In this document: positions 1 through 64,000 of the stretch, one piece after another
Layout of the letters: every line of letters starts with the position of its first letter
Position numbering within the stretch: the first letter of the stretch is position 1
Assembly: GCA_034520565.1 (NCBI GenBank)
Contig: JAXHNL010000002.1
Coordinates: forward strand, 512,001-576,000
DNA: 64,000 bases
DNA from: Halodesulfurarchaeum sp.
Lineage (GTDB): Archaea > Halobacteriota > Halobacteria > Halobacteriales > Halobacteriaceae
Direction: 5' to 3'
The notes under the pieces: generated by a model
Database searches by the model: none
The model's input: the letters and a program-made list of their open reading frames with translations, nothing else
Told to the model about the DNA's origin: nothing
Translations under genes and position numbers: made by a program

Positions 1-2
1 CG

Positions 3-113
3 ATCGCGAGCGTGACCGGCGCGCCGATCCTCTTTCTCGGCACGGGACAGGAATATGACGACATCGAGCCGTTCGATCCGGAAGCGCTCGTCGAGGAGCT
101 GCTCGGCGCGTAG
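3..113 (+). CDS. ftsY: SRP receptor FtsY, C-terminal fragment (gene starts upstream of the window)
   Basis: Frame from nt 3 reads [36 protein letters not shown], the typical FtsY C-terminus ([13 protein letters not shown]); lies near srp54. Confidence 0.85.
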
Positions 114-165
114 GGGACTCGTATCAGGCCGAAGGGCTTTCCTCCCCGCCCACGAGGGATCGAGT

Positions 166-396
166 ATGGCCGAGGATTACGACGATCTGGTTAGCTACCT
201 CACGCCGCGTGGGGAGACCGACTCGATGAAGCGCTACCAGAACACCACCGCGATCCCCTGTCCGGTCTGCGAGGAGGCCTTCGCGGACCTGGTCGTCGTG
301 ACCGGCGAGACCACGAGCCTGGAGCTGTCCGAACCGCTCGATCTCTGTGTCACGACCACGTCAGAGGGGAAGCCGATGATCTTCACCCACTCGTAG
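166..396 (+). CDS. Small acidic hypothetical protein with CPxC motif (76 aa)
   Basis: ATG at 166 within ORF 55..396; acidic halophilic composition; CPVC motif. Confidence 0.7.
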   Translation: MAEDYDDLVSYLTPRGETDSMKRYQNTTAIPCPVCEEAFADLVVVTGETTSLELSEPLDLCVTTTSEGKPMIFTHS

Positions 397-433
397 TCGG
401 TCGAGGAGGGGCCAGTCACGGGCCGGTGTGTGG

Positions 434-475
434 GGCGAACAGGTGACACTCGTCCGGCCCGGAACGGTGTGTCAC
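434..475. repeat. Dispersed hairpin repeat, copy 1 (GGCGAACAGGTGACAC-N19-GTGTCAC)
   Basis: 16 bp identical to 44576-44591, with the same GTGACAC/GTGTCAC inverted stem. Confidence 0.6.
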
Positions 476-580
476 GCTTCCGCCTCGTTCGTTCCGGGTT
501 GGTGATCGAGGGATGGGCGACGCTGGTCCGGGCTTCTGATTTAAAATTCCGTGCCGGAGTCGTCCTCGAAGTGGTGCCGG

Positions 581-1072
581 TTACCCGTCGAAGTCCAGAT
601 CGGGAGTGGCGGCAGCGACGACTGCGAGATCCCGGCGCGTACTGTCCCGGTCGTAGGCCGACACGTTCCCCGGTTGCCAGGGCGGAACGGCCACCACGAC
701 GGTCGCGTGCAGGTCGTCGCGGACGGTGAGTTCGGGGTTCCCGTCCGGATGGGAGAGAAAGCGGCCCTGGGACTGGCCGGCCGGGGTGCCGAGATCGACC
801 CCGAAGACGAAGTCGAGTGCGTTACCCACGTCCGGAAAGTAGAAATCGGAGAATACGGGGGTCTCGGGTTCGAGATCGTCCAGGGCGCGGTGAATTGGCC
901 CGTCGGGTGGCCCGATTTCCGATGTATCGGTTTCCACCCCCGAGAAGGGTTCGAGGTCGCCCGCCGCACTCGTCACCAGATAGACGTTCGCCGGGTTGGG
1001 CTCGGCGTCGGCTGCGATCTCCAGCAACACGGACAGAAGGGGCCGCGTAATGTAGAGCGGCTGGGGTGACAC
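581..1072 (-). CDS. Conserved haloarchaeal hypothetical protein, JAB/MPN-like
   Basis: 163 aa acidic ORF with FLSHPDG...DDL motif reminiscent of JAB/MPN domains. Confidence 0.65.
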   Translation of the reverse strand: MSPQPLYITRPLLSVLLEIAADAEPNPANVYLVTSAAGDLEPFSGVETDTSEIGPPDGPIHRALDDLEPETPVFSDFYFPDVGNALDFVFGVDLGTPAGQSQGRFLSHPDGNPELTVRDDLHATVVVAVPPWQPGNVSAYDRDSTRRDLAVVAAATPDLDFDG

Positions 1073-1193
1073 AACCGGTTTTCGGGAGGCGACCGGATAA
1101 ATCGGTGGATCTCAGTTGGATCGGGGGTGACACTGCACCCGGCCGGACACGGTTAGACATTTACCGCTCGACCGGCCACCTACAGGTAACACG

Positions 1194-2582
1194 ATGGTAC
1201 TCGAGGATCTGGGGAGTTCGCTACGATCGACGCTCGAGGACCTCCGGGGCAAATCCCGCATCAGCGAGGAGGACGTCGCGGAGGTCGTCACGGAGATCCA
1301 GCGATCGCTCCTCCAAGCCGACGTGGACACCGGACTCGTGATGGACCTCTCGGATGCCATCCGCGAGCGGGCCCTCGACGAGGAGCCCCCGGCCGGGACC
1401 ACGGCCCGCGATCACGTCCTTCGGATCGTCTACGAGGAGCTGGTCGAACTTGTCGGCGAGTCGACGGACATTCCGCTGGAATCCCAGACGATCCTCCTCG
1501 CCGGTCTACAGGGCTCGGGGAAGACGACGACCGCGGCCAAAATGGCGTGGTGGTTCTCGAAAAAGGGCCTTCGCCCAGCGGTCATCCAGACTGACACCTT
1601 CCGCCCAGGAGCCTACGAACAGGGAAAAGAGATGGCCGAACGCGCCGAGGTGGAGTTCTACGGCGACCCTGACGCCAAGGACCCGGTCGAAATCGCGAGG
1701 GCGGGGCTCGAAGCGACCGAAGACGCCGACGTCCACATCGTCGACACCGCCGGTCGCCACGCACTCGAGGAGGGGTTGATCGACGAAATCGAGGGCATTG
1801 CAGCCGCCGTCGAGCCGGACCGCAACCTGCTCGTCCTCGATGCTGCCATCGGCCAGGGCGCAAAGGAACAAGCCACCCGGTTCGACGATGCCATCGGCAT
1901 CGACGGCGTCGCCATCGCCAAGCTCGACGGCACGGCCAAGGGAGGCGGGGCATTGACGGCGGTCAACGAGACCGACTCGACGATCGCCTTCCTCGGGACC
2001 GGCGAGACCGTCAAGGACATCGAGCGCTTCGAGCCCTCGGGCTTCATCTCCCGTCTTCTCGGCATGGGCGACCTCAAGCAGCTCACCGAGCGGGTCGAGC
2101 GGGCGATGGAGGAGACCGAGGCCGAGGAGGGTGACTGGAGCCCCGAGGACATGCTCGAAGGGGACTTCACCCTCAAGGATATGCGCCATCAAATGAAGGC
2201 CCTCGACCGAATGGGGCCGCTCTCCCAGGTCCTCGACATGGTGCCGGGACTGGGCGGCGGAATGATGGACCAACTCCCGGACGAGGCCATGGACATGACC
2301 CAGGAGCGGATGCGGACCTTCGAGATCGTCATGGACTCGATGACCGAGGACGAACTCGAGAATCCCCGCTCGATCGGCGCGAGTCGGATGAAGCGGATCG
2401 CCGCGGGGAGCGGCACCCAGGTCGACGACGTGCGGGAACTCCTCGAACAGTACCGGATGATGGCCCGAGCCCTGAAGCAGTTCCAGGGCATGGGCGATGC
2501 CGACATGGAGCGGATGATGAAGCAGATGCAGCAGGGCGGCGGCCCGGGCGGCGACCTCGGCGGCATGGGCCCGATGGGATAG
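1194..2582 (+). CDS. srp54: Signal recognition particle protein SRP54
   Basis: [23 protein letters not shown] and [12 protein letters not shown] motifs; Met-rich M domain. Confidence 0.97.
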
Positions 2583-2642
2583 GACCGTTCGGAAGCCGGC
2601 GCGGACGGACCCTTTTTGAGCACTCCGGTCGACGTACCCACG

Positions 2643-3215
2643 ATGACAGTCGCCTCGCTGGCACGACGTGCGTACCGCGAGGCGATCGGACCGCTGCTGG
2701 TCAGTGCCGTCGGGGGGCTCTTCGCTGGCCTCGTCCTTGCGGGGATGGAACCAGATCTCGAGCGGATCCGGGGCCTGCTCGTGCTCGTACCGGCCCTGCT
2801 GGCCACCAGGGGGAACGTTTTCGGCGCCTACGCCGCCAGGATCGCCTCGGGCCTCCACAAAGGGCTCGTGGAGCCCGAATTTCACATGGACGACCGGCGT
2901 CTCCGGGCGGCCACCGCCGCGGCCACGTCGAACAACCTGCTCGCCAGCGGCTTCGCCGCCGTCCTCACCGTCGTGGCCCTGATTGCGTTCGGGCAACCCG
3001 CGGCCCCACTCTGGATGCTGCTGGCAATCGCCCTAATCGCGGCCTTCCTTTCGGGGGTCGCCCTCGCGATCGTCGTCATCGGGGCCATGTTCATGGGCTA
3101 CCGCCGCGGGATCGACCCGGACACGCTCGTCGGCCCCCTCGTCACGACAACGGGGGACGTCATCGGCATCGCCTTCCTCCTGCTCGCGGTCAGGATCGTC
3201 GCGGGGGGGATCTGA
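2643..3215 (+). CDS. MgtE-family (membrane domain only) divalent cation transporter
   Basis: Hydrophobic; PALLATRGNV and GIDPDTLVGPLVTTTGD MgtE signature. Confidence 0.85.
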   Translation: MTVASLARRAYREAIGPLLVSAVGGLFAGLVLAGMEPDLERIRGLLVLVPALLATRGNVFGAYAARIASGLHKGLVEPEFHMDDRRLRAATAAATSNNLLASGFAAVLTVVALIAFGQPAAPLWMLLAIALIAAFLSGVALAIVVIGAMFMGYRRGIDPDTLVGPLVTTTGDVIGIAFLLLAVRIVAGGI

Positions 3216-3785
3216 ATGCAGGGCGCCCCGAGCCAGTACTGGACCTTCCGCGCGATCTCCCGGGCCACGCTCCCCACCCTCCTGCTCCTCACAGCAGTCG
3301 CGGTGGGCTCGGGACTCCTGCTCGGCACCTTCGAGGGAGTACTCTACCGCTATCCCTCGCTTTTGATCCTCGTCCCGGTGACAATCGGCACCGCCGGGAA
3401 CCTTGGCAGCCTGCTCGCCTCGCGGCTCTCGACGGCCTTCCACCTCGGTACCCTCTCCTTCCGGCCCGGGGACGAGCAACTCGGCGGGCATGCCCTGGCC
3501 ACCGTGGCACTCGCGCTCACGCTCTTTCCGCTCGTCGGTGCAGGGGCGTGGGTTCTTGCGCTCGTGACGGGGCGGGTGGTCCTCCCGCTCTGGCGGGTCC
3601 TCGCGATTTCGACACTGAGCGGAGCGGGGCTGGCGGTCGTGGCCATCATCGCCACGGTCCTCACGACCTACGGCGCCTACCGGGCCGGCCTCGACCCAGA
3701 CGACGTCGTCATCCCGGTCGTGACGGTGACCGCCGACGTCTTCGGCGTGGTCATGCTCTTCGTGGCCGTCGCGCTGTTCACCTGA
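3216..3785 (+). CDS. MgtE-family transporter, second paralog
   Basis: PVTIGTAGNL and GLDPDDVVIPVVTVTAD motifs; starts immediately after the first copy. Confidence 0.85.
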   Translation: MQGAPSQYWTFRAISRATLPTLLLLTAVAVGSGLLLGTFEGVLYRYPSLLILVPVTIGTAGNLGSLLASRLSTAFHLGTLSFRPGDEQLGGHALATVALALTLFPLVGAGAWVLALVTGRVVLPLWRVLAISTLSGAGLAVVAIIATVLTTYGAYRAGLDPDDVVIPVVTVTADVFGVVMLFVAVALFT

Positions 3786-3804
3786 AAACGGGGGCCAAAC
3801 CGGC

Positions 3805-4770
3805 TCACTCCGGGGGTTCGGGTGGGGCCCCGTCCTCGGTCGCGGGCGCGAAAGCGTCGATGAATTCCTCGACGTCGGGCTCGTGAACGGTCACCGCGAC
3901 TTCGATGGCCCCCAGCTCGTCGGGGGTCCCCACGGAGAAGTTGATTACGTCCTCCAGTGCCGCCTGCTTTTTCAGTTCGAACGAGAAGCCCCGGGGCCCG
4001 GCCCGCTCGAAGAAGACGTCCCGGGCGGTGTCGAGGATCCGCTGCTCGAAGAGCCGCTGCCGGAAGTGCCCGAGGTCGTGAGTCGTGGCCACCACTCGAT
4101 CGTCTCGGGTTTCGACCTCGCTCTCGGGGAAGAGGGTCGTAATCGCCTCGAGGACCCGCTTGGCTACCTCGGTCTCCTTCACCGGCGCTTCGACCGTCGC
4201 CTCGATCCGGCGAACGGGACCCTCGATCGTGTCTCCCAGGAGGTCGCTCACCGCCTCGCGGTAGGCCGCAAGGGAGGACGCGTTCTCGATTTCCACGTCG
4301 GCGTCGGCCATCGCCTCGCGGAGTCCGAACCCGAGTTCGCGCTCGTCGCGGTCGGCGAGGGTCTCCCCACCCGCCTCGGCCCCGGAGTCACGATTGCGCA
4401 CCGCGAGCCGCTCGGCCCGCAGGTCGTCGGGCGCGGTGATCGCGACGAGCGTGAACTCCTTGCCGAAGGCGTCCTCGAAGCGCTCGACCTCGACCCCGGA
4501 GCGGATCCCGTCGATCACCACCGCGTCGGAATCGCTTCGGGCCTCCCGGATCGCTGGCAGGGCGCGGTCGGCGATGGCCGCGAGCCCCTCCTCCTCGCGG
4601 AGGGCCTGGGCCACCCGCCCGTGGTCGGCGGCGGGGTCGAGGCCGCGTTCTTCGGTCTCCTGGCGGACGATGTCCCCCATCGTGACGACGGGGAGGCCGA
4701 GTTCGCGGGCCACCGTCGCGGCTTCGCTCTTGCCGCTGCCGGGAAGGCCGACGATGCCGATGACAGTCAT
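3805..4770 (-). CDS. Fusion of UPF0200 P-loop kinase (CoaE-like) and UPF0201/DUF54 putative RNA-binding domain
   Basis: N-terminal GLPGSGKS, MGDIVR, IDGIRS, DRDERELGFG; C-terminal APVKETE...QRILDTAR...LKKQAA...ELGAIEV. Confidence 0.8.
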   Translation of the reverse strand: MTVIGIVGLPGSGKSEAATVARELGLPVVTMGDIVRQETEERGLDPAADHGRVAQALREEEGLAAIADRALPAIREARSDSDAVVIDGIRSGVEVERFEDAFGKEFTLVAITAPDDLRAERLAVRNRDSGAEAGGETLADRDERELGFGLREAMADADVEIENASSLAAYREAVSDLLGDTIEGPVRRIEATVEAPVKETEVAKRVLEAITTLFPESEVETRDDRVVATTHDLGHFRQRLFEQRILDTARDVFFERAGPRGFSFELKKQAALEDVINFSVGTPDELGAIEVAVTVHEPDVEEFIDAFAPATEDGAPPEPPE

Positions 4771-4871
4771 TGGGTGGCCCTATCGGCCGTGCGGTCTTTT
4801 CGGTTCCGTTCTCGGGTCGCCTCGGCGTCGGGTGTAACACATAAGACGGCGGGAGCCAAATTCCCGGCCGA

Positions 4872-4976
4872 GGGCACGTAGCTCAGTCCGGACAGAGCGT
4901 CGGACTTCTATCCCGCACAGTGTTGCTGTGGGGGGAAGACATCCGACGGTCGCGGGTTCGAATCCCGTCGTGCCCG
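4872..4976 (+). tRNA. tRNA-Arg(TCT) with 30-nt intron (4911-4940) at the canonical 37/38 position
   Basis: GGGCACG/CGTGCCC acceptor stem, TAGCTCAGTCCGGACAGAGC D-arm, TCGGA/TCCGA anticodon stem, anticodon TCT at 4907-4909, GGTTCGAATCC T-arm; CTTC/GAAG central helix of a bulge-helix-bulge splice motif. Confidence 0.93.
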
Positions 4977-4977
4977 T
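4955..4977 (+). repeat. attL core (tRNA-Arg 3' end)
   Basis: Exact repeat at 14003-14025. Confidence 0.9.
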
Positions 4978-5249
4978 GAGTTTCCTTTCGGTTTCCGACC
5001 CGTACAGAGAACGGACGGAGAGACGCCCAAACAACCGGATTTGGGCAGTTCTCAAGAATCACTAAGCCCCCTCGATCTGGAGTTCGTTCAGCAACTTTGT
5101 GGCCCCCTTCGCCCTCACTCGGTTTTCAGATTCGTCGAAAGGGCAAACCTCGGTCTTCATTCTGCCACACTCGGCCAGCCACCCACCCACCTCGCCCGGA
5201 CCAAAGCGGGGCCCACCTGGCCCCCGACGGTCCGCGGCGTTGTTCCTCG

Positions 5250-5452
5250 AGCTTTCACAGCCGACGAAAGCGAGGGAGAGGGAGATCGCGCACGCCCGGC
5301 AGCGCAGCGACCGTTGGGAGCGAGCAGCCCGGAACGGTCCGCGGGCGCCAACCGCGGACCGCACGGGATCGACCGGCCGGAAGCGGGCCCCCTCCCACGG
5401 GGGCCCGACCCGGAAGCCCGAGCGCATCCCCCGAGCCCGAAGGGCGAGGGGG
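5250..5452. promoter_or_regulatory. Hairpin cluster upstream of rep; probable rolling-circle origin region (dso/sso)
   Basis: Perfect stems CGGTCCGCGG/CCGCGGACCG (5335-5361) and CGGGCCCCC/GGGGGCCCG (5384-5407), plus CCCCC-GA-GCCC-GAA-GGGC-GA-GGGGG (5428-5452). Confidence 0.55.
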
Positions 5453-5494
5453 TTCCCGTCTGGCTGTGCGGTTTGCGGTGCGGTGGTGGTCGGT

Positions 5495-6844
5495 ATGCGT
5501 GAAGCAAACCGATCAGTCGAATCAGCCTCCGCATCGGAAAGCGCAAAACTAGATCAGTTCGCCTCTCGGCCTACCAAGACTAACTGTACAACCCCAGAAT
5601 CACGCTCTCTCCCGGCCGGTGAGAGCAGTTGGGAAGGATACTGGTGGAAACAGAAAAACGCACTCGTCGATCAGTTCGTCGAGGAGTATCCCAATCGGGC
5701 AGCCCGGCCAATTTCGGTTAGGGGCGGAGAACTTCTCCGCGAGGAGTGCACGCTCTCTCGACCGGAGGGAGAAGGACCCGTCTCAAAGTCGTGGTCGTCC
5801 GTTATGAACGAATACCTCAAGTGGTACAACGGATATCGAGATTCCCATCTGGTTTTTCGAGACCCCGACGGAAACCGAGTTCGTACCCAAATGGAAAACG
5901 CGCACATGCCCGAGTACGGCGACAAGTATTATGCCAAGTTGAAAGCCCTAGAGCGGCAGATCGCCTCCGAATACGATGATCTTCACATCGCGATGCTCAC
6001 CTTCACTGGCTCGACGAAGAACGGAAACGGCGGCTGGCGGGCTGTGTCAGACCACCTCCGGGACGTGATCGACAGTTGGCGGCCAGATCGCGGTCGAGGC
6101 GTCTATCACGCCCTTCGCGATTCACTCGAATGCCAAGAATGGGAATACGCCCTTGTCGTCGAGAAACACCAGAGTGGCTACGGGCACGTGCATTGTGCCG
6201 TGTTCGTCGACGGGGAGGTCGATGAGTCGGATTTTCATCCCGCTATTGATGCCCACCTTCGAACCTGCAACATCGCCCATCGGGATGCTCACAACTACTT
6301 TGCAGAGGATGAAACAACACGGCCCATTTCGGTGAGTAGTGTCGATACGGATCTCGATCCAAACCGGGGCGACGTGGACAAGATCACGAACGTTGGCACC
6401 TATATCGGCGAGTACATCGGCTCATACGGAGAACCATTGTTTGATCGGAGCATCGAAGAGCTAGCGTTTCGGGCAGCAGTATGGGCGACTGGGACCCAGC
6501 TCGTTCGGTTCAGTACGGGTGCAAATGAACTCATTCGGGAAGAACTTGACCGGGAACAAACCGAGTTAAAAGTGCCCGAGCTGGTCCAAAAACCTGAGTT
6601 CGATCCAGAAGCCGAAGATCCAGGAGAGACGGTTGAAGGTTCGCCTTTTGACGTGGTGAATAAAGGATGGTCACTCGAAGGCGTTGGAAGAGTGGATTCA
6701 GAGGGGGAGACAATATACGACGTTCAAAATAGTGGAGTGCAGTTTGTCGAAATAGCGGATTCTTCTCATCTAGATCCAATTAATTCTCAACCCCCGGATA
6801 GGCCACAACCGAGGGCTAAAGTTAGAGATTTAGAGAGCTTCTAA
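5495..6844 (+). CDS. rep: Rolling-circle replication initiator (HUH endonuclease), haloarchaeal plasmid/pleolipovirus type
   Basis: Motif 1 MLTFTG, motif 2 GYGHVHCAVF (HUH), motif 3 YIGEYIG; start placed at ATG 5495 within ORF 5099..6844. Confidence 0.85.
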   Translation: MREANRSVESASASESAKLDQFASRPTKTNCTTPESRSLPAGESSWEGYWWKQKNALVDQFVEEYPNRAARPISVRGGELLREECTLSRPEGEGPVSKSWSSVMNEYLKWYNGYRDSHLVFRDPDGNRVRTQMENAHMPEYGDKYYAKLKALERQIASEYDDLHIAMLTFTGSTKNGNGGWRAVSDHLRDVIDSWRPDRGRGVYHALRDSLECQEWEYALVVEKHQSGYGHVHCAVFVDGEVDESDFHPAIDAHLRTCNIAHRDAHNYFAEDETTRPISVSSVDTDLDPNRGDVDKITNVGTYIGEYIGSYGEPLFDRSIEELAFRAAVWATGTQLVRFSTGANELIREELDREQTELKVPELVQKPEFDPEAEDPGETVEGSPFDVVNKGWSLEGVGRVDSEGETIYDVQNSGVQFVEIADSSHLDPINSQPPDRPQPRAKVRDLESF

Positions 6845-7088
6845 CCAACCAGAATTTGTGAGATGTGTCGGATTATTAATTGCTAATTTTCAATAGTCGT
6901 CAAACTTGCAATGATTTATTTTCTTCATAGGGGTTTGGTTAAATTATTAAAATTCAACGAGACTACTACAGAGCATCAGATGCCATTATGAGATTTATTT
7001 TTCTACATGACAAGGCGATATAAACGTATCAATTTTTCCGGGAAAACCCTATTTAATTGTCCTAATAGAGTGTAGACAGGGTAAGAAG

Positions 7089-7439
7089 ATGAGTGTGCCA
7101 AAGAGGAAGACAAAAAAATCCAATTCTATTTTTAAAGAGAGTGTAGAAAAGGAACACGAATGGTTGGAAAGTTTGGGAGTGGAAGAACTATCAGACATTC
7201 TTCAGAGCCATGCGGGTGAGCTCTCCCTTCGGTTTGCATCTGAACTGAATGGTTACTATGTTGTGGCAAATGAGGATAACGAAGGTTTGCAAGTGATTTA
7301 TTCCGGTTTAAGTGGGCCGGAACACAAACCAGTGAAATTGTCGAAAGCTAATTTGCGGAGACTTCAATCAAAATCAGAGTTGATCAGATTCGTCCCATAT
7401 GAAGAGTCTCCATTTGATTCATTTGTAATTAAAAAATAA
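7089..7439 (+). CDS. Hypothetical protein (116 aa)
   Basis: AT-rich ORF with upstream TATA-like sequence; no recognisable motif. Confidence 0.55.
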   Translation: MSVPKRKTKKSNSIFKESVEKEHEWLESLGVEELSDILQSHAGELSLRFASELNGYYVVANEDNEGLQVIYSGLSGPEHKPVKLSKANLRRLQSKSELIRFVPYEESPFDSFVIKK

Positions 7440-7470
7440 TTGGCGCGCTATACCTCTTTAGGAGGGAGTT

Positions 7471-7832
7471 CTACCAGAATTCCCAAGTGGGTTGGCTAAT
7501 TGCGAGGGTCCGGTCAGCCAGGGTTTCCTCGATGAGACTGCGAATCTCACTTGTGGAAAGAGACTTGGCCTTCTTTTCCAAGTGCGGAGCGTGATGCCGC
7601 ACTATTCGAATAAGGTTCTCTCGAGAACCTCCCATAACCTCCAATTCGCCGTTAATCACCACAGAGGGAATTCGGTTAGGAACTTTTTCCCCCTGGATTC
7701 TCCCATTGGAAGTCATCTCTTTCGCATTTTGACGGACGTGTCCATCGCTGTAACCGGTTCCATCTGCGATATCGGCCACGCGCGAGCGTCCGTTTTTGAA
7801 AGGTGGGCTTGAATAGCATCTTTGACGGTCAT
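7471..7832 (-). pseudogene. Winged-HTH protein with -1 frameshift in an A5 run (real or sequencing error)
   Basis: SD GGAGGTGA (7839-7846) then ATG 7832 reads MTVKDAIQAHLSK; adding one A at 7793-7797 continues NGRSRVADIADGTGYSDGHVRQNAKEM (HTH). Confidence 0.6.
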
Positions 7833-8163
7833 TTGTTATCACCTCCATTGACGACCGTTTCTCTGCTCACAGCAGCAAGTTTCAAGTATTGGACCTCCGA
7901 AGGGAGATTTGTATCCCCAATAGATCCCATTGCCGTTGAGGCAGAGAGGCAAAACTGCAAGCCTTTCTCCTGGACCGAGAATGGCTGAGGCCGATGCGGT
8001 CGTGAGTGGTGATTTTCATCGCGTGTTATCACCTAGCGCCTAGTAAATGGTGCCCCCACTTAAGGGTTCCCCGTGGTAACGTTACTGTGTGAATGTATGA
8101 TACAGTGAATTAGTAATTATACTATAGAAAAAGATATCCGCATTTGGTGCTATACTTTTAGTT

Positions 8164-8931
8164 ATGCCTTACCAAGTGCCCGACCGCGTTCACCTAATGC
8201 CGGTGGGGTTCGAGGAAGACAGAATATTCAAAGTTGCAGAAGATCTGAAGGCTGATAAAGTCGTATTAATAGCAAATAGGGGTGATTCGGATGACGCTCG
8301 CAAACACCTAGAGAAGGCAAAGCAAAAATTGATCGATATGGGTTATGATCCATTGGTAAAAGAGTGTGATATCTTTGATTTATATGAATCATTGGGCCTT
8401 ATTGCGAATATAATTGCCCAGTTTTCTGATGATGAAGTATACGTAAATGTCTCAACGGGTAGTAAGGTAACCGCGATTGCAGGGATGATTGCAGCTATGA
8501 TGACCGGAGCAAATGCCTACTATGCACGAGCTAAAGAATATAGATCGGATGACGTACCCCGTGGAATAGATACCATTTTCCAGCTGCCAAATTATCCTAT
8601 TGAATCCCCTGAGAAAAAGCATGTGTTAGTCCTAAAATACTTAGAAAAAAATGGAGAAATAGATGTTACTAAAAGTGATCTGATTGACTTTGCGGAAAAT
8701 AGTGGCCTCAAGTTCATTTCAGATAAAGATGTGAGTAGAAAGGCGAAGTACCGGCTCTTAGACAACCATATCATTTCCCCACTACTTAATCGGGGGTATA
8801 TTCGGATAGAGGAAAAGGGACGTAACCGACTAGTTAGTATTTCAAATGACGGGAGGGATTTTGTAGAGGCCTTTGGTTTCATGTCAAAAACATACGAGGA
8901 AAATGAGAAGAGCGCTATAACTGCTAGATAG
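8164..8931 (+). CDS. CARF-like Rossmann domain + wHTH regulator (DUF6293/Csa3-like)
   Basis: VHLMPVGFEEDRI...ADKVVLI...VYVNVSTGSKVTAIAGM (CARF motifs) and C-terminal wHTH (KAKYRLLDNHIISPLLNRGYIRIEEKGRNRLVSIS). Confidence 0.8.
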   Translation: MPYQVPDRVHLMPVGFEEDRIFKVAEDLKADKVVLIANRGDSDDARKHLEKAKQKLIDMGYDPLVKECDIFDLYESLGLIANIIAQFSDDEVYVNVSTGSKVTAIAGMIAAMMTGANAYYARAKEYRSDDVPRGIDTIFQLPNYPIESPEKKHVLVLKYLEKNGEIDVTKSDLIDFAENSGLKFISDKDVSRKAKYRLLDNHIISPLLNRGYIRIEEKGRNRLVSISNDGRDFVEAFGFMSKTYEENEKSAITAR

Positions 8932-9093
8932 ATGAAAAGCGCATTATGGGATGGTTTTGAGTTTTTCTGAGAACCCTACTCCAAAAGGTTATTGTTCAAT
9001 ATTATGTAAAAGAATTTGATTTGGGTAAATGAAGTATGATCTGATGGGAGGCTGGACCGTTCGACCATTAACATTATGCAGTTTGGTTAGGAC

Positions 9094-12023
9094 ATGTATT
9101 CCATGGCTTCACCCTCCCCCGAAGCACGTTTTCATTCCAAGTTATTTGATAAATTAGACGACTATATTTATGAAAATGATACACCGTTCCATAATGTAAG
9201 CATTGAAGACCGTATGGAAGACGGGGGGCGAGCAGACATATTTGTTGAATCGAATCTAACAGAAAGTTTTGTTATAGAGGTCAAAAGGGACGATAAAAAT
9301 CCATTAAAGAAGGAGTTCATTACTCAAGCTAGAGATTACGCTAAAAGTAAGCAAGTTAGGTTCTTTGCCATTTGCAATTCAAATGATTATTTTTTATTTG
9401 ATTATCGGGGCGAGGTTAATGTAACCGATATTGATTTCCACTACCTAGATCTTCGCCAAGGGAATATCCGAGATCAAACGTTTGGTGGCCTGATCCCGAA
9501 GATGCTTCAAGCGGTACAATACCTTTCGAAGCATGACCAGCTTCCCAAGCAAAAGACACGCAAACAAATTGTTGGCGTAATTCGGTCATTCCATACCTCA
9601 ATTTGGCCCACCTACAAAGAATTGGCTAGGGAAGCATTTGGAAGAAACGCAGAATTCACCGAATACTTTGAAAATTGGGTAGCGGAAAACAACTATAGTC
9701 AAAGAGACAAGGATGAACAATTCGAAATTGCGGCTAAACAACATGCCTACCTCTTAGGTAATAAAATTCTATTCTATGACCTTATAAGGGACCGTACTCC
9801 AAGTGATATTCAAACAAAAAGTGGCTATAAACTAAATTCGCTTTACCAAACATCTTCCGGCAAAAATATAGATATTGAAGGTATAAAACCCAGAATTGAA
9901 CAGCAATTCAATCGTATTATAGAGGAGATTGATTACGAACCTGTTTTTAACGATTCTGATACTATATTTAGTTCCTTCCCTGAAAACCGAAAGACTCAGA
10001 GAGCTATCCAGACTCTTTTATCGAACTTTGAATCGAAACGCCTAGAAGAAGTGAACGAAGATCTCCTGGGTGAACTTTACCAAGAATTGATTCCTAAAGA
10101 TGAACGCCGGAATTTGGGGCAATTTTATACTCCGCCGTCAATTGCAGAAGCCCTAGTGAGATGGGCTATTGATTCATCGGATCAAGATGAGTTGCCTCGC
10201 ATTTTAGATCCAGCATCTGGGAGCGGGACATTTCCGGTTGAGGTATATGAGTATTTGCATCAGATATTTCCAGAAGCAAATCACCAAGAATTGATAGACT
10301 CGATATTTGCAGTTGACATTAACAAATTCCCCATTCATCTTACTTCCTTTAATCTTGCAATCCGAAATATTACCTCTGAGACAGATCAGATCCATACTAA
10401 AAACGGTTCATTCTTTGATGTATCTCCCACAGCAGAGACTCTAAATGCATTCACTAACAGCGGGCAAGAATTCACTGAAAATTTTGATGCAGTGGTGGGA
10501 AATCCGCCTTACATCTTCCATCAAAATTTGTTCCCTGATAAAGAGCATTTCCGCCATCATCTGACAAATTACCAAGACGAAAATGGGGAATCGCCATATT
10601 ATGACGGTGAAAAGAAATTTGATACCTATACTGACGCATATATTTACTTTGTGACTCACGCATTTCAATTTCTCAAAGAGGGGGAAAACTAGCATTCATA
10701 ATCTCTGCGAAGTGGTTAGATGTTGAATATGGATTCCCATTTCAGCAATTTTTGTTCGATAACGCCAAAATACAGTCAATTATTACATTTAACTCCCGTT
10801 CGTTCGAAGATGCATTAGTAAATACATCACTACTTTTAATTGAGAAGTGTTCAGATGCATCAGAGAGAAGAGAGACAGTAACCGACTTTATTCGCATTAA
10901 GAAGCAAACCCCTCCAAAGGACCTAGTAAGTACAATTGAACATGAGCGTACAATTCCTGAAGGAAAACCATACAAATTTGAATCACGTAGCGGATATCGT
11001 GTTTTTTCGCGTTCTCAAAGTGAACTAGAAAAAGAGGGACCACGGAAATTGGGATATTATCATTCTGCGCCCCGTCCCATTATTGACTTAATTGACAGTG
11101 GTTTATTCAAACCAATGAGTGACCTGCCATTCTCCCGTGTTCGTCGGGGTTACATGACTGGTGCTAATTCCTTCTTTATTTTAGATGAGGACGATGTCGC
11201 ACAATGGGGAATTGATCATAGATTTTTGAAGCCAGCAATCAAGAGTGTGAAAAATCTCCATGAGCTTAGAACTCCAGAGGATGGAATTGGTCTATATATT
11301 CTTGATCTTCGTGAATTTATAGAAGATACTCGCCATATCTGGAAAAATAGTGACAAAGATGAGTCGTTTGAAAATGCTGTGAAAGAGCGATTAAAGGAAG
11401 AAGGATACGAGAATACATATCAGTATATCAGATACGGTGAATCAGATGGGATTGATGAGATGTACAATCCTAGTCGGCGAAAGGTATGGTTCCAGCTTCC
11501 TGATTTGGTTGCTCCAGACGTACTCCACCCAGTTTTCTATAATGAAGATCTTTATACAATTAAGAACGACGGCGGATTAGTCCCATCGAATGCGATATTA
11601 TGTGTATGGTTTGAGGAATATCAAGACGTGATGAGAGGGATAATGAATTCAACATTATACAAAGTCATTCTAGAGGTTTGGGGCCGAAAGGAGGGAGGTG
11701 GGGCTCTTCAATTTCTTCCTGATGAGATAAAGTCAATTCCTATCCCAGACCCACGGTCGCTTGATGAAACAGCAAAAGAAACCGTAATTAAAAACGCTGA
11801 AAAACTTGAGTTTGATAGCGATGTTGGCCAAGATGATCTGGACAAGGCCATTCTTGATGGATACGATATACCCATTTCAGTTGACGATCTTCAACAGATG
11901 CAATCGCTAATGACAAAACAGAGGGTCGAAGGAGCAGAGGATACAACAATTCTTGTTCAGGATTTGGAGGAATTCGATGAATATGATCTCGAAGGGTTCA
12001 TAAAAAAGCAAAATGGGGGCTGA
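9094..12023 (+). CDS. Type IIG-like restriction-modification enzyme (PD-(D/E)xK nuclease + N6-adenine MTase + TRD), split by a -1 frameshift at ~10684
   Basis: RADIF...IEVK nuclease, LGQFYTP, ILDPASGSGTF (motif I), VVGNPPY (motif IV); GAG GGG GAA AAC TAG plus one G gives EGGKLAFIISAKWLDVEYG, which runs into ORF 10752..12023; ~976 aa if repaired. Confidence 0.85.
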
Positions 12024-12109
12024 GGGAACATTGTCAGTATCGTATGACTGACTTGGACATAATGTTGGCCTCAATCAGATTCTGCAATCCATGACTTTAC
12101 ATTCATTTT

Positions 12110-12532
12110 TTATTCCCATTCCATTTTTTCAGCCTCGTCAGCACTCGGGACTTTGAATTGATACCAATTCTCGGAGCGATCTCGAATTGGGTTATCCGCT
12201 ATTTCATTGGAGACCTTCTCAATCATTCTTGCTTTTCCTTCATCTGTGAGTTGGTAATAGCCCCGTTCCACTTTTTTAACGATACCCCCGGCTTCGAGTG
12301 TGTTTAGTCTCCGAGAAACAGCTCCCCTCGACCGGTCTATGTTTTTTGCGATCACTGATGGGCCTAACATTAAATCAGGTGATGCGAGCAAATCGACGAT
12401 TTCATAATCTAATTCCGTGAGCCAATCCGGAGGGTGGAGATCTTCGTCATAAAACTTGTCATCATCTATGTCAGCCCGGTATTTGTCCGGAATGACGTTT
12501 TCTGGGGGTTCGTATTCATTGTCCTCGGCCAT
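12110..12532 (-). CDS. Winged-HTH repressor (phiH1-repressor-like), divergent from the integrase
   Basis: WLTELDYEIVDLL...PSVIAKNIDRSRGAVSRRLNTLEAGGIVKKVERGYYQLTDEG. Confidence 0.8.
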   Translation of the reverse strand: MAEDNEYEPPENVIPDKYRADIDDDKFYDEDLHPPDWLTELDYEIVDLLASPDLMLGPSVIAKNIDRSRGAVSRRLNTLEAGGIVKKVERGYYQLTDEGKARMIEKVSNEIADNPIRDRSENWYQFKVPSADEAEKMEWE

Positions 12533-12793
12533 GAGTCCAGAAAAACTACCCATTACAAAAAAGGTACCGCATATATTGCATTACAAATAGTACGGTTACA
12601 AATTCATGATAAAGAATAAGTGACCCCCTGTTTAACCATTATTCGTCACGGCCCACTCGGAGCGTGACCCCGTCCAAAGAGACACGCCCCGAATCTCGCC
12701 GTGGCATCCAAGGTGGATGCATGCCCAAATACACACTTCAACACTGTAAGACTGCTGAAGGCGCGTACAGAATCAGAGCAGGTGCTATCCTCG

Positions 12794-13843
12794 ATGGGTG
12801 ACTTAGAACCCATCCCGCCTGCTGAGGCGGTCCAAATGTTTCACGAGGCTATGATCGACGAGCACGCGGAGTCCACTCGTCGAAGCGAAAAACATCGACT
12901 CAAAGCCTTCGTACAATTCTGCGATGAACACGGCATCGAGGACCTGACCGAATTAACGGGACGAGACCTCTATCTCTACCGGAGCTGGCGGAGAGAGGGC
13001 CAGGGCGATGACCGGGAACCGATAAAAACAGTCACGCTGAAAAGTCAGTTAGCGTCACTCCGTCGGTTCCTCCGCTTTGCTGCTGATATTGATGCTGTTC
13101 AAGCAACGCTCTATGAACAGGTTTCGCTGCCAGTCATGCGAAACGGTGAGGACGTCTCGGAATCAACTTTAGAGGCAGATCGGGCTCTCGAAATCCTGGA
13201 CTATCTCGAGCACGCACAACCCGCTTCGCGTGACCACATTATCGTTTTGCTCCTCTGGAAAACCGGGGCCAGAACCGGCGCAATTCGTGGGCTCGATCTC
13301 CGGGACTTGGATCTCGAAGGAACTCACCCACGCGTGTCCGGGCCGGCAATTCACTTCGTCCACAGACCCGATACGGGAACCCCGCTTAAGAACCAAGACA
13401 AGGGTACGCGGTGGAATCGAATCAGCGGGGTGACGGCCCGGTACATCTCTGATTACATCGAATACAACCGGCCCAACGTCACCGACGAACACGGGCGAGA
13501 ACCCCTCATAGCCACTCAGTACGGACGGCCGGCCGGGAATACACTCCGCACCACCCTGTATCGAGTGACCCGGCCCTGCTGGCGAAACGAACCGTGCCCC
13601 CACGATCGGGATACTGAGACTTGTGAGGCCACCCATTTGGATCACGCCAGCAAGTGCCCCTCCGCTCGATCACCCCACGATCTCCGAAGTGGGAGAGTGA
13701 CCTACTATCGTCGAGAAGACGTCCCCCGCCGAGTCGTCAAAGATCGGCTCAATGCCAGCGAAGACATTCTAGATCGGCATTATGACCGGCGTTCGGACCG
13801 AGAACAGGCAGATCAGCGAAGCGACTACCTCCCAGACCTATAA
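12794..13843 (+). CDS. int: Tyrosine integrase, SNJ2/pleolipovirus-like family
   Basis: TGARTGAIRGLD, HRPDTGTPLKN, Cys/His insert RPC...CPH...C...KCPS, SPHDLRSG, ILDRHYD; ends ~50 bp before the att copy. Confidence 0.92.
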   Translation: MGDLEPIPPAEAVQMFHEAMIDEHAESTRRSEKHRLKAFVQFCDEHGIEDLTELTGRDLYLYRSWRREGQGDDREPIKTVTLKSQLASLRRFLRFAADIDAVQATLYEQVSLPVMRNGEDVSESTLEADRALEILDYLEHAQPASRDHIIVLLLWKTGARTGAIRGLDLRDLDLEGTHPRVSGPAIHFVHRPDTGTPLKNQDKGTRWNRISGVTARYISDYIEYNRPNVTDEHGREPLIATQYGRPAGNTLRTTLYRVTRPCWRNEPCPHDRDTETCEATHLDHASKCPSARSPHDLRSGRVTYYRREDVPRRVVKDRLNASEDILDRHYDRRSDREQADQRSDYLPDL

Positions 13844-13891
13844 TAATGCCATGTGCCAACACTTGCAGGCCTAATTCCGAGATAGCGGGAC

Positions 13892-14025
13892 CCCGTCGTG
13901 CCCGTACAGCGAGGAGCGGAGCGACGAGCGAACCGGCGCGCATGGGATTTGAGCCCTGGAAGGCGCGCGCAACGAACGGAGTGAGTGAGCACGGCTTCCT
14001 CTGGTTCGAATCCCGTCGTGCCCGT
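13892..14025 (+). repeat. Right-end module 1: 14-bp att copy + hairpin element + 23-bp att copy
   Basis: CCCGTCGTGCCCGT at 13892 and 14012; GGGATTTGAGCC...GGTTCGAATCCC stem between them. Confidence 0.85.
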
Positions 14026-14267
14026 TCGGAGACAATCGTTTTCGACCATTCACAGAAAACCGTGAGAGCCAAGAAGACGGGTATTCTGGCCGTTCTCAAA
14101 GAACGTTTAGCCAACGGAATTTGGTGTCCATTCAGCATCTGAACGTCCCCTCATAAACAAATGGCCCATCATGCAGGGAGAACGAATCTGTTATTATAAC
14201 TAGGTTATACTCTATCCATAAAATTAGAAAAAGTGTTATCGGCAATACCTCTGAGAATATTTATAGT

Positions 14268-15632
14268 ATGGACAAATCGTTGCTCGCCACCTCATCAAAA
14301 ACTGTTCGAGAATCCGCTAAAGAGCTTGGTAAAATAGTAGAAACTGAGGAGTTGTATCTGCCACAAAATTCGCCAGTTTTCTATTTTTTGGATAGGTTTG
14401 GGTCGGGCTCTGTTAATGAATTTATTGAGAAATGGCCAAATTCGGAGTTTGAACCTATGGGGATGGCAATTGAAACTCCCGAAATCATTACATATTTGAT
14501 TAAAATTCATAGAAATCATGGAGCTTTCAATGGGAAACAGAAGAGGATAATTCAAGATATGATTGACAAAGTAATCCAAAATCAAAACGTCCACGGGCAG
14601 ATGTCAAATTACCATTCTAAACAGCTTAGAGCACTAATTTTATTCGATCCAAAATCTGAACCAGCAATAAATGGAGTGAGTCATTTGACATCAGAGGTTA
14701 TTCCCAATACAGCCTATACAAACAGATCACGTAGAATCCAAGAGTTAGCAAACGGAATTATTTCTCTTTGCGAATTAGATTATTACACATATGAGAATGA
14801 GATTGAGGAGGCAGCGTCACAAATTCGAGATTTAATTGATGACGGGCCTAAAAATGATGATCTTGAGAATATATATGACCCAAGCAATCTTGCAATAGCC
14901 CTTTCCAAACTCCAAAATTATAGGTTCGAATTTGAACAAAAATTGTCGGAAGTACTTATGAGAGAATTATCAAATAGAGATGACTTAAAAATTGGTTTGG
15001 ATGATATTGATGGACTATTTAGTCCCTACATAATCATTGGGAAGTCTTTAGTTGGCCTCTTGGCCCTTGGAAAAGGACCCAAAGCCCCGATTTATCAAAA
15101 TGATTGGGAAAAAGAACTCGAAAGGCAACGATTGGCCCGTTCTAAGGCCTCATTTGTTTCCACTCTCCCCGCGAGCGAGTTACAGTCACGTCGAATAGAG
15201 ATATATGAGAAGGCCTATTCTATCATTAATTCAGTTCAAAGCGAGTTGCGAATTTCCACACTAATGATGGATATGTTTTACAATGAAATTCTCGACCTTA
15301 TTGAGCAAGATTCTGATGTTCAAGTTCGCATACTTGCCAGACGAGAAGGACCAAAAGGGGAACGAAGGAGGATGAAAGAAGCCGTGATGAAGGAACTAGT
15401 TAAAGCAGGTGAATCGGAAATCGTTCGAGGAGACCATTTACTCCATAGTCGGATGATTATTGGTGATGACTCTGAACTGCTCGTTTCATCTGCAGATTTG
15501 ACACGAGATCGGCTATACGATGAATTTAATGCAGGGATCTATACTCGTGACCCAGACGCGGTAAATGAAGCTATTGAGTATTTTGACAATATTTGGAATC
15601 AAGGCAAATCGCTCGATGTGGAAAAGTATTAG
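14268..15632 (+). CDS. Protein with helical N-terminal region and C-terminal PLD-like (HKD-variant) domain
   Basis: ELRIST...VQVRILAR...LHSRMIIGDDSELLVSSADLT...EFNAGIYTRDPDAVNEAIEYFDNIW. Confidence 0.75.
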   Translation: MDKSLLATSSKTVRESAKELGKIVETEELYLPQNSPVFYFLDRFGSGSVNEFIEKWPNSEFEPMGMAIETPEIITYLIKIHRNHGAFNGKQKRIIQDMIDKVIQNQNVHGQMSNYHSKQLRALILFDPKSEPAINGVSHLTSEVIPNTAYTNRSRRIQELANGIISLCELDYYTYENEIEEAASQIRDLIDDGPKNDDLENIYDPSNLAIALSKLQNYRFEFEQKLSEVLMRELSNRDDLKIGLDDIDGLFSPYIIIGKSLVGLLALGKGPKAPIYQNDWEKELERQRLARSKASFVSTLPASELQSRRIEIYEKAYSIINSVQSELRISTLMMDMFYNEILDLIEQDSDVQVRILARREGPKGERRRMKEAVMKELVKAGESEIVRGDHLLHSRMIIGDDSELLVSSADLTRDRLYDEFNAGIYTRDPDAVNEAIEYFDNIWNQGKSLDVEKY

Positions 15633-16018
15633 ACTCTGTTGAAAATTTTTTTGATCAGTGGTATTTTGAGAACGGTCTCCTGAATACACCGCTCGTATTC
15701 ACCAATCGCATTCTCGGGAATCCCCCGGCACATCTTAATTTTTGTAGCATGGTCTTGTTGGCCAGGAAGCGGTCCAGAAAGTCTTGGGAAGGGAGTATTA
15801 GTTGATTCGGACTGAGCCCCCGCACTTTTGCTGTGCTATTTGAGAAGGTGAGGACGATACTAGTAGACAAGTGTTGCTCTCTTCGTGAAGTTTCTTACAG
15901 TGAAATGTGTCATGTCCGCCTGAGGGAGGTCAGTTAAATCATGGTAATGGGGCACATACCATTATGTCGAAAAGACATCCCTAAAGATGTCATCAACATT
16001 TAACATACGTTTGATAAT

Positions 16019-17578
16019 TTATTGTCGAATTATCTCATTCTGTAATGACCCGGGACTATTTCCAGTAATTCTATTTCTCATCTCAACTGCCTGGGACTCA
16101 GTCATATTAGATATCAAATCGGCTACAATCCTTGCCCGTAAGGTACAATCTTCGCTATCTATATTCTTAATTCGCTCCCGGTACGGTTCCATAATTAATG
16201 AGGTGTCTACAGATTCTGGGTCCGCTTCGTTGTACAATTCTTCGAATAGCACGTTAATAATTTCCTTTTGACCGGCTTGCTGAGCCGAAAGGGTAGGATT
16301 GCTTATCACGTAATAGAAGGTCAATTCCTTCAAAATTTCAATCTCTTTCATTAATTCTTCATCAACGTCCAACGTGGGCAACCCATCAACTGAATGGCCA
16401 ATTACACCAACATTACGTTCCGAAGGTTCCCGCTCCGTTGCTTCAATGTACCATCCTATTAAGGAGGATATTAACTTATTGAGCTGATTCCTTTCCCTTT
16501 GAGTACCCTCATATGGAGTAAATAGCGAGTCCCCAATAAATGCGAAATCTGTTAGCTTTATTAGAAAATCCAATACTTCAGGAAGAGTTGCTTCAACACC
16601 TGATTTATCAGAAACATATTCTGCAAAATCAAATACTTCCATATTATGTGATTTAGAGTGCTCCACAATTAGTCGATCATAATCCGGTAATTCATCAATT
16701 CCAGCCTCATCTGGTAGTTGTTTGAATAGCTCTTTTGCTTCCCGAAGCAGTTGATCAAGCGGAAGAAGACCACTTCTATAGAAATCCTCCACGTCGTGTA
16801 TCGCATAGGTCAAATCATCCGCAAAGTCCATGACTTCTGCTTCAATAACTTTATTGCGTCCACCGTCTGTCCCTGCCCTTGCAAAGTTAAAGTGGCTATT
16901 TTCGGAAGGGTAGTACCCCCATTTGTCATCAGTATCTTTGTCAGAAGCGATGTCTTCAGCATCTCGCTTCCACGGGTATTTTAGCATAGCATTTAAAGTA
17001 GCCCTAGTCAAATCCATCCCACATATACCGGGGCGATGCGTTCCCAGTTTAGTCACGGCCCGGAATGATTGGGCATTACCCTCAAATCCCTGGATGTTAT
17101 TATTCTCAATATCATCTGAATCTTCCTGGCCAGCTTGTTCTTTTGATTTTTGTCGGATTTTCAAATCTAGTAAGTTCTCAGTCTCGTGGCCAAACGGGGG
17201 ATGGCCAATATCATGGGCCAAGCAAGCAGCTTCCACTACATCTTCATTCAGATATTGCCCAAGGTTCTCAAATTCGCCACCATAATAATCTATTAATAAC
17301 TCAGCCAATCTACGGCCAACTTGGGCGACTTTCAAGGAGTGTGTGAGTCGGTCATGGTAAAGGTAGGATTCTCCAGTCCTAGCAACTTGTGTGACGTCTT
17401 TCAACCGCCTGAACTCACGGCTGTAGAGGATTCGGTCGCGATCTCGTTCAAAGGGAGTTCGCTGGTCACTAGGGTCAATGTTAATTGCTGCATCAGCTTC
17501 TAATTGTGAATCGTACTCTTCCTCCAAATTTTGGTCTAGTGCTGAAGGACGGCGCTCTCGAGGAAAATTTGAAGGCAT
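16019..17578 (-). CDS. dgt: dGTP triphosphohydrolase (dGTPase, HD superfamily)
   Basis: RTPFERDRDRILYSREFRRLKDVTQV, HDRLTHSLKVAQVGR, AHDIGHPPFGH, FEGNAQSFR, KYPW, ADDLTYAIHDVED, RIVADLISNMTE. Confidence 0.92.
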   Translation of the reverse strand: MPSNFPRERRPSALDQNLEEEYDSQLEADAAINIDPSDQRTPFERDRDRILYSREFRRLKDVTQVARTGESYLYHDRLTHSLKVAQVGRRLAELLIDYYGGEFENLGQYLNEDVVEAACLAHDIGHPPFGHETENLLDLKIRQKSKEQAGQEDSDDIENNNIQGFEGNAQSFRAVTKLGTHRPGICGMDLTRATLNAMLKYPWKRDAEDIASDKDTDDKWGYYPSENSHFNFARAGTDGGRNKVIEAEVMDFADDLTYAIHDVEDFYRSGLLPLDQLLREAKELFKQLPDEAGIDELPDYDRLIVEHSKSHNMEVFDFAEYVSDKSGVEATLPEVLDFLIKLTDFAFIGDSLFTPYEGTQRERNQLNKLISSLIGWYIEATEREPSERNVGVIGHSVDGLPTLDVDEELMKEIEILKELTFYYVISNPTLSAQQAGQKEIINVLFEELYNEADPESVDTSLIMEPYRERIKNIDSEDCTLRARIVADLISNMTESQAVEMRNRITGNSPGSLQNEIIRQ

Positions 17579-17589
17579 TCCGAAAATGC

Positions 17590-17817
17590 CTAAGCTGAGA
17601 CCGATGCGTGGCTTGCCAATTTATACTCAAAGCCAGGGCTGGTTCCAATTTGGCCTTCATCAATCAGTTCTTGCAGAATATCTTTTACATCTTCCCTTCC
17701 TTCAGCGGATGTATTTTTCATCAAATGGTCTAGGGTCACTGGGCCATCACTTTCTATCAAGGCTTCAAATATTTCCGTCCGGAGAGAGTCTTCGCTTCCG
17801 CCACTATTTCGAATCAT
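17590..17817 (-). CDS. Small winged-helix protein (75 aa), 11 nt upstream of the dGTPase
   Basis: LRTEIFEALIESDGPVTLDHL...EDVKDILQELIDEGQIGTSPGFEYKL fits a wHTH pattern. Confidence 0.7.
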   Translation of the reverse strand: MIRNSGGSEDSLRTEIFEALIESDGPVTLDHLMKNTSAEGREDVKDILQELIDEGQIGTSPGFEYKLASHASVSA

Positions 17818-18082
17818 ACCTTGAGGATAGATTGGGTTCTACTTAGTTCTGATGTCAAATGGGGTACTTTGAATGCCAAATAATGGTACTAATCTAGACC
17901 GGATTATAGCCACGATTGCACCCAATTAACGAGACGTAATCATGAGGTTTTAAGTCGGTATATATGGTCTCCAAAATACATCACAAAGGAACCCCCCCCC
18001 AAGAGATTCAAAATCGGGAGATGTATGAAAATATCACCAAGCCACCTTACAAAATTGTAGGGTTGTGTCTATCTGGGCGAAA

Positions 18083-18350
18083 TTATAGCCAGAGGATCTT
18101 CTCAGCTTCGCGACTTTCCACCCCTTCCCCGTGTTTCCCAAAGTAGAGCCGGTGAAGAGTCGGGTAACCCTCTCACCCGCTCCATTGCATCACTACGCTC
18201 GGTAGAACGCCGGCCTCAAGAGTGAGGTTTCCCTAGGTCCGGTGGGGATCGTGCGGCCCGAGGTACCGCCAGCCTCGATAGGGTCCTGCTTCTCAAGTTC
18301 CTCCGCAACGGTGGCAACCCATCGGCGAATCGTCCTCGTCGTGTCGTCAA
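18083..18350 (-). pseudogene. C-terminal remnant of a XerC-like haloarchaeal tyrosine recombinase
   Basis: Across frames: TTRTIRRWVATVAEELE / RGWRYLGPHDPHRT*GNLTLEAGVLPSVVMQWSG*EGYPTLHRLYFG / REAEKILWL*; stop codons where Trp is expected. Confidence 0.7.
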
Positions 18351-18453
18351 AGACCGGCACAATGCCAGCGAAAACATTCTTGACCGGCATTATGAACGGC
18401 GTTCGGACCGCGAACAGGCTGATCAGCGGAGCGACTACCTCCCAGACCTACAA
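18335..18453 (+). pseudogene. 3' remnant of an SNJ2-like integrase
   Basis: PRRVVKDRHNASENILDRHYERRSDREQADQRSDYLPDL, nearly identical to the C-terminus of the integrase at 12794-13843. Confidence 0.9.
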
Positions 18454-18503
18454 CAATGACATGTGCCAACACTTGCAGCGCAAATTCCGAGATAGCTGAA
18501 CCC

Positions 18504-18622
18504 CCCATCGTGCCCGCTTCTGCGACGAACGGAGGTGAGGAGCGAAGCGGCGCATGGGATTTGAGCCCTGGAAGAGGAGCGAGCGCAGCGAGCGAGTCTT
18601 CCTTCGGTTCGAATCCCTTCGT
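18504..18622 (+). repeat. Right-end module 2: degenerate att + hairpin element + partial att
   Basis: CCCATCGTGCCCG (18504-18516), CGCATGGGATTTGAGCCCTGGAAG, GGTTCGAATCCCTTCGT (18606-18622). Confidence 0.8.
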
Positions 18623-18823
18623 AGGCGATTTTAGGTGGCAATATTACTTTTAAAGGCCATACAATAGAGATGGGATGATTATATAGGGCAAGTTTTGGGC
18701 AGCTTGATATCAATCATACTCCGGTATTTCCAAAATATTGGGTTGGCGATTTTTTAATAATCTAATCTAAAAATATAAATTTTGCAAAAGAAACATTATG
18801 GCGGAGAAAGATAGGCCAGATAA

Positions 18824-19690
18824 ATGAAGCGAACGATAAGATTTGCTCGGCTTTCATTTGAAAGAAAGTTAAGTCACTATGAAAGCGACGAAAACCCCAT
18901 AGAACGGCGAAAGAAGGCGTTATTAGATGTGATTGATTTTGATTTGGATGTCAACCGCCTTCTTCTTGAGACCGATCTAAAAATGATACGGGATAGAGGA
19001 GATTGGTATTTTGGTGATGTGGAAACAGAAGAGTCCGTAATTTCAGGATGGATAGGTAAAGAAAAAGAAGAGATAGAGAAGCACGTTGATGAAGATAAAA
19101 AAGGATTCAAAGAGACGGAAGAAAGCAAGGCAGATGTGGCATTTTTCGTAATTGACGTAGCCAATTCTGTAATGGCCTATGAGTTTAGATCAAATGTTGG
19201 AGAAAAAGCACCATACCGAATTCTGGAAGGTGTATTTAATGTCTACCACAAAGGTGAAGAAGAACTCTCTATCTCTCCAATAGTTGATAAAGAGGAAGTC
19301 CGATCAGAGCTTGATAGGATTTCTAGAGTAACTCAGGTGAAGTTCCAAGGTCTAAAGCCAACAAATCCAGATCGAACTGATTTATCAAAGCCAATGGATG
19401 AGTTTCTACAAGAAGGAGGCATTGACCGCTTATTTTTCAATGGCAAAAGTGATGATTCGACAAGAGGAATAAATTTGGAGGTGCCACTTTTGAATGGGGG
19501 TCTTAGCTTAGCCGAAGAAGGATATGGTAGTGCTACGATTAGTGGGAAGATGAAATCAGGAGAAGACATAGTCGTTACAACGGATGAAAAACAAATAGAG
19601 TCAGAAGTTGATGAGGCGAAAACCGACAGAATGTATAGAAAAAGACTAATAAATGAAATCGGAGAAACACTGGAGGATCTCGAAAATTGA
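18824..19690 (+). CDS. Soluble hypothetical protein, possibly DUF4747-like; candidate defence component
   Basis: 288 aa; ISPIVDKEEVRSELDRISRVTQVKFQGLKPTNPD and SLAEEGYGSATISGK patterns; TGATG-coupled to the downstream TM gene. Family call tentative. Confidence 0.7.
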   Translation: MKRTIRFARLSFERKLSHYESDENPIERRKKALLDVIDFDLDVNRLLLETDLKMIRDRGDWYFGDVETEESVISGWIGKEKEEIEKHVDEDKKGFKETEESKADVAFFVIDVANSVMAYEFRSNVGEKAPYRILEGVFNVYHKGEEELSISPIVDKEEVRSELDRISRVTQVKFQGLKPTNPDRTDLSKPMDEFLQEGGIDRLFFNGKSDDSTRGINLEVPLLNGGLSLAEEGYGSATISGKMKSGEDIVVTTDEKQIESEVDEAKTDRMYRKRLINEIGETLEDLEN

Positions 19691-20274
19691 TGGATAACTC
19701 TAATATGTTTTATCGGTTAAAGGAATTCGGATTTAGAAATATTATCTTGAGTTACGATACCCTTGGAGGGGGTATCTCGTTTTTTATAGTATACATATAT
19801 CTTGATGGGAGCGTGCCTCGGGAAATTGGATCAGACATACTGCCAACTATCGCGGTAGTATCGTCCACGTTGTTTGCCATCGTTCTTACTGGATTTACTA
19901 TAATCACATCTTTTACAGACCGTTACTTCCTTTATGCCTGGAAAGAAGTGGGCGACTTTGATGGAGTTGTTACCCTCTTTCAGTATAATCTCGCCTTGCC
20001 AATAATTGTTATTTTGGCATCTGTATCACTTATAATAAATTATAATGGGGTCGGGATGATGATCTTGATCTCTCTATTCGTATACATGATCTTGTCCTTA
20101 CTTAATTTAGTGGGATTTATTTCCAAGTACTCATTGCAAAGAGCAGAATTCGTTAAACAACAAATGGAGAAATCTGCTAAACAATCACCAAAAAACCAGG
20201 ATGATGATCCAACGTTGTCAACAAAACAGCTTAAAAAAGTCAAAAACTTATTAACTGAATACCCAGATGAATGA
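19690..20274 (+). CDS. Integral membrane protein (~4 TM) with charged C-terminal tail
   Basis: Four hydrophobic stretches; ATG overlaps the upstream stop codon. Confidence 0.75.
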   Translation: MDNSNMFYRLKEFGFRNIILSYDTLGGGISFFIVYIYLDGSVPREIGSDILPTIAVVSSTLFAIVLTGFTIITSFTDRYFLYAWKEVGDFDGVVTLFQYNLALPIIVILASVSLIINYNGVGMMILISLFVYMILSLLNLVGFISKYSLQRAEFVKQQMEKSAKQSPKNQDDDPTLSTKQLKKVKNLLTEYPDE

Positions 20275-20311
20275 TTATTTATATTGAAGATTTGGGATTG
20301 TGACTAAGAAT

Positions 20312-20540
20312 TTAGAGATTTGGAGATTGCCCCACAACCGGCAACCGCACCGTAAACACCGCCCCGCGAGGCGCCACGTCCACCTCGCCCCCGTACCGCT
20401 CGACCAGCGTCTCCACGATGTACAGCCCCAGCCCGGTCCCCTCGCTTTCGGGGTTGCGAACGCCCTCCTCGAAAATGGGCACCTTCTTGCCGTCGGGCAC
20501 GCCCGGCCGTCGAGAAGCACCACCAACACCCACCGACCGC
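20312..20540 (-). pseudogene. Histidine-kinase HATPase_c C-terminal remnant
   Basis: VLVVLLDG/PGVPDGKKVPIFEEG...GTGLGLYIVETLVERYGGEVDV...GAVFTVRLP with a frameshift in DGPG; no upstream HisKA. Confidence 0.7.
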
Positions 20541-20546
20541 CCCCAC

Positions 20547-22742
20547 TTACCGACCCGGGGGCGGCCCCCGAACCAGCACGACGTTCCCGGTCGCGTGCCT
20601 CGCGATCTGTTCCGTGAATCCCCCGTACTGAATCCCTGTCCCGTCGGTCCGGTGTGAAAGCCCGATAACGACCGTCTCGTACGCCTCAATGGCCTCCCCG
20701 ATGGCGGCCTCGATGTCCTCACTGACCAGAACCTCGGCGTCGTACGCCCCGGGGTCGAGTCCGGCCGAGTTCGCGATGTCCGCGAGCACCTCCCGCCCCG
20801 TTTCACGGGCGTCCGTCGCGGGAGCGGTACCCGGCGAGTGGGCGTACAGCAGGGTCGGAACGGTCCCGGCTGCAGTCGCAAATTCGACGGCCCGGCGGGC
20901 GACGACGGGGGCGTTCTCCCCGGGCGCGACCGGCGCGACGGGGGTGCCGACCGAGTCGGCGCTGAGCTTGACGAGGGAGACCGCACACGGGGCCCGCTCG
21001 ATCACCGGGTCGATCGTCTGCCCGAAGGTATCCTCCCCACCGCCGACTTCGCCGTCCCAGCCGAGCAGGACCTGGTCGGGATCCTCCTCGGCGATCAGGT
21101 CCAAAAGCGCGGTACTGACGTCGGGAGCGACGACTGCTCGAGTCCGGAGGCGAACGTCCTGCTCATCGGCGATGGCATGTGCACCCCGGAGGAGGTCCCG
21201 CTGGTGTTCGAGCCGCTCGGCCTCGATGTTCTGGTGGGACGTGTCCTGTGGACCCTCGAGGACGTTGATGGCGACGAGTTCCGGCACCCCGTGGTCCTCG
21301 TTGGCGTGGGCCGTCGCCGCGGCCAGCCTGAGCAACCCCTGCTGTGTCTCCGGGTTGGAAATGGGGACGACGACGCGGTAGGGTTCGCCGGGCGCGCTGG
21401 TCACCGCCTCCCGGAGGAGGCCGCTTCCGACGATACGAGTTCTCGCGTAGACGACATACCAGCCGACGCCGAGTGCGATGATGCCCGAGCCGATCAGGAC
21501 GATGACGGTCGCCATCTGGGAGATGACCACCACGGTGAGGACGAGCCCCAGCACCGGCACCAGCGGATAGAGGGGGCCCGGGAGTTCGAATGACGGGTCG
21601 TACTCGTCGGGATTCACCCGCCGGAACACCACGAGGGAGACGTGGACCAGCAAGTACGCCACGAGAAAGCTGAAACTCGCGGCCTCGGCGAGGAGGGCGA
21701 TGATCGACTCGACCTGGAGCCCGATCCCGATCAAGAGCGCCGTGACCCCGCCGGTGGCCAGGATAGCCCGGTGTGGCGTGTAGAACCGGTCGTGGCTCTC
21801 GTTGAACCACTCGCTCATGAGTCCGTCCCGGCCCATGGCATATATCACCCGCGAGGCGGCCAGGATCGAGGAGTTCGAACTCGAGATGGCGGCGATGACC
21901 GCGGCAAAAGAGATGCCGATCACCCCCACCGTCCCCATCGACACGGCCGCGACGTCGGAAACCGGGATCGGCGACTCCCCGAGCACGTCGATCGGGACGA
22001 CCCCCGTGCTCACGAGCATGACGAGCACGTAGAGCAGCGTCACCGAGACCACCGAGAGGATCATCGATAGCGGGATGATCCGGCTCGGGTTCTTGATCTC
22101 GCCGGCCACCGTGGCGATGATCTCGAAGCCGAGAAACGACACGAACACGATACCGGTGGTCGCGATGACGCCGGTCGCGCCCGTGGGAGCGAACGGCTCG
22201 AGGTTCGCCCCCTCGATGAAGAAGAGACCGACGGCGACGAAGACCAGCACGATCGCCGTCTCGGTTCCGATCATGACGTTCTGGAGCGCGCTCGATTCGT
22301 CGGTCCCGTAGTAGTTGACCGCGACGAGGAGTGCCAATCCGGACAGCCCGAGCGCGATGACGACCTGGCGACCGTCCAGGCCCGGAATCGGCCCGACGAT
22401 GTACTGGCCGAACCCGACCATGTAGAAGGCACTGGCAAACATCAGCCCGGTCCACATCCCCCACCCGACGATCGAGCCGAAGAGACCGCCGAGCGCCCGG
22501 TTGACGTAGTGATAGCTCCCGCCGGCGATCGGCATGCCGGTCGCGAGTTCCGAAAGTGAGAGGGCCGCGAGGAGCGCGACGAAACCGGCGATGGCATAGG
22601 AGACGGAACTCGCCGGGCCGGCACCTCGGGCCGCGATCCCGGGGAGGATGAAGATCCCGGCACCGATCATCGTCCCACCGCCGAGGGTCATGGCCTCCAG
22701 AAAGCCCAGGGTCCGTTCCAGTCCGCCTTCCTCGGCAGTCAT
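20547..22742 (-). CDS. APC-family amino acid permease with C-terminal USP domains
   Basis: GTMIGAGIF, ELATGMPIAGGSYHYV, GFEIIATVAGEIKNP; USP-like RVVVPISNP...PCAV. Confidence 0.9.
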   Translation of the reverse strand: MTAEEGGLERTLGFLEAMTLGGGTMIGAGIFILPGIAARGAGPASSVSYAIAGFVALLAALSLSELATGMPIAGGSYHYVNRALGGLFGSIVGWGMWTGLMFASAFYMVGFGQYIVGPIPGLDGRQVVIALGLSGLALLVAVNYYGTDESSALQNVMIGTETAIVLVFVAVGLFFIEGANLEPFAPTGATGVIATTGIVFVSFLGFEIIATVAGEIKNPSRIIPLSMILSVVSVTLLYVLVMLVSTGVVPIDVLGESPIPVSDVAAVSMGTVGVIGISFAAVIAAISSSNSSILAASRVIYAMGRDGLMSEWFNESHDRFYTPHRAILATGGVTALLIGIGLQVESIIALLAEAASFSFLVAYLLVHVSLVVFRRVNPDEYDPSFELPGPLYPLVPVLGLVLTVVVISQMATVIVLIGSGIIALGVGWYVVYARTRIVGSGLLREAVTSAPGEPYRVVVPISNPETQQGLLRLAAATAHANEDHGVPELVAINVLEGPQDTSHQNIEAERLEHQRDLLRGAHAIADEQDVRLRTRAVVAPDVSTALLDLIAEEDPDQVLLGWDGEVGGGEDTFGQTIDPVIERAPCAVSLVKLSADSVGTPVAPVAPGENAPVVARRAVEFATAAGTVPTLLYAHSPGTAPATDARETGREVLADIANSAGLDPGAYDAEVLVSEDIEAAIGEAIEAYETVVIGLSHRTDGTGIQYGGFTEQIARHATGNVVLVRGPPPGR

Positions 22743-22782
22743 GAAAAGCCCGTCCGGCGACCGGACAGCGTGGTGGTCGGCG

Positions 22783-23490
22783 TCATTCGACGTCCCTCAC
22801 GACGAGCGCCGAAGCCGGGACGTCGTCGATGATTCGAGAGAGGACGTCGCCGATGATGCGCTCGCGAAGCGAGGGTTCCGTTTCCCCGAGGACGACGAGA
22901 TCGTACGCGTCCCCCATCACAACGATGTCCTGGTGGGGGTCGCCGGCATCGCCGACCTGCCAGTCGATTCGATCCGCATCGATGCCGTATTCGATCAATC
23001 GCTCGGCCGTGCCCCGAAGGAGGAATTCCGCCTCCTCGGCGTCCTGTGCCCCGTCGATCGAATGGAAGAAGGTCGCGGTCGCTCGGCTGCCCCGCAGGAG
23101 TTCAGCGAGGACGGAGACGATCCGTTCGATGTTCGCCTCCCCCCGGATCGGCACGAGAACCCGGTCGATGTGGTCCGTGTCCCCGACAGTCAGCACTGCA
23201 TCGCAGTCGTACTGGTCGGCGACCCGGTCGATGGTGGTCTCTCTGTCGTGGGTGAACACCAGCAACTCGGTGACGTCGGCTCGCCCCCCGGTGATCGCGT
23301 CGAGTCTGGCCTCCGCTTCGGCCTCGTACTCGTGTTTGATGAGAGCCGGTTCGGCCTGGTCCGGGACCGGGAAGTACCCGAGTAGCACCACCTCGAAGGG
23401 CTGGAGGAGGTCGATGACCGAAAGAGCCGGCGGCTCCGGCTCCGAGACGTCGACCGGGAGCAAAATCGTCAATTCGCCGATCGGGGGCAT
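22783..23490 (-). CDS. Universal stress protein
   Basis: ILLPVDV, RVLVPIRG, YDLVVLGETEPSLRERIIGD...ALVVR. Confidence 0.85.
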   Translation of the reverse strand: MPPIGELTILLPVDVSEPEPPALSVIDLLQPFEVVLLGYFPVPDQAEPALIKHEYEAEAEARLDAITGGRADVTELLVFTHDRETTIDRVADQYDCDAVLTVGDTDHIDRVLVPIRGEANIERIVSVLAELLRGSRATATFFHSIDGAQDAEEAEFLLRGTAERLIEYGIDADRIDWQVGDAGDPHQDIVVMGDAYDLVVLGETEPSLRERIIGDVLSRIIDDVPASALVVRDVE

Positions 23491-23622
23491 CGTTTTCTAG
23501 CAGTTGTCGGGGGGATGTTGTGAATCCATCGCGTGTCGGAATCCTTCCCCCAAGATCGATGCGAGGACGGTATCGGTCACCTCACCACCGGCAATCGGAC
23601 CCTAAAGCATGCCGCGCCGCGA

Positions 23623-23772
23623 TCACAAAAGACCCGACACGTCCTCAAAGTCGGCCGCACAGTAGGGACACCGATAGGTCGTCTCGAATGAATCGCGGGT
23701 GGCGACCGTCCGGATCTCGAGTTCGTGCATCGCGATGGCGCGATCGCACTCCGGGCAGTCGATGCTGGGCAC
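23623..23772 (-). CDS. Small zinc-finger protein (49 aa, CPxC...CPxC)
   Basis: GTG start: MPSIDCPECDRAIAMHELEIRTVATRDSFETTYRCPYCAADFEDVSGLL*; below the ORF-track length cut-off. Confidence 0.7.
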   Translation of the reverse strand: MPSIDCPECDRAIAMHELEIRTVATRDSFETTYRCPYCAADFEDVSGLL

Positions 23773-23820
23773 GCACAACCGTATGGCTCCCAGAAACTTG
23801 AAGGATGGTACCGAGAGAGG

Positions 23821-24285
23821 TCAGCGGCGGTCGACGGCGAGGGACAGCGGCGTCGAATTCGCGATATTGTCGCTGACCGGGCACCGCTCTTCGACCGTTT
23901 CGAGCCAGGTTTCGAGCTGGTCGTCCTCGGCCTCCGTTTCGACTGCAAGCGAGACCGAAACCTGCTGATACCCGGCGCGCGGGTCCTCGCTTTGCCCCAT
24001 GAACTTCCGCGGGTCGAGGTCGCCCTCGATCTCCACGTCGATGTTCCGCATCTCGATGTCCATCTCGGCTGCGACGGTGTGCCCGACGACGTTCAGGCAC
24101 CCGGCGAGGGCCCCGAGGAGGTACTCGACCGGGTTCGGCCCGGCGTTCGTGCCACCGAGTTCGGTCGGTTCGTCGACGGAGAAGGTGAAATCCCGCGCCT
24201 CGACCACCGTGTGTGTCTCCGTTCGGCTCTCGGCGCTGATCGAAAACGAGACAGTCTCGTCCGCTTTCGATTTATGTCGTGCCAT
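23821..24285 (-). CDS. OsmC/Ohr family protein
   Basis: DEPTELGGTNAGPNPVEYLLGALAGC and ERCPVSD motifs. Confidence 0.9.
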   Translation of the reverse strand: MARHKSKADETVSFSISAESRTETHTVVEARDFTFSVDEPTELGGTNAGPNPVEYLLGALAGCLNVVGHTVAAEMDIEMRNIDVEIEGDLDPRKFMGQSEDPRAGYQQVSVSLAVETEAEDDQLETWLETVEERCPVSDNIANSTPLSLAVDRR

Positions 24286-24421
24286 ATATCCAATTTTGTT
24301 CTGAATAACCGTATATCTACCCATTAGTTCGGGAGAAAGTGTGACATTAACACACGTTAATGCGGAACACTCTTGCACGGGGACCGTCATCGGTTTACCG
24401 GCCGACCCCGGAAGGTTGGAT

Positions 24422-25435
24422 ATGATCGACCTGCGGAGTGATACCGTCACCCGTCCAACCACGGAAATGCGCGAGGCAGCCGCCGGGGCCGAGGTCGGCG
24501 ACGACGTTCACGGCGACGACCCCACTGTCGCGGACCTCCAGGCCAGGGCTGCAGACGTCGTCGGCACCGAAGCGGCGTTGTTCGTTCCCTCGGGAACGAT
24601 GGGCAACCAGATCGCTGCCCACGTCCACACGCAACCGGGCCAGGAAGTCATCACGGACCGCGAAAGCCACGTCGTGCGCTACGAGCGGGCCGGGTTCGCC
24701 CAGCACTCGGGCCTCCAGATCCGCACCATCGACGCCGACCGGGGCCTCCCAACCCCCGAGCAGGTCCGGGAGGCGTTTCTCGAAGGCAACTTGCACCGAC
24801 CCCCGACGGGGTTGCTCTCGCTCGAAAACACGCACAACGCCCGGGGTGGACTGGCGCTCGATCCCGATCGGTTCGGGGAAACGGTAGCCGCGGCCCACGA
24901 CCTGGGCGTTCCGATCCATCTCGACGGCGCCCGGCTGTTCAACGCGGCGGTCGCCCACGACGTGAGCGTGACCGCCTACACCGAGCACGTCGATTCGGTC
25001 ATGTTCTGCCTCTCGAAGGGACTCGGGGCGCCGATCGGCTCGATCCTGGCCGGCCCGGCCGACTTCATCGAGGACGCCCTCGGGATCCGGAAACTGTTCG
25101 GCGGCGGAATGCGACAGGCAGGCATGGTGGCCGCACCGGGGTTGCTGGGCCTCGAGGACCGCTCACACCTCGAAATCGACCACGAGAACGCCCACCACCT
25201 CGCCGACGGCCTCGCCGAAATCGACGGCCTGGCGATCACCGAACCAGAGACCAACATCGTGCTGGCGGACACGTCTGGTCTGGGGGACTCGGCCGCAACG
25301 TTCCTCGAGACGATCGAAGCCGCAGGCGTCCAGGCCTCGGAGTTCGGTCCCACCACCACCCGCTTCGTCACCCATCGTGACGTCTCCCCGAGCGACATCG
25401 AAACCGCAATCGAGGCGGTGCAGGGTGCCGTCTAG
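24422..25435 (+). CDS. ltaE: Low-specificity L-threonine aldolase
   Basis: [49 protein letters not shown]. Confidence 0.93.
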
Positions 25436-25566
25436 TCCCGGTCACGAGCCCGGTCCATCCCCTCTTTGAACCCGAGGAGCGTCCGGCGGATCATCAGATA
25501 GATGAAGAAGAAAAAGAGCAACAGCGCCGCGAGGATGAAGTAAAACACCGGGCCTGTCTCGACCAT
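25432..25566 (-). CDS. Small single-TM protein (44 aa)
   Basis: [44 protein letters not shown]. Confidence 0.65.
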
Positions 25567-25770
25567 ACCGTGAGGTCGGCCGGCGGGGACAAAGCCGTTT
25601 CGTCACCGAAACCGCCCGTTCGGTCCCGGTGCGTTCGGAGCTCCCGGGACTCAAATGCGCGTTTGAGCCTCCGGTGGGCCCTTTATGAACCCGCGTGTAG
25701 CACTGCTCGGGGCGGAACCCGCATTCCCCCCATTGGTCGGGTTCGGCCCTGCCCCCCACCGTGCTGTGTC

Positions 25771-26286
25771 TCAGTTTCGGCCCTCCAGCCGGAATCCCTG
25801 TTCCTTTGTTCCCGAAACGGTCCGAATGACACCCTCGATCCTGCCGTTTTGCACTTCGAACGTCGCGTAGGTCGGCTCCCCGCCCCGCGGATCGGCGTGG
25901 CTCCCGGGGTTGAGAAGCGCCGGGCCGTCCCCTGAAACGAAATGTGGCCGGTGGGTGTGTCCGGAGATGACCAGGTCGGCGTCCCGTTCGGCCCCGAAGT
26001 ACGAGAGACCGGTCCGTCCGCCAGCCTGTGTATGGGTGACCGCGACCGTGAACCCGTTCACGTCGAGCGTTCGGGCTTCGGGCAGTCGATCAATCACCGC
26101 CGTGTCGTCCCGGTTGCCGGCGACCGCGAAAAGGGTGTGGGCCATCTCGTGAAACCCGTCGAGGACGGCCTCGGTGGTGAAATCCCCGGCGTGGATCACC
26201 CGGTCGGCCCGGGAGACGGCCTCGGCGAGGTGGTCATCGAGTCCAGGGCGTTCTGTTCGATGGGTGTCCGAGACGACCACGATCAT
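25771..26286 (-). CDS. Metallophosphoesterase (YfcE/MJ0936 family)
   Basis: SDTH, HAGD, GNRD, GHTH, NPGS motifs. Confidence 0.9.
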   Translation of the reverse strand: MIVVVSDTHRTERPGLDDHLAEAVSRADRVIHAGDFTTEAVLDGFHEMAHTLFAVAGNRDDTAVIDRLPEARTLDVNGFTVAVTHTQAGGRTGLSYFGAERDADLVISGHTHRPHFVSGDGPALLNPGSHADPRGGEPTYATFEVQNGRIEGVIRTVSGTKEQGFRLEGRN

Positions 26287-26429
26287 GGTCGAGACTCGAG
26301 GTGGAGCCACCTCAGGCTTTGGACCCGGAACGATCGGTCAGGCTCGTCGCCGCGTCGGATGGGTGACCCGCCCGGGGCCACCGGCGCGGAGGAAGAGGTT
26401 TATGCCCGCGTGGGCAGTGACCCCCACAC

Positions 26430-28601
26430 GTGGCAGCCGAGTACGACCAGTTCTTTCCGAAACCCGCGCCCTACGAGCACCAGGGCGAGGCGATGGACGC
26501 CATCGCGGACGCCCTCGAGGTCGGCCGAGACGTCGCGTTCGAGGGGGCCCCGGGAACCGGAAAGACCCTCGCGGCGCTCGCGCCGGCGCTCGCCTACGCC
26601 CGCGAGCACGACAAGACCGTCGTCATCACGACGAACGTGCACCAGCAGATGCGCCAGTTCGTCGCGGAGGCCCGCGAGATCCACGCCGAGACCCCCATTC
26701 GGGCCGCGGTGTTCAAGGGGAAATCCTCGATGTGTCACATCGACGTCGGCTACGAGGAGTGCCAGGTGCTCCGGGACACGACCCGCGAGGTCGTCGAACT
26801 CGAGGAAGAACTCGCCGAGTTGCGGGACCGGGAACGCTGGCTGCTCGAGGAGGCCCAGAGCGGCTCGGAGGCGGCCGCCGAGAAGCGACAGGCGGTCCTC
26901 GACGAGATCGAGGCCGTCGAAGCGGAAATCGAGGACCGCTCGGACTCGCATACCTGCGAACACTACCGGGCGAACCTGACCCAACCGGGGGACAGCTTCG
27001 TCTCCTGGCTGTTCGACGGCGTCCGCACCCCCGATGAGGTCTACAGCTACGCCGAACGCCGCGGATCCTGTGGCTACGAGCGACTCAAGGAGGGCCTGAA
27101 CGGCGTCGAGCTGGTGGTGGCCAACTACCACCACCTGCTCGATCCCACCATTCGGGCCCAGTTCTTCCGGTGGCTCGACCGCGATCCGGAGAACGTCATC
27201 GCCGTCTTCGACGAGGCCCACAACGTCGAGGACGCCGCCAGGGACCACGCGACCCGCACGCTTACCGAGAACACCCTCGAGGAGGCCGAAAACGAGGCCG
27301 ACGACGTCGACGACTCGCGGGCCGAGGGAGCCCGCCGGATCTTCGAGCCGTTTCGCGACGGCCTGATCGAGACCTACGAGTCGAGTTTCGACTTCGGGGA
27401 CCGCGAGGCCGTCGGGCAGAACTGGCAGGACGTTCCGGTGGCAAACGAGACCGGCCGGGACGACCTCACCCGCGCGTTTCTCAACCAGTATCGCGGGCCA
27501 GGCATCGAATCGGACCTCGAGGACGCGGTCAAGCTGGGCGTCGTTCTGGACGAGGAGTACGAAACCGCCTACCGCGAGGGCGACGCCGAGACCCGCCGAG
27601 AGTCCCAGACCCTCCTCGCTGCGGATTTCATCGACCGCTACCTGGAGGAGGGCGACCGGACCGGTCGCTATCCCACGCTGGGCGTTCGACGGGACGACTC
27701 GACGGGCGAGGTGTATGGACGGGCCGAACTCTTCAACTGCATTCCACGGGAGGTCACCGAGACGCTCTTCGAGGAGGTTCACTCGACGGTCCTCATGAGC
27801 GCCACGCTGCGGCCCTTTGACGTCCTCGGTGAGGTGCTGGGGCTCCAGGACCCCGAGGAGCTGGCCTTCGGGCTCACCTTCCCCGAGGAAAACCGCCGGA
27901 CCTTCGCCGTCGACGTCCCGCCGCTTTTCGCCAGCCGGCGCGAGGACCCGGGCATCCAGGAGGTGGTTTCGGACACCCTCCGGGACGCGATCGAGTTCAC
28001 GCCGGGGAACACGCTCGTCTTCTTCCCGAGTTACTCGGAGGCCGAGCGGTACTACGACCGTCTCGACGGGGACGTCGACGCGACGACGTACCTCGACGAG
28101 CCGGGGGTCCCCGTCGAGGAGAAACGCCAGTCCTTCGTCTCGCGAACGGACGGGGCCATGTTCACCTCGCTCTGGGGTACCCTCGCGGAGGGGGTGAGCT
28201 TCGACGGCGACGACGCCCGCTCGGTCGCGGTCGTGGGCGTCCCGTACCCGCGCCTCGACGAGCGCTCGGAGGCGATCCAGGACGCCTACGACGAGGTGTT
28301 CGGCCACCGCGGGGAGAACGCCGGCTGGCGCTATGCCGTCGAGATCCCCACCGTCCGGAAGACCCGACAGGCGATCGGTCGGGTGATCCGCTCGCCCGAA
28401 GACATCGGCGTCCGGGCCCTGATCGACCGCCGCTACACCGCCGCCTCGCGCACCGGCATGAAAGACTACTCGGTCAACACGGACTTTCCACCGGAGGAGC
28501 GCCGGGAACTGGTCGACATTCAGCCCCAGAAGCTTCGGTACGCGATGCTGAACTTCTTCAAGGATCGGGCGGGCTACGACGGCAACCCCCCGGAACCCTG
28601 A
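26430..28601 (+). CDS. rad3: Rad3/XPD-like ATP-dependent DNA helicase
   Basis: GAPGTGKT, Fe-S Cys residues, ANYHHLL, DEAH, MSATL, FFPSY, EGVSF, QAIGRVIR. Confidence 0.9.
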   Translation: MAAEYDQFFPKPAPYEHQGEAMDAIADALEVGRDVAFEGAPGTGKTLAALAPALAYAREHDKTVVITTNVHQQMRQFVAEAREIHAETPIRAAVFKGKSSMCHIDVGYEECQVLRDTTREVVELEEELAELRDRERWLLEEAQSGSEAAAEKRQAVLDEIEAVEAEIEDRSDSHTCEHYRANLTQPGDSFVSWLFDGVRTPDEVYSYAERRGSCGYERLKEGLNGVELVVANYHHLLDPTIRAQFFRWLDRDPENVIAVFDEAHNVEDAARDHATRTLTENTLEEAENEADDVDDSRAEGARRIFEPFRDGLIETYESSFDFGDREAVGQNWQDVPVANETGRDDLTRAFLNQYRGPGIESDLEDAVKLGVVLDEEYETAYREGDAETRRESQTLLAADFIDRYLEEGDRTGRYPTLGVRRDDSTGEVYGRAELFNCIPREVTETLFEEVHSTVLMSATLRPFDVLGEVLGLQDPEELAFGLTFPEENRRTFAVDVPPLFASRREDPGIQEVVSDTLRDAIEFTPGNTLVFFPSYSEAERYYDRLDGDVDATTYLDEPGVPVEEKRQSFVSRTDGAMFTSLWGTLAEGVSFDGDDARSVAVVGVPYPRLDERSEAIQDAYDEVFGHRGENAGWRYAVEIPTVRKTRQAIGRVIRSPEDIGVRALIDRRYTAASRTGMKDYSVNTDFPPEERRELVDIQPQKLRYAMLNFFKDRAGYDGNPPEP

Positions 28602-28630
28602 TCGGGGCCGACCAGTCGGGCACGCGTGAC

Positions 28631-29143
28631 TCAGGCCGGGAGCGGAATCGCTTCGATCCGTTCGTCGTACGCGCTGTCGTAGAACTCCAGGGTCTCGACG
28701 GAGAACGTGACCGGTTCGATTTCGCGAGCGAGAAGCCGGTCAGCAGCTGACGGTGGCCCACCGCGGGCCAGAGTCACGTGTGGGACATAATCCGGCCCCT
28801 CGAGGGCCTCCACCGCCCCGAAGACGTCGACGAGCCGGTCGTGAATCGTCCACAACCCCTGGCCCTCGACGGCGAGATAGCCGACCGGTGCCGGCCCCCG
28901 CGGAGGATTCTGGAACGCTGCAGTTCCCGTCACCCGGACCTCGAACGGGGCCGTCCCGGCCAGCGCCGCCCTGGCCCGTCGAGCCGCCTCGAGGTACTCG
29001 CGACGGTCCGTGGCGGGGAGGCGCTTGAGGACCAGCGTCCGGGTGCGGGCAGGGCGGATCCGGTCGAAACCGCTGAGCGCGGGCCGGAGCTGTCTCGCGA
29101 GCTCCCTGACTTCGACCGGAACCGGAACGTTCAGACTGTACAC
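28631..29143 (-). CDS. 2H phosphoesterase / 2'-5' RNA ligase family protein
   Basis: YVPHVTLARG; the first HxT motif is degenerate (RTLVLKR). Confidence 0.75.
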   Translation of the reverse strand: MYSLNVPVPVEVRELARQLRPALSGFDRIRPARTRTLVLKRLPATDRREYLEAARRARAALAGTAPFEVRVTGTAAFQNPPRGPAPVGYLAVEGQGLWTIHDRLVDVFGAVEALEGPDYVPHVTLARGGPPSAADRLLAREIEPVTFSVETLEFYDSAYDERIEAIPLPA

Positions 29144-29183
29144 GGCGGTGTTAGTCGGTTCGGGAATAAAAGCGACCGGGGGG

Positions 29184-29375
29184 TTACAGGACGTCTTCGA
29201 GGAGTTTCAACGCCACAAGCACCAGAACGACGAGGACCAGGACGCCGACACCCATCCAGATCAGTCGACCGACGAATCGGATCACCGAGCCGAGCACGAC
29301 AAAGCCGATCACGAGGGCGACGACCGCGAGGAGGACTTTCAGGACCGTCCACGTGTCGATACCGTCTGCGTTCAT
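29184..29375 (-). CDS. Small 2-TM membrane protein
   Basis: 63 aa, two hydrophobic helices. Confidence 0.65.
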   Translation of the reverse strand: MNADGIDTWTVLKVLLAVVALVIGFVVLGSVIRFVGRLIWMGVGVLVLVVLVLVALKLLEDVL

Positions 29376-29499
29376 TACGAAGCGGTTGGGCGAGGACCTA
29401 CATAAGCCCCGTGACGAACGCGAGCTGCCGCTCGAACCACCCGTTGGCCCCCGCGGAAAAGAAGGATTGAAATACCCCGACTTGATAGAGACGGGTACG

Positions 29500-29589
29500 A
29501 TGACACCCTCGACGCCACGGCAGTCGGTCCGGTCCGTGAGCCGGGGGCCTGTTCTTTACTCCTCGCGACGACGAGGGGGGTCCTTCTGA
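29500..29589 (+). promoter_or_regulatory. Putative Arg-rich leader uORF (29 aa) upstream of argG
   Basis: TTGAAATA box at 29467-29474, ATG 29500, MTPSTPRQSVRSVSRGPVLYSSRRRGGSF*; alternative hairpins. Confidence 0.45.
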
Positions 29590-29679
29590 CCCCAGATACA
29601 TTCACCCCGACCCCATTCGTCTCGAACGCCACGCCCGACAGAAGCGTCGGCGTGGTGAATTTCCATCCACACCATCACA

Positions 29680-30912
29680 ATGTCACACGACACCGTCGCG
29701 CTCGCCTTCTCCGGCGGGCTCGATACGACCGTCACGGTACCGCTGCTGCAAGAAGAGTACGGCTATCGCGAGGTGATCGGCGTCACCGTCGACGTCGGCC
29801 AACCCGAAGCCGAGTTCGAGGAGGCCCGGGAGACGGCCGAAGCGCTCGACGTCGAGCACTACGTCGTCGACGCGACCGAACCCTTCGCCGACCTCCTGAT
29901 GGAGGCCGTCAAGGCAAACGCCACGTATGAGGGCTATCCCCTCGGGACCGCCCTCGCCCGCCCGGTCATCGCGGCCACGATCCAGGCCGTCGCCGAGGAC
30001 CTCGGCGCAGACGGACTCGCCCACGGCTGCACCGGCAAGGGCAACGACCAGCTCCGCTTCGAGGCGGTCTGGCGCCAGTCCGACATGGACGTCATCGCGC
30101 CCGTTCGCGAACTCGATCTGACCCGCGAGTGGGAGATCGAGTACGCCGAGGAGAAGGGCCTGCCCGTCGACAGCGGCAACGACGGGACCTGGTCGATCGA
30201 CTCGAACCTCTGGAGCCGCTCGATCGAGGGCGGGCGGCTGGAGGAGCCCGACTACGTCCCGCCCGAGGACATCTACGAGTGGACCGCGGAACCGAGCGGC
30301 GAGACCGAACTCGTGGAGATCGAGTTCGAGGAGGGCGTCCCCGTGGCTCTCGACGGCGAGACCATGGACCCCGTCTCGCTCGTCACCACACTCAACGAGG
30401 TCGCCGGCGCCCACGGCGTCGGCCGCACGGACATGATGGAGGACCGCATTCTCGGGCTGAAAGTCCGGGAGAACTACGAACACCCCGCAGCGACGACCCT
30501 GCTCGCGGCCCACGAGGCCCTCGAGGCCTACGTTCTCACCGCCGAGACCCTCTCGTTCAAGAAGGGAGTCGACGACATGTGGGCGAAAAAGGCCTACCAG
30601 GGCTTGCTCGCCTCGCCGCTCGTGGACAGCCTGAACGCGTTCATCGAGGACACGCAAACGGCGGTCACCGGCACGGTGACGATCAAGTTCGAGGGCGGAC
30701 AGGCCCGGCCCGTCGCCCGCGAGAGCGACAACGGTGTCTACTCGGCCTCGGCGGCCTCGTTCAACACCGAGGCGATCATGGATGACATCACTCAGGGCGA
30801 TGCGACCGGCGTCGCGAAGTACCACGGCTTCCAGGACCGCCTCGCGGCCTCGATCCAGGCCTCGACGGGCGTCTCGGATTTCGCCGCGGACGTTTCGACC
30901 GGGGACGAGTAG
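29680..30912 (+). CDS. argG: Argininosuccinate synthase
   Basis: LAFSGGLDT, YPLGTALARP, HGCTGKGNDQLRFE. Confidence 0.97.
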   Translation: MSHDTVALAFSGGLDTTVTVPLLQEEYGYREVIGVTVDVGQPEAEFEEARETAEALDVEHYVVDATEPFADLLMEAVKANATYEGYPLGTALARPVIAATIQAVAEDLGADGLAHGCTGKGNDQLRFEAVWRQSDMDVIAPVRELDLTREWEIEYAEEKGLPVDSGNDGTWSIDSNLWSRSIEGGRLEEPDYVPPEDIYEWTAEPSGETELVEIEFEEGVPVALDGETMDPVSLVTTLNEVAGAHGVGRTDMMEDRILGLKVRENYEHPAATTLLAAHEALEAYVLTAETLSFKKGVDDMWAKKAYQGLLASPLVDSLNAFIEDTQTAVTGTVTIKFEGGQARPVARESDNGVYSASAASFNTEAIMDDITQGDATGVAKYHGFQDRLAASIQASTGVSDFAADVSTGDE

Positions 30913-30924
30913 GAGAACAGACAA

Positions 30925-32481
30925 ATGACCGAGGATACATCGGACGGACCGCCTGAGGCTCCTGGGGAACGCCAGGACGGGTCAGACGACGGGGACAACC
31001 CGAAGGAGACCGTCGTCCGCCGCGATCGCTTCAGCGGCGGCCCGGCCCGGGACTTCCTCTCCTCGATGGCCGCGGACGCCAGGATCTTCGACGCCGACCT
31101 GGCCGTCGACCGCGCCCACGTCGTCATGCTCGCCGAGCAGGGGATCATCGAGGACGAGACCGCCGGCGAGATCCTCGGGGCACTCGACGTCGTCGAGGAA
31201 GCCGGACACGGTGCCCTCCCCGACGGCGAGGACGTCCACGAGGCCATCGAGACGGCCGTAATCGACACGATCGGCCCGGAAGGTGGGCGGATGCACACCG
31301 GTCGGTCGCGCAACGACGAGGTGGCAGCCTGCATTCGGTATCAACTGCGGGCCGACCTGCTCGAGGCGATCGAAGCGGTACTCGAGTTCCGCGAGACGCT
31401 GCTCGAAGTCGCCGCCGAGCACACCGAGACGGTGATGCCCGGGTACACCCACCTCCAGCCGGCCCAGCCGACGACGGTGGCCCATTACCTCCTCTCGTAC
31501 GCGGGCGCGGCCGCCCGAGACACCGAACGCCTGTTCGGGGCGTTCGAGCGGACGAACCGTTCGCCGCTGGGGGCTGCCGCACTCGCCGGCACCCCATTCG
31601 ATGTGGATCGCGAGCGGACGGCCGAACTCCTGGGTTTTGACGGACTGGTGGAGAACAGCATGGACGCCGTCGCGGGCCGGGACGTACTCCTCGAGTCGAT
31701 GAGCGCGATCGCCGGACTCTCGGTGACGCTCTCCGGGCTCGCGGAGGACGTGATCCTCTTTGCGAACCGGGACTTCGTGACGCTCGCGGACGCCTACAGC
31801 TCGACCTCCTCGATCATGCCCCAGAAGAAGAACCCGGATAGCCTCGAGCTGGTCCGGGCGACCGCCGGCGACGCCGCCGGGGCCGTACAGGGGCTTTTGA
31901 CCACGATCGCCGGACTCCCCCGGGCCTACAACCGCGACCTCCAGCGGGCCACCCCACACGTCTGGGAGCCGATGGACGACGTGACCGAGGCCACCCGGGT
32001 CGCGACCGGATCCGTGGGCACACTCGACTGGAACGAGGACGTGCTCGAGATCGCGGCTGGCGAGGGCTTTTCGACGGCGACCGGGATCGCCGACCGGCTC
32101 GCGACGAGCGGTCTCCCGTTCCGCACTGCCCACGAGATCGTCGCGACGACGGCCGAAGCGCTGGAAGCGGCGGGCGAACTGGACAGTGGAGCCCCCGACC
32201 CGGACGTCACGATCGATGCGCTCGCCGAGGCCACGGTGGCCGTGACCGGGGACGAACTGTCCACGTTCGTCGATCGCGAGACCGTCGAGACGCTACTCGA
32301 TCCGCGAGAAAGCGTCGCAGCCCGCGACTCGCGTGGCGGCCCAGCACCGTCCAAGGCCGAGGCGTCAATCGCGTCGGCCAGTCGGACTCTCGAAGCCGAT
32401 CGCTCGAAACTCGCGGGACTCCGGGTACCACTCGAGAGCGCCGAGACCGCTCGCATGGAGGCAGTCGAACAGTATGTGTAG
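30925..32481 (+). CDS. argH: Argininosuccinate lyase
   Basis: HTGRSRND, MPGYTHLQPAQP, SSIMPQKKNPD. Confidence 0.97.
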   Translation: MTEDTSDGPPEAPGERQDGSDDGDNPKETVVRRDRFSGGPARDFLSSMAADARIFDADLAVDRAHVVMLAEQGIIEDETAGEILGALDVVEEAGHGALPDGEDVHEAIETAVIDTIGPEGGRMHTGRSRNDEVAACIRYQLRADLLEAIEAVLEFRETLLEVAAEHTETVMPGYTHLQPAQPTTVAHYLLSYAGAAARDTERLFGAFERTNRSPLGAAALAGTPFDVDRERTAELLGFDGLVENSMDAVAGRDVLLESMSAIAGLSVTLSGLAEDVILFANRDFVTLADAYSSTSSIMPQKKNPDSLELVRATAGDAAGAVQGLLTTIAGLPRAYNRDLQRATPHVWEPMDDVTEATRVATGSVGTLDWNEDVLEIAAGEGFSTATGIADRLATSGLPFRTAHEIVATTAEALEAAGELDSGAPDPDVTIDALAEATVAVTGDELSTFVDRETVETLLDPRESVAARDSRGGPAPSKAEASIASASRTLEADRSKLAGLRVPLESAETARMEAVEQYV

Positions 32482-32676
32482 CACCGTTTTCCGCCGGAAC
32501 CACCCGCGCCCAAAACAACTCCGATAACCGATACTATCAACCCAAGACGATACCGTACTGACCCGCAAACCGGGCTCGCAGGCGTGTTTTTCACCGATAG
32601 CCGTCGCTGGGAGTAATATATAATTGCTGATAAGTTCGGAACGCTTAAGGTAATCCCTCGCCTACGATCGGCTGCT

Positions 32677-32841
32677 ATGACAACGTGTCCGGAATGCGGG
32701 GCCGAGGTGACCCTGCACGACTCGATCGAAGTGGGAGAGATCGTCGACTGTGCGACCTGCGGGAGCGAACTGGAAGTCATCGAGGAGGACCCGGTCGTCC
32801 TCGATTTGGCGCCGGAGCTCGACGAGGACTGGGGGGAGTGA
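32677..32841 (+). CDS. lysW: Amino-group carrier protein LysW/ArgW (54 aa)
   Basis: MTTCPECGAEV...VDCATCGSELEV...APELDEDWGE*; C-terminal EDWGE signature. Confidence 0.95.
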   Translation: MTTCPECGAEVTLHDSIEVGEIVDCATCGSELEVIEEDPVVLDLAPELDEDWGE

Positions 32842-33719
32842 TGAAAGTCGGCCTCCTCTACTCGCGGATCCGCACGGACGAGAAGCTCCTGCTCGAGGAG
32901 CTCCGCGAGCGGGGTCACGAGGTCGTCAAGATCGACGTGCGCGAACAGCAGTTCGGCCTCTCGGGCTCCAGCGTCGACGCGGCTGAACTGGACATCGTCG
33001 TCGACCGGTGTGTCGCCACGAGTCGGTCGATGTACGTCACCGAGTTCTTCGCCTCCTACGGCGTCCCCATCGTCAACTCGCCGGAGGTGGCAAGCACCTG
33101 CTCGGACAAAGTGAAAACCAGCCTCGCTCTCGAGGAGGCCGGCATTCCGACCCCCGACACCCGAGTCGCGTTCACGCGCGAGGCCGCTCTGGCGGCCATC
33201 GAGGACTTCGGCTACCCCGTCGTCCTCAAGCCCGTCGTGGGTTCGTGGGGGCGCCTGATGGCCCGGATCGAGGACGACCACGCCGCGGAGGCCATCCTCG
33301 AGCACAAGGAGACCCTGGGCCACTACGAGCACAAGATCTTCTACATCCAGGAGTTCGTGGACAAGCCCGGCCGCGATCTCCGCGTGCTCTCTCTCGACGG
33401 CGAGCCGGTCGCCGGGATGATCCGTTCGGCGGATCACTGGATCACGAACGCCCACCGTGGAGCCGAGACACAGGTCCTCGACATTACCCCGGAAATCGCG
33501 GACCTCGTCCGCCGGGCGAGCGACGCCGTCGGCGGTGGCCTGCTCGGCGTCGACCTCATGGAGACCGAGGACGGGTACACCATCCACGAGATCAACCACA
33601 CCGTCGAGTACAAGGCCCTCGCCGACGCCGTCGACATCGACATCGTGGGCGAGGTCGTCGACTGGCTCGAGGAGAAAGCCGCGGCAACCGAGAACGGCGC
33701 CGAGAAAGCGACGCTGTAA
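32841..33719 (+). CDS. argX: LysX/ArgX ATP-grasp ligase
   Basis: YSRIRTDEKLL, KPVVGSWGRL, YIQEFVDKPGRD, WITN, HEINHTVEYK; start overlaps the lysW stop. Confidence 0.92.
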   Translation: MKVGLLYSRIRTDEKLLLEELRERGHEVVKIDVREQQFGLSGSSVDAAELDIVVDRCVATSRSMYVTEFFASYGVPIVNSPEVASTCSDKVKTSLALEEAGIPTPDTRVAFTREAALAAIEDFGYPVVLKPVVGSWGRLMARIEDDHAAEAILEHKETLGHYEHKIFYIQEFVDKPGRDLRVLSLDGEPVAGMIRSADHWITNAHRGAETQVLDITPEIADLVRRASDAVGGGLLGVDLMETEDGYTIHEINHTVEYKALADAVDIDIVGEVVDWLEEKAAATENGAEKATL

Positions 33720-33797
33720 GCTGATCGGCACGCGTCGGCTCGATCAGCGTTTGCGGGCTTCGGGTGCTATTTGTAGCGTGACCTGCTGGGTTGAGCC

Positions 33798-35051
33798 ATG
33801 ACTGACCTGTCACTCTCGGGGCCAGTGCCCGAGGAAAGCCAGGACGGGGTCTGGCTCGCGTGTATCGACTGTGGCGAAACCTACGCCCCCTTCGAGGAGC
33901 CGATCTACGAGTGTTCGAACTGCGGCTCGCTCCTCGAGGCCCGGTACGAGGAGTACCACGATCTCGAATCCCTCTCCGGAAGCGGCGTCTGGCGGTACAA
34001 AAAGGCCCTTCCGGTCGATCACGGCGTGACGATCGAGGAGGGAAACACCCCGCTCTACGAGGCGCCGAAAATCGAGGCCGACGTGGGCGTCGCCGACCTC
34101 CGAGTCAAGCACGAGGGGATGAACCCGACGGGCAGTTTCAAGGACCGGGGCATGACCGTCGGGGTCCGGGTGGCCGAACGCATCGGCGTCGGCCGGCTCG
34201 CGTGTGCGAGCACCGGCAACACGAGTGCCGCGCTGGCGGCCTACGGCGCCAGGGCCGACAAGGAAACGCTCGTCCTGCTCCCCGAGGGGAAGGTCGCGGC
34301 GGGGAAACTCGCGCAGGCCAGCCTCCACGGGGCGACGATGCTCGAAGTCGAGGGGAACTTCGACGACTGTCTGGACATCGTCTCGGAACTCGCCGATCGG
34401 GGCGAGGTCTACCTCCTCAACTCGCTGAACCCGTTCCGCCTCGAGGGCCAGAAGACCATCGGCCTCGAGATCATCGAGCAGTTCCGCGAGCAGACAGGAG
34501 AGCTCCCGGACCGCATCGTCCTCCCGGTCGGGAACGCCGGGAACACCGCCGCCCTCCACAAGGCCTTCCGAGAACTGGTCGAGGCCGGCGAGATCGACGA
34601 GGAGGAGGTGCCCACACTCACCGGGGTCCAGGCCGCCGGGGCCGCCCCGATGGTCGAGGCCATCGAAAGCGGCGCGGACACGGTCACCCGCTGGGAGGAC
34701 GTCGAAACCAGAGCCACTGCGATCCGGATTGGCGAACCGGTGAACTGGCCGAAGGCGATTCCGGCGATCCGCCAGACAGGGGGGACGGCCGTCGCCGTCG
34801 AGGACGAGGCGATCACCCGCGCCCAGCGGGACCTCGCCGAAGACGGTATCGGGGTCGAGCCCGCGAGTGCCGCCTCGGTGGCGGGCCTGCGCAAACTTCG
34901 CGAGGCCGGGGCAATCGGAGCCGACGAACAGGTCGTCTGCCTCACCACCGGCCACCTCCTCAAGGACCCCGATGCCGCCGCTGCGGCCGGTCGGAATCCA
35001 CAGACGGTGCCGAACTCGGTCGAGGCAGTGCTCGAGGCGGCCGACGAGTAA
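33798..35051 (+). CDS. thrC: Threonine synthase
   Basis: KHEGMNPTGSFKDRG, CASTGNTS, RLEGQKT, PVGNAGN, EPASA, TGHLLKD. Confidence 0.95.
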   Translation: MTDLSLSGPVPEESQDGVWLACIDCGETYAPFEEPIYECSNCGSLLEARYEEYHDLESLSGSGVWRYKKALPVDHGVTIEEGNTPLYEAPKIEADVGVADLRVKHEGMNPTGSFKDRGMTVGVRVAERIGVGRLACASTGNTSAALAAYGARADKETLVLLPEGKVAAGKLAQASLHGATMLEVEGNFDDCLDIVSELADRGEVYLLNSLNPFRLEGQKTIGLEIIEQFREQTGELPDRIVLPVGNAGNTAALHKAFRELVEAGEIDEEEVPTLTGVQAAGAAPMVEAIESGADTVTRWEDVETRATAIRIGEPVNWPKAIPAIRQTGGTAVAVEDEAITRAQRDLAEDGIGVEPASAASVAGLRKLREAGAIGADEQVVCLTTGHLLKDPDAAAAAGRNPQTVPNSVEAVLEAADE

Positions 35052-35069
35052 CTGCCCTTTAACAGGCGA

Positions 35070-36248
35070 TCAGGACGACGCCCGGATTTCTCGCTTGTCA
35101 CGCTTCGACGGCCCGCTCCCCAAAAAATCCACGAGCGGCTCGATCACCGTCTCCGGGCGGGCCAGAAACGCGTCGTGGCCGTAGTCGTCGACGATCCGCT
35201 CGAATGTGACACTGGCCCCGGCCGCCTCGAATGCGTCGGCGACCTCGCGCCCCTGTTCGACGGTGAACTGCCAGTCGCCCGTGTAGCTCAGGACCAGTGC
35301 AGAGCCCTCGAAGTCCGTGAGGGCCTCGGCCGGGGAGGCGTGGCCCCTGGAGAACTCGTACTCGTCCATCGCGCGGAGGAGGTAGAGGTAGCTGTTGGCG
35401 TCGAAGCGGTCGGTGAACGTGCTGGCGTTGTAATCGAGGTAGGAGGCCACGTCGCGGTACTCGAAGGCCTCGGCGGTGGGGTCCTCGAGCCCGACGAGCA
35501 TCCGATCGGCGGCCCGGCGCCCGAACCGGTTCTGCATCGAGTCCTTCGAGAGGTACTGCACGTGGCCGATCCGGCGGGCCTGCCCCAGTCCGTCTACGGG
35601 ACCGGGGCCGCCGTAATAGTTCCCGCCCTGGTAGTTCGGGTCCTGGGTGATGGCGCGCCGGGCGATCGAGTCGAGGGCGAGGTTCTGGGTGTCGACCCGG
35701 AACGCCGTCGCGACGGCGACGATCCGTTCGACGCGTTCGGGATACGTGCGGGCCCACTCGAGGGCGTTCATCCCGCCGACACTCCCCCCGACGACCGCGT
35801 AGAGGGTACCGACGTCGAGTTCGTCGAGGAGACGGGCCTGGGCCCGTACCCAGTCGGTGATGGTAACCGGCGGAAAGTCCGGCCCGTAGGGCTCCCCGTC
35901 CGGACCGAACGAGGCCGGACCGGTGGTTCCATAGCAGGAGCCGGGCACGTTCGCGACGATCACGAAGAACTGCTCGGTGTCGATCGCCCGGCCCGGCCCG
36001 ACGACGTCGCTCCACCAGCCGGCGGCCTGACCGTCGATCCCCTCCGGGCCGCTGCCCGTGACGTACTGGCTGCCGGTCAGGGCGTGGGTCACGAGGACTG
36101 GCGGGTTCGACGGGTCTCCGAAGGTCTCGTAGGCAATATCGAGGTCGACCGAGCCACCCCGCTCGAACTCGAAGTGACCGACCGAGACCTGCCTGGTCGG
36201 CGGAACGAGCGGACCGCCCGGATTGGAGGGAAATTGTTCACCTGTCAT
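35070..36248 (-). CDS. metX: Homoserine O-acetyltransferase
   Basis: [38 protein letters not shown]. Confidence 0.93.
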
Positions 36249-36406
36249 GTCTGGTGTGCATATTCCTCAGCGACTATATTACTGCTATGTAAGTTGGCGC
36301 TTGTAAGTGTTGCTATCCCGGCCCGGTCGTTCCGATCGCGGTGGTTTCGGATCGGACCACCCAGTAGCAAACGTTCACTACCCCGGGCGTCAAACTGTCA
36401 AGGAGT

Positions 36407-37363
36407 ATGGTCAAGTTCCGGCAACTATTCGATTTTACCCCTCGACGGATCGCCGGCGGGTATGCCGTCTCGGGTGCGGCGTGGATAGCGCTGTCGGACC
36501 GAGTGGTCTTTGACCTATTCGGCAGCGCGTCGGCCAGTGTCCTGATACAGACGGTCAAAGGGTGGATCTTCGTCGGCGTTTCCGCGGGGCTTCTCTTCGG
36601 GCTGACCCGCGTTCGAGAGGAACAACTCGAGGCCTCAAAGCGCCGCGCGATCGCCACGGGCCAACAACTCCAGGTCCTCCAGCGGCTCTTTCGCCACAAC
36701 GTCCGTAACGACATGACGGTGGTCCGTGGAAACGTCTCGTTAATCCGGGAGCAGAACGCGGACCCGACGGTCGAGACCTGGTTGGGGGAAATCGAGGAGT
36801 CCACGACCGATCTGCTCGCGATGAGTGAAAAACTGCAGATCCTCAACGACGTCGAGGTCGGCGAGAACCCCGAAAGGGCCGTCGATATCGTGTCGGTAAT
36901 CGAGATGGAAGTAAATCGGTGCCAGGATTCCTATCCCGAGGCAACCATCGAAACTGACCTCCCGGAACAGCGCTCCGTCGAGGCCGACTGGTCGATCCAG
37001 TACGCGATCCGGGAGGCCCTCCAGAATGCGATGGACCATCACAACACACCGGAGGCGGAACGGCACGTCGAGATCACGTGTGCGGAGACGGTGAGCGAGG
37101 TCAGGATCGAAATCGCGGACGACGGCCCGGGAATTCCGGCCGACGAGATCGCCCCGATCGAGTCGGGAACGGAGAGCCCACTGGCCCACGGCAGCGGCGT
37201 CGGCCTCTGGATCATCGCGTGGCTCTGCCAGAGTTTCGACGGATCGATCGATTTCGACGGATCCGATGGCACGACCGTCGGAATGACGTTCACCCGCGCC
37301 GATCCGATCGAACAGGTCACCGGTCGCATCAAACACGAGCTGTACGCGGCACCCGGCGAATAG
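36407..37363 (+). CDS. Membrane-bound sensor histidine kinase (orphan)
   Basis: 2 TM (WIALSD...QTVKGWIFV), RHNVRN H-box, EALQNA, DDGPGI, HGSGVGLW. Confidence 0.9.
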   Translation: MVKFRQLFDFTPRRIAGGYAVSGAAWIALSDRVVFDLFGSASASVLIQTVKGWIFVGVSAGLLFGLTRVREEQLEASKRRAIATGQQLQVLQRLFRHNVRNDMTVVRGNVSLIREQNADPTVETWLGEIEESTTDLLAMSEKLQILNDVEVGENPERAVDIVSVIEMEVNRCQDSYPEATIETDLPEQRSVEADWSIQYAIREALQNAMDHHNTPEAERHVEITCAETVSEVRIEIADDGPGIPADEIAPIESGTESPLAHGSGVGLWIIAWLCQSFDGSIDFDGSDGTTVGMTFTRADPIEQVTGRIKHELYAAPGE

Positions 37364-37419
37364 ATGCGTGACTGCGACGGTCACGGACCGACCCGCCCCC
37401 GGCCGGGTCCCAAACGTAA

Positions 37420-39573
<2,154 letters not shown>

Positions 39574-39667
39574 TCGGACCGCTTGCCTCGGGGTCCCGTC
39601 AGTTGTTGGCCGGTATTACGTCACAAACCGGGTGCATTCAAATGGGGGTCCCACGAAAACTACTCGG

Positions 39668-40264
39668 ATGAGTTGGCAGTCCGACGTCGACCAACTGCTC
39701 TACGCCGGCGAGACGGTCCTCGCCAAGGTCGCGGGCCACGAGGCCGCGATCGCCGTCACGAGCCACCGGGTCCTCGTCTTCACGCCGGGCGTGGAGGGAC
39801 CGAACGTCCAAACCTTCCATCGGCCGAACGTCACCGGCCTGTCCAAACGCGCCAGCGGGTCGGGCCGGTGGCTCAGGGCCGGGGCGAAGTGGCTGGTCCT
39901 CGGAGTCGCCCTCACGATCGTCGGCTCGCTCATCGACCTCGAGGGCGTCCTCGGAAACGTCTCCACGGAAGGGACCGCGGGCGAGGTCGACGTGGGCTGG
40001 ATCGGTGGCCTGTTCGACCTCTTCAGCACGGTTTTCGCCCTCCTCGACGACGTCCTGCTCCTCGGTGGGATCCTCTCCAGTATCGCCGGCTTGGTTTTCG
40101 TCGCCGGGTACCTCAAGAGCCGGGCCTCGGTCGTCACGATCGAGGTGGCCGGGGAGGGGGACGTCGACCTCCCCGCCGCCGGCTTCAGCGACTCCGACGT
40201 CGGGAAACTCGCGGACGCCATCGACCCCACTGTAGCGGTCGATTCAAAGCCGTCGAGCCGGTAG
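39668..40264 (+). CDS. Hypothetical membrane protein (PH-like N-terminus + 2 TM)
   Basis: LLYAGETV...[12 protein letters not shown] plus two hydrophobic helices; directly upstream of uvrC. Confidence 0.7.
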
Positions 40265-40271
40265 CGCCGGT

Positions 40272-42005
40272 ATGGACGCCGAACGGGTACGGGCGCGGGC
40301 CGGAGAACTTTCCCGCGAGCCCGGCGTCTACCAGTTTTTCGACGGTGGTCGGGTCCTGTACGTCGGAAAGGCCGTCGACATCCACGATCGCGTGCGAACC
40401 TATGCCGATCCCAGAACCGAGCGAGTTCGGGAGATGGTCGCCCGGGCCGACGCGATCGACGTCGCCGTGACCGACACGGAGACCCAGGCGCTGCTCCTCG
40501 AGGCGAACCTCATCAAGCGCCACCAGCCGCGATACAACGTCCGGCTCAAGGACGACAAGTCCTACCCGCTCGTCCAGCTGACCGATCACGAGTTCCCCCG
40601 GATCGAGATCACCCGAGATCCCGATTCCGGGTCGACGGCCTACGGCCCCTTCACCGACAAGGGACAGCTCGAATCGGTACTCAAGGCCATCCGGGAGACC
40701 ACCGGCCTGCGCGGGTGTTCGGATCACAAGTTCGCGAACCGGGATCGCCCCTGCCTCGATTACGACATGGGCCTCTGTTCGGCCCCCTGTACCGGCGAAA
40801 TCGACGCCCCGAGGTACGCGGAGCAGCTCCAACAGGCGACGGCCTTCTTCGAGGGCGAAACCGGTGCGATCGCCGAACCCCTCACCGCCGAAATGGATCG
40901 GGCCGCCGAGCGCCAGGCCTTCGAGCGGGCCGCCCATCTCCGGGACCGACTCGAGACCGTTCGAGCGTTTCACGGGACCGGCGGGGACGCCGTCGTCGAC
41001 ACCGGCGGCTCGCGGTCCGTCGATGTCCTCGGGGTGGCCGTGGAGGGGACGGCGGCGACGGTCGCCCGGCTTCACAGCGACGGCGGCAAGCTCGTCGACC
41101 GGGAGCAGTACCGGGTAGAAGTGCCCGCGCACGGGGACGGCGTGCCCGGGATTCTGGCGGCCTTCGTTCCACAGTTCTACGCGGAACGAGACCTTCCGGA
41201 CGCCCTGTTGTTGCCCCAGGACCCGGAGTCCACGGAGGTATCCGAATGGCTCGACGCGGCGGGCGTCGAGATGCGCGTTCCCGGTGCCGGGCGGGAGGCG
41301 CGGCTGGTCGATCTCGCGATGAAGAACGCCCACCAGGGGCCAACACGGGAGGACGGGCATCGCGCCCTCGCCGACGCCCTCGACATCCCCGTCCCGTCAC
41401 GAATCGAGGGCTTCGACGTGAGTCACGCGAGTGGCCGAGAGGTCGTCGGCAGCAACGTCGTCTTCCTCGACGGGCGGCCGGAGAAAGCCCACTACCGCCG
41501 GAAGAAACTCGTGGAGGCAAACGACGACTACGCGAACATGCACGCGTTGCTGACCTGGCGGGCGACCCGAGCCATCGAGGGGCGAGACGAGCGACCCGAC
41601 CCCGACCTCGTGCTGATCGACGGCGGCACGGGGCAGCTCGAGGCCGCCCAGGAGGCGATCGACACCGTCGGGTGGGACGTGCCGGTCGTTGCGCTCGCGA
41701 AGCGGGAGGAGGTCGTGCACACGCCGACCCGGCAGTTCGACTGGGACCACGACGCCCCGCAACTGCACCTCCTCCAGCGGGTCCGTGATGAAGCGCATCG
41801 GTTTGCCGTCCAGTACCACCAGACGCTGCGGGACGACGTCTCGACGGTTCTGGAATCCGTCGAGGGGATCGGTCCGGAGCGCCGGCGGCGGCTGCTCAGG
41901 CGCTTCGGAAGCGTCGTGGGGGTCCGAGAGGCGACCGCCGCGGAACTGCAGGACGTACCGGGGATCGGTGCGGAGACGGCCCGGGCCCTCGAGCGGCGGT
42001 TGTAA
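40272..42005 (+). CDS. uvrC: Excinuclease ABC subunit C
   Basis: PGVY...[50 protein letters not shown]. Confidence 0.96.
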
Positions 42006-42031
42006 TCAGGTTAAGGGAAGGGCCGATGAAG

Positions 42032-42343
42032 TCACTCCGGCGCCGCCTCGAGGGCGACCTCGTGGATTTCGAGGGTTGGATGCCCCTCGAACATCTCGCG
42101 AGGGGCGTCGCCCCCGTGGGCGTCGGCGAACGCGTCGCTGTCGGTCCAGGCCTCAAAGGCCGCCCGGGATTCCCAGACGGTCATCGCGACGAAGGTGTGC
42201 GTGTCCTCCCCGGCCGGCCGGAGCAATTTGAAGTCCCGGAACCCGTCACGCTCTTCGATCGTTCCCTCGCGATTCGAGAACCGCTCGACGAACGCGTCCT
42301 CGTACCCCTCGGCGATTTCAAAGCGGTTTTGTACGACGATCAT
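42032..42343 (-). CDS. Antibiotic-biosynthesis monooxygenase / IsdG-like heme-degrading protein
   Basis: VVQNRF...FVERF...GF...WESRAAFEAWTDSDAFADAH. Confidence 0.85.
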   Translation of the reverse strand: MIVVQNRFEIAEGYEDAFVERFSNREGTIEERDGFRDFKLLRPAGEDTHTFVAMTVWESRAAFEAWTDSDAFADAHGGDAPREMFEGHPTLEIHEVALEAAPE

Positions 42344-42408
42344 ACCCGACCAACGGTCAACGGGAGCCTAACAGTTGGGGTCGGGGAACCGGGTCCGGCC
42401 GGCCCGTC

Positions 42409-44469
42409 TCACTCGACCGGCACGCCGCCGTCCTCGGGGGCCGGCTCGACCCCCGAATCGAGGTCGAACTCCCGCTCGAGCGTGCGGATGCGGTCCCGGA
42501 TGTCCGCCGCGAGTTCGAACTCCAGGTCCTGGGCGGCCGATTCCATCCGCGCCTCGAGGTCCTCGATCAGCACGGTGGCCTCCGACTCGTCGCTGGGCTC
42601 CAGCCCGCTGATGGAGGCGGGTTCCTCGCCGGAGCCGGGGAGGTCGATCTCGCCCACCGCCTTTTCGATCGTGCTCGGCTCGACGTCGTGGGTTTCGTTG
42701 AACGCCCGCTGGATCTCCCGGCGGCGACGGGTCTCGTCGATCGCGTCCTGCATCGCGTCGGTTTCCTCGTCGGCGTAGAGGACGACCTCCCCGCCGAGGT
42801 TCCGGGCGGCCCGGCCCATCGTCTGGATGAGCGAGGTCCGTGAGCGGAGGAAGCCCTGCCGGTCGGCGTCGAGGATGGCCACGAGGGACACTTCGGGGAT
42901 GTCCAGCCCTTCGCGGAGAAGGTTGATCCCGACGAGGACGTCGAACTCGCCCAATCGAAGGCCCCGGACGAGTTCGTGGCGCTCGAGGGTGTCGGTCTCG
43001 TCGTGCATGTACTCGATCCGTACCCCGGCTTCCTCGAGGTACTCGGTGAGGTCCTCGGCCATCCGCTTGGTGAGCGTCGTCACGAGCACCCGCTCCTCGC
43101 GGTCGACCCGGTCGTCGATCCGGGCCAGCAGGTCGTCGATCTGGTTCTCGGCGGGAGCGACCTCGACGGCGGGGTCGAGGAGGTAGGTCGGCCGGACGAT
43201 CTGTTCGACCACCTGGCCGGAATGCTCGCGCTCGTACTCGCTCGGCGTCGCGCTGACGTAGAGGGTGCGATCGGTCCGGGTCTCGAATTCCTCGAACGTG
43301 AGGGGGCGATTGTCGAAGGCGGTTGGCAGCCGGAAGCCGTTTTCGACGAGGGACTCCTTGCGGGATCGGTCGCCCTCGTGCTGGCCCCGGATCTGGGGGA
43401 CCGTGCGGTGTGACTCGTCGATGACGGTGAGAAAGTCATCGGGGAAGTAATCGAGCAGGGTGTACGGTGCCTCGCCCCGCTCGCGATCCGACAGGTAGAG
43501 TGCGTAGTTCTCGATGCCCGAGCAGTAGCCCGTTTCCTCGAGCATCTCGAGGTCGAAGGTGGTTCGCTCCTCGATGCGCTGGGCGGCGACCAGATCGCCC
43601 TGCCGCTCGAAGTACCGGACCCGCTCCTTCATGTCGGCCTCGATCTGCTCGATGGCCTGTTCGAGCCGGTCTTCGGGGAGCGAGTAGTGCTCGGCCGGGT
43701 GGATCAGGGTGGCCGGTTCCTCGGAGACGACGCTGTTCTCCAGCGGATCGAGCTTCGAGAGCCGGTCGATCTCGTCGCCCCAGAACTCGACCCGGACCGC
43801 GTAGCGGCCGTACATCGGGAAGATCTCGACGGTGTCCCCCCGAACGCGGAACGTGCCCTGGGTGAAGTCGACGTCGTTTCGCTCGTAGTTGAGGTCGACG
43901 AGCGAGGCCAGGAGCTCCTCGCGGTCGATGCGGTCGCCCCGTTCGAGCCGCAGGGCCATCTCCTCGTAGTTCGTCGGGTCGCCCAGCCCGTAGATAGCCG
44001 AGACGGAGGCGACGACGATCACGTCATCGCGCGTGAGCAGCGAGCGGGTCGCGGAGTGGCGCAACCGATCGATCTCCTCGTTGATCGAGGCGTCCTTGTC
44101 GATGTAGGTGTCACTCTGCTCGACGTAGGCCTCGGGCTGGTAGTAGTCGTAGTAGGAGACGAAGTACTCGACGGCGTTCTCGGGGAAGAGCTGGGTGAAC
44201 TCCTCGTAGAGCTGGGCCGCGAGCGTCTTGTTGTGGGCGATGACCAGCGTCGGGACGTCCAGCTCCTCGACCGTCCAGGAGACGGTGTTGGTCTTCCCGG
44301 AGCCGGTGACCCCGAGGAGGGTTTGTGCGCCCATCCCCGACCGGAAGCCCTCGACGAGCGCCTCGATGGCCTCGGGTTGGTCGCCGGCCGGGTCGAAGGG
44401 CGCCTCGACCCGAAAGGCCCGGTCGGCGTCGGGTCGGTCCGGGGAGAGTGGCCCTGCCGAATCGCTCAT
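42409..44469 (-). CDS. uvrB: Excinuclease ABC subunit B
   Basis: [49 protein letters not shown]. Confidence 0.97.
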
Positions 44470-44575
44470 TACCCGAGTATAGGCGTCGAGCAACTTACGT
44501 TCGGTCCATGCAGTAGGTGAGACTGGCTCGATCCAGCTCAGCGGAACCTCCGTCTATCCGGTGACGACCGTCCAT

Positions 44576-44618
44576 GGCGAACAGGTGACACCGTCAAACC
44601 GCGGCCACGGCGTGTCAC
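44576..44618. repeat. Dispersed hairpin repeat, copy 2
   Basis: GGCGAACAGGTGACAC-N20-GTGTCAC; matches 434-475. Confidence 0.6.
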
Positions 44619-44830
44619 ACCGCCGGAAACTCGGCGGTCGGGGTCCGCTCTCGGGAGCCCGAGACCGGTGGATTGCCCCGCCATTTTCGAATCGTGGCCG
44701 AGCAGTTCGTCACATGGGCCGAGGTGGTCCGGTGTTCGGGGATAAACGTTCGGCCGAGTGAGGTCGACGGGGCGGTGCCCGAAGACCGCCAACGTGGGGC
44801 TTTTGTACCACTGGGTAAAACAACTCGGTA

Positions 44831-45946
44831 ATGAAGCGACGAACTTTCATCAAAAGTACGGGGGCAGCAGGCGTGGCTGCTTTCGCCGGCTGTGCCGGCC
44901 CCGAAGGCGGTTCGGACGGCGGTGGCAACGGGACCACGACGGGCACAAGTGGTGGGACCGACGATCTGAGCGGCACGCTTCGGGTCGCGACCTACGAACC
45001 GTTCATCGACGCCCCGAGCGTGAGCCCGGGGGAGTGGGTCAAGAACAATTTCGAATCGGCGTATCCCGAGGCCACGATCGAGTGGCTGACCCCCGATTCG
45101 GGGCTCAATCACTTCATCCAGCAGGCCCAGTACGACGACCGCGTCGAGGCGGACGTGTACGTCGGGCTCAACGCCGACGACCTCGTCCGCGTGGACGACA
45201 AACTGGGCGAAACGGCGCTTTTCGATCCCATTCCAGGGGGCGAGCTTTCGAACGGCGACAGCGTCATCGATGACCTCCGGTTCGATCCCGCCGGTCGAGC
45301 TGTCCCCTACGACACCGGCTACATCAGCCTCGTCTACGACGAAAGCGAGATCGACGAACCCCGGACCTTCGAGGACCTGACCGACCCCGCCTTCGAGGAT
45401 GCCCTCCTCCTGCAGAACGCCCAGACCAGCGATCCGGGGCGAGCGTTCCTGCTCTGGACGATCGCGAACCGGGGCGAACAGGACTACCTCGACTACTGGC
45501 AGGCCCTCGTGGATAATGGGGCCCGGGTCCTCGGTGACTGGAACGCGGCCTACACGGCCTACTCCAACGAGGAGCGGCCCGCCGTGGTGTCCTACTCGAC
45601 CGATCAGGTGTACGCCAACCGCTATGACGAGGACATGACCCGCCACCAGATCGCCTTCCTCGACGACCAGGGCTATGCGGTTCCCGAGGGGATGGCCCGC
45701 TTTGCCGACGCCGCAAAACCCGAGTTGGCCACCGCCTTTCTCGACTTCATGCTAGAGGGCGAGACCCAATCCGAGATCGCCGTTCGGAACGTCGGGTTCC
45801 CGGCAACGACGACCGCGAATCCGCCCGCTGATTTCGCCGAATTCGCTCACCGGCCGCCGGAAACGGTGACCCACACCTACGAGGAACTCGCCGGGTCGAT
45901 GGATGGCTGGGTCTCGGCGTGGGCCGAACAGATCGCGGGCGGGTGA
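44831..45946 (+). CDS. thiB: Thiamine ABC transporter substrate-binding lipoprotein (Tat)
   Basis: RRTFIK Tat signal, FAGC lipobox, VATYEPF, PYDTGY, TSDPGRAFL, VVSYSTD. Confidence 0.88.
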   Translation: MKRRTFIKSTGAAGVAAFAGCAGPEGGSDGGGNGTTTGTSGGTDDLSGTLRVATYEPFIDAPSVSPGEWVKNNFESAYPEATIEWLTPDSGLNHFIQQAQYDDRVEADVYVGLNADDLVRVDDKLGETALFDPIPGGELSNGDSVIDDLRFDPAGRAVPYDTGYISLVYDESEIDEPRTFEDLTDPAFEDALLLQNAQTSDPGRAFLLWTIANRGEQDYLDYWQALVDNGARVLGDWNAAYTAYSNEERPAVVSYSTDQVYANRYDEDMTRHQIAFLDDQGYAVPEGMARFADAAKPELATAFLDFMLEGETQSEIAVRNVGFPATTTANPPADFAEFAHRPPETVTHTYEELAGSMDGWVSAWAEQIAGG

Positions 45947-45949
45947 CCG

Positions 45950-47746
45950 ATGGCGGCAGTGCGAGAGCAGCGCCCGGTCGAACGCCTGCAGACCTGGGCC
46001 GCGGAGCACGCCCTCCCGATGACGGCTGCTTTGACGGCAGTCGTGCTCGTGGTCATGTTTTACTACCCGGTCGGCACGGTGCTCGCGAGGGGGCTCGGCG
46101 GGACCGTCGACGGGACGAGTTCCGTGCTCGCCGTGCTCGGTTCCGAGTTCTACCTCGGCGCGGCACGCGGCCTGGTGACTGACCCCCTCGGCGTTCCGGG
46201 CGGGATCCTCGGCTGGCTCCGGGCCGGCGTTCCGGCCGTCGAGTTCGGGTTGATCGGCTTTACGGTCTACCAGGCCCTCCTTTCGACGGTCGCGAGCCTT
46301 GCACTCGGGCTTCCCGGTGCCTATCTCCTCTCGCAGTACGAGTTCCCCGGACGGGAGACGATCCGGTCGCTCACGATGCTCCCCTTCGTCCTCCCGTCGA
46401 TTATGGTGGCGATCGGGTTCGTCGCGATGTTCGGGGACCAGGGCGTGCTGAACGACGCCCTGGGAATCGTGGGGCTCGGGCCGGTCTCACCGATGTACAC
46501 CCTCCAGCTCATCGTCGTTGCCCACGCCTTCTACAACGCACCGCTGATCACCAGGATCGTGTCCGCTGCGTGGGAGGGACTCGACCGGTCGATGCTCGAA
46601 ACCGCTCGCGGGCTTGGTGCTGGCCCGATCCGCTCCTTTTACGATGTGGCCCTCCCCCAACTGCTCCCCGCGATCTTGACCGGGGCGCTTCTCACCTTCC
46701 TCTTCACGTTCATGTCCTTCCCCATCGTGTTGGCGCTTGGCGGCCTCCAGCTCGCGACGGTGGAGGTGTGGCTGTACGCCCACGTCCAGCAGCTCGAACT
46801 CGCCCAGGCCGCCGGGCTGGCCGTCGTCGAGACGGCGATCACGCTCTCGTTGACCTACGCGTACCTCCGCTACGAGAGCGGACAGGGCGGGCTCTCCGGG
46901 CTCGGCCGGGGCCCTGACCGCGAACCGCTCTTCGGCTCGCTTCGAGATCCACGTCGGATCGGGCTTTTTGCCTACGGCCTCGTCGTGCTAGTCGTCTTTC
47001 TCGGACCGATCCTGAGCATGGTGATCGAGAGCCTGACCGGGCCGGACGGGGTGACACTCCAGCACTACGCCTTCCTCCTCGAGCGCCAGCTCGCCGGCGC
47101 CCCGTTCCAGGTCAAGCCGCTCCCGGCCATTCTCAACTCCCTCGCGTTCGGAGCTGCGACGTTGCTGATCGCCCTGCCGATGGGCGTGACGGTGGCCGTC
47201 CTGGAGGGAAAGCGGTTCGTCGGCAGCCGGGTGCTCGACGCGGTGCTCATGGCCCCGCTCGCGGTGAGCGGAATCGTACTCGGCCTGGGACTCCTGCAGG
47301 GTCTCGTGTTCGGGACCGAGATTTTCGGCCACCGGGTGACTGTGACCGGACCGGTGGCGATCGTCGCGGCCCACGCCGTGGCCGCCTACCCGTTCGTGGC
47401 CCGAACGGTATCGCCGCTTCTCGATCGCGTCGACCGGGGGCTCGTGGAGTCCGCCAGGGTTCTCGGGGCGACCCGAGCGCGCGTCCGGATGGATATCGAG
47501 GTGCCGCTGATCGTGCCCGGAATCGTCGCCGGGGCGGCGCTCGCTTTTGCCATCAGTATCGGGGAGTTCGATTCGACGGTCATCCTCGCGGAGGGCAGTG
47601 CCAGCTACACCATGCCGGTCGCCGTCGAGCGGTACTTGGGAAGCCGAACTCTCGGTCCGGCCACGGCCATGGGAACGGTCCTGCTGGCGGTCACGGCGGG
47701 AAGCTTCGTCGTCATCGATCGCGTCGGCGGGTGGTGGCACCCATGA
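45950..47746 (+). CDS. thiP: Thiamine ABC transporter permease
   Basis: QALLST, LPFVLPS, AHAFYNAP, two EAA loops. Confidence 0.85.
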   Translation: MAAVREQRPVERLQTWAAEHALPMTAALTAVVLVVMFYYPVGTVLARGLGGTVDGTSSVLAVLGSEFYLGAARGLVTDPLGVPGGILGWLRAGVPAVEFGLIGFTVYQALLSTVASLALGLPGAYLLSQYEFPGRETIRSLTMLPFVLPSIMVAIGFVAMFGDQGVLNDALGIVGLGPVSPMYTLQLIVVAHAFYNAPLITRIVSAAWEGLDRSMLETARGLGAGPIRSFYDVALPQLLPAILTGALLTFLFTFMSFPIVLALGGLQLATVEVWLYAHVQQLELAQAAGLAVVETAITLSLTYAYLRYESGQGGLSGLGRGPDREPLFGSLRDPRRIGLFAYGLVVLVVFLGPILSMVIESLTGPDGVTLQHYAFLLERQLAGAPFQVKPLPAILNSLAFGAATLLIALPMGVTVAVLEGKRFVGSRVLDAVLMAPLAVSGIVLGLGLLQGLVFGTEIFGHRVTVTGPVAIVAAHAVAAYPFVARTVSPLLDRVDRGLVESARVLGATRARVRMDIEVPLIVPGIVAGAALAFAISIGEFDSTVILAEGSASYTMPVAVERYLGSRTLGPATAMGTVLLAVTAGSFVVIDRVGGWWHP

Positions 47747-48768
47747 CGGGACTCGAGTTGCAGGACGTCTCGAAGGCGTTCGGGAACGAACCCGCCCTCG
47801 ATTCGGTGTCCCTGACCGTCCAGGACGGGGAGTTCTTCACGCTCGTGGGGCCGTCCGGGTGCGGGAAAACGACGTCGCTCCGGATCATCGCGGGGCTGAC
47901 CGAGCCCTCCGCGGGGACGGTCCGTATCGGCGGGAAGTCGATGGCCGGCGTCCCGCCCGAGGACCGGAACGTGGGAATCGTGTTCCAGAATTACGCCCTG
48001 TTCCCCCACATGACCGTCGCGGAGAATATCGCCTACGGCCTGCAGTTTCACGACCCGCCGCGAGGGGTGTCGAGAAACGCACGGGTCGAGGAGCTCCTCG
48101 AACTGGTCGACCTCTCGGGACTCGAGAAACGGGAGCCAGACACCCTGTCAGGGGGGCAACAGCAGCGGGTTGCACTCGCCAGGGCGCTCGCACCGGTACC
48201 GGATCTGCTCCTCCTCGACGAACCGATGAGCGCGCTCGACGCCCGGCTCCGGGACCGGCTCCGCCGGACCGTTCGGGAGATCCAGTCGGAACTGGGGATC
48301 ACGACGATTTACGTGACACACGATCAGGCCGAGGCGCTGGCCGCGAGTGACCGAATCGCCGTATTGCACGACGGACGCGTGGAGCAGGTGGGCCGCCCGG
48401 AAGCGGTGTACCGGAGCCCCGCAAACCGCTTCGTGGCGTCCTTCGTCGGTGACAACAACCTTTTCGAGGTCCGCTCCGTCGACGGCCGGGTCGCAACTGT
48501 CGACGGCGGTGCTGAAATCATCGTGGCCGAGCCGGTTTCAGCAGGAGACACGCTCGCCGTTCGACCCGAGGCCATCCACCTCGGGCCGGGCGAGACGACC
48601 CTCGAGCCGACCCTGGAGAGTTCGGAGTTTCGGGGGAACGGTTACACCCTCAACTGTCGGCTCGGCGGTCGAGACCTCCTCGTCGAAACGGACGAGCCAC
48701 CCGAGGAGCCGTTAAAAGTCGGCTTCCCGGCTTCGGCCGTGCAGGTGTTGCCGGGCGAATTTGCCTAG
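47743..48768 (+). CDS. thiQ: ABC transporter ATP-binding subunit
   Basis: GPSGCGKT, LSGGQQQR, LLLDEP, TOBE-like C-terminus. Confidence 0.85.
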   Translation: MTGLELQDVSKAFGNEPALDSVSLTVQDGEFFTLVGPSGCGKTTSLRIIAGLTEPSAGTVRIGGKSMAGVPPEDRNVGIVFQNYALFPHMTVAENIAYGLQFHDPPRGVSRNARVEELLELVDLSGLEKREPDTLSGGQQQRVALARALAPVPDLLLLDEPMSALDARLRDRLRRTVREIQSELGITTIYVTHDQAEALAASDRIAVLHDGRVEQVGRPEAVYRSPANRFVASFVGDNNLFEVRSVDGRVATVDGGAEIIVAEPVSAGDTLAVRPEAIHLGPGETTLEPTLESSEFRGNGYTLNCRLGGRDLLVETDEPPEEPLKVGFPASAVQVLPGEFA

Positions 48769-48790
48769 CGAGGGCGAAGAATTCGCCCGG

Positions 48791-49468
48791 TCACGGAACG
48801 ACGCCGACCGTGAGTAGCGTGCCGTAGGTTCGATACCGCTCGACCATCGCCTCGCGAGTGTCGAAGGATTCGGTAGGGAATTCGCCTGCAGGCGGGATCT
48901 CGACCTCGCGGTCGGGAACGTTGTCCTGGGCGGCGACGTGAAACCCGGCCGCCCGGAACGCCTCGCGGTACTCCTCGCGGCTCCACCGGGTCATCGGAAC
49001 CTCGATGAAGGTCTCCCACTCATGAGAGTAGACGTTCTCTTCGTAGTAATCGACCGCACAGTAGAAGGTGCCACCCGGCCGAAGGACTCGCGTGAGTTCC
49101 GAAAGCACCGCTCCGACGTCTTCTGCGTAGTAGATCGCCTCCATCGAGAAGGCGTGGTCGATGGCGTTCGACTCGAACGGAAGGGTCTCGAAATCGCCTC
49201 GCAGATAGCCGATACGTGCGTCATCGGTGTAGCCGTCGGCGTTTGCAACCATCTCCGGGGACGCGTCGATCCCGTACCCACGCCCGAGCCCTCGCTCGCG
49301 AAGGGCCCGGAGGGCGTACCCGCTTCCGGTTCCCAGATCGAGCACGCTGTCGCCGGATTCGATCGGCATCCGGGCCAGTGCCTCCTTTGCGGTATGCCAG
49401 TGCCGTTCCTCCATGCCCCGGTCCCGACCGTCGGCCGCCCAGGCGTCGAACTCCTCGCGAACGCTCAT
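48791..49468 (-). CDS. Class I SAM-dependent methyltransferase
   Basis: VLDLGTGSG, GDFETLPF, RVLRPGG. Confidence 0.9.
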   Translation of the reverse strand: MSVREEFDAWAADGRDRGMEERHWHTAKEALARMPIESGDSVLDLGTGSGYALRALRERGLGRGYGIDASPEMVANADGYTDDARIGYLRGDFETLPFESNAIDHAFSMEAIYYAEDVGAVLSELTRVLRPGGTFYCAVDYYEENVYSHEWETFIEVPMTRWSREEYREAFRAAGFHVAAQDNVPDREVEIPPAGEFPTESFDTREAMVERYRTYGTLLTVGVVP

Positions 49469-49565
49469 GTGGCCCCCCGGATTGTCATGATTCGACGGAA
49501 TCGGCCCAGCGGGAAAATCGCTCCGGCCCAGGCGCGTGGACGATCGGACCACTCGGGCTGTTCGG

Positions 49566-50150
49566 TCAGTCCCGTTCGTCTTCGTCGGCGTCCTCCAGGT
49601 TCTGGTCGAGCGGGAAGGACAGCTCCGAGTCGGTCGAACCGCCGTCTGCCGGCGCGACTCCCGACTGGGCACGCCGCAGAGATCGGTCCGAGGCCTGCCA
49701 ACTGACGTCGGCCCCGCGTTGCCGTCGCGCGGGATCACTGGCGGATACTCCGTTGATCAGCCCCGCAAACGACAGCACCGTCCCGATCACGTAGCCCCCG
49801 GCGAGCAGGAGTGGGAGTTGACGTCCGGCTGTGAGCCCCGCAAAACCGACTAGCCCCAAGACAGTGGCACTGGCCACTCCCAGCGTGGCGCCAGCGCCGG
49901 CGACACGTCGGGGATTTACGTCGGCCGTCACCGACGTCGTCGCGAAAAACAGCACGACCGGTGGCGCGAGTGCTACGATAGTAAACGCGGCAGTCCGAGC
50001 CGTCCCCGTGGGCGCCCCAGCGCTTCGAAACAGCCCGGTCAACACGCCTGCGCCACCAACAGTTAGCACGATCAGGCCCGCGAGGAGGAGGGCGACTCCG
50101 CTCCCGGCACGGAGCAGCCACCACCGATCTCGGTATTCGCGTGTCGGCAT
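49566..50150 (-). CDS. Hypothetical 4-TM membrane protein
   Basis: Hydrophobic helices; C-terminal ADGG motif common in haloarchaeal proteins. Confidence 0.65.
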   Translation of the reverse strand: MPTREYRDRWWLLRAGSGVALLLAGLIVLTVGGAGVLTGLFRSAGAPTGTARTAAFTIVALAPPVVLFFATTSVTADVNPRRVAGAGATLGVASATVLGLVGFAGLTAGRQLPLLLAGGYVIGTVLSFAGLINGVSASDPARRQRGADVSWQASDRSLRRAQSGVAPADGGSTDSELSFPLDQNLEDADEDERD

Positions 50151-50247
50151 CCGAATTCGGCTACCACGAGCAGCGACAAATAACCCGGTGTCGGCGTCGT
50201 CGCTCCGTCTGACGCGGTTTTAATTGTGCGCCCCACCGACTGGGAGC

Positions 50248-50535
50248 ATGGTCACGTCAGTTCGTCTCTCCGCCCGGGCCGGCGCAGTCGGGGCCTGGGC
50301 GGTCCTCCTCGGCGGCGTGCTCGTCTACGGGATCGACCGGCTCCTCGGCCTGCTCGGGAGCGAAGGGGCCAAATCGGGGTCCCTCGCCGCCGCGGGCCTC
50401 CCGGTCGTCGCGCTGGCCGAAACGGCCCTCATCAACGTGTACAACGGTAGTGCCGCGAGTGTCTTCGTGGGCCTGTTACTCGTGCTCGGCGGCTGGTATC
50501 AGTTGCTGCGTCTCTCCACCCACAAACCGGTCTGA
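50248..50535 (+). CDS. Hypothetical small membrane protein
   Basis: 95 aa, hydrophobic; TTTAAT box upstream. Confidence 0.5.
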   Translation: MVTSVRLSARAGAVGAWAVLLGGVLVYGIDRLLGLLGSEGAKSGSLAAAGLPVVALAETALINVYNGSAASVFVGLLLVLGGWYQLLRLSTHKPV

Positions 50536-50603
50536 ATGCGTCTCTCCGCCCACAAACTGGCTTGCTGAATACGTCTCTCCGCCCACAAACCGGCCTGTTG
50601 AAT
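50507..50603. repeat. Three imperfect tandem units of 30-33 bp (core CGTCTCTCCRCCCACAAACYGG)
   Basis: Cores at 50509, 50539 and 50572, each followed by ...TGAAT. Confidence 0.85.
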
Positions 50604-50750
50604 CCGCCGATCGTCGATCGACCGTCGCCCGGACACTCGACTGTCAGACCACTGCTCGTCGATTCCTCTTGCAGACGTGCGCCGCTTACGGTTTCCAAAT
50701 CAGCTGCCGAGGGGGGCCAGCAAAGCGTTCTGCCCGAGAAACGAAGGGGT

Positions 50751-51518
50751 TTAGGGCCGTTCGTCGCCCTCGCGCCAGCTGTCCGGGACCTCGATCTTGT
50801 ACTTGCCGTCCTCCCGGAGGGCGATGATGTGTTCCTCCCGATCGTAGAGTTCCATCAGGTTGAGTTCGTACTGCCCCGGTTCGACGATCCGAATGCTCTC
50901 GAACTGGTCGTTGAGTTCCGCCCGAAGGGTTTCGAGGTCGGTCGTCGCGGCCTCGTTCGGCTCGTCGACGACCCGAGCGTCTTCGCGGGGCGGGTGCGCC
51001 GATTCGGGTTGTGGAGTTTCGGAAGCGCCGGTGTCAGCCGCCGAATCGGTCGGCGTCTGTTTCGTGTCGTCGCCGGTCGTCTCCGAGGGCGTCGTTTCGG
51101 ATGCAGCCCCCGAGGAGAGATCGGACATATCGGCGACCTCGCCGCGGGCAGCGGACTGGGCGCGGTCTTCGAGTGACCGTTCGCCCTCGTCGGACGAGCT
51201 CGACGTCTCTGCGCCCGTATCGGGGACGTCATCGACCGGTGCACTCTCTCCAGGAACTTTTCCGTTGGCCGATTCGTCATCCCGTCGGGCACTAACGTAC
51301 TCCTTCACGGTCGAGGCCGCCCGGCCGACCTTGCCGGTGACCGAATCCTCCGCGATTGGTGGGTCGGGTGGCTCGTTCGATTCGGGCTCGTACTGCTCGG
51401 GGTCGGCCCCCTTCGGAATGTACTGGAAGGTGTTGCCGCCGCAGTGAGGACAACCCGAGAGCATCTCCTTGGAACCGTCGGGGAACACCGAGGTGCAGTT
51501 CGTACACTGGTGGGGCAT
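50751..51518 (-). CDS. oapC: Origin-associated Zn-ribbon protein OapC (DUF2072)
   Basis: MPHQCTNC...MLSGCPHCGGNTFQY; FESIRIVEPGQYELNL. Confidence 0.88.
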   Translation of the reverse strand: MPHQCTNCTSVFPDGSKEMLSGCPHCGGNTFQYIPKGADPEQYEPESNEPPDPPIAEDSVTGKVGRAASTVKEYVSARRDDESANGKVPGESAPVDDVPDTGAETSSSSDEGERSLEDRAQSAARGEVADMSDLSSGAASETTPSETTGDDTKQTPTDSAADTGASETPQPESAHPPREDARVVDEPNEAATTDLETLRAELNDQFESIRIVEPGQYELNLMELYDREEHIIALREDGKYKIEVPDSWREGDERP

Positions 51519-51520
51519 CG

Positions 51521-51910
51521 CTATTTCCCCGAGATGAGTGCCCGGATGAGCGTGTCGTCCTTCTGGAGTGAGTGAATCTGATTCGCCGGGCCGATGACCG
51601 TGAGTTTGGCTTTCGAGGGTTCGGCGCCGATCAGTCTGGCGAGAAAGCCCCCGTCAGCGGCCGCCTTGCGCGGGAAGCTCTCGATCTCGATCCCCGAGAA
51701 GTCGTCCGGATTGATCTCGGTCATCGTGACCTCGATGAGTTTCGACTCCTCGTCGGGGGTCAGGCCCTCTTCGAGGATGACGATGTTCCCGGACCGAACG
51801 TCGTCCAGGATCATCCGGATCTTCTCCATCGAGGTCTTCTCGCGCATGCGCTGGCCCGAGATCAACTCGATTTCGACCCCGTCTGCCGTCTCGTGTTCTA
51901 TTCCTGCCAT
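51521..51910 (-). CDS. oapB: Origin-associated protein OapB (DUF2073)
   Basis: SMEKIRMILD...IVILEEGLTPDEESKLIE...LTVIGPAN. Confidence 0.88.
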   Translation of the reverse strand: MAGIEHETADGVEIELISGQRMREKTSMEKIRMILDDVRSGNIVILEEGLTPDEESKLIEVTMTEINPDDFSGIEIESFPRKAAADGGFLARLIGAEPSKAKLTVIGPANQIHSLQKDDTLIRALISGK

Positions 51911-51915
51911 TCCGG

Positions 51916-52560
51916 TCACCCGAAGTACGCGGCGATCTTGTCGTACACTTCGTCCATGTTGTCCCCCTCGAGGGCGGAGAGCGGCACCGTCTCGTGTTGG
52001 GGAAACGCGTTCTCGATGCGACTGATCTGGGCTTCGTCGAGGTCGATCTTGTTCGCGAAGATGAGGACCGGCAGGTCCCGGGACTCGATGATCCCGATGA
52101 GCATGGTGTTGACCTGCGTGAAAGGGTCCTCGGCGGAATCCAGCACGTAAATCACCCCGTCGACGTCCTCGCGGAGCCAGTGCATTGCCTCCGCGACCCC
52201 CTCTGTCGCCTCGCGAGAGCGACGGACGGCCTCGTCCTTCTCGATGTCGTGATCGAGGAATTCGGTGTAATCGACCTTCGTGGTCACCCCCGGTGTGTCG
52301 ACGATGTCGATCGTGACCGTCTGGCCGTTTCGTTCGATTTCCACGTTCTCCTTTCGTCGGGCACGACGCGTCTCGTGAGGGATCCGGGATTCAGGTCCGA
52401 TCGCGTCGCCGGTCCAGTCCCGGGCGATCCGGTTGGCGAGTGTCGTCTTTCCGGCGTTCGGTGGCCCGTAGATCCCGATTCGTTTCGGTTGCGCATCGCT
52501 CGAGAAGAGTGAATCCGTCACCCGAGAGATGCTGTTGCGTAAACTTCCGAGCAGTCCCAT
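51916..52560 (-). CDS. oapA: Origin-associated Era-like GTPase OapA
   Basis: GPPNAGKTT, PHETR, DTPG, ANKID, LSAL. Confidence 0.9.
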   Translation of the reverse strand: MGLLGSLRNSISRVTDSLFSSDAQPKRIGIYGPPNAGKTTLANRIARDWTGDAIGPESRIPHETRRARRKENVEIERNGQTVTIDIVDTPGVTTKVDYTEFLDHDIEKDEAVRRSREATEGVAEAMHWLREDVDGVIYVLDSAEDPFTQVNTMLIGIIESRDLPVLIFANKIDLDEAQISRIENAFPQHETVPLSALEGDNMDEVYDKIAAYFG

Positions 52561-52659
52561 TTATGGCTCCTCTTGTGCGTCCCGGGGCTTGAAGCCTCCG
52601 GACACGTGTCCTTCGTCACTGGATCACCTTAAGTCCGTTCGCGAGACCGGTGACCCGAT

Positions 52660-53585
52660 CGGTGTTCCAGTTGTCGTTTCGGTCGTCGACGGAGGGGTGG
52701 AAACCGAATCGATCCGCGTCTCTATCGGGTTCGCTCCAAAACCTGTTTTCCTCCAAAATTCGTTTTTTGACAGACCCCGAATTTACGACAGAACAAAAGT
52801 GCCGAATTCGAGTTTTTGAGTGGCTGTGAGTACAGACTCAGCCAAAACATAAAATTTTAACAATATTAGCGGCAACGTTGTCTCCCAACTGAACCGCCCC
52901 TACCCCTCCATTTCAACTGGAAACCACCAAACCTATCTCCATTTTTTCTTCACGGGATTTCAAACATCAATGTGCTATACTTATAAAAATTTAATAATAA
53001 CACAATCAGTTTTTGTAGTTGGTTTACGGATATTGTTTAAGGACACACTACATAAATATTTCTCTTTTAATAAGCGGGGTTTGGGTACACTGATGTTCCG
53101 TTCCAGTTGAAACAAAGGGGTGGGGGGCCGGCACATCCAACGACCAAACTACCTGTCGTCAAATCAACTACACCAAAAGATCATTCTACAAACAATAATA
53201 CCAAGTGATGCCGACTCACACCTTGAAACAGAATCGTACCTGGGCCGAACCCAACTATCCATCCGACTCACAGTTGGGTAGAACCGTCACGAACGGTCGT
53301 GGCGAATCGGTCCACCATCGAATCGGATCGATGTCGAGGAAGATCGAGATCGGTTCCTCGATTCGGCCGAACGAAACTGGCCGGTCTCGTTGAAACGGGT
53401 CTGTCTCGTTTGGACTGCCGGGGAAAGCACAATGAATCGGGTTCCACACGGATCGAACACGGCGGTTCGCCGACGAACGAGAACCGCCGTTCATTCGCTT
53501 TCGAACCGGATCAGTATCGACTGGATCGATACTTTTTTGTCTACCCCACTCCCCCAGTTTCGTCTGCATCAACTGGACAGGGCTG
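52660..53585. other. oriC: Replication origin oriC1: inverted ORBs with G-strings flanking an AT-rich DUE
   Basis: Reverse ORB 52894-52925 (rc GGTTTCCAGTTGAAATGGAGGGGTAGGGG), forward ORB 53100-53127 (GTTCCAGTTGAAACAAAGGGGTGGGGGG), AT-rich 52926-53099, weaker ORBs near 52663 and 53545-53580; lies between oapA and cdc6. Confidence 0.9.
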
Positions 53586-53685
53586 CTTGCGGGAACCTCC
53601 CCAAATCCCTCTCTGTGAGGGTTCTAAACGCTATATTCGGGGGGTTCCGTTCCCTGTCGCACTTGAACCAAAGGGCCGGTTTGAC

Positions 53686-55171
53686 ATGGTAGAGGACACA
53701 CCGAAACCCGGACACGCCGGGACTGAACGCGACTTCGACGTCGACCTCGAGGAGGTGCTCGAAGACGAATCCGAGGGCGAACAGGGACTGTTCGACGATC
53801 TCCTCTCGGGCGAGCCGATCTTCGAGAACAAGGAGGTCCTCCGCCCATCCTATACCCCCCACGAACTTCCACATCGGACCGACCAGATCAACAAGATGGC
53901 GACGATTCTCGTCGCCGCGCTCCGGGGAGAAACACCGTCGAACATCCTCATCTACGGGAAGACCGGGACCGGGAAGACCGCGAGTGCGAAGTACGTCAGC
54001 CAGGAACTCGAGAAGACCTCCGAGAAGTACGACGTCCCCTGCCGGGTCGAGTACATCAACTGCGAGGTGACCGACACGCAGTACCGCGTGCTCGCCCAGC
54101 TCGCGAACACCTTCATCGAGCGCAACCAGGACTACGTCGAAAACCGACTGGCGGACCTCCGGGACGTCGAACAGCTCGTCGAAGCGGGTTCGATGGCTAT
54201 CGAGGCAACCGAGTTCGAATCGATGGCCGATCTCGAGGGCCAAATCCGGACCCTTGAGGCGGACCGCGAGGAGATGGAGATGGTTCCGATGACCGGGTGG
54301 CCCACCGACCGCGTGTATACGACCTTCTTCGAAGCCGTCGATTACGTCGAGCGAGTCGGGGTCATCATGCTCGACGAAATCGACAAACTCGTCGAGAAAA
54401 GCGGCGACGACGTCCTCGTATAACCTCTCCCGGATGAACTCCTCGCTCGACAACTCCCGGGTCTCGATCATCGGTATCTCGAATGACCTCAAGTTCACCG
54501 ACTTCCTCGACCCCCGGGTCAAGTCGAGCCTCGGCGAGGAGGAGATCGTCTTCCCGCCCTACGACGCGAACCAGCTCCGGGATATCCTGACCCAGCGCGC
54601 GGACGTTGCGTTCAAGTCCGATGCCCTCTCCAAGGACGTCATCCCGCTCTGTGCCGCGTTCGCGGCCCAGGAGCACGGCGACGCGCGCCGCGCGCTCGAT
54701 CTACTCAGGACGGCCGGCGAACTCGGCGAACGCGAACAGGCGACCGAGGTTACCGAGGAACACGTTCGCAAAGCCCAGGACAAGATCGAACTCGACCGGG
54801 TCGTCGAAGTCGTTCGTACGTTGCCGACACAGTCGAAACTCGTCCTCTATGCGATCGTGCTCCACGAGAAACACGGCGTTCGAAACATCAACACGGGGGA
54901 GGTCTACAACATCTACAAGCGACTCTGCCGCGAGATCGACGCCGACGTCCTCACACAGCGCCGGGTGACCGACCTCATCAGCGAACTCGACATGCTCGGG
55001 ATCGTCAACGCGGTCGTGGTGAGCAAGGGTCGCTACGGGCGGACCAAAGAGATCAGCCTCTCGGTGCCGGTTCAGGAGACCGAAACCGTCCTGCAGGCGG
55101 ACTCGAGAATCGGGGACGTCGGTGACGTCTCACCGTTCCTCCAGGCCCGTTTCGACGGCGAACACGGCTGA
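53686..55171 (+). CDS. cdc6: Orc1/Cdc6 replication initiator with +1 frameshift at ~54418 (probable sequencing error)
   Basis: YGKTGTGKT, LDEIDKL, then GTC CTC [G] TAT AAC CTC TCC CGG ATG restores DDVLYNLSRMN; DPRVKSSL, GDARRALD, wHTH. Confidence 0.92.
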
Positions 55172-55303
55172 TATCCCTGTGAATTTTGGCTCCTGCCACG
55201 GCCATTCCACAGCGTCCAGCGATCCGATACCCCCCGCGACAGTTAGCCCTGTGGGTCCAAAAGCCGACGGAGTTATTAGCGTGACACCACCACCCTCTTA
55301 TTG

Positions 55304-55681
55304 ATGGTAGCTGGTCCGTTGGGGGGTGTCGAAGTGCCTGAATCCCAGGCCGTTTTCGACGCCCTCGAGGACGGCGACTGTCGTCGAATCATCGAGCACC
55401 TCGAGGAGCCCCGGACGGCAAAGGAACTCTCCGAGGACTGTGAGTTACCACTCTCGACGACCTATCGCAAACTCGATATCCTCACGGACGCCTCGCTGCT
55501 TTCCGAACGGACGGTGATTCAGTCAGATGGGCACCATACCACACAATACGAGATCGCCTTCGAAGACGTCACCATCGAACTCGACGAGGACCACCGGATC
55601 ACCGTCGGTATCCAGCGGACGTCCGAAGCGACGGACGAGCGCCTCGAAACGCTGTGGGCGGAGGTTCGACGCGAAACATGA
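55304..55681 (+). CDS. ArsR-like wHTH transcriptional regulator
   Basis: FDALEDGDCRRII...TAKELSEDCELPLSTTYRKLDIL. Confidence 0.85.
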   Translation: MVAGPLGGVEVPESQAVFDALEDGDCRRIIEHLEEPRTAKELSEDCELPLSTTYRKLDILTDASLLSERTVIQSDGHHTTQYEIAFEDVTIELDEDHRITVGIQRTSEATDERLETLWAEVRRET

Positions 55682-55953
55682 GTGAAATTACCGGCCTGAT
55701 CGTCGTTTTGAAAACGTTTACCGTGGTGCTTGGCGGACTCATCACGTATTTCGCCTACCGGGCATACCGGCGGACCGAAGCTCGACCGCTCCGGTGGCTT
55801 TCGATCGGTTTTGCCATTATTACGCTTGGCACCTTGTTCGGGGGCATGGTCGACCAGTTACTGGTTACCACCCGGGAGTGGGCCATCGTGATGGAGAGTT
55901 CGCTGGCCGTCGTCGGGTTCGGGATCATCCTCTACTCCCTGTACGCGGAGTGA
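55678..55953 (+). CDS. Small 3-TM membrane protein, partner of the wHTH gene
   Basis: ATGA overlap; LGGLITYFAYRAYRRT...ILYSLY. Confidence 0.75.
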   Translation: MSEITGLIVVLKTFTVVLGGLITYFAYRAYRRTEARPLRWLSIGFAIITLGTLFGGMVDQLLVTTREWAIVMESSLAVVGFGIILYSLYAE

Positions 55954-56103
55954 CCGGCCAACTCTCACCCGGGATAAGCGCGGTTCCACAGCGTGACACC
56001 GGTGACCGGTTCGACCGCGATTCACTGGTGAAAACCGGCTCCCCGCACCCGAACCGGCTGCTGGGACTGGAATCTCGGTTGCCGGATTGGATCCATGTGG
56101 CCA

Positions 56104-56946
56104 TCAGCCGATCGCAAGGCCACCGGTCCCGGTTAATGCCACGACCGGGAGGTCGAGGTCCGAGGCTGCCAGTCGGATCCAGCCGAGCCAGGGAATCCTG
56201 ACGACGGCCGTGCCCCGAACCCACTCGGGCTCGACGACCGAGCTGATCCCCCGTGTCTGGTCGTAGTAGTTGTTCGTGACCGTATTGTCGCCCTTCGTGA
56301 TGAACCCGTCCGTGGGCGCCGGACACGCGGCGAGTTCGTCACACGAGTCCGCCCTGAGCAGCTCGGAATCGGCCCTGTTATACCAGTTCTCACCGGTTTC
56401 GACGTAGAGGTGGGCTCGATGGATGATCGGCGTGGCGGACTGGGAGCCGTCGGGCTGGTAAACGATGACGTCCCCTGGGCCGCCGAACCGATCGTAATCC
56501 TGCTCGATCCCGGTTTCGGCGGTCACGACGCCCGTTTCTCCGGCGGCGAAGTCTGGCGAAAACCGACCCTCCTCCATCACGAGTACGAGGTCCCCCTTCT
56601 GGAGGTGGGGGTCCATGCTGTCGCTTTCGACGGCGACGAGTGGCGGCCACACCCCGCTTATGACGTACAGCAACATCCCGACCACGACGACGATGAGGAC
56701 GCTCACGAGGATTTCCCGGAGGAAGGATACCCACTCCGAGTCGCTCCGTCTGATCCAGCTAAGTGCGGCTCCCACCCCGTCCCGTGGATCCGGCTCGTCG
56801 TCGGCCGTGGCGAACGTCGGCGGCGGAGTCGGTCTCTCCGTGTCGGTTCGGTCTGCTCCCGTTTTCGTCTCACTTGCGGGTGAACTGTTCCCGACAGGGC
56901 GCCCCTCGTCCCGACTGGGCTCTTCGCCCGCCTCCTCGCGACCCAT
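56104..56946 (-). CDS. sec11: Signal peptidase I (S26 / Sec11)
   Basis: VESDSMDPHLQKGD, PIIHRA, ITKGDN, IPWLG; start uncertain. Confidence 0.88.
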   Translation of the reverse strand: MGREEAGEEPSRDEGRPVGNSSPASETKTGADRTDTERPTPPPTFATADDEPDPRDGVGAALSWIRRSDSEWVSFLREILVSVLIVVVVGMLLYVISGVWPPLVAVESDSMDPHLQKGDLVLVMEEGRFSPDFAAGETGVVTAETGIEQDYDRFGGPGDVIVYQPDGSQSATPIIHRAHLYVETGENWYNRADSELLRADSCDELAACPAPTDGFITKGDNTVTNNYYDQTRGISSVVEPEWVRGTAVVRIPWLGWIRLAASDLDLPVVALTGTGGLAIG

Positions 56947-57037
56947 GTCCCGGACTACTGCACTTTCCCCTTTGAACGTTCCCATGGCCGGCCCAACAGT
57001 CGCTATGCTTTTGGGATCGAAACGTCTCTCTCCGTCC

Positions 57038-58651
57038 GTGCCGCGATCGTCACCGGTCCGCATCGTCAAACGCCTGACGGCAGCCGGACTCAACGCTGAC
57101 CGCGAGGCGGTTACCCTTCTGGCCGCCGCCGCGGATCCGGACCGAGCCGTTTCGCGGCTCATCGACCGGATGGACGATCAGACGGTGACCGTGACCACGG
57201 CCGACGTCAGGCCGGTCCTCGATAACGCGCGCGTCAGAACTGACGAGTCGACCGTCTCTAACGGGACTACTGGCCCGGACAATACCACAGTTTCAGGTGG
57301 AGGGGAAAGTACCGAGAACCACGATACTGCAACCGTATCTACACCCGAAATGATGGGGGGAAACTCGGCGGAGACTTCCGGTCACTCTGACCAGGGTCCG
57401 TCCCGGGGAACATCGACAACCCGGAACACCGAGACGAGTCGAAATCCGGAGTCACCTGCTATCACCGGGGACGTGACGGGGGAGAGCACCGGGACCGGGG
57501 TTTACGAGGACTTCGTTTCCGTGTTCCGGGACCGGTACGAGCGTCTCTCCGCGATGCTTCGGGGGCGGGTAAACCACCGTCCCACGGACGCGCTCGAATC
57601 GATGGACGGCGGCGCCGACGCCGCCCTTATCGGGATGGTCACGGACGTTCGCTCGACTCGAAACGGGCATTGGCTGATCGACCTCGAAGACACGAACGGG
57701 ACCTTCCCGGCGCTGGTGATGAAAGACCGGGAGTTCGCCGGTCGCGTCGACGAACTCCTGCTCGACGAGGTGATCGCCGTCGAGGGAACTCTCGCGGACG
57801 ACTCGGGGATCATTTTCGCCGATCAACTGTACTTCCCCGATGTTCCCCGGACGTTCACGCCGTCGACTGCCGACCGCCACGTCCAGGCCGCCCTCGTGAG
57901 CGACCTGCACGTCGGCAGCCAGGAGTTCCTCGCGGAGGCCTGGTCCAGATTCACCGACTGGTTGCACGGGCCCGCGGGCGAGAACGTCGAATACCTCCTG
58001 ATTGCCGGGGACATGGTCGAAGGTGTCGGCGTCTATCCCGACCAGGACGAGGAACTCGACGTCGTCGACATTTTCGAGCAGTACGAGCAGTTCGCCGAAC
58101 AGCTGAAAGCCGTGCCCGGTGACATGGAGATCGTCATGATCCCGGGGAACCACGACGCCGTCAGACTGGCCGAACCCCAGCCCGCCTTCGAGCCCGAACT
58201 CCGGGAGATCATGACTGCCCACGACGCGACGATCACCGGGAACCCGTCGACGGTCGAACTCGAGGGGGTCTCTGTCCTGATGTACCACGGCGTCTCGCTC
58301 GACGAACTCGTCGCCGAACTCCCCCTCGAGTCGGTGAGTTACGAGCGGCCGGCCGGGGCGATGGCCCAACTCGTGAAAAAGCGTCACCTGGCGCCGAAGT
58401 TCGGTGGCAAGAACCGGATCGCCCCGGAGAAGCGGGACTATCTCGTCATCGAGGACCTCCCCGACGTCGTCCACTCCGGACACGTTCACAAACTGGGTGT
58501 CGACGGGTATCAGGGTGTCCGACTGATCAACTCGGGCTGTTTCCAGGGCCAGACCGCGTTCCAGCGCAGCGTCAACATCGAACCCGATACCGGGACGGTC
58601 CCCATTCTCTCCCTCGACACGCTCGACGTGACCGTCCGGAAGTTCACCTGA
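57038..58651 (+). CDS. polD1: DNA polymerase D small subunit DP1
   Basis: FRDRY, OB fold, SDLHVGS, AGDMVEG, PGNHD, YHG, RHLAP, HSGHVH, NSGCFQ. Confidence 0.93.
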   Translation: MPRSSPVRIVKRLTAAGLNADREAVTLLAAAADPDRAVSRLIDRMDDQTVTVTTADVRPVLDNARVRTDESTVSNGTTGPDNTTVSGGGESTENHDTATVSTPEMMGGNSAETSGHSDQGPSRGTSTTRNTETSRNPESPAITGDVTGESTGTGVYEDFVSVFRDRYERLSAMLRGRVNHRPTDALESMDGGADAALIGMVTDVRSTRNGHWLIDLEDTNGTFPALVMKDREFAGRVDELLLDEVIAVEGTLADDSGIIFADQLYFPDVPRTFTPSTADRHVQAALVSDLHVGSQEFLAEAWSRFTDWLHGPAGENVEYLLIAGDMVEGVGVYPDQDEELDVVDIFEQYEQFAEQLKAVPGDMEIVMIPGNHDAVRLAEPQPAFEPELREIMTAHDATITGNPSTVELEGVSVLMYHGVSLDELVAELPLESVSYERPAGAMAQLVKKRHLAPKFGGKNRIAPEKRDYLVIEDLPDVVHSGHVHKLGVDGYQGVRLINSGCFQGQTAFQRSVNIEPDTGTVPILSLDTLDVTVRKFT

Positions 58652-58803
58652 GCGGGCGTGCCGGGCGGGGTGTCAGGGCGCTCGCGAACCGCCGTCGAAT
58701 CAGTCGACCGAACGACACCGTCGCGGTCGAAGGACACAGTTATCATTGCCGACGCGCTACTCGGTGCTATGTACCTCTCTAGCACGGCACGGAGGCGTCT
58801 CGT

Positions 58804-59982
58804 ATGCGGGTAGTCACCAAGTTCGGGGGCACGAGTCTGGGCAGCGGCGAGCGCATCGACCGGGCGGCGGATTCCATCGCCGACGTCGCCGGGGCGGGCC
58901 ACGAGATCGCCGTCGTGGCAAGCGCCATGGGCAACACCACTGACGAACTCCTCGACGCGATCGCCTTCGAGGCGACCGACAAGGACGAGGCCGAAATCGT
59001 CTCGATGGGCGAACGGACGAGCGTTCGCCTGCTGAAGGCCGCGCTCACGGCCCGGGACATCGACTCGACGTTCGTCGAACCGGGCCACCCCGACTGGCCC
59101 ATCGTCACGAACGAGATGGGCGAAGTACTCCCCGAGGAGACGCGTCGCCGCGCCAAACTGCTGGCCGAGAAACTCGCGGACACGGTCCCGATATTGACGG
59201 GGTTTCTCGCCGAGGATATGGACGGCAACATGACGACGCTCGGGCGGGGCGGAAGCGACACGACTGCGGTCATGCTCGGGCAGTACATGGACGCAGATCA
59301 GGTCGTCATCGTCACCGACGTCGAGGGCGTGATGACTGGGGATCCGAACGTCGTCGAAGGGGCCCAGAACGTCGGGAAGATCACCGTCGACGAGTTGCGC
59401 AACCTCTCGTTTCGGGGTGCGGAGGTCGTGGCCCCGAGTGCCCTCAGTTACAAAAACGAGGATCTCACGGTGCGGGTGATTCACTATCAGCACCGAAATA
59501 TTCTCTCGGGCGGGACGACGATCGAGGGCAAGTTCGAACACATGGTCGACATGCGCGAGGACCCGCTTTCCTGTCTCACCGTGGCCGGCCGGGCGATTCG
59601 GAACACGCCCGGAATCCTGCACTCGCTCTCGGGTGCGCTTTTCGACGCCGGCATCAACATCGACGCGGTCGCTTCGGGAATGGACTCGATCACCGTCTAC
59701 GTCGACGGCGAGAAGGCCAAAACCGCCGAAACGGTCCTCCACGACAAGATCATCGAGAACAACACCCTCTCGAGTGTCACGGTCACGGACGACATCGCGG
59801 TCATCCGGGTCCTGGGGACCGAATTTCCCAATCAACCCGGTGTGGTCTCGGGTGTCGTCTCGCCACTCGCCGACGCCCACATCAATCTCATCGACGTTAT
59901 CACTTCAGCGACCTCGGTGGCAGCCTTCGTCCCGTGGGCGGACCGCGAGGAGGCCCTGGAAATCATCCACGAGGCGTTCTGA
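58804..59982 (+). CDS. lysC: Aspartate kinase with ACT domains
   Basis: KFGGTS, VASAMG, TLGRGGSDTTA, TDVEGVMTGDP. Confidence 0.95.
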   Translation: MRVVTKFGGTSLGSGERIDRAADSIADVAGAGHEIAVVASAMGNTTDELLDAIAFEATDKDEAEIVSMGERTSVRLLKAALTARDIDSTFVEPGHPDWPIVTNEMGEVLPEETRRRAKLLAEKLADTVPILTGFLAEDMDGNMTTLGRGGSDTTAVMLGQYMDADQVVIVTDVEGVMTGDPNVVEGAQNVGKITVDELRNLSFRGAEVVAPSALSYKNEDLTVRVIHYQHRNILSGGTTIEGKFEHMVDMREDPLSCLTVAGRAIRNTPGILHSLSGALFDAGINIDAVASGMDSITVYVDGEKAKTAETVLHDKIIENNTLSSVTVTDDIAVIRVLGTEFPNQPGVVSGVVSPLADAHINLIDVITSATSVAAFVPWADREEALEIIHEAF

Positions 59983-59988
59983 ACCCAG

Positions 59989-60747
59989 ATGACGGAGACT
60001 GACATGGAGTGGCGACTCCTTCCCGAGAGACAGTTCGACGCGTACACGAACATGGCTCTCGACGAGGCGATTCAGGAGCAGGTCGCCGACGGTTCCGACC
60101 CCGTCATTCGGTTCTACCGCTGGAAGCCGGCGGCTGTCAGTATCGGCTACTTCCAGCGACTCCGGGAGGAAGTCGACGTGGAGCGGTGTGCGGCCGACGG
60201 CATCGACTACGTCAGGCGTCGCACCGGTGGCGGGGCCGTCTATCACGATCCCGACGGCGAGTTGACTTACTCCGTCATCGCCCCCGAGTCGGTCTATCCC
60301 TCGGCCGTCGAGGAGAGTTACCGGGCGATCATCGACCGGGTGATCGACGGCTTCTCGCGGGTCGGTATCGAGGCCGCGTTCGCCCCGATCAACGACGTCG
60401 AGGTCGACGGGCGGAAGCTCTCGGGCAACGCCCAGACTCGTCGCGACGGGGTGCTCCTCCAGCACGGCACGCTCCTTTATGACCTGGATCCCGAGCGGAT
60501 GTTCACTGCCCTCTCCGTCGACGCCGAAAAACTCTCGGACAAACACGTCGAGCGGGCCAGCGACCGGGTCGCAACTGTCAGGTCGTTGAGCGAGGCGTCA
60601 ATGGCGGACCTGCGTGCGGCCATGATCGAGGCGTTCACGAAGGGTCGGACGTTCCGCGAGAGCGGGTATCGCGAGGCCGAACTCGAACGGGCCGCGGAAC
60701 TCGCTGAAACCCGGTATGCGACCGACGAGTGGAACTTCAAACGCTGA
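59989..60747 (+). CDS. Lipoate-protein ligase / octanoyltransferase family protein
   Basis: NMALDE, SIGYFQ, RRRTGGGAVYHD, NDVEVDGRKLSGNAQ, QHGTL. Confidence 0.9.
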   Translation: MTETDMEWRLLPERQFDAYTNMALDEAIQEQVADGSDPVIRFYRWKPAAVSIGYFQRLREEVDVERCAADGIDYVRRRTGGGAVYHDPDGELTYSVIAPESVYPSAVEESYRAIIDRVIDGFSRVGIEAAFAPINDVEVDGRKLSGNAQTRRDGVLLQHGTLLYDLDPERMFTALSVDAEKLSDKHVERASDRVATVRSLSEASMADLRAAMIEAFTKGRTFRESGYREAELERAAELAETRYATDEWNFKR

Positions 60748-60781
60748 AACTCGCCACGGCCGAATCTGCGTAGCGGTCTGC

Positions 60782-61693
60782 CTACTGCGATCCCAACTCG
60801 TCCGGCTCGGCCCCCTCCTCGAGAACGTTCTCGACGAACAGCTCGCCGGCCCGGTAAGAGGAGCGAACGGTCGGGCCCGAGGCCACGTACGTAAAGCCGA
60901 GCTCCTCGCCCACGTCCCGGTAGGACTCGAACTGCTCGGGCGGGACGTAATTCGTTACCTCGGGATGGGCGCGCGACGGTCGGAGATACTGGCCGACGGT
61001 GAGAAAGTCGACGGCTGCACCGCGGAGATCTTCCATGGCCTCCCGAATCTCCGACTCCGTTTCGCCGAAGCCGACCATCAGTGAACTTTTCGTAAAGATC
61101 GAGGGATCGAGTTTCTTGACGCCCTCGAGGACCGAGAGGGACTGGTAATAGCTGGCCCGGTGATCCCGCACGTCGGCCTGGAGGCGCCTGACCGTCTCGA
61201 CGTTGTGCCCGATCACGTCAGGCTCGGCCTGGGTGATCTGCCTGAGCGAGTCCGTCGAGCCAGCGAAATCCGGGATGAGCACCTCGATCCGTTTGTCGGG
61301 ATTCCGGTCGGCCACCGCTTCGATACAGTCGGCGAAGTGGGCGGCCCCACCGTCCGGGAGGTCGTCCCGATCGACGGAAGTGACGACCACGTACTCGAGG
61401 TCGAGGTCGTCGACGGCCGCGGCGAGCCGGGCCGGTTCGGTGGGGTCTGGGGTCCCGTCGGCCGGCACCCCCGTCGGGACGTCACAGAAATCACAGTTCC
61501 GCGTGCAGGTATCGCCCATGATCATGAACGTCGCGGTGCGCTCCTGAGCCCAGCACTCCTCGCGATTCGGGCAGGAGGCGGACTCGCAGACGGTGTGCAG
61601 TGACTGGTCCGCCACCGTCTCGTGAACGGCGTGGTGTCGACGGTCCACGCCGGAGAGTTCCTCGCGGATCCAGTCCGGCTTGGGACGGGCCAT
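60782..61693 (-). CDS. lipA: Lipoyl synthase
   Basis: CESASCPNREEC, CTRNCDFC, TSVDRDDL, HNVETV, VRSSY. Confidence 0.95.
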   Translation of the reverse strand: MARPKPDWIREELSGVDRRHHAVHETVADQSLHTVCESASCPNREECWAQERTATFMIMGDTCTRNCDFCDVPTGVPADGTPDPTEPARLAAAVDDLDLEYVVVTSVDRDDLPDGGAAHFADCIEAVADRNPDKRIEVLIPDFAGSTDSLRQITQAEPDVIGHNVETVRRLQADVRDHRASYYQSLSVLEGVKKLDPSIFTKSSLMVGFGETESEIREAMEDLRGAAVDFLTVGQYLRPSRAHPEVTNYVPPEQFESYRDVGEELGFTYVASGPTVRSSYRAGELFVENVLEEGAEPDELGSQ

Positions 61694-61886
61694 GGGCTCT
61701 CTAGCGGCCGGGGCAGTATAACGCGTGTGGAGTGTGCACGAGAAACCGGAACTGTCGTCTCGCGGATGCTGTGGTGTCCGTGACCGGCCGCTCGTGCACA
61801 GCTCTGGCGCTCCTCGTCGGCGGTCGCACACTGGCGCACATCTTTTTAAAGGAAGACGTATGTGGGCGCCGTCGCACCGCTCGTGC

Positions 61887-63227
61887 ATGCGCTCGTATCT
61901 CTCGAAGATGGTGACGACGACGACGCTTCCGCCCCGGGAACGGCGGGAAGAACTCGTCGCCGAGGCAGGCTACAACGTCTTCAATCTCGACTCCTCGGCG
62001 GTCTACGTCGACCTGCTCACCGACAGCGGCACCGGGACCATGAGCGACGAACAGTGGGCGGCCCTCTTCCGCGGCGACGAGGCTTACGCCGGCAGTTCGA
62101 GCTTCGCAGCCCTCGAGGAAGCCGTCGAGGCGGTCATGGGCTTCGAGCACGTCGTGCCCGCCCACCAGGGGCGAGGCGCCGAGAACGTCCTCTATGGCAT
62201 CCTCTTCGAAGAGGGCGATGTCGTCCCGAACAACACCCACTTCGACACGACGCGTGCCCACGTCGCAAACGCCGGGGCCGAGCCAATCGACTGCCCGGTC
62301 GAAGACGCCATGGACCCCGAGACCGGCGGGGACTTCAAGGGTAACCTGGACGTCGAGGCCGTTCGCTCGCTGGCCGACGAACACGGCAGCGAGGCGATTC
62401 CCGCTGTCATCTTGACGATCACGAACAACTCGGCCGCAGGCCAACCAGTGAGTATGAAAAACACCCGGCAGGCAAAGGGACTCGCGGACGAACTGGGGGT
62501 TCCGCTGGTCGTCGACGCCTGCCGCTTTGCCGAGAACGCGTACTTCATCCAGCAGCGAGAGCCGGGGTACGCGGACGCGCCGGTCGCCGAAATCGCTCGG
62601 GAACAGCTCTCGTATGCCGACGCGCTGGTTATGAGTGCGAAAAAGGACGGCATTACAAACATCGGGGGGTTCGTCGCCGTTCGTGATCCGGACCTGTTCG
62701 AGCGGGTGAAACAGCGGGCGATCCTCTACGAGGGCTTTTCGACCTACGGCGGGATGGCCGGCCGGGACATCGAAGCGCTCGCGGTCGGACTCCGGGAGGC
62801 CGTCGAGGACGAGTACGTCGCCCAGCGGGTGGGCCAGACCCGGGAACTCGGGCAGCGCCTCGCGGACGCGGGGGTGCCTGTATACGAGCCGATCGGGGGC
62901 CACGCCGTCTACATCGACGCCGCCGCGGCCCTTCCGCACGTTCCCGACGACCAGTTCCCGGGCCAGGCGCTGGTCGTGGAACTCTACCGCGAGGGCGCGG
63001 TGCGCGGGGTCGAACTCGGGAGTTTCGCCTTCCCGGAAACCGACCGCCCGGAACTCGTCCGGCTCGCGCTCCCCCGGCGAACCTACCATCGCGAGCACAT
63101 CGACCACGTCGTCGAGACCGCGGCGGCCGTGCTGGACCGATCCGAGTCCGTGCCGGGCTACGAGGTCGTCTGGGAGCCGCCCCGGAAGGAACTCCGCCAC
63201 TTCTCGGCCGAACTCGAACCGGTCTGA
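61887..63227 (+). CDS. tnaA: Tryptophanase (beta-eliminating lyase family)
   Basis: DLLTDSGT, GDEAYAGS, HQGRGAE, HFDTT, TNNSAAGQPVS, MSAKKD, GGHAVY, RLALPRRTY. Confidence 0.85.
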   Translation: MRSYLSKMVTTTTLPPRERREELVAEAGYNVFNLDSSAVYVDLLTDSGTGTMSDEQWAALFRGDEAYAGSSSFAALEEAVEAVMGFEHVVPAHQGRGAENVLYGILFEEGDVVPNNTHFDTTRAHVANAGAEPIDCPVEDAMDPETGGDFKGNLDVEAVRSLADEHGSEAIPAVILTITNNSAAGQPVSMKNTRQAKGLADELGVPLVVDACRFAENAYFIQQREPGYADAPVAEIAREQLSYADALVMSAKKDGITNIGGFVAVRDPDLFERVKQRAILYEGFSTYGGMAGRDIEALAVGLREAVEDEYVAQRVGQTRELGQRLADAGVPVYEPIGGHAVYIDAAAALPHVPDDQFPGQALVVELYREGAVRGVELGSFAFPETDRPELVRLALPRRTYHREHIDHVVETAAAVLDRSESVPGYEVVWEPPRKELRHFSAELEPV

Positions 63228-63255
63228 TCGCCACTGGGTCGGCTTTTGTCTCGAT

Positions 63256-63915
63256 TCACCGCCCTGCACGGAGGCGTTCTGCCGTTCTGAGCGGCAAATC
63301 GGCCGCCGCCACTGCCCGCTCGACCCGGCTGATGTCGTAGGTCACCCGGCGGGTCTCGACGCGTTTCGAATCCAGATCGAGAACCGCGTAGGCCGCCTTG
63401 GGGTCACGGTCCCGCGGCTGGCCGACGCTCCCCGGGTTGAGCACGATCCCATCTGCTGTCTGCTCGACGTGCTGGACGTGAGTGTGGCCCAGGACGAGCA
63501 CCGACTCCTCGCCGAGCATGCCCGGACCGAACTCCTCCGGGTACGTGTATCGGTCGGGGTCATCGGGATGACCGTGCACGATTTTGACCCGGCCGTCGAA
63601 CAGGGTGCGGTCGGGAGGCAGTTCGGCGAGGAACTCGACCTGCTCGGCCGAGAGCTGTTCCCGTGCGTAGCTCACCCCTGCCCGGGCCATCTCGTTTCCC
63701 CGGAAGTTGCCGCGGCTCGCGACCATTCGGTCGTGGTTCCCCTGCACGCAGGGCACCTCACGATCCCGCATCCGCTCTACGACCTCGGCTGGCCAGGGGT
63801 TGTATCCGACGAGGTCCCCGGCACAGACCAGGCTGTCGACAACCGGCATATCAGCGAGCACGGCTTCGAGGGCCGGCAGGTTCGCGTGGATGTCGGACAC
63901 GATCCCGACCTGCAT
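63256..63915 (-). CDS. Metallophosphoesterase family protein
   Basis: SDIHAN, GDLVGY, GNHD, GHTH, NPGSVGQPRD. Confidence 0.9.
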   Translation of the reverse strand: MQVGIVSDIHANLPALEAVLADMPVVDSLVCAGDLVGYNPWPAEVVERMRDREVPCVQGNHDRMVASRGNFRGNEMARAGVSYAREQLSAEQVEFLAELPPDRTLFDGRVKIVHGHPDDPDRYTYPEEFGPGMLGEESVLVLGHTHVQHVEQTADGIVLNPGSVGQPRDRDPKAAYAVLDLDSKRVETRRVTYDISRVERAVAAADLPLRTAERLRAGR

Positions 63916-64000
63916 GGATCCACGTTCGGAACCGAGCCGGATGGGCGTTACTCTCCGTGATAGACGGCCACGTCGAACCCCGCCGTGTCCCGGATGACTC

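Follow-up and report, generated by a model that had tools for sequence, protein, structure and literature searches.

The DNA analysed here (the window, 64,000 nucleotides) belongs to Halodesulfurarchaeum sp., a haloarchaeon from a salt-pan metagenome whose assembly is 81% complete. Towards its left end lies a tRNA-Arg(UCU) gene, on which the default run of ARAGORN made no call and which the -i option recovered with anticodon tct and a 30-nt intron. Behind it, from ~5500 to ~20300, extends an island of ~40% G+C overall (37-47%, against 65-70% outside) that comprises three units. The protein-coding gene on the other side of the tRNA has orthologs in 39 of the 41 genomes searched (G000 among them) and adjoins tRNA-Arg(UCU) in all 5 loci retrieved from relatives.

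3805..4770 (-): gene with AAA_17 kinase-like and RNA_binding domains (Pfam), conserved, left flank
4872..4976 (+): tRNA-Arg(UCU), the integration target, with an intron of ~30 nt (Rfam RF00005, 60.1 bits, model positions 1-71)
4955..4977 (+): 3' end of the tRNA from the T-loop, 23 nt, exactly repeated; the last 14 nt (4964-4977) are Unit 1 attL

The 23-mer at 4955-4977 has an identical copy at 14003-14025, and its terminal 14-mer core, CCCGTCGTGCCCGT, occurs exactly at 4964, 13892 and 14012 and with 12 of 14 positions matching at 18504. At up to 2 mismatches the core gives 9 matches against 2.0 expected, a number reached in 0 of 100 shuffles. Further, a module at 13724-14025 is repeated at 18334-18622 (171 nt at 88% identity, 32 nt at 91% and 36 nt at 81%), and a contig from run X1 covering 12560-16737 joins Unit 1, the first of two tRNA-end hairpin elements (THE-1) and Unit 2. 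A preliminary description of this DNA had proposed that integrative units stand in tandem at a tRNA and that one integrase is intact. The intron-containing tRNA, the low G+C and the repeated cores bear this out; such a stack is an already known kind of island. We consider it probable, if some way from assured, that site-specific integration behind tRNA-Arg(UCU) assembled the region as a composite island.

Unit 1 is a seemingly complete integrative element

4978..13891 (+): Unit 1 body, with exact 14-bp cores on either side; 8,928 bp with one core
5099..6844 (+): DUF1424-family Rep, of the rolling-circle kind known from small haloarchaeal plasmids (PF07232, 2.2e-52)
8164..8931 (+): CARF-like Rossmann domain and winged helix, HFX_2341_N + DUF6293_C (Pfam 2.1e-34 and 4.6e-29; PADLOC CARF3 1.5e-81)
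9094-10692 and 10752-12023 (+): type IIG restriction-modification (RM) gene, Eco57I/MmeI-like with N6-MTase, in two ORFs (Pfam, PADLOC, homolog alignment)
12110..12553 (-): winged helix-turn-helix (wHTH) regulator (Pfam HTH; tblastn 3.4e-17 to the pHK2 ORF11-like wHTH beside the Halfgib1 integrase)
12779..13843 (+): tyrosine integrase of the SNJ2 type, apparently intact (the ORF runs from 12701, and resemblance to SNJ2 Int from 12782)
13892..13905 (+): Unit 1 attR core, 14 nt, exact (core search)

Unit 1 is seemingly a complete integrative plasmid-like element of 8,928 bp that restores the end of the tRNA. Its Rep, extended at the N-terminus by ~200 aa, is 31-38% identical to the Rep proteins of haloarchaeal plasmids of 1.6-2.5 kb (tblastn), and its Int shares 60.3% identity with SNJ2 Int across 93% of the query, the two lining up at the positions of the Arg, HxxR and Tyr motifs. 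According to the published description, SNJ2 uses a 14-bp core at a tRNA 3' end, Int alone suffices for its excision, and not all SNJ2-type systems have the Orf2/Orf3 factors (PMC5861418). With SNJ2, HHPV4 and Halfgib1 as described there, Unit 1 shares: 1) an Int of 56-60% identity; 2) a 14-bp core equal to the tRNA 3' end; 3) placement of int at the element end with the core ~50 nt past its stop (Unit 1, 48 nt; SNJ2, ~54 nt; Halfgib1, 62 nt); and 4) with Halfgib1, a divergent wHTH gene adjoining int. In contrast to the SNJ2-type viruses, it has a rolling-circle DUF1424 Rep and targets tRNA-Arg(UCU), and tblastn detected no Orf2/Orf3-like accessory (integration factor) genes in it. None of the island proteins scanned with Pfam, PADLOC and further profile searches matched a virion-protein family.

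These matches substantiate the Rep, CARF-wHTH and intact Int first proposed for Unit 1. The RM system proposed alongside them is present as a type IIG gene but is broken by a frameshift near 10680-10750, with residues 1-527 of a 975-aa homolog aligning to the first ORF and residues 551-972 to the second. The gene stays split after indels from a run X2 contig are applied; in a metagenome assembly of 81% completeness, the frameshift could be an assembly error.

Units 2 and 3 are progressively reduced

14026..18503 (+): Unit 2, with P and P' arms homologous to Unit 1
14268..15632 (+): PLD-family protein with C-terminal PLDc_2 (Pfam 2.2e-9; weak DrmC matches)
16019..17578 (-): dGTP triphosphohydrolase (PADLOC dGTPase 1.4e-89; TIGR01353, 265 bits, cut-off 152)
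18334..18450 (+): integrase remnant, last ~40 codons (tblastn from 18328), then the P' arm; within the 171-nt repeat of 88% identity
18504..18517 (+): Unit 2 attR core, degenerate, 12/14 (core search)
18623..20325 (+): Unit 3, remnant of low G+C
18824..19690 (+): RexA/DUF4747-like soluble protein (Atlas neighbors are DUF4747, DUF6731 and RexA clusters)
19687..20274 (+): membrane partner, 3-4 hydrophobic segments by hydropathy scan, overlapping the stop of the RexA-like gene

The P and P' arms of Unit 2 align to those of Unit 1 with scores of 27 and 64, each matched by 0 of 2000 shuffles. Together with the core and the integrase remnant, they point to Unit 2 as an older, decayed member of the Unit 1 element family. 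The plural dead integrases of the preliminary description reduce to this single remnant of ~40 codons in tblastn searches with three integrases. The PLD-family protein and the dGTPase are both there as described, but the wHTH ascribed to the latter is not, domain searches giving HD and HD_assoc only. The dGTPase scores 222 bits with the antiphage_dGTPase model, below its cut-off of 400. The PLD-family protein carries the motif HSRMIIGD, that is HxR and not HxK, and has homologs in 5 of 200 other genomes of the class, where they lie in isolated inserts of ~40% G+C.

In Unit 3 neither an integrase nor an att was found, and its left end is unlike the Unit 1 P arm (score reached by 66 of 2000 shuffles). 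It does contain the pair of a soluble and a transmembrane protein noted earlier. The soluble protein itself falls below Pfam significance, but 13 of 27 homologs match PF15931, and structure comparisons retrieved RdgC (Foldseek 1.1e-4) and lambda RexA (Foldseek 2.1e-4; VIA Z 8.3). Halovenus salina and Halomontanus rarus also have the two genes side by side. The published accounts of lambda RexAB, Sbash gp30/31 and CarolAnn gp44/43 (PMC6426596, PMC6426606) describe a like arrangement on mobile elements, a DUF4747-type soluble protein and, after it, a small multi-pass membrane protein; unlike those exclusion systems, the present pair is archaeal and has a membrane partner that matches no RexB family. 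Within the composite-island explanation, Unit 3 is probably a further reduced insert retaining only this RexAB-like two-gene module; it is without element hallmarks and could be another kind of insertion. By PADLOC, Pfam and homology the island cargo is, as proposed, mostly of defence type (dGTPase, PLD-family protein, RexAB-like pair, broken type IIG RM), and it may act in defence.

The variable region extends beyond Unit 3

20330..20510 (-): histidine-kinase gene, 3' fragment with HATPase_c (Pfam); former right flank of the tRNA/THE array
20547-22742 (-): amino-acid permease-Usp fusion (Pfam), host-like G+C
22783-23490 (-): Usp protein (Pfam), host-like G+C

The histidine-kinase fragment matches the sequence immediately following the THE array of G008, in which the last THE directly abuts the kinase gene with no insert between. 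The permease-Usp and Usp genes (20547..23490) are missing from the locus in relatives and synteny resumes near 23633, so that the variable stretch runs to ~23633 and not to the end of 20310 first given. Nor is the locus a fixed block: 0 of the 5 relatives with an assembled locus carry Unit 1, 2 or 3, and relatives have 1-3 THE copies and zero units at tRNA-Arg(UCU), in varying order. Conceivably only Unit 1 is discrete and recent, with Units 2 and 3 and the THE copies forming an old island remnant, inherited vertically or acquired en bloc, whose apparent division into units reveals little about separate events. The bare Unit 3, the equally variable stretch of host-like G+C genes up to 23633, and the occurrence of the PLD homologs as lone islets outside elements would all fit. 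Against this stand the two Unit 1-family arms, core and integrase remnant of Unit 2, all in their expected places, and the want of Units 2 and 3 in every assembled relative; we regard such a remnant as the least likely of the alternatives weighed here.

A palindromic element behind many tRNA genes

13906..14025 (+): THE-1, consisting of trailer, hairpin (13945-14012) and 23-nt tRNA-end copy (14003-14025); related copies lie behind other tRNAs
18518..18622 (+): THE-2, consisting of trailer, hairpin (18557-18615) and truncated tRNA-end copy (18606-18622) (repeat comparison)

THE is a palindromic tRNA trailer element of ~110-120 nt whose end repeats tRNA positions 52-73 in direct orientation. The att copy itself forms the 3' arm of the hairpin at 13945-14012. 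Folded as single-stranded DNA, the two island hairpins have z-scores of -1.7 and -0.4, with 12 and 63 of 200 shuffles folding equally well or better; neither is exceptionally stable, which weighs against the composite-island explanation. THE lies behind 16-20 of the 49 tRNA genes of the source genome; all 16 distinct hairpins are downstream of same-strand tRNAs (14 at 42-389 nt, the other 2 being the island copies), and each bears the 3' end of its cognate tRNA. The pattern matches 38 of 56 genomes in the family and, across the class, 99 of the 121 sampled (0 for the reversed-pattern control), and a tRNA adjoins the hairpin in 29 of 30 class loci as read off the match table. THE is a generic host-locus repeat and not specific to these elements. 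In E. coli, the tyrT locus has tandem repeats 3' of the tRNA gene, each with a tRNA 3' terminal segment, and these form part of one locus. Unlike those repeats, THE occurs behind many tRNAs, each copy with its own tRNA end, and has an inverted copy as well as a conserved loop.

In support of the composite-island explanation, G001 has an int-bearing element, then a core, then a THE matching the one behind tRNA-Arg(UCG) in G000, and in G000 low-G+C DNA follows the copy of that THE. Instead of being landing pads already in place, the THE copies might be scars left by elements with a crossover point in the T-loop, or miniature non-autonomous versions of such elements, one being added per integration-excision cycle or by mobilization in trans, in which case the array records more events than three units. 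A direct repeat from position 52 to the 3' end is the extent expected of such a crossover, and tandem arrays, the 1-3 copies at the orthologous tRNA and the sharing of THE subtypes between different tRNAs agree with it, as does a fossil 'CCCGT + trailer' in the Unit 1 P arm that resembles the start of THE-1 (score reached by 1 of 2000 shuffles). Yet we found no full-length element with THE-like ends; THE-1 has no relative in the phage collection and only two plasmid matches, of 30 and 44 nt; and tyrosine recombinase similarity occurs at just 4 places in the source genome against about 20 THE-bearing tRNAs. Between species with flanking genes of ~78% identity, some THE do not differ at all, which suggests constraint or conversion and not neutral scars, and simple integration leaves the inverted tRNA-specific copy unexplained. 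While an origin as footprints seems unlikely to us, it is the strongest competitor of the composite-island explanation.

Origin of the array

Decay does increase with distance from the tRNA, as the preliminary description observed: exact cores with an intact int come first, then a 12/14 core with the 40-codon remnant, then nothing. That description read this as polarized, integron-like accretion, with new elements always entering at the tRNA, an element-owned module, and the lone intact Int excising units singly or jointly through alternative att copies. Had Unit 2 once stood directly at the tRNA, the trailer past its attR should be similar to the THE nearest the tRNA in relatives, and it is. 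The same directional model, of tRNA-proximal island growth, has been published for the tycheposons of Prochlorococcus (bioRxiv 10.1101/2020.12.28.424599). As that report presents them, these share with our island tRNA integration, partial tRNA copies between elements, and leftover broken integrases and cargo; they belong to another domain of life and have a different integrase family and different replication genes, and the partial copies of our island sit in a structured palindromic repeat also found element-free.

The module does recur, but it is not one element-borne recombination unit: it is a composite of an element end (int 3' end, P' arm and 14-bp core) and a host-locus THE. The hairpin and att part stands behind many tRNAs without any element, is absent within 700 nt after int in 29 of 29 other SNJ2-type loci, and is lacking at the left end of Unit 1 although the left arm of Unit 2 is homologous. 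THE order is not constant between relatives, and contigs of three runs contain no circle junctions of 8,928, 9,048 bp or larger and no empty-site junctions, which is weak evidence as contigs cannot exclude rare forms; Unit 1 may be mobile today. Strict polarity is unsupported, entry into different pre-existing att copies being equally possible. Integrons likewise have a tyrosine recombinase, imperfect palindromes between cargo units and stacked cargo, but the analogy fails because the island has no resident platform integrase (intI), no attI and no promoterless cassettes, its units bearing their own replication and integration genes. Polarized accretion is therefore doubtful, slightly more so than the footprint origin.

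We favor, as the probable course, that the SNJ2-type Int of Unit 1 recombines a 14-bp core identical to the 14 terminal nt of the tRNA. Two copies of the host-locus THE stand as spacers between the units. Since each THE closes with tRNA positions 52-73, it would offer a second integrase core; a point against its use as attB is that the stretch preceding position 52 differs from the tRNA. Unit 1 would have entered the tRNA itself; Unit 2, and probably Unit 3, would have entered a THE copy or been pushed outward by later insertions, the tRNA-end copy of THE-1 perhaps doubling as Unit 2 attL, and the older units would subsequently have lost their mobility genes. Insertion of THE-1 at the tRNA after Unit 2 gives the same arrangement, so that the arrangement does not prove a THE copy to be an att. 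The hairpin element itself seems undescribed and may be new.

The island and its target tRNA gene

The island lies in a metagenome-derived assembly (G000) of 1.86 Mb, 81% complete and with 62.5% G+C, of which the window is G000:C2:512001-576000, and most of the window is covered by two runs from one salt-pan metagenome sample, probably the one it came from. The target gene is a tRNA-Arg(UCU) that is missed by a default run of ARAGORN and found by the program in intron mode. Between about 5500 and 20300 the G+C content drops from 65-70% to 37-47%, and the region is organized as follows:

Features of the island
4872-4976: tRNA-Arg(UCU) gene with an intron of ~30 nt (Rfam 60.1 bits; ARAGORN with introns)
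4978-13891: Unit 1, with predicted genes for a DUF1424 Rep, a protein with CARF-like and winged-helix parts, a type IIG restriction-modification (RM) protein, a divergently oriented wHTH protein and a tyrosine integrase
13906-14025: THE-1, first copy of a palindromic repeat that we call the tRNA-end hairpin element (THE)
14026-18503: Unit 2, with predicted genes for a protein of 454 aa that has its PLD domain at the C-terminus, and for a dGTP triphosphohydrolase
18518-18622: THE-2, second copy of the repeat
18623-20325: Unit 3, with two overlapping genes, the first for a soluble protein of 288 aa and the second for one of 195 aa in which a simple hydropathy scan shows 3-4 hydrophobic segments

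The repeats reported in the preliminary description proved real: 1) the 14-mer CCCGTCGTGCCCGT occurs exactly at 4964, 13892 and 14012 and with 12 of 14 positions at 18504, a count reached in 0/100 shuffles; 2) a 23-mer that spans the tRNA from its T-loop to its end has perfect copies at 4955 and 14003; 3) the stretch 13724-14025 occurs a second time at 18334-18622. The tandem layout likewise stands, with elements side by side, partial tRNA copies between them and a degenerate integrase distally, and a contig spanning 12560-16737 joins Unit 1, THE-1 and Unit 2 on one piece. We aligned contigs from three runs (two samples of one study) to 4400-24300 and found no joint at 4964/13892, 4955/14003 or 4955/18606; since contigs drop rare forms, this absence is silent on mobility. 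Apart from a 174-nt skip upstream, unrelated to these sites, and a chimeric contig of run X3, no joint was present. Integrative elements stacked at a tRNA and carrying cargo of defence type make this a locus of an ordinary, known kind.

Unit 1 carries an SNJ2-type integrase

The integrase of Unit 1 is 60.3% identical to the Int of the haloarchaeal pleolipovirus SNJ2 (93% query coverage, E 2e-130) and 56-60% identical to the integrases of HHPV4 and Halfgib1, and the positions of its Arg, HxxR and Tyr motifs align with those of these SNJ2-type references. According to the available text of PMC5861418, SNJ2 integrates via a 14-bp core with the same sequence as a tRNA gene's 3' end; Unit 1 combines the homologous Int with a short tRNA-end core present as flanking direct repeats, just past the int 3' end. 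The core follows the int stop after 48 nt in Unit 1, the corresponding spacing being ~54 nt for SNJ2 and 62 nt for Halfgib1, and given this similar position we take 4964-4977 as the putative attL and 13892-13905 as the putative attR, for a predicted element of 8,928 bp. [quoted passage not shown] Searches of 4901-23700 using tblastn with SNJ2 Orf2 and Orf3 and with Halfgib1 ORF 095 recovered nothing better than E 1.5. The wHTH protein of Unit 1 is similar to that encoded next to the integrase of Halfgib1 (3.4e-17), and its Rep is of the DUF1424 kind known from haloarchaeal plasmids of 1.6-2.5 kb. With Unit 1 the catalogue gains an element that has an SNJ2-type integrase but no virion genes. 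Its left arm also contains, at window 4998-5025 and 21 nt past the core, a second 'CCCGT + ACAG...' stretch similar to the beginning of the trailer of THE-1 (score reached in 1/2000 shuffles). This stretch is possibly a relic of an earlier capture of flanking sequence.

Homologues of the RM protein are single proteins of ~970-980 aa, and residues 1-527 of a ~975-aa homologue correspond to an ORF at 9094-10692 and residues 551-972 to another at 10752-12023. Hence the RM gene of Unit 1 is predicted to be broken, with a gap at homologue residues 527-551, and the nuclease, N6-MTase and target recognition parts that type IIG enzymes unite in one polypeptide are here spread over two ORFs. Repair by strain variants was considered and rejected, as the 1- and 2-nt deletions from a contig of run X2 leave the two ORFs unjoined.

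Unit 2 is a decayed relative with separable cargo

The left arm of Unit 2, directly behind the att copy at 14025, is homologous to the sequence with which Unit 1 starts behind the tRNA (score 27, 0/2000 shuffles), the ~45 nt preceding its degenerate core (18504) match the sequence before attR of Unit 1 almost perfectly (score 64, 0/2000 shuffles), and the final ~40 codons of an integrase are left. Both arms being homologous and an integrase remnant persisting, Unit 2 is a decayed member of the family of Unit 1. It had been credited with several dead integrases and with a winged helix on its dGTPase; a single integrase remnant and no second one was found, nor was any wHTH found on the dGTPase.

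The PLD protein was examined as a candidate DrmC of the DISARM system and this identity was rejected: its motif is HxR versus the expected HxK of HxK(x)4D, it scores 35.8 bits against the NCBIfam DrmC model with a cut-off of 133, no Drm genes neighbour it, and its homologues are solitary. Of 200 other genomes of the class, five contain such a homologue, each time as an isolated insert of low G+C. Three of them (L118, L121 and L122, in genomes G089, G148 and G125) stand alone in ~1.5-kb patches of ~40% G+C with 60-70% G+C on both sides, and look like single-gene islets. A dGTPase lies within 1.5 kb at 0/5 of the PLD loci of other genomes, so that a conserved pairing of the two genes is rejected. 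The dGTPase itself matches the PADLOC dGTPase model (1.4e-89); it scores 222 bits with NCBIfam antiphage_dGTPase (cut-off 400) and 265 bits with the general TIGR01353 (cut-off 152).

Unit 3 encodes a candidate RexAB-like pair

Unit 3 has no integrase, no right-side att and no arm homology, and consists of the overlapping gene pair. The closest Atlas clusters of the soluble protein are DUF4747, DUF6731 and RexA; it has no Pfam match of its own at E <= 1, and 13 of its 27 homologues match PF15931 (best 4.7e-7). With a confident model of this protein (pLDDT 87), Foldseek gave just three matches at E <= 0.001, all to RdgC or lambda RexA and at a low TM of 0.24-0.33, and VIA placed RexA on top with Z 8.3, but tied with unrelated folds (CENP-N, Z 8.1). 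In the lambda RexAB, Sbash and CarolAnn exclusion systems, as given in the available texts of PMC6426596 and PMC6426606, a membrane protein of four helices comes after a DUF4747 protein, and the 195-aa protein, with its 3-4 hydrophobic segments, corresponds to the small membrane neighbour with about four TM helices of such systems. This partner matches no RexB family, and PADLOC returned nothing for either protein. The pair is kept adjacent in 2/2 named genomes in which it was found (Halovenus salina and Halomontanus rarus), in low-G+C patches, with the Halovenus copy ~1 kb from an SNJ2-type integrase. A RexAB-like module is the best reading of the predicted proteins, and we hold it with slightly better than even confidence; it would add an archaeal candidate of this kind to the catalogue.

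The spacers between units are tRNA-end hairpin elements

The part of the repeated module that follows the core (13906-14025 and 18518-18622) is not specific to the island, and similar sequence stands behind other tRNA genes of G000. Its parts are, in order:

Parts of the tRNA-end hairpin element
Trailer with an inverted, partly degenerate copy of the 3' end of its own tRNA
Inner stem
Conserved GARCGNAGYGAG loop
Direct copy of tRNA positions 52-73

The direct copy derives from the cognate tRNA and is usually exact. THE is present behind 16-20 of the ~49-50 tRNA genes of G000, sometimes in tandem, with examples at C2:71258-71316, 837775-837842 and 1260905-1261098: the 5'-arm motif lies at most 320 nt downstream of 16/50 predicted tRNAs, and four more have exact 3'-end copies downstream without this motif. 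Under the strict pattern all 16 distinct hairpins of G000 are downstream of a tRNA on the same strand; 14 lie 42-389 nt from it and the other two are those displaced by Units 1 and 2. The pattern was recovered in 38/56 genomes of the family and in 99/121 sampled genomes of the class, and a reversed-pattern control gave zero matches in all genomes. At 29/30 loci of the class the 3' end of a tRNA faces the hairpin (20 by script, and nine with the hairpin matched on the other strand), the remaining one being a chance match. Among 21 aligned hairpins, 20 have an inverted arm that agrees with the tRNA's own version of the T-loop, and the inner stems vary on both sides, with two-sided changes at 4 of 13 predicted pairs. 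Single-strand DNA folding z-scores of the two local hairpins and of whole modules were not significant versus shuffles; the case for a structure is one of recurrence and covariation only, and not of thermodynamics. No Rfam family besides tRNA was found at E <= 1 in the THE regions, and blastn of 13880-14030 gave no match in 50,697 phage records and two short ones, of 30 and 44 nt, in 72,556 plasmid records. We found no description of the repeat in the literature searched, which was mostly non-subscription and without supplements, so that it may be in print elsewhere; the available text of PMC7002104 does not mention such a repeat.

The hairpin and att module had been regarded as borne by the elements. 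Against this, 1) no THE lies within 700 nt past any of the 29/29 other SNJ2-type int genes in the family; 2) the left end of Unit 1 is without THE, though homologous to the left arm of Unit 2; 3) at the orthologous tRNA-Arg(UCU) of relatives THE is present with no unit:

The tRNA-Arg(UCU) locus in related genomes
G001: three THE copies
G008: three THE copies, then a histidine-kinase gene
G010 (L048, G010:C1 16600-18900): partial THE and an insert of ~2 kb with ~55% G+C
G011: one THE, then directly the sequence that resumes at window 23633
G012: one THE

The insert in G010 encodes a Fic/DOC-family protein (3.6e-8) and terminates in a partial copy of the core. Thus, as far as these comparisons of sequence go, the evidence argues against THE being part of the elements. 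A further argument comes from another locus of G001 (L080, G001:C1:1218690-1222697), where a 12-nt core and, behind it, a THE come after an integrase 41% identical to that of Unit 1, making it a second case of an element, then core, then THE. The fetched stretch excludes the tRNA itself, and its THE matches the one behind tRNA-Arg(UCG) of G000, where low-G+C DNA begins past the direct copy. The element at L080 and this low-G+C DNA together indicate that DNA beside both kinds of copy can hold insertions. G000 also has a second, larger low-G+C region (C2:30000-72000), which starts past the THE behind tRNA-Arg(CCG) and contains an integrase (57921-58796) 43% identical to that of Unit 1 and an integrase fragment (52245-52613); neither core nor THE was found after the former (C2 ~57.9 kb).

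On the distal side of the island, at window 20330-23633, a ~180-nt 3' fragment is all that remains of a histidine-kinase gene. It abuts two genes with the G+C of the host, one for a permease-Usp fusion and one for a Usp protein, that are absent at the locus in relatives, and G008 retains a longer stretch of the kinase-like gene. From these missing genes and the longer stretch in G008, the variable region reaches past the low-G+C island. Elsewhere in the window, an ARAGORN call of tRNA-Ala at 62211-62297 is below the Rfam gathering score and sits in coding sequence, and is therefore probably a false positive.

Origin of the array

The repeated module is best read as a composite, in which the right end of an element (int 3' end, the P' arm beside the right core, and the core) is joined to a THE of the host locus. 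Elements with the same core would integrate successively at a tRNA trailed by THE copies, and older units would decay later. For Unit 2 this allows two routes, namely entry into a THE copy, or entry at the tRNA, from which a THE arriving later and, after it, Unit 1 displaced it. The two are indistinguishable in one genome, and strict polarity of accretion is accordingly plausible but unproven. The accretion had further been termed integron-like, a likeness that fails on the defining features: an integron has a resident intI with an adjacent attI and promoter, and promoterless attC cassettes, and none of these is present here. The sole integrase of the island is inside Unit 1, at its distal end, and the units possess a Rep, regulators and genes in both orientations. 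A general accretion model has already been published for tycheposons (bioRxiv 10.1101/2020.12.28.424599, available text), and tandem integration has been noted for archaea (PMC8371274, available text). As the integrase and replication genes of tycheposons are unrelated to those here, the likeness to them is one of analogy and not of membership. Overall, what the preliminary description observed is mostly confirmed and its interpretation is supported in part.

The less ordinary and unexpected part of the locus is THE, in that the spacers between units are structured, tRNA-specific palindromes that stand behind at least a third of the tRNAs of G000 and are found in most genomes sampled from the class. 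We tentatively suggest, as a possibility that we rate well below even, that THE is an undescribed, class-wide and tRNA-tailored family that multiplies att sites and shapes where elements land and stack, with its copies acting as landing pads or as decoys that spare the tRNA gene, or that it is a new miniature tRNA-targeting mobile element. If THE copies do serve as extra att sites, this would explain how elements of the same specificity stack without wrecking each other's ends, and would make the choice of integration sites in haloarchaea testable with the published SNJ2 assay.

Follow-up and report, generated by a model that had tools for sequence, protein, structure and literature searches.

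The hairpin module that lies behind a tyrosine integrase gene in the 64,000-nt stretch of haloarchaeal DNA analysed here (the window) is, taking the observations as a whole, probably one unit of a family of tRNA-trailer repeats which, among the genomes searched, is confined to the Halobacteriales. A unit starts at the first base past the tRNA discriminator, comprises one or two hairpins, frequently with a GCGNAGC mini-hairpin as cap, and ends in a copy of positions 52-73 of the tRNA (the tail copy). Units are 81-177 nt long, contain no ORF and are all in tRNA orientation, starting from the tRNA 3' end; a tRNA gene with units is followed by a single one or by a tandem array with at most five. 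In the tRNA-sense strand, but not in its complement, the tail copy pairs with an antisense arm lying upstream of it and composed of an antisense T-loop (GGATTYGARCC) and a partly tRNA-specific extension, and each tail copy is followed, like the tRNA itself, by a (C)TTCT-type trailer. This family of hairpin units duplicating the tRNA tail is apparently undescribed.

Archaeal viruses and plasmids integrate mainly at tRNA genes, and the units change how att sites, borders of islands and islands in tandem are to be read in haloarchaeal genomes: when a tail copy is met 100-150 bp past a tRNA or an integrase gene, this alone does not mark the border of an element. The units would offer secondary attB sites, which may spare the real tRNA gene. 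They point to a novel kind of DNA copying between tRNA loci or to a putative novel class of tRNA-trailer RNAs.

Organization of the island at tRNA-Arg(TCT)

The anchor of the whole island is a tRNA-Arg(TCT) gene that is missed by ARAGORN in default mode and found with the intron option; its intron sits after the anticodon loop. It is followed by an integrated element (E1), a core, unit A with its tail copy, a second inserted element (E2), a degenerate core (core'), unit B and a remnant (E3). The GC content falls from ~65% to ~40-50% between 4978 and ~20323, and the host flank restarts at ~20324. The features are as follows.

4872-4976, plus strand: tRNA-Arg(TCT) with 30-nt intron (ARAGORN, intron option; genome 516872-516976)
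4964-4977, plus strand: attL core of E1 (exact 14-mer at 4964)
4978-13891, plus strand: E1, integrated element (Pfam, GC content, absence at tRNA-Arg(TCT) in same-genus genomes)
5099-6844: E1, Rep of the DUF1424/RCR type (Pfam, E 2e-52)
8164-8931: E1, HFX_2341-like protein (Pfam)
9094-10692: E1, N6 DNA methylase (Pfam)
12110-12553, minus strand: E1, HTH protein (Pfam)
12701-13843: E1, tyrosine integrase (Pfam)
13892-13905, plus strand: attR core of E1, tRNA positions 61-73 plus T (exact repeat)
13906-13931, plus strand: unit A, 5' part, small purine-rich hairpin with GCGGAGC apex
13932-13955, plus strand: unit A, antisense arm, pairing with the whole tail copy via G-U pairs (RNA fold)
13945-13955, plus strand: unit A, antisense T-loop GGATTTGAGCC
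13956-14002, plus strand: unit A, inner hairpin with GGAAG/CTTCC stem and ACGGAGT apex
14003-14025, plus strand: unit A, terminal tail copy (tRNA-Arg(TCT) 52-73 plus T), 3' arm of the hairpin; attL of E2
14026-18503, plus strand: E2, second inserted element (Pfam; alignment of 13700-14040 with 18290-18640)
14268-15632: E2, PLD-like nuclease (Pfam)
16019-17578, minus strand: E2, HD phosphohydrolase (Pfam)
18242-18499: E2, C-terminal integrase remnant of 85 aa, aligning together with its 3' flank to the end of the intact integrase gene
18504-18517, plus strand: core', degenerate attR of E2, CCCATCGTGCCCGC; the homologous bases in relatives are the tRNA's own 3' end
18518-18627, plus strand: unit B, 5' hairpin first (alignment with relatives, RNA fold)
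18557-18567, plus strand: unit B, antisense T-loop
18568-18605, plus strand: unit B, inner hairpin
18606-18627, plus strand: unit B, decayed tail copy
18628-20323, plus strand: E3, low-GC remnant with two ORFs without Pfam match

A single 4178-nt contig of sequencing run X1 covers 12560-16737 with zero differences and confirms the assembly of this segment, though run X1 may be its source. A read joint from 4978 to 13892 in run X5 (depth 2, side 28) is too weak for an empty allele. In E1, a 423-aa ORF without Pfam match (10752-12023) adjoins the N6 methylase, and the left end of the element (4978-5045, CCCGTACAGAGAACGG...CCGGATTTGGGC) resembles the start of unit A (CCCGTACAGCGAGG...GGGATTTGAGCC); this sequence may represent either an older unit that was truncated or a portion of the element's arm. 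The two cargo genes of E2 (14268-17578), which encode a PLD-like nuclease and, on the other strand, an HD/HD-associated phosphohydrolase, are possibly a defence pair. The sole default ARAGORN call in the window, an 87-nt 'tRNA-Ala(TGC)' on the minus strand (62211-62297), has no normal T-loop and the tail GTTGTTCGGGACGACATCGCCCTC, and may be a false positive.

Repeats and folds of the two window modules

The direct repeat CCCGTCGTGCCCGT, which an earlier note on this DNA had reported 120 bp apart, was recovered by a search of the window as exact copies at 13892 and 14012; a third exact copy, which that note had not used, lies at 4964. With up to three mismatches allowed, 43 matches were obtained (19.3 expected). 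The 19-mer GGGATTTGAGCCCTGGAAG occurs exactly at 13944 and 18556 only, 0.01 occurrences being expected. In copy 1, both the outer stem of 12 bp, which includes two G-T pairs, and the inner GGAAG/CTTCC stem were confirmed, and the statement that the second copy keeps the stems while its loops differ is borne out by alignment of 13700-14040 with 18290-18640. The description as a module bracketed by att copies is fully true of copy 1 alone, because the repeats bracketing copy 2 are degenerate: its 5' repeat at 18504, CCCATCGTGCCCGC, has two mismatches, and four of the 13 positions in its 3' tail, CCCTTCGTAGGCG, deviate from CCCGTCGTGCCCG.

The 23 nt at 14003-14025, presumed to mimic a tRNA T-arm, proved to copy without a mismatch the 3' terminus of tRNA-Arg(TCT) from position 52 onwards, that is, positions 52-73 plus one base (4955-4977; 23/23 identity). 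Between 13000 and 19500, neither an Rfam scan with E values up to 10, which returned four weak and unrelated matches, nor ARAGORN in default mode or with the intron option detected a tRNA. A tRNA gene or pseudogene as the nature of the module was rejected, only positions 52-73 being copied and a cloverleaf with 5' acceptor strand, D arm and anticodon arm being absent.

With RNA parameters, the plus strand of 13906-14025 folds at -56.4 kcal/mol (z -2.72; 2 of 200 shuffles equal or better) and that of copy 2 (18518-18622) at -41.6 kcal/mol (z -1.10; 27 of 200), and the complementary strands gain nothing over shuffles (z +0.14 for copy 1, +0.76 for copy 2). With DNA energy parameters, neither window copy beats its shuffles (z -0.24 and -0.13).

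The units belong to the tRNA flank

In five same-genus genomes (G001, G002, G007, G008 and G011), all of which have sequence past tRNA-Arg(TCT), this gene is directly followed by one to three units, and E1 and E2 are absent. In G009, the first 15 nt of a unit are followed by the contig end, and at three further fetched loci a tRNA tail copy is absent. The segment 18504-18622, which comprises core' and unit B, aligns with the tRNA end and the first unit in G011, G007 and G001; the match to G009 covers only 18504-18531 (core and first 14 nt of the unit), because the contig stops there. In G001, it is the third unit that unit A resembles. Both units of the window belong to tRNA-Arg(TCT), from which they were split by two insertions of integrase-type elements. 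Of the two repeats that had been taken for att copies around each module, the upstream one represents the attR core of the element inserted there, and the downstream one is the tail copy of the unit itself. As judged from this sequence comparison, the units would predate the insertions of E1 and E2 at this tRNA gene.

The same conclusion on the origin of the upstream repeat is reached from the integrase side. In 16 of 16 integrase loci, the stop codon is followed after ~45 nt by a core that equals CCCAYCGTGCCCG or nearly so (1-3 bases off in three of the 16), and the bases ahead of each core (…CCGAGATAGC…), as those before the core at 13892, are element-derived and conserved behind integrase homologues. 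The direct repeat of a tRNA end by which an integrase element is recognised is found at 13892-13905 for E1 and at 18504-18517 for E2, and not in the module itself. A unit follows the core in just seven of the 16 loci, plus two degenerate cases, and the rest have none, so that the proposed link of the module to the integrase is unsupported. One Saliphagus strain has the same integrase flank both with a unit (L152, chromosome) and without one (L156, a 28.7-kb contig with element sequence instead), and the unit must therefore be regarded as part of the host tRNA flank. The integrase element was also seen without a unit at L145, L146, L153 and L158, and many tRNAs with units have no integrase or Rep nearby.

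Two proposals on the role of the module become unlikely because units occur without the integrase and the integrase flank occurs without a unit. One was a minimal non-autonomous element using the integrase. The other was an attC-like site of the rolling-circle element, i.e., a folded single-stranded recombination site of E1, of the integron attC or CTX-phage attP type, whose stem would recreate the duplex of the tRNA 3' end. Such a site would fit the rolling-circle-type Rep of E1 (DUF1424, E 2e-52), the hairpin stem as a duplex copy of tRNA 52-73, the strand-specific structure and the very high stability in DNA of GCGNAGC mini-hairpins given in the available part of PMC13037366, but it is at odds with the five same-genus genomes carrying units at tRNA-Arg(TCT) without E1 and E2, with the units at many tRNAs that have no Rep or integrase in the vicinity, with the five loci at which the same integrase element has no unit, and with DNA-parameter folds no better than those of shuffles. 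We consider this reading very improbable.

Distribution and association with tRNA genes

When the source genome (1.86 Mb in two contigs, 80.7% complete) was searched with 13846-14040, many partial matches were obtained whose flanks share one layout: a tRNA gene, 20-100 nt that often form a hairpin, the antisense T-loop GGATTYGARCC, a covarying inner hairpin, and GGTTCRAATCC with the 3' strand of that tRNA's own T-stem and acceptor. Among the 42 tRNAs with a recognisable T-loop, 17 have a copy of their own positions 52-73 at most 1 kb downstream on the same strand, up to four mismatches being allowed, and none of the 42 has such a copy upstream; with the tail of another tRNA as control, downstream matches dropped to 1 of 42. 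The tRNA-specific 13-nt tail alone was found for 18 of 42, compared to two matches in 1722 tests with foreign tails. Tandem units are frequent in this genome, for example at Leu-TAG, Ser-TGA, Val-GAC, Leu-GAG and His.

The pattern GGATTYGARCC-N25-55-GGTTCRAATCC is present in 25 of 41 genomes (the source genome and relatives), including all 11 other same-genus genomes, and in a phylum sample of 151 genomes it is present in 12 of 19 members of the same order and in 0 of 132 elsewhere, all these counts being lower bounds because an exact pattern and sampled genomes were used. The reversed pattern, which served as control, gave no match in any of the 41 genomes. From five genomes of three families, 35 pattern loci with 39 distinct sites were fetched. 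At 37 of these sites a same-strand tRNA ends at most 700 nt upstream, and at 34 of the 37 the 11 nt after the T-loop fit the tRNA tail with no more than two mismatches; since the loci were selected by the pattern, this linkage is no unbiased census. In one exception (L042), an inserted element separates the unit from tRNA-Arg(TCG), like the units of the window from their tRNA; in the other (L067), the unit is located behind a tRNA missed by ARAGORN. Units are also located at integrase homologues of Salinarchaeum, Natrarchaeobius, a Natrialbaceae archaeon, Saliphagus, Haloarcula and Halostagnicola, and cultured carriers include Salinarchaeum laminariae, Natrarchaeobius chitinivorans and Haloarcula salina.

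BLAST searches gave two short partial matches only in plasmid records and none in phage records. In the IMG/VR viral contigs, the pattern occurs at 75 loci, of which 72 represent another family (see below) and three are chance matches inside phage ORFs; no unit is present on the haloarchaeal viral contigs searched. No description of the units was found in the literature, though the repeat surveys of Haloquadratum and Halobacterium might list something similar in their supplementary tables. In their available parts, a paper on spaced motifs (PMC5217627) and a review of archaeal tyrosine recombinases (PMC8371274) make no mention of such units, and a Haloquadratum genome comparison (PMC3119063) describes MITEs, PATEs and SMRs and nothing of this layout.

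Structure and conservation of the units

In 84 unique units, 8-22 of the 22 tail-copy bases are paired (at least 13 in 81 of the 84; median ~18). The inner segments, which lie outside the selection by the search pattern, have a mean z of -1.94, with z < -2 in 31 of 61, and show compensatory stem changes such as GGAAACC/GGTTTCC versus GGAAATC/GATTTCC and an apex of GCGAAGC versus CCGAAGG. Double changes were also identified by RNAalifold, for instance in column 6/75 (UA 33, CG 19, UG 5, CA 4); the combination of MAFFT and RNAalifold recovered just 14 pairs, because the inner stems vary in length. In 71 of 79 units, the base in the antisense T-loop agrees with the local T-loop variant. Replacement of the tail by a foreign one costs 3.6 kcal/mol on average, and the own tail ranks in the best 10% in 36 of 79 units or, with every distinct tail entered only once, in 20 of 46. 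This energy test, which allows G-U pairs, replaced a comparison of arm and tail restricted to Watson-Crick pairs, because the signal of the latter was modest (self 4.59 versus non-self 3.57; 23 of 79 in the top 10%). The earlier suggestion that the structure is under selection is supported for the large family by the inner-stem covariation, the match of T-loop variants and the fold advantage of the own tail.

The excess of G-U over A-C cells in the outer stem (50 versus 7) points to pairing in the tRNA-sense strand. However, 29 of the 50 G-U cells come from one position (GAGCC), which may have been inherited jointly by many units and carries most of the strand asymmetry, and in folds of whole units the G-U totals do not differ between strands (145 versus 158). 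Of the 84 units, 72 have a more stable fold in the sense strand than in the complementary one. The motif GCGNAGC, which according to the available part of PMC13037366 forms an extraordinarily stable DNA mini-hairpin, is found on the sense strand of 43 of 84 units and on the other strand of 3 of 84, at a density of 4.95 per kb versus 0.27 genome-wide. Since 103 of 147 matches to the motif are not located within 1 kb downstream of a tRNA, this cap is not exclusive to units; hairpins with a GAGCGAAGCGAG apex also occur away from tRNA arrays in the source genome (C2:355930, 762606 and 762720).

A function at the RNA level, in which the units are putative read-through parts of tRNA transcripts, can be proposed tentatively, and it can hold together with the best explanation given above. 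In variants of this idea, the hairpin, the tail copy and the T-rich start of the next unit form a fail-safe terminator or processing site, or the antisense arm merely insulates the duplicated tail from mispairing with the 5' half of the tRNA. The structure favoured solely on the sense strand in both window modules and prevailing there in the family, the uniform orientation from the tRNA 3' end, the tolerance of the outer stem for G-U far above A-C, the trailer after each tail copy and the hairpin base, which repeats the pairing of acceptor and T stem, all speak for this idea. It accords less well with a GCGNAGC apex known as a DNA mini-hairpin, with the variation of unit number and type among close genomes at one and the same tRNA, which would be odd for an essential role, and with the absence of units from about 25 of 42 tRNAs of the source genome and of the pattern from 16 of the 41 genomes searched.

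Proposed spread between tRNA genes

A unit behind tRNA-Leu(TAG) of G001 and one behind tRNA-Val(CAC) of G010 are 90.5% identical over 158 nt in BLAST. Their near-identity extends from the first base past the discriminator to the end of the T-loop block, and the tails, together with a small number of arm bases, are those of the local tRNA. In close genomes, 5' parts and hairpins are combined differently, as would be expected of tandem arrays recombining at shared blocks. Unit A of the window begins with TACAGCGAG, and so does the unit behind tRNA-Lys(CTT).

Conservative recombination would import the old tail, and foreign tails are rare; a process in which the tail derives from the target is therefore favoured. 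We suggest, with low certainty, that units would spread between tRNA genes by a copy-and-paste process at the DNA level, which would retain the generic interior and take the 22-nt tail from the target tRNA. The route ranked first would be template switching during replication or gene conversion anchored on the 11-nt T-loop block, followed by a transposition-like insertion through a novel mechanism with 22-bp target duplication and, in third place, by movement driven by an integrase. The hairpin itself would be kept by selection acting on the single tRNA-sense strand, either as read-through RNA or as single-stranded DNA.

Movement by tRNA-targeting tyrosine integrases in trans is the core of another explanation, according to which the units are gene-less att-flanked elements or CIME-like remnants with attP arms. 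Integrases crossing over in the T-loop reportedly leave direct repeats that extend from the T-loop interior to the tRNA end. The units are indeed flanked by direct repeats from the T-loop to the tRNA end, form tandem arrays and are located at integration hot spots, and the unit of L059, with its inner hairpin inverted between the T-loop arms, also agrees with a recombinase product. Yet conservative recombination cannot yield a new tRNA-specific tail on both sides, and the ~90%-identical Leu and Val units have local tails, with foreign tails within arrays being rare (2 of 1722). Moreover, the integrated elements examined have cores of 13-14 nt rather than 22, no such hairpin is found at the ends of E1, of the island behind tRNA-Arg(TCG) or of L156, and plasmid and phage records and the haloarchaeal viral contigs searched are devoid of units. 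Duplex DNA of merely 100-150 bp cannot close into a circle. This explanation appears unlikely to us.

The L059 unit mentioned above (734-802, G025, behind tRNA-Phe) has a pyrimidine-rich loop and is the only case of an inverted inner hairpin among 63 hairpins; the inversion would be the product expected of a flip between the inverted T-loop arms.

Mature tRNA as the source of the tail copies was rejected, as no reverse transcriptase was found and the repeat runs 12-23 nt past the tRNA end in some loci (G002, 45 nt; G010, Arg-TCG). Reverse transcriptase (PF00078) was found in 0 of 41 genomes, in a search whose control matched 3 of 14 known genomes, and a retroelement of the SINE-like, target-primed kind thus lacks its enzyme among these 41. 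The Y1 transposase (PF01797; 16 of 41 genomes) does not track the units: it is absent from the unit carriers G000 (the source genome) and G008 and present in the pattern-negative genomes G013, G022, G028, G034 and G035.

A more far-reaching view of the whole, which we regard as rather doubtful, is that the units constitute an undescribed class of self-propagating, gene-less hairpin units of haloarchaea. They would home to any tRNA 3' end by pairing of antisense T-loop and T-loop, and insertion would duplicate tRNA positions 52-73 and build arrays of decoy tails from the tRNA-proximal end, these decoys giving viruses and plasmids additional places to integrate; the units might also be freed from read-through transcripts and then mimic the top half of a tRNA (acceptor and T stems).

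Tail copies at the borders of further elements

The first base of E2 (14026) immediately adjoins the tail copy of unit A. Behind tRNA-Arg(TCG) of the source genome, an island of 7.9 kb is preceded by a unit with its tail copy and ends in a third tail copy. At L151, L154 and L157, the order is integrase, core, unit, tail copy and next element, and at L154 the sequence past the tail copy begins like the post-core sequence of L146 and L156 (tgcgaaa…), which we read as the probable left arm of the same element family. With further elements beginning at them, the tail copies give the impression of additional integration sites. For E2, attB would have been the tail copy of unit A, and units would by this means multiply the integration sites. 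Alternatively, unit A may have joined at the tRNA after the distal element, the single genome at hand fitting either order of events. The earlier idea of a device that rebuilds a fresh attB and lets the array grow is borne out by these junctions in one half only; the terminal tail copy would predate the insertions, however, and is not rebuilt each time.

Comparison with known systems

Like the attC sites of integrons, the units form arrays of short modules, each ending in an imperfect palindrome with inverted core boxes, here GGATTYGARCC and GGTTCRAATCC around a covarying inner stem (61 aligned hairpins), a likeness of form only. In both systems the structure is strand-specific and conserved above the sequence, and distal units look older. 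Unlike integron cassettes, the haloarchaeal units are gene-less, their arrays start at tRNA genes, the post-core repeat is tRNA-specific and 22 nt long, folding and recombination as single-stranded DNA are putative, and an IntI-type integrase or attI was not identified. With the attP/dif arrays of the (+)ssDNA CTX phages, they share an inverted pair of target-like sequences that gives a hairpin mimicking the duplex target, and a target copy at the far side, so that arrays can grow. In contrast to these, the units are chromosomal, and occur order-wide at many tRNAs without phage or plasmid, any dependence on a Xer-type recombinase being putative; a site on the single-stranded genome of a mobile element, as in the CTX type, was not found in plasmid and phage records and the haloarchaeal viral contigs searched.

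REP/BIME sequences and the haloarchaeal PATEs and MITEs are likewise small, non-coding, hairpin-forming and strand-oriented intergenic repeats in multiple copies with several subfamilies. The units differ from them in their strict location behind tRNA genes, the last 22 nt of which they duplicate, and from REP/RAYT and IS200/IS605-type (PATE) systems in showing no correlation with a Y1 transposase. Compared to MITEs and IS elements, the palindrome is internal or 3'-terminal and not at both ends, and the duplication is at least 22 nt; terminal inverted repeats of a known IS or a parent IS were not seen among the sequences examined.

Direct repeats of tRNA 3' ends, tandem build-up together with full elements and usable extra att sites are shared with CIMEs and accretion arrays; in the units, however, the interior is a conserved structured module common to different tRNAs rather than a random remnant, and the tails are always those of the local tRNA. 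CRISPR arrays and casposons offer an analogy only: insertion would take place beside a fixed 'leader' with duplication of the whole target of 14-30 bp, and the proximal copies are exact and the distal ones often degenerate (read by eye, degeneration rises in eight arrays, falls in three and is equal in the rest), whereas the 'spacers' of the units are homologous hairpin modules.

Related structures

Behind tRNA-Pro(TGG) of G001 and G010 (L035 and L046), a second kind of unit without T-loop was observed, in which the antisense acceptor end TGGGACC is followed by a small hairpin with GAGCGAAGCGA apex and then by GGCGGTCCCA. It suggests that the principle of antisense tail, hairpin and tail is broader than the T-loop pattern. 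Behind several arrays (own tRNA-Phe; L036, L045, L060 and others), there is an element of ~100 nt with the order CCAC(C)TTTTT, hairpin and AAAAA(C)TTGGGG/CTGGACCAAAAAG, i.e., a long palindrome with A/T arms.

The 72 viral contigs mentioned above (within L070-L144; GC ~62%, many from one metagenome) carry a near-perfect palindrome of inverted 3' halves of a bacterial-type tRNA-Met, with arms of ~26 nt and a loop of 7-15 nt, frequently close to contig ends. Its architecture, an inverted tRNA tail, is analogous to that of the haloarchaeal units, and the family is unrelated.

Follow-up and report, generated by a model that had tools for sequence, protein, structure and literature searches.

The locus and its island

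The window, the whole stretch of 64,000 nucleotides from Halodesulfurarchaeum sp. that was analysed, contains an AT-rich island integrated at a tRNA gene, which carries genes for a Rep protein, an integrase, a CARF protein, a methylase and a PLD nuclease. Two adjacent genes on the minus strand of this island code for a small winged-helix protein and a Dgt-family dNTP triphosphohydrolase. The features of the locus are:

4872..4976, plus strand: intron-bearing tRNA gene, integration target and left end of the whole AT-rich island (Rfam RF00005, 60.1 bits)
14003..14024, plus strand: exact att-like repeat of the tRNA 3′-end, GGTTCGAATCCCGTCGTGCCCG, bordering the sub-element on the left (repeat families D3 and D4; alignment)
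14268..15632, plus strand: neighbouring cargo, a protein of 454 aa whose C-terminal domain is a PLD-like nuclease (Pfam PLDc_2, 37.7 bits)
16019..17578, minus strand: Dgt-family dNTP triphosphohydrolase with HD and HD_assoc domains, 519 aa, second gene of the putative operon (Pfam, NCBIfam and PADLOC matches)
17579..17589, minus strand: intergenic spacer of 11 nt (sequence)
17590..17817, minus strand: acidic winged-helix protein of 75 aa, first of the two genes of the putative operon (ORF, AF2 model, leave-out profile)
17841..17850, minus strand: TATA-like element AGAACTAAGT, candidate operon promoter 24–33 nt before the ATG of the small gene (read from the sequence)
18334..18504, plus strand: integrase 3′-end remnant with downstream sequence (171-nt direct repeat of 13724-13894, 88% identity)
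18604..18622, plus strand: degenerate att-like repeat of the tRNA 3′-end, bordering the sub-element with the pair on the right (repeat family D3, alignment)

The GC content is 0.40–0.45 at 16–18 kb and 0.64–0.69 in the flanks, on a chromosome of about 65% GC. The tRNA gene at 4872-4976, recognised by Rfam, was not reported by ARAGORN. The upstream copy of the direct repeat, 13724-13894, overlaps the end of the integrase ORF 12701-13843. The repeat is thus a copy of the integrase 3′-end, and an integrase remnant flanks the pair. A first reading of the letters alone had described the DNA as AT-rich and flanked by att sites and integrase remnants; the low GC, the tRNA 3′-end repeats and the 171-nt integrase-end repeat bear this out. 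As the origin of the repeat, an SSV-type split integrase was ruled out because the integrase 12701-13843 keeps both domains.

The gene for the PLD-like protein shares the sub-element of the pair and is convergent with the enzyme gene. Its product has weak DrmC-like matches. A PLD gene beside the pair was not seen in the other loci, and it is not part of the conserved pair.

The spacer of 11 nt leaves no room for a separate promoter of the enzyme gene. The gap between the small gene and the enzyme gene is similarly short elsewhere: it measures 6–21 nt at 13 of 14 loci, and the exception has 47 nt. At most related loci, words resembling TTAAGT or TATAAGT stand about 29–36 nt ahead of the start, and they lie upstream of the small gene only. 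We take the TATA-like element to be an archaeal TATA box. Both genes would then be transcribed from one promoter.

The enzyme

Family and motifs identify the window enzyme as an intact Dgt-family protein with a probable dNTPase activity. Matches include the Pfam HD domain (41.8 bits), HD_assoc (PF13286; 49.1 bits, cut-off 22.2) and TIGR01353 with 265 bits, above the curated cut-off of 152.35. The H…HD…D pattern of HD proteins and the catalytic loop GHPPFGH..E are present. In an alignment of 24 enzyme sequences, H80, H122-D123, H126, H131, E134, D254-D255, Y258, H261-D262 and D265 are invariant. Those of the H…HD…D pattern are presumably metal ligands, as in the E. coli Dgt. Sequence matches in the PDB are dGTP triphosphohydrolases (best E 6e-33). 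The ATG start of the 519-aa reading frame is backed by an N-terminal block, M..FPR.RRPS.L, common to the closest homologues; the database gene call of 502 aa starts later. The initial description as a full-length dGTPase with intact HD motifs thus agrees with length, family matches and invariant residues.

The PADLOC dGTPase model gave 299 bits for the window enzyme and 266–311 for the haloarchaeal enzymes. Actinobacterial Dgt proteins that pass NF002829 scored 365–392. Because these outscore the haloarchaeal enzymes, the model does not distinguish defensive Dgt from conserved ones, and a match to it was rejected as evidence for defence.

The small winged-helix protein

The sequence-only reading had recognised a 75-aa wHTH gene 11 nt upstream of the enzyme gene. 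The AF2 model of this ORF (17590-17817, minus strand) agrees: with a pLDDT of 80.4, it has the order H-b-H-H-b-b of a winged helix, and its fold matches are winged-helix domains. A word-based homologue search returned only the protein itself. This reflects the limited sensitivity of the search and not an orphan status; later profiles found homologues. The best Pfam match, DUF5805, is weak (22.1 bits, below the gathering score of 28.5). This small haloarchaeal family of unknown function is touched by 4 of 14 members of the partner family, and the literature search found no mention of it.

Conservation of the pair in Halobacteria

The enzyme occurs in 17 of 401 sampled Halobacteria genomes, in 14 of 90 genera. 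Directly upstream, a homologous small ORF on the same strand is present in 15 of the 16 assessable genomes, which bears out the expected co-occurrence of the two genes. In the seventeenth, G268, the contig ends 94 nt upstream of the enzyme. One genome (G096) has an intact enzyme gene without the small partner. Another (G005), used in no profile, has the small gene (E 8e-11) beside a truncated enzyme gene. The small-protein family was also seen twice without the enzyme, in G058 and G053.

The pairing is not due to chance. A leave-out profile, based on 12 upstream ORFs from other genomes and excluding both the window copy and its closest relative, recovered the small-gene frame of the window with an E-value of 4.4e-9 among 779 frames, the next best being 0.2. 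The two genes also diverge together: their pairwise identities correlate (r 0.57, reached by 0 of 2000 permutations), and three reciprocal nearest pairs agree between enzyme and small protein. The enzymes are more alike (mean identity 0.47) than the small proteins (0.24). A small first gene, tightly coupled to the gene of a potentially toxic enzyme and conserved with it, is a type II toxin-antitoxin-like arrangement. A phylum-wide search beyond Halobacteria yielded distant N-terminal matches only (E ~1e-31) in five genomes, with no match to the small protein nearby.

Mobility, neighbours and phylogeny

The enzyme is accessory and mobile, with a patchy distribution, a low GC and a phylogeny incongruent with the taxonomy of its hosts. 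The GC content of the enzyme gene lies below that of its own locus in 16 of 16 loci, and an integrase or recombinase is located within 6.5 kb in 9 of 17. In the tree, the 15 haloarchaeal enzymes form one group (99/98 support) apart from the actinobacterial Dgt clade, whose members pass the NF002829 equivalog cut-off. The window enzyme branches with that of a genome from a different family (100/100 support), not with its own genus. The phylogeny proposed as a check on the first reading hence separates the enzyme from vertically inherited Dgt. It is not a core function, since only 17 of the 401 genomes encode it and the window enzyme is the single Dgt of its source genome.

Within 6.5 kb of the enzyme, clear defence systems were found in 6 of 17 loci. 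The defence neighbours comprise Hma/DUF1156-DUF499, type IIG/DrmMI, methylases, BREX and CBASS; in the window, they are the CARF protein and the methylase. No PADLOC match lies near the enzyme in 8 of 17 loci. Loci L114, L116 and L120 are placed among housekeeping genes, and some loci among tRNA synthetase or replication-origin genes.

Relatives in bacteria and viruses

The first reading had proposed an archaeal version of the anti-phage dGTPase with a dedicated small partner. The conserved partner stands; the restriction to archaea does not. Among the matches listed, 12 of 16 loci of the sister clade, from bacteria and viral contigs, have an upstream ORF of 60–78 aa and 4 have no upstream small gene. 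The pair thus appears to be shared with some bacteria and prophages and is not an archaeal speciality. The partner is not obligatory, as it is missing in G096 and in these 4 loci. No such gene was present upstream at any of the 74 other bacterial loci among the matches listed, mostly from Actinomycetota.

The bacterial small protein has the same predicted winged-helix fold (pLDDT 87.5). Profile-profile comparison of the haloarchaeal and bacterial small families gave a probability of 94.5% (E 7.7e-8). A profile of the bacterial family matched only the small-gene frame of the window among 779 frames (E 0.008). In the opposite direction, the haloarchaeal profile had best E-values of 0.15 among the 80 bacterial loci listed and 0.1 in 42 viral loci. 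Weak matches of this profile directly upstream of the enzyme had pointed to the bacterial small family.

Several sister-clade loci are inside prophages or adjoin integrases. Among their neighbours are a P4-type integrase together with a Type ISP restriction enzyme, as well as tape measure, terminase, portal and coat proteins. A search of viral contigs with the single enzyme protein found no relative. The same search with the enzyme alignment found 42 loci with at most 38% identity, none in the haloarchaeal clade.

Predicted contact between the two proteins

Complex prediction for the enzyme with the small protein gave a median of 0.48 (runs 0.26, 0.48 and 0.78), and the best of three controls gave 0.00. 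The partner had a pLDDT of 73 or more, and the runs had 59% or more of their contacts in common. In the calibration, 58 of 80 solved complexes passed the mark, against 2 of 110 mismatched pairs. Among these passes, only 7 of the solved complexes lay at 0.60 or below, as did both mismatches. The prediction weakly favours direct binding, a pass of this kind being more often wrong than right unless binding is likely beforehand. The complex check proposed initially thus scores above the controls, in a range that few solved complexes occupy. A fusion (Rosetta-stone) search did not find the small-protein domain in 120 enzyme homologues (best E 0.13).

A candidate nucleotide-depletion cassette

We see about even chances that the pair is a mobile nucleotide-depletion cassette in which the small protein acts as an antitoxin-like negative controller. 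One promoter before the small gene would produce a single transcript for the 75-aa winged helix and then the Dgt/SAMHD1-type enzyme. The cassette would move between haloarchaea on integrative elements, with related cassettes in bacterial islands and prophages. The most likely role would be superinfection exclusion or immunity by nucleotide depletion. The enzyme may break down dGTP or further dNTPs and thereby keep an invading virus from replicating. In uninfected cells, the small protein would keep the enzyme harmless by repressing the operon, by binding the enzyme or by both. Upon infection, it would be lost or displaced and the enzyme freed.

The small protein may instead be an ordinary transcription factor, an autoregulator or repressor of the operon without contact to the enzyme. 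This is possible, if on the unlikely side, and the cassette may be defensive in this case as well. The enzyme would then be switched by nucleotides or oligomerisation like other Dgt, in line with the allosteric and oligomeric control reported for dGTPases (PMC13519002). The fold and profile matches of the small protein are DNA-binding winged helices of the IclR, MarR, Lrp and TrmB type, and the ESM Atlas returned generic IclR/MarR-type winged helices only. The small gene comes first and has the only promoter-like element. On its exposed side, helix 3 has retained basic or polar residues: lysine or arginine occurs in 9 of 14 sequences in the column of K45 and in 7 of 14 in that of Q49, where the others have N, Q, H or S. 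However, the small protein is strongly acidic, with a net charge of −9 over 75 aa (family median −0.11 per residue) and a net negative helix 3 in the window, as read from its sequence. A shared operator is also lacking in a crude test: when 220 nt upstream were scanned for simple palindromes, the window had none and neither had 5 of 13 other loci, and the palindromes of the remaining eight have neither sequence nor position in common. The complex prediction points weakly to contact. Strict adjacency across two domains of life, despite a mean identity of 24%, suggests more than a generic regulator.

It is quite improbable that the small protein is a Z-alpha-like sensor of unusual viral DNA or RNA that activates the dNTPase, in parallel to ZBP1 and ADAR1. 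ZBP1 Z-alpha domains are the best Foldseek/VIA matches (9j89 with Z 11.6, an rmsd of 1.2 Å over 64 residues and a target-normalised TM-score of 0.90; 2lnb with E 6.5e-4), and ADAR1, PKZ and viral Z-alpha domains are also among the fold matches. In the models, size, topology and best superposition are common to the small protein and the Z-alpha domains of ZBP1, ADAR1, PKZ and viral E3L/ORF112. The wing of the family has a conserved P-x-[FW]-x-[YF] motif, with F or W in 12 of 14 sequences. Yet the match is tied within one Z unit by TtgV of the IclR family (11.2), followed by the Rpa2 winged helix (10.4) and IscR (10.3), and only one Foldseek match has an E-value of 1e-3 or below. The Z-alpha profile match is just E 0.004, among many generic winged helices, and a specific sequence relationship is lacking. 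The defining contacts of Z-alpha are Asn and Tyr of helix 3 and Trp of the wing. In a correspondence drawn by eye, the two helix-3 residues are not conserved: these columns of the small family hold K/R and Q/R/N/K, with a tyrosine in 1 of 14.

Equally improbable is a non-defensive pair, a regulated housekeeping or stress enzyme of the dNTP pool on mobile DNA or an addiction module that stabilises the island: the loci without a PADLOC defence neighbour and those among tRNA synthetase or replication-origin genes would suit it, but a non-core enzyme with deviant GC at every locus, a tree at odds with taxonomy and bacterial prophage or integrase contexts argue against it, while an addiction-only role is hard to tell from defence by computation. 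The accessible text of the Tal preprint reports an enrichment near defence genes for homologues at least 45% identical to Sp-dGTPase; only 10% of the distant homologues adjoin defence genes, and housekeeping roles are raised for them (10.1101/2021.04.26.441389).

For the nucleotide-depletion cassette with a negative controller, a further-reaching version can be formulated, to which we assign a rather low probability. The pair would belong to a two-component nucleotide-depletion immune family spanning Archaea, Bacteria and proviruses, in which a minimal, Z-alpha-sized winged helix directly switches a SAMHD1-like dNTPase. The switch would be either a labile antitoxin protein that responds to host shut-off or a sensor for nucleic acids of an invader. 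Such a module would supply the missing trigger mechanism for dGTPase defence. The wider question is how defensive dGTPases are kept silent and then activated. T7 escape mutants against Sp-dGTPase map to genes that modify the host RNA polymerase, which points indirectly to a shut-off of host transcription, according to the available text of the preprint (10.1101/2021.04.26.441389). A clade with one small dedicated partner provides an experimental handle on this control. If the cassette protects, archaea would gain an experimentally tested nucleotide-depletion defence, and the same cassette would be shown to be common to bacterial prophages. If the small protein is only a repressor, the gain is a modest one in annotation: this mobile clade of dGTPases would have a named family of regulators.

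Comparison with known systems

The literature search found no description of a wHTH and dGTPase pair and no discussion of nucleotide-depletion defence in haloarchaea. Apart from the Z-alpha domains and DUF5805, three groups of known systems are close to the pair.

Conserved Dgt share a homologous core with the window enzyme, as seen in the PDB matches from E. coli, Pseudomonas, Thermus and Leeuwenhoekiella (E 6e-33 to 5e-19). The window enzyme is below every NCBIfam equivalog cut-off, including NF002829 (253 bits, cut-off 385) and the E. coli-type NF003429 (140 bits, cut-off 405). In contrast to conserved Dgt, it belongs to a separate clade and is patchy instead of universal.

AvcID offers a working model for the pair by analogy. 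In the accessible part of its description, it is a two-gene nucleotide-depletion module whose toxin is restrained by a labile antitoxin and released once a phage shuts off host transcription (PMC10511110). AvcID is a type III toxin-antitoxin system of a deoxycytidylate deaminase and an RNA antitoxin, whereas the window encodes a triphosphohydrolase and a winged-helix protein. Type II antitoxins commonly have an extra toxin-binding tail, whereas the small protein of the window is a bare winged helix without a tail.

The anti-phage dGTPases (Sp-dGTPase; PADLOC dGTPase, NF041026) are the third group. They have the HD and HD_assoc domains and the TIGR01353 family in common with the window enzyme, which also shares their location in mobile or defence islands. 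The expected mechanism, a depletion of dNTPs, would also be the same (10.1101/2021.04.26.441389). With 222 bits, the window enzyme is below the NF041026 cut-off of 400 bits, as are four other haloarchaeal members (194–236 bits). The haloarchaeal enzymes form a distinct clade with inserts and an N-terminal extension. In the accessible text of the preprint, Sp-dGTPase-type systems are described and tested as single genes, and dGTPases cloned alone protected E. coli (10.1101/2021.04.26.441389); an enzyme from Mesorhizobium was among the protective ones. The window enzyme differs from them by a dedicated small winged-helix gene in the same putative operon. The pair looks like a regulated form of the known antiviral strategy of the dGTPases.

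Gene pair and surrounding island

The enzyme gene is preceded by a small gene on the same strand, with 11 nt between the two ORFs:

17590-17817, (-): winged-helix protein gene, 75 aa (ORF)
16019-17578, (-): Dgt-family dNTP triphosphohydrolase gene, 519 aa (ORF)

The 519-aa protein has both the Pfam HD and HD_assoc domains. It scores 265 bits with TIGR01353, the dGTP triphosphohydrolase subfamily (cut-off 152 bits), and matches solved dGTP triphosphohydrolases with E values of 6e-33 to 5e-19. Aligned with 23 haloarchaeal homologues, it shows no variation in the HD-motif residues or the GHPPFGH..E loop. The ATG start (519 aa) is favoured over a shorter 502-aa database call because its closest relatives also carry the N-terminal block M..FPR.RRPS.L. 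This is the single Dgt homologue in the window's genome.

The GC content falls from ~0.65-0.69 to 0.38-0.49 across roughly 6-20 kb, except for an integrase segment at 13-14 kb (0.58). The following features border or fill this island:

4872-4976, (+): intron-bearing tRNA, 105 nt (Rfam, 60 bits; missed by ARAGORN, whose only tRNA in the window is a tRNA-Ala at 62211-62297)
5099-6844, (+): DUF1424 putative Rep protein, directly after the tRNA (178 bits)
8164-8931, (+): 255-aa protein with a CARF-like Rossmann domain (HFX_2341_N/Csa3_N) and a winged helix (PADLOC CARF3, 271 bits)
9094-10692 and 10752-12023, (+): type IIG/Eco57I-like methylase ORFs, 532 and 423 aa (PADLOC mad2, MTase_II)
12701-13843: full integrase (domain search)
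14003-14024: exact repeat of the tRNA 3' end (repeat search)
18334-18504: copy of the integrase's last part and downstream DNA (88% identity over 171 nt)
18604-18622: degenerate repeat of the tRNA 3' end (repeat search)

The repeats and the integrase copy flank the pair, which therefore shares a decayed sub-element of 4.6 kb (about 14.0-18.6 kb) with a PLD-like nuclease gene. To the left of it, the Rep gene, the CARF-winged-helix gene, the split methylase and a winged-helix regulator appear to form an integrated element resembling a plasmid or provirus. The methylase ORFs are 59 nt apart, and the second is without its own Pfam match. Taken together they resemble a single type IIG/Eco57I-like methylase, so either the gene is broken or the enzyme has two parts. 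The ORFs, the HD motifs, the GC drop, the att-like repeats and the integrase copy bear out the sequence-only reading of a two-gene winged-helix and dGTPase unit in an AT-rich island.

Two overlapping AT-rich ORFs, 18824-19690 (288 aa) and 19687-20274 (195 aa), both (+), lie between the degenerate att copy and the GC-rich flank. They had no match in Pfam, NCBIfam or PADLOC; the 195-aa product appears by eye hydrophobic and membrane-like. They may be another cargo pair.

Conservation of the pair in Halobacteria

Enzyme homologues (E <=1e-20) occur in 17 of 401 sampled Halobacteria genomes, covering 14 of 90 genera. For upstream inspection, 16 haloarchaeal loci were retrieved. With tblastn, the 75-aa protein matched directly upstream of the enzyme in five loci (E 5e-18 to 1.8). 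ORF listing revealed a same-strand ORF of 64-99 aa upstream of the enzyme in 13 loci and at a second copy in genome G376. These 14 small proteins share a common pattern when aligned, and the enzyme start codon follows after 6-21 nt in 13 of the 14 loci and after 47 nt in one.

This alignment and its bacterial counterpart (below) were built from ORFs chosen by position. Independent support thus comes from three results only: a leave-out profile, the cross-family comparisons and genome G005. The leave-out profile, built from 12 of the 14 small proteins without the window copy and its nearest relative, found the window's small frame at E 4.4e-9 among 779 frames (next best 0.2). In G005, a small gene (E 8e-11) lies directly upstream of a truncated enzyme gene. 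The full profile reached E <=1e-15 in the 401 genomes at pair loci only, a circular result, as it was built from them. G096 has an intact enzyme gene without the partner; the G268 contig reaches only 94 nt upstream of the enzyme, so this locus is not assessable. Altogether, the partner is directly upstream in 15 of 16 assessable Halobacteria genomes. Conservation of the winged-helix gene beside the enzyme had been named beforehand as a check and is confirmed by this count and the leave-out profile. Both proteins co-diverge (r 0.57, reached by 0 of 2000 permutations), which could be explained by co-inheritance alone.

G376 carries two cassette copies on one 249-kb contig (C2; L112, L122) with identical small genes. 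Of their enzyme genes, one is intact and the other split; the intact copy adjoins a CBASS cyclase, a 2TM effector and a TGT-like gene.

Phylogeny and occurrence in bacteria and proviruses

The IQ-TREE phylogeny comprised 48 rows: the window, 14 haloarchaeal loci, 25 of 80 bacterial loci (among the matches listed) and 8 of 42 viral-contig loci. It was calculated without G096, the disrupted G376 copy, the truncated G005 gene, and L013 and L038, whose matched ranges contain stops. All 15 haloarchaeal rows fall into one group (support 99/98), nested in a 31-row clade (100/97) with six viral-contig rows and a patchy set of alpha- and gammaproteobacterial, cyanobacterial, Paceibacterota and Sericytochromatia rows. 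The window enzyme pairs with G060, from a different family (100/100), not with G010 of the same genus.

The 31-row clade is separate from a 15-row actinobacterial clade, in which four of four scanned members passed the NF002829 equivalog cut-off (537-595 bits). In the comparison with housekeeping Dgt, the haloarchaeal enzymes thus stand apart from the actinobacterial NF002829 clade and score below its cut-off; none of them passed an equivalog cut-off, that of the anti-phage dGTPase included. The PADLOC dGTPase match was rejected as evidence for defence: actinobacterial proteins outscore the haloarchaeal ones (365-392 versus 266-311 bits), so it is uninformative.

Weak profile matches upstream of the enzyme in L012, L155 and L157 were the reason to list upstream ORFs in 16 sister-clade loci. 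A same-strand ORF of 60-78 aa ending <=77 nt from the aligned region was present in 12 (L003, L004, L006, L009, L010, L012 and L153-L158) and absent in L005, L007, L008 and L019. The 12 small proteins can be aligned, and structure prediction gives them the same winged-helix topology (pLDDT 87.5). Comparison of the bacterial with the haloarchaeal profile by hhalign gave a probability of 94.5% (E 7.7e-8, 64 columns). At E <=0.01, a scan of the 80 listed bacterial loci (10,887 frames) and the 42 viral loci (4,899 frames) with the bacterial HMM found only its own 12 members. In the window, the small-gene frame was the sole match of this HMM among 779 (E 0.008), and the G005 small protein matched at E 8e-5. 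The cassette spans Archaea, Bacteria and proviruses and, with its presence in these 12 of 16 bacterial and viral-contig loci, is no archaeal peculiarity.

Genomic context

The GC content of the enzyme gene is below that of its surroundings in all 16 haloarchaeal loci (0.44-0.59 versus 0.52-0.67). The neighbour survey covered 203 ORFs within 6.5 kb. Pfam was run on 149 and later on 21 more, PADLOC on 135: those without a clear housekeeping Pfam match, all from L120-L122, and a few from L138, L139 and the window. An integrase or recombinase is present within 6.5 kb in 9 of 17 loci (L107, L108, L110, L112, L113, L118, L121, L122 and the window). Clear defence systems lie within that distance in six of 17: Hma/DUF1156-DUF499 (L107), type IIG/DrmMI (L109), methylases (L111), CBASS (L112), BREX (L119), and the CARF protein and methylase of the window. 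Weak PADLOC matches occur in L108, L110 and L115; PADLOC matches were absent in L113, L114, L116, L117, L118, L120, L121 and L122. Housekeeping genes surround L114, L116 and L120.

At L119 (G080, contig C1, ~4597-17359), the pair lies inside BREX, between PglX and BrxC/BrxB, and an HVO_2833-type regulator adjoins.

Outside Halobacteria, the pair is accompanied by a P4-type integrase and a Type ISP restriction enzyme (L003), a serine recombinase (L004), integrases (L156, L158), a tape measure protein and a Schlafen-like gene (L154), terminase and lysozyme (L155), or portal and coat proteins (L157). A chromosomal setting seems likely for L009, L010 and L012. In L012 (Tabrizicola), the dGTPase is followed by an inosine-uridine nucleoside hydrolase (7283-8215, (-), 354 bits), which could connect metabolically to the nucleoside that the dGTPase releases.

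The small winged-helix protein

Pfam returned for the 75-aa protein DUF5805 alone, below threshold (22.1 versus 28.5 bits). The structural model predicts a winged helix with helices 6-22, 29-35 and 41-54 and a hairpin 57-67 (mean pLDDT 80.4). The closest fold matches of the model were ZBP1 Z-alpha domains (Foldseek 2lnb, E 6.5e-4; VIA 9j89, Z 11.6, rmsd 1.2 A over 64 residues). They are level with the IclR-type TtgV (VIA Z 11.2), the Rpa2 winged helix (10.4), IscR (10.3) and ADAR1 Z-alpha (10.2), and sequence profiles matched many generic winged helices. An Asn and a Tyr, both on helix 3, are hallmarks of Z-alpha domains. Neither is conserved in the small-protein family. The family is acidic (median net charge -0.11 per residue). 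The i / i+4 positions of helix 3 stay basic or polar (K/R in 9 of 14 at the K45 column and 7 of 14 at the Q49 column), and an aromatic pair is kept in the wing. TATA-like words lie ~24-36 nt ahead of the small-gene start codons; a palindrome scan upstream of the small genes found none shared between loci.

A profile search of 1.84 billion cluster representatives yielded 551 matches at E <=1e-3, 36 of them at E <=1e-10. Many are acidic stand-alone proteins of 58-95 aa with the same sequence pattern; others are long, with the winged helix repeated several times. P0122, P0123, P0129, P0135 and P0139 (333-2306 aa) have 5-12 tandem stretches matching the profile. The family is not exclusive to the enzyme, because strong matches in G058 (1.7e-9) and G053 (9e-9) precede unrelated unknown genes. 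The G058 protein (L138, contig C13, 1483-1722, (-)) is very like that of G084. In place of a dGTPase, an unknown 269-aa gene follows (455-1264, (-)), and then a gene which we take by eye to be DUF262-like. This hints that the small regulator can pair with other cargo.

Fusions of this winged-helix domain to the enzyme were absent among 120 homologues. Complex prediction with both alignments supported binding weakly, with scores of 0.26, 0.48 and 0.78 (median 0.48), against 0.00 for the best of three controls, with a partner pLDDT of at least 73 and a contact agreement of at least 59%. In the calibration, 58 of 80 solved complexes attained the mark, as did 2 of 110 mismatched pairs; both of these mismatches, but only 7 of the 80 complexes, did so with a score of <=0.60. 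Unless binding is already likely, a pass at 0.48 therefore has a greater chance of being wrong than right, and the prediction gives a modest push towards direct contact of the small protein with the enzyme.

Comparison with known systems

The initial interpretation is borne out in part: the two-gene cassette is mobile and conserved, but no archaeal peculiarity. It is probably a dNTPase cassette with a dedicated winged-helix controller and a role in defence. No description of the pair was found in the literature searched, which held few subscription journals, and an earlier mention is possible. The accessible part of a study on octameric dGTPases (PMC13519002, Nat Commun 2026) contains no mention of an HTH gene, operon, upstream gene or clade. 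In AvcID, as outlined in the accessible part of PMC10511110, a nucleotide-depleting toxin is freed when its labile RNA antitoxin decays after host transcription shut-off. The accessible text of the Tal preprint (10.1101/2021.04.26.441389) reports escape mutations in T7 genes that modify the host RNA polymerase, and 58 of 110 close homologues near defence genes versus 10% of distant ones. Six dGTPases were cloned singly there and four protected.
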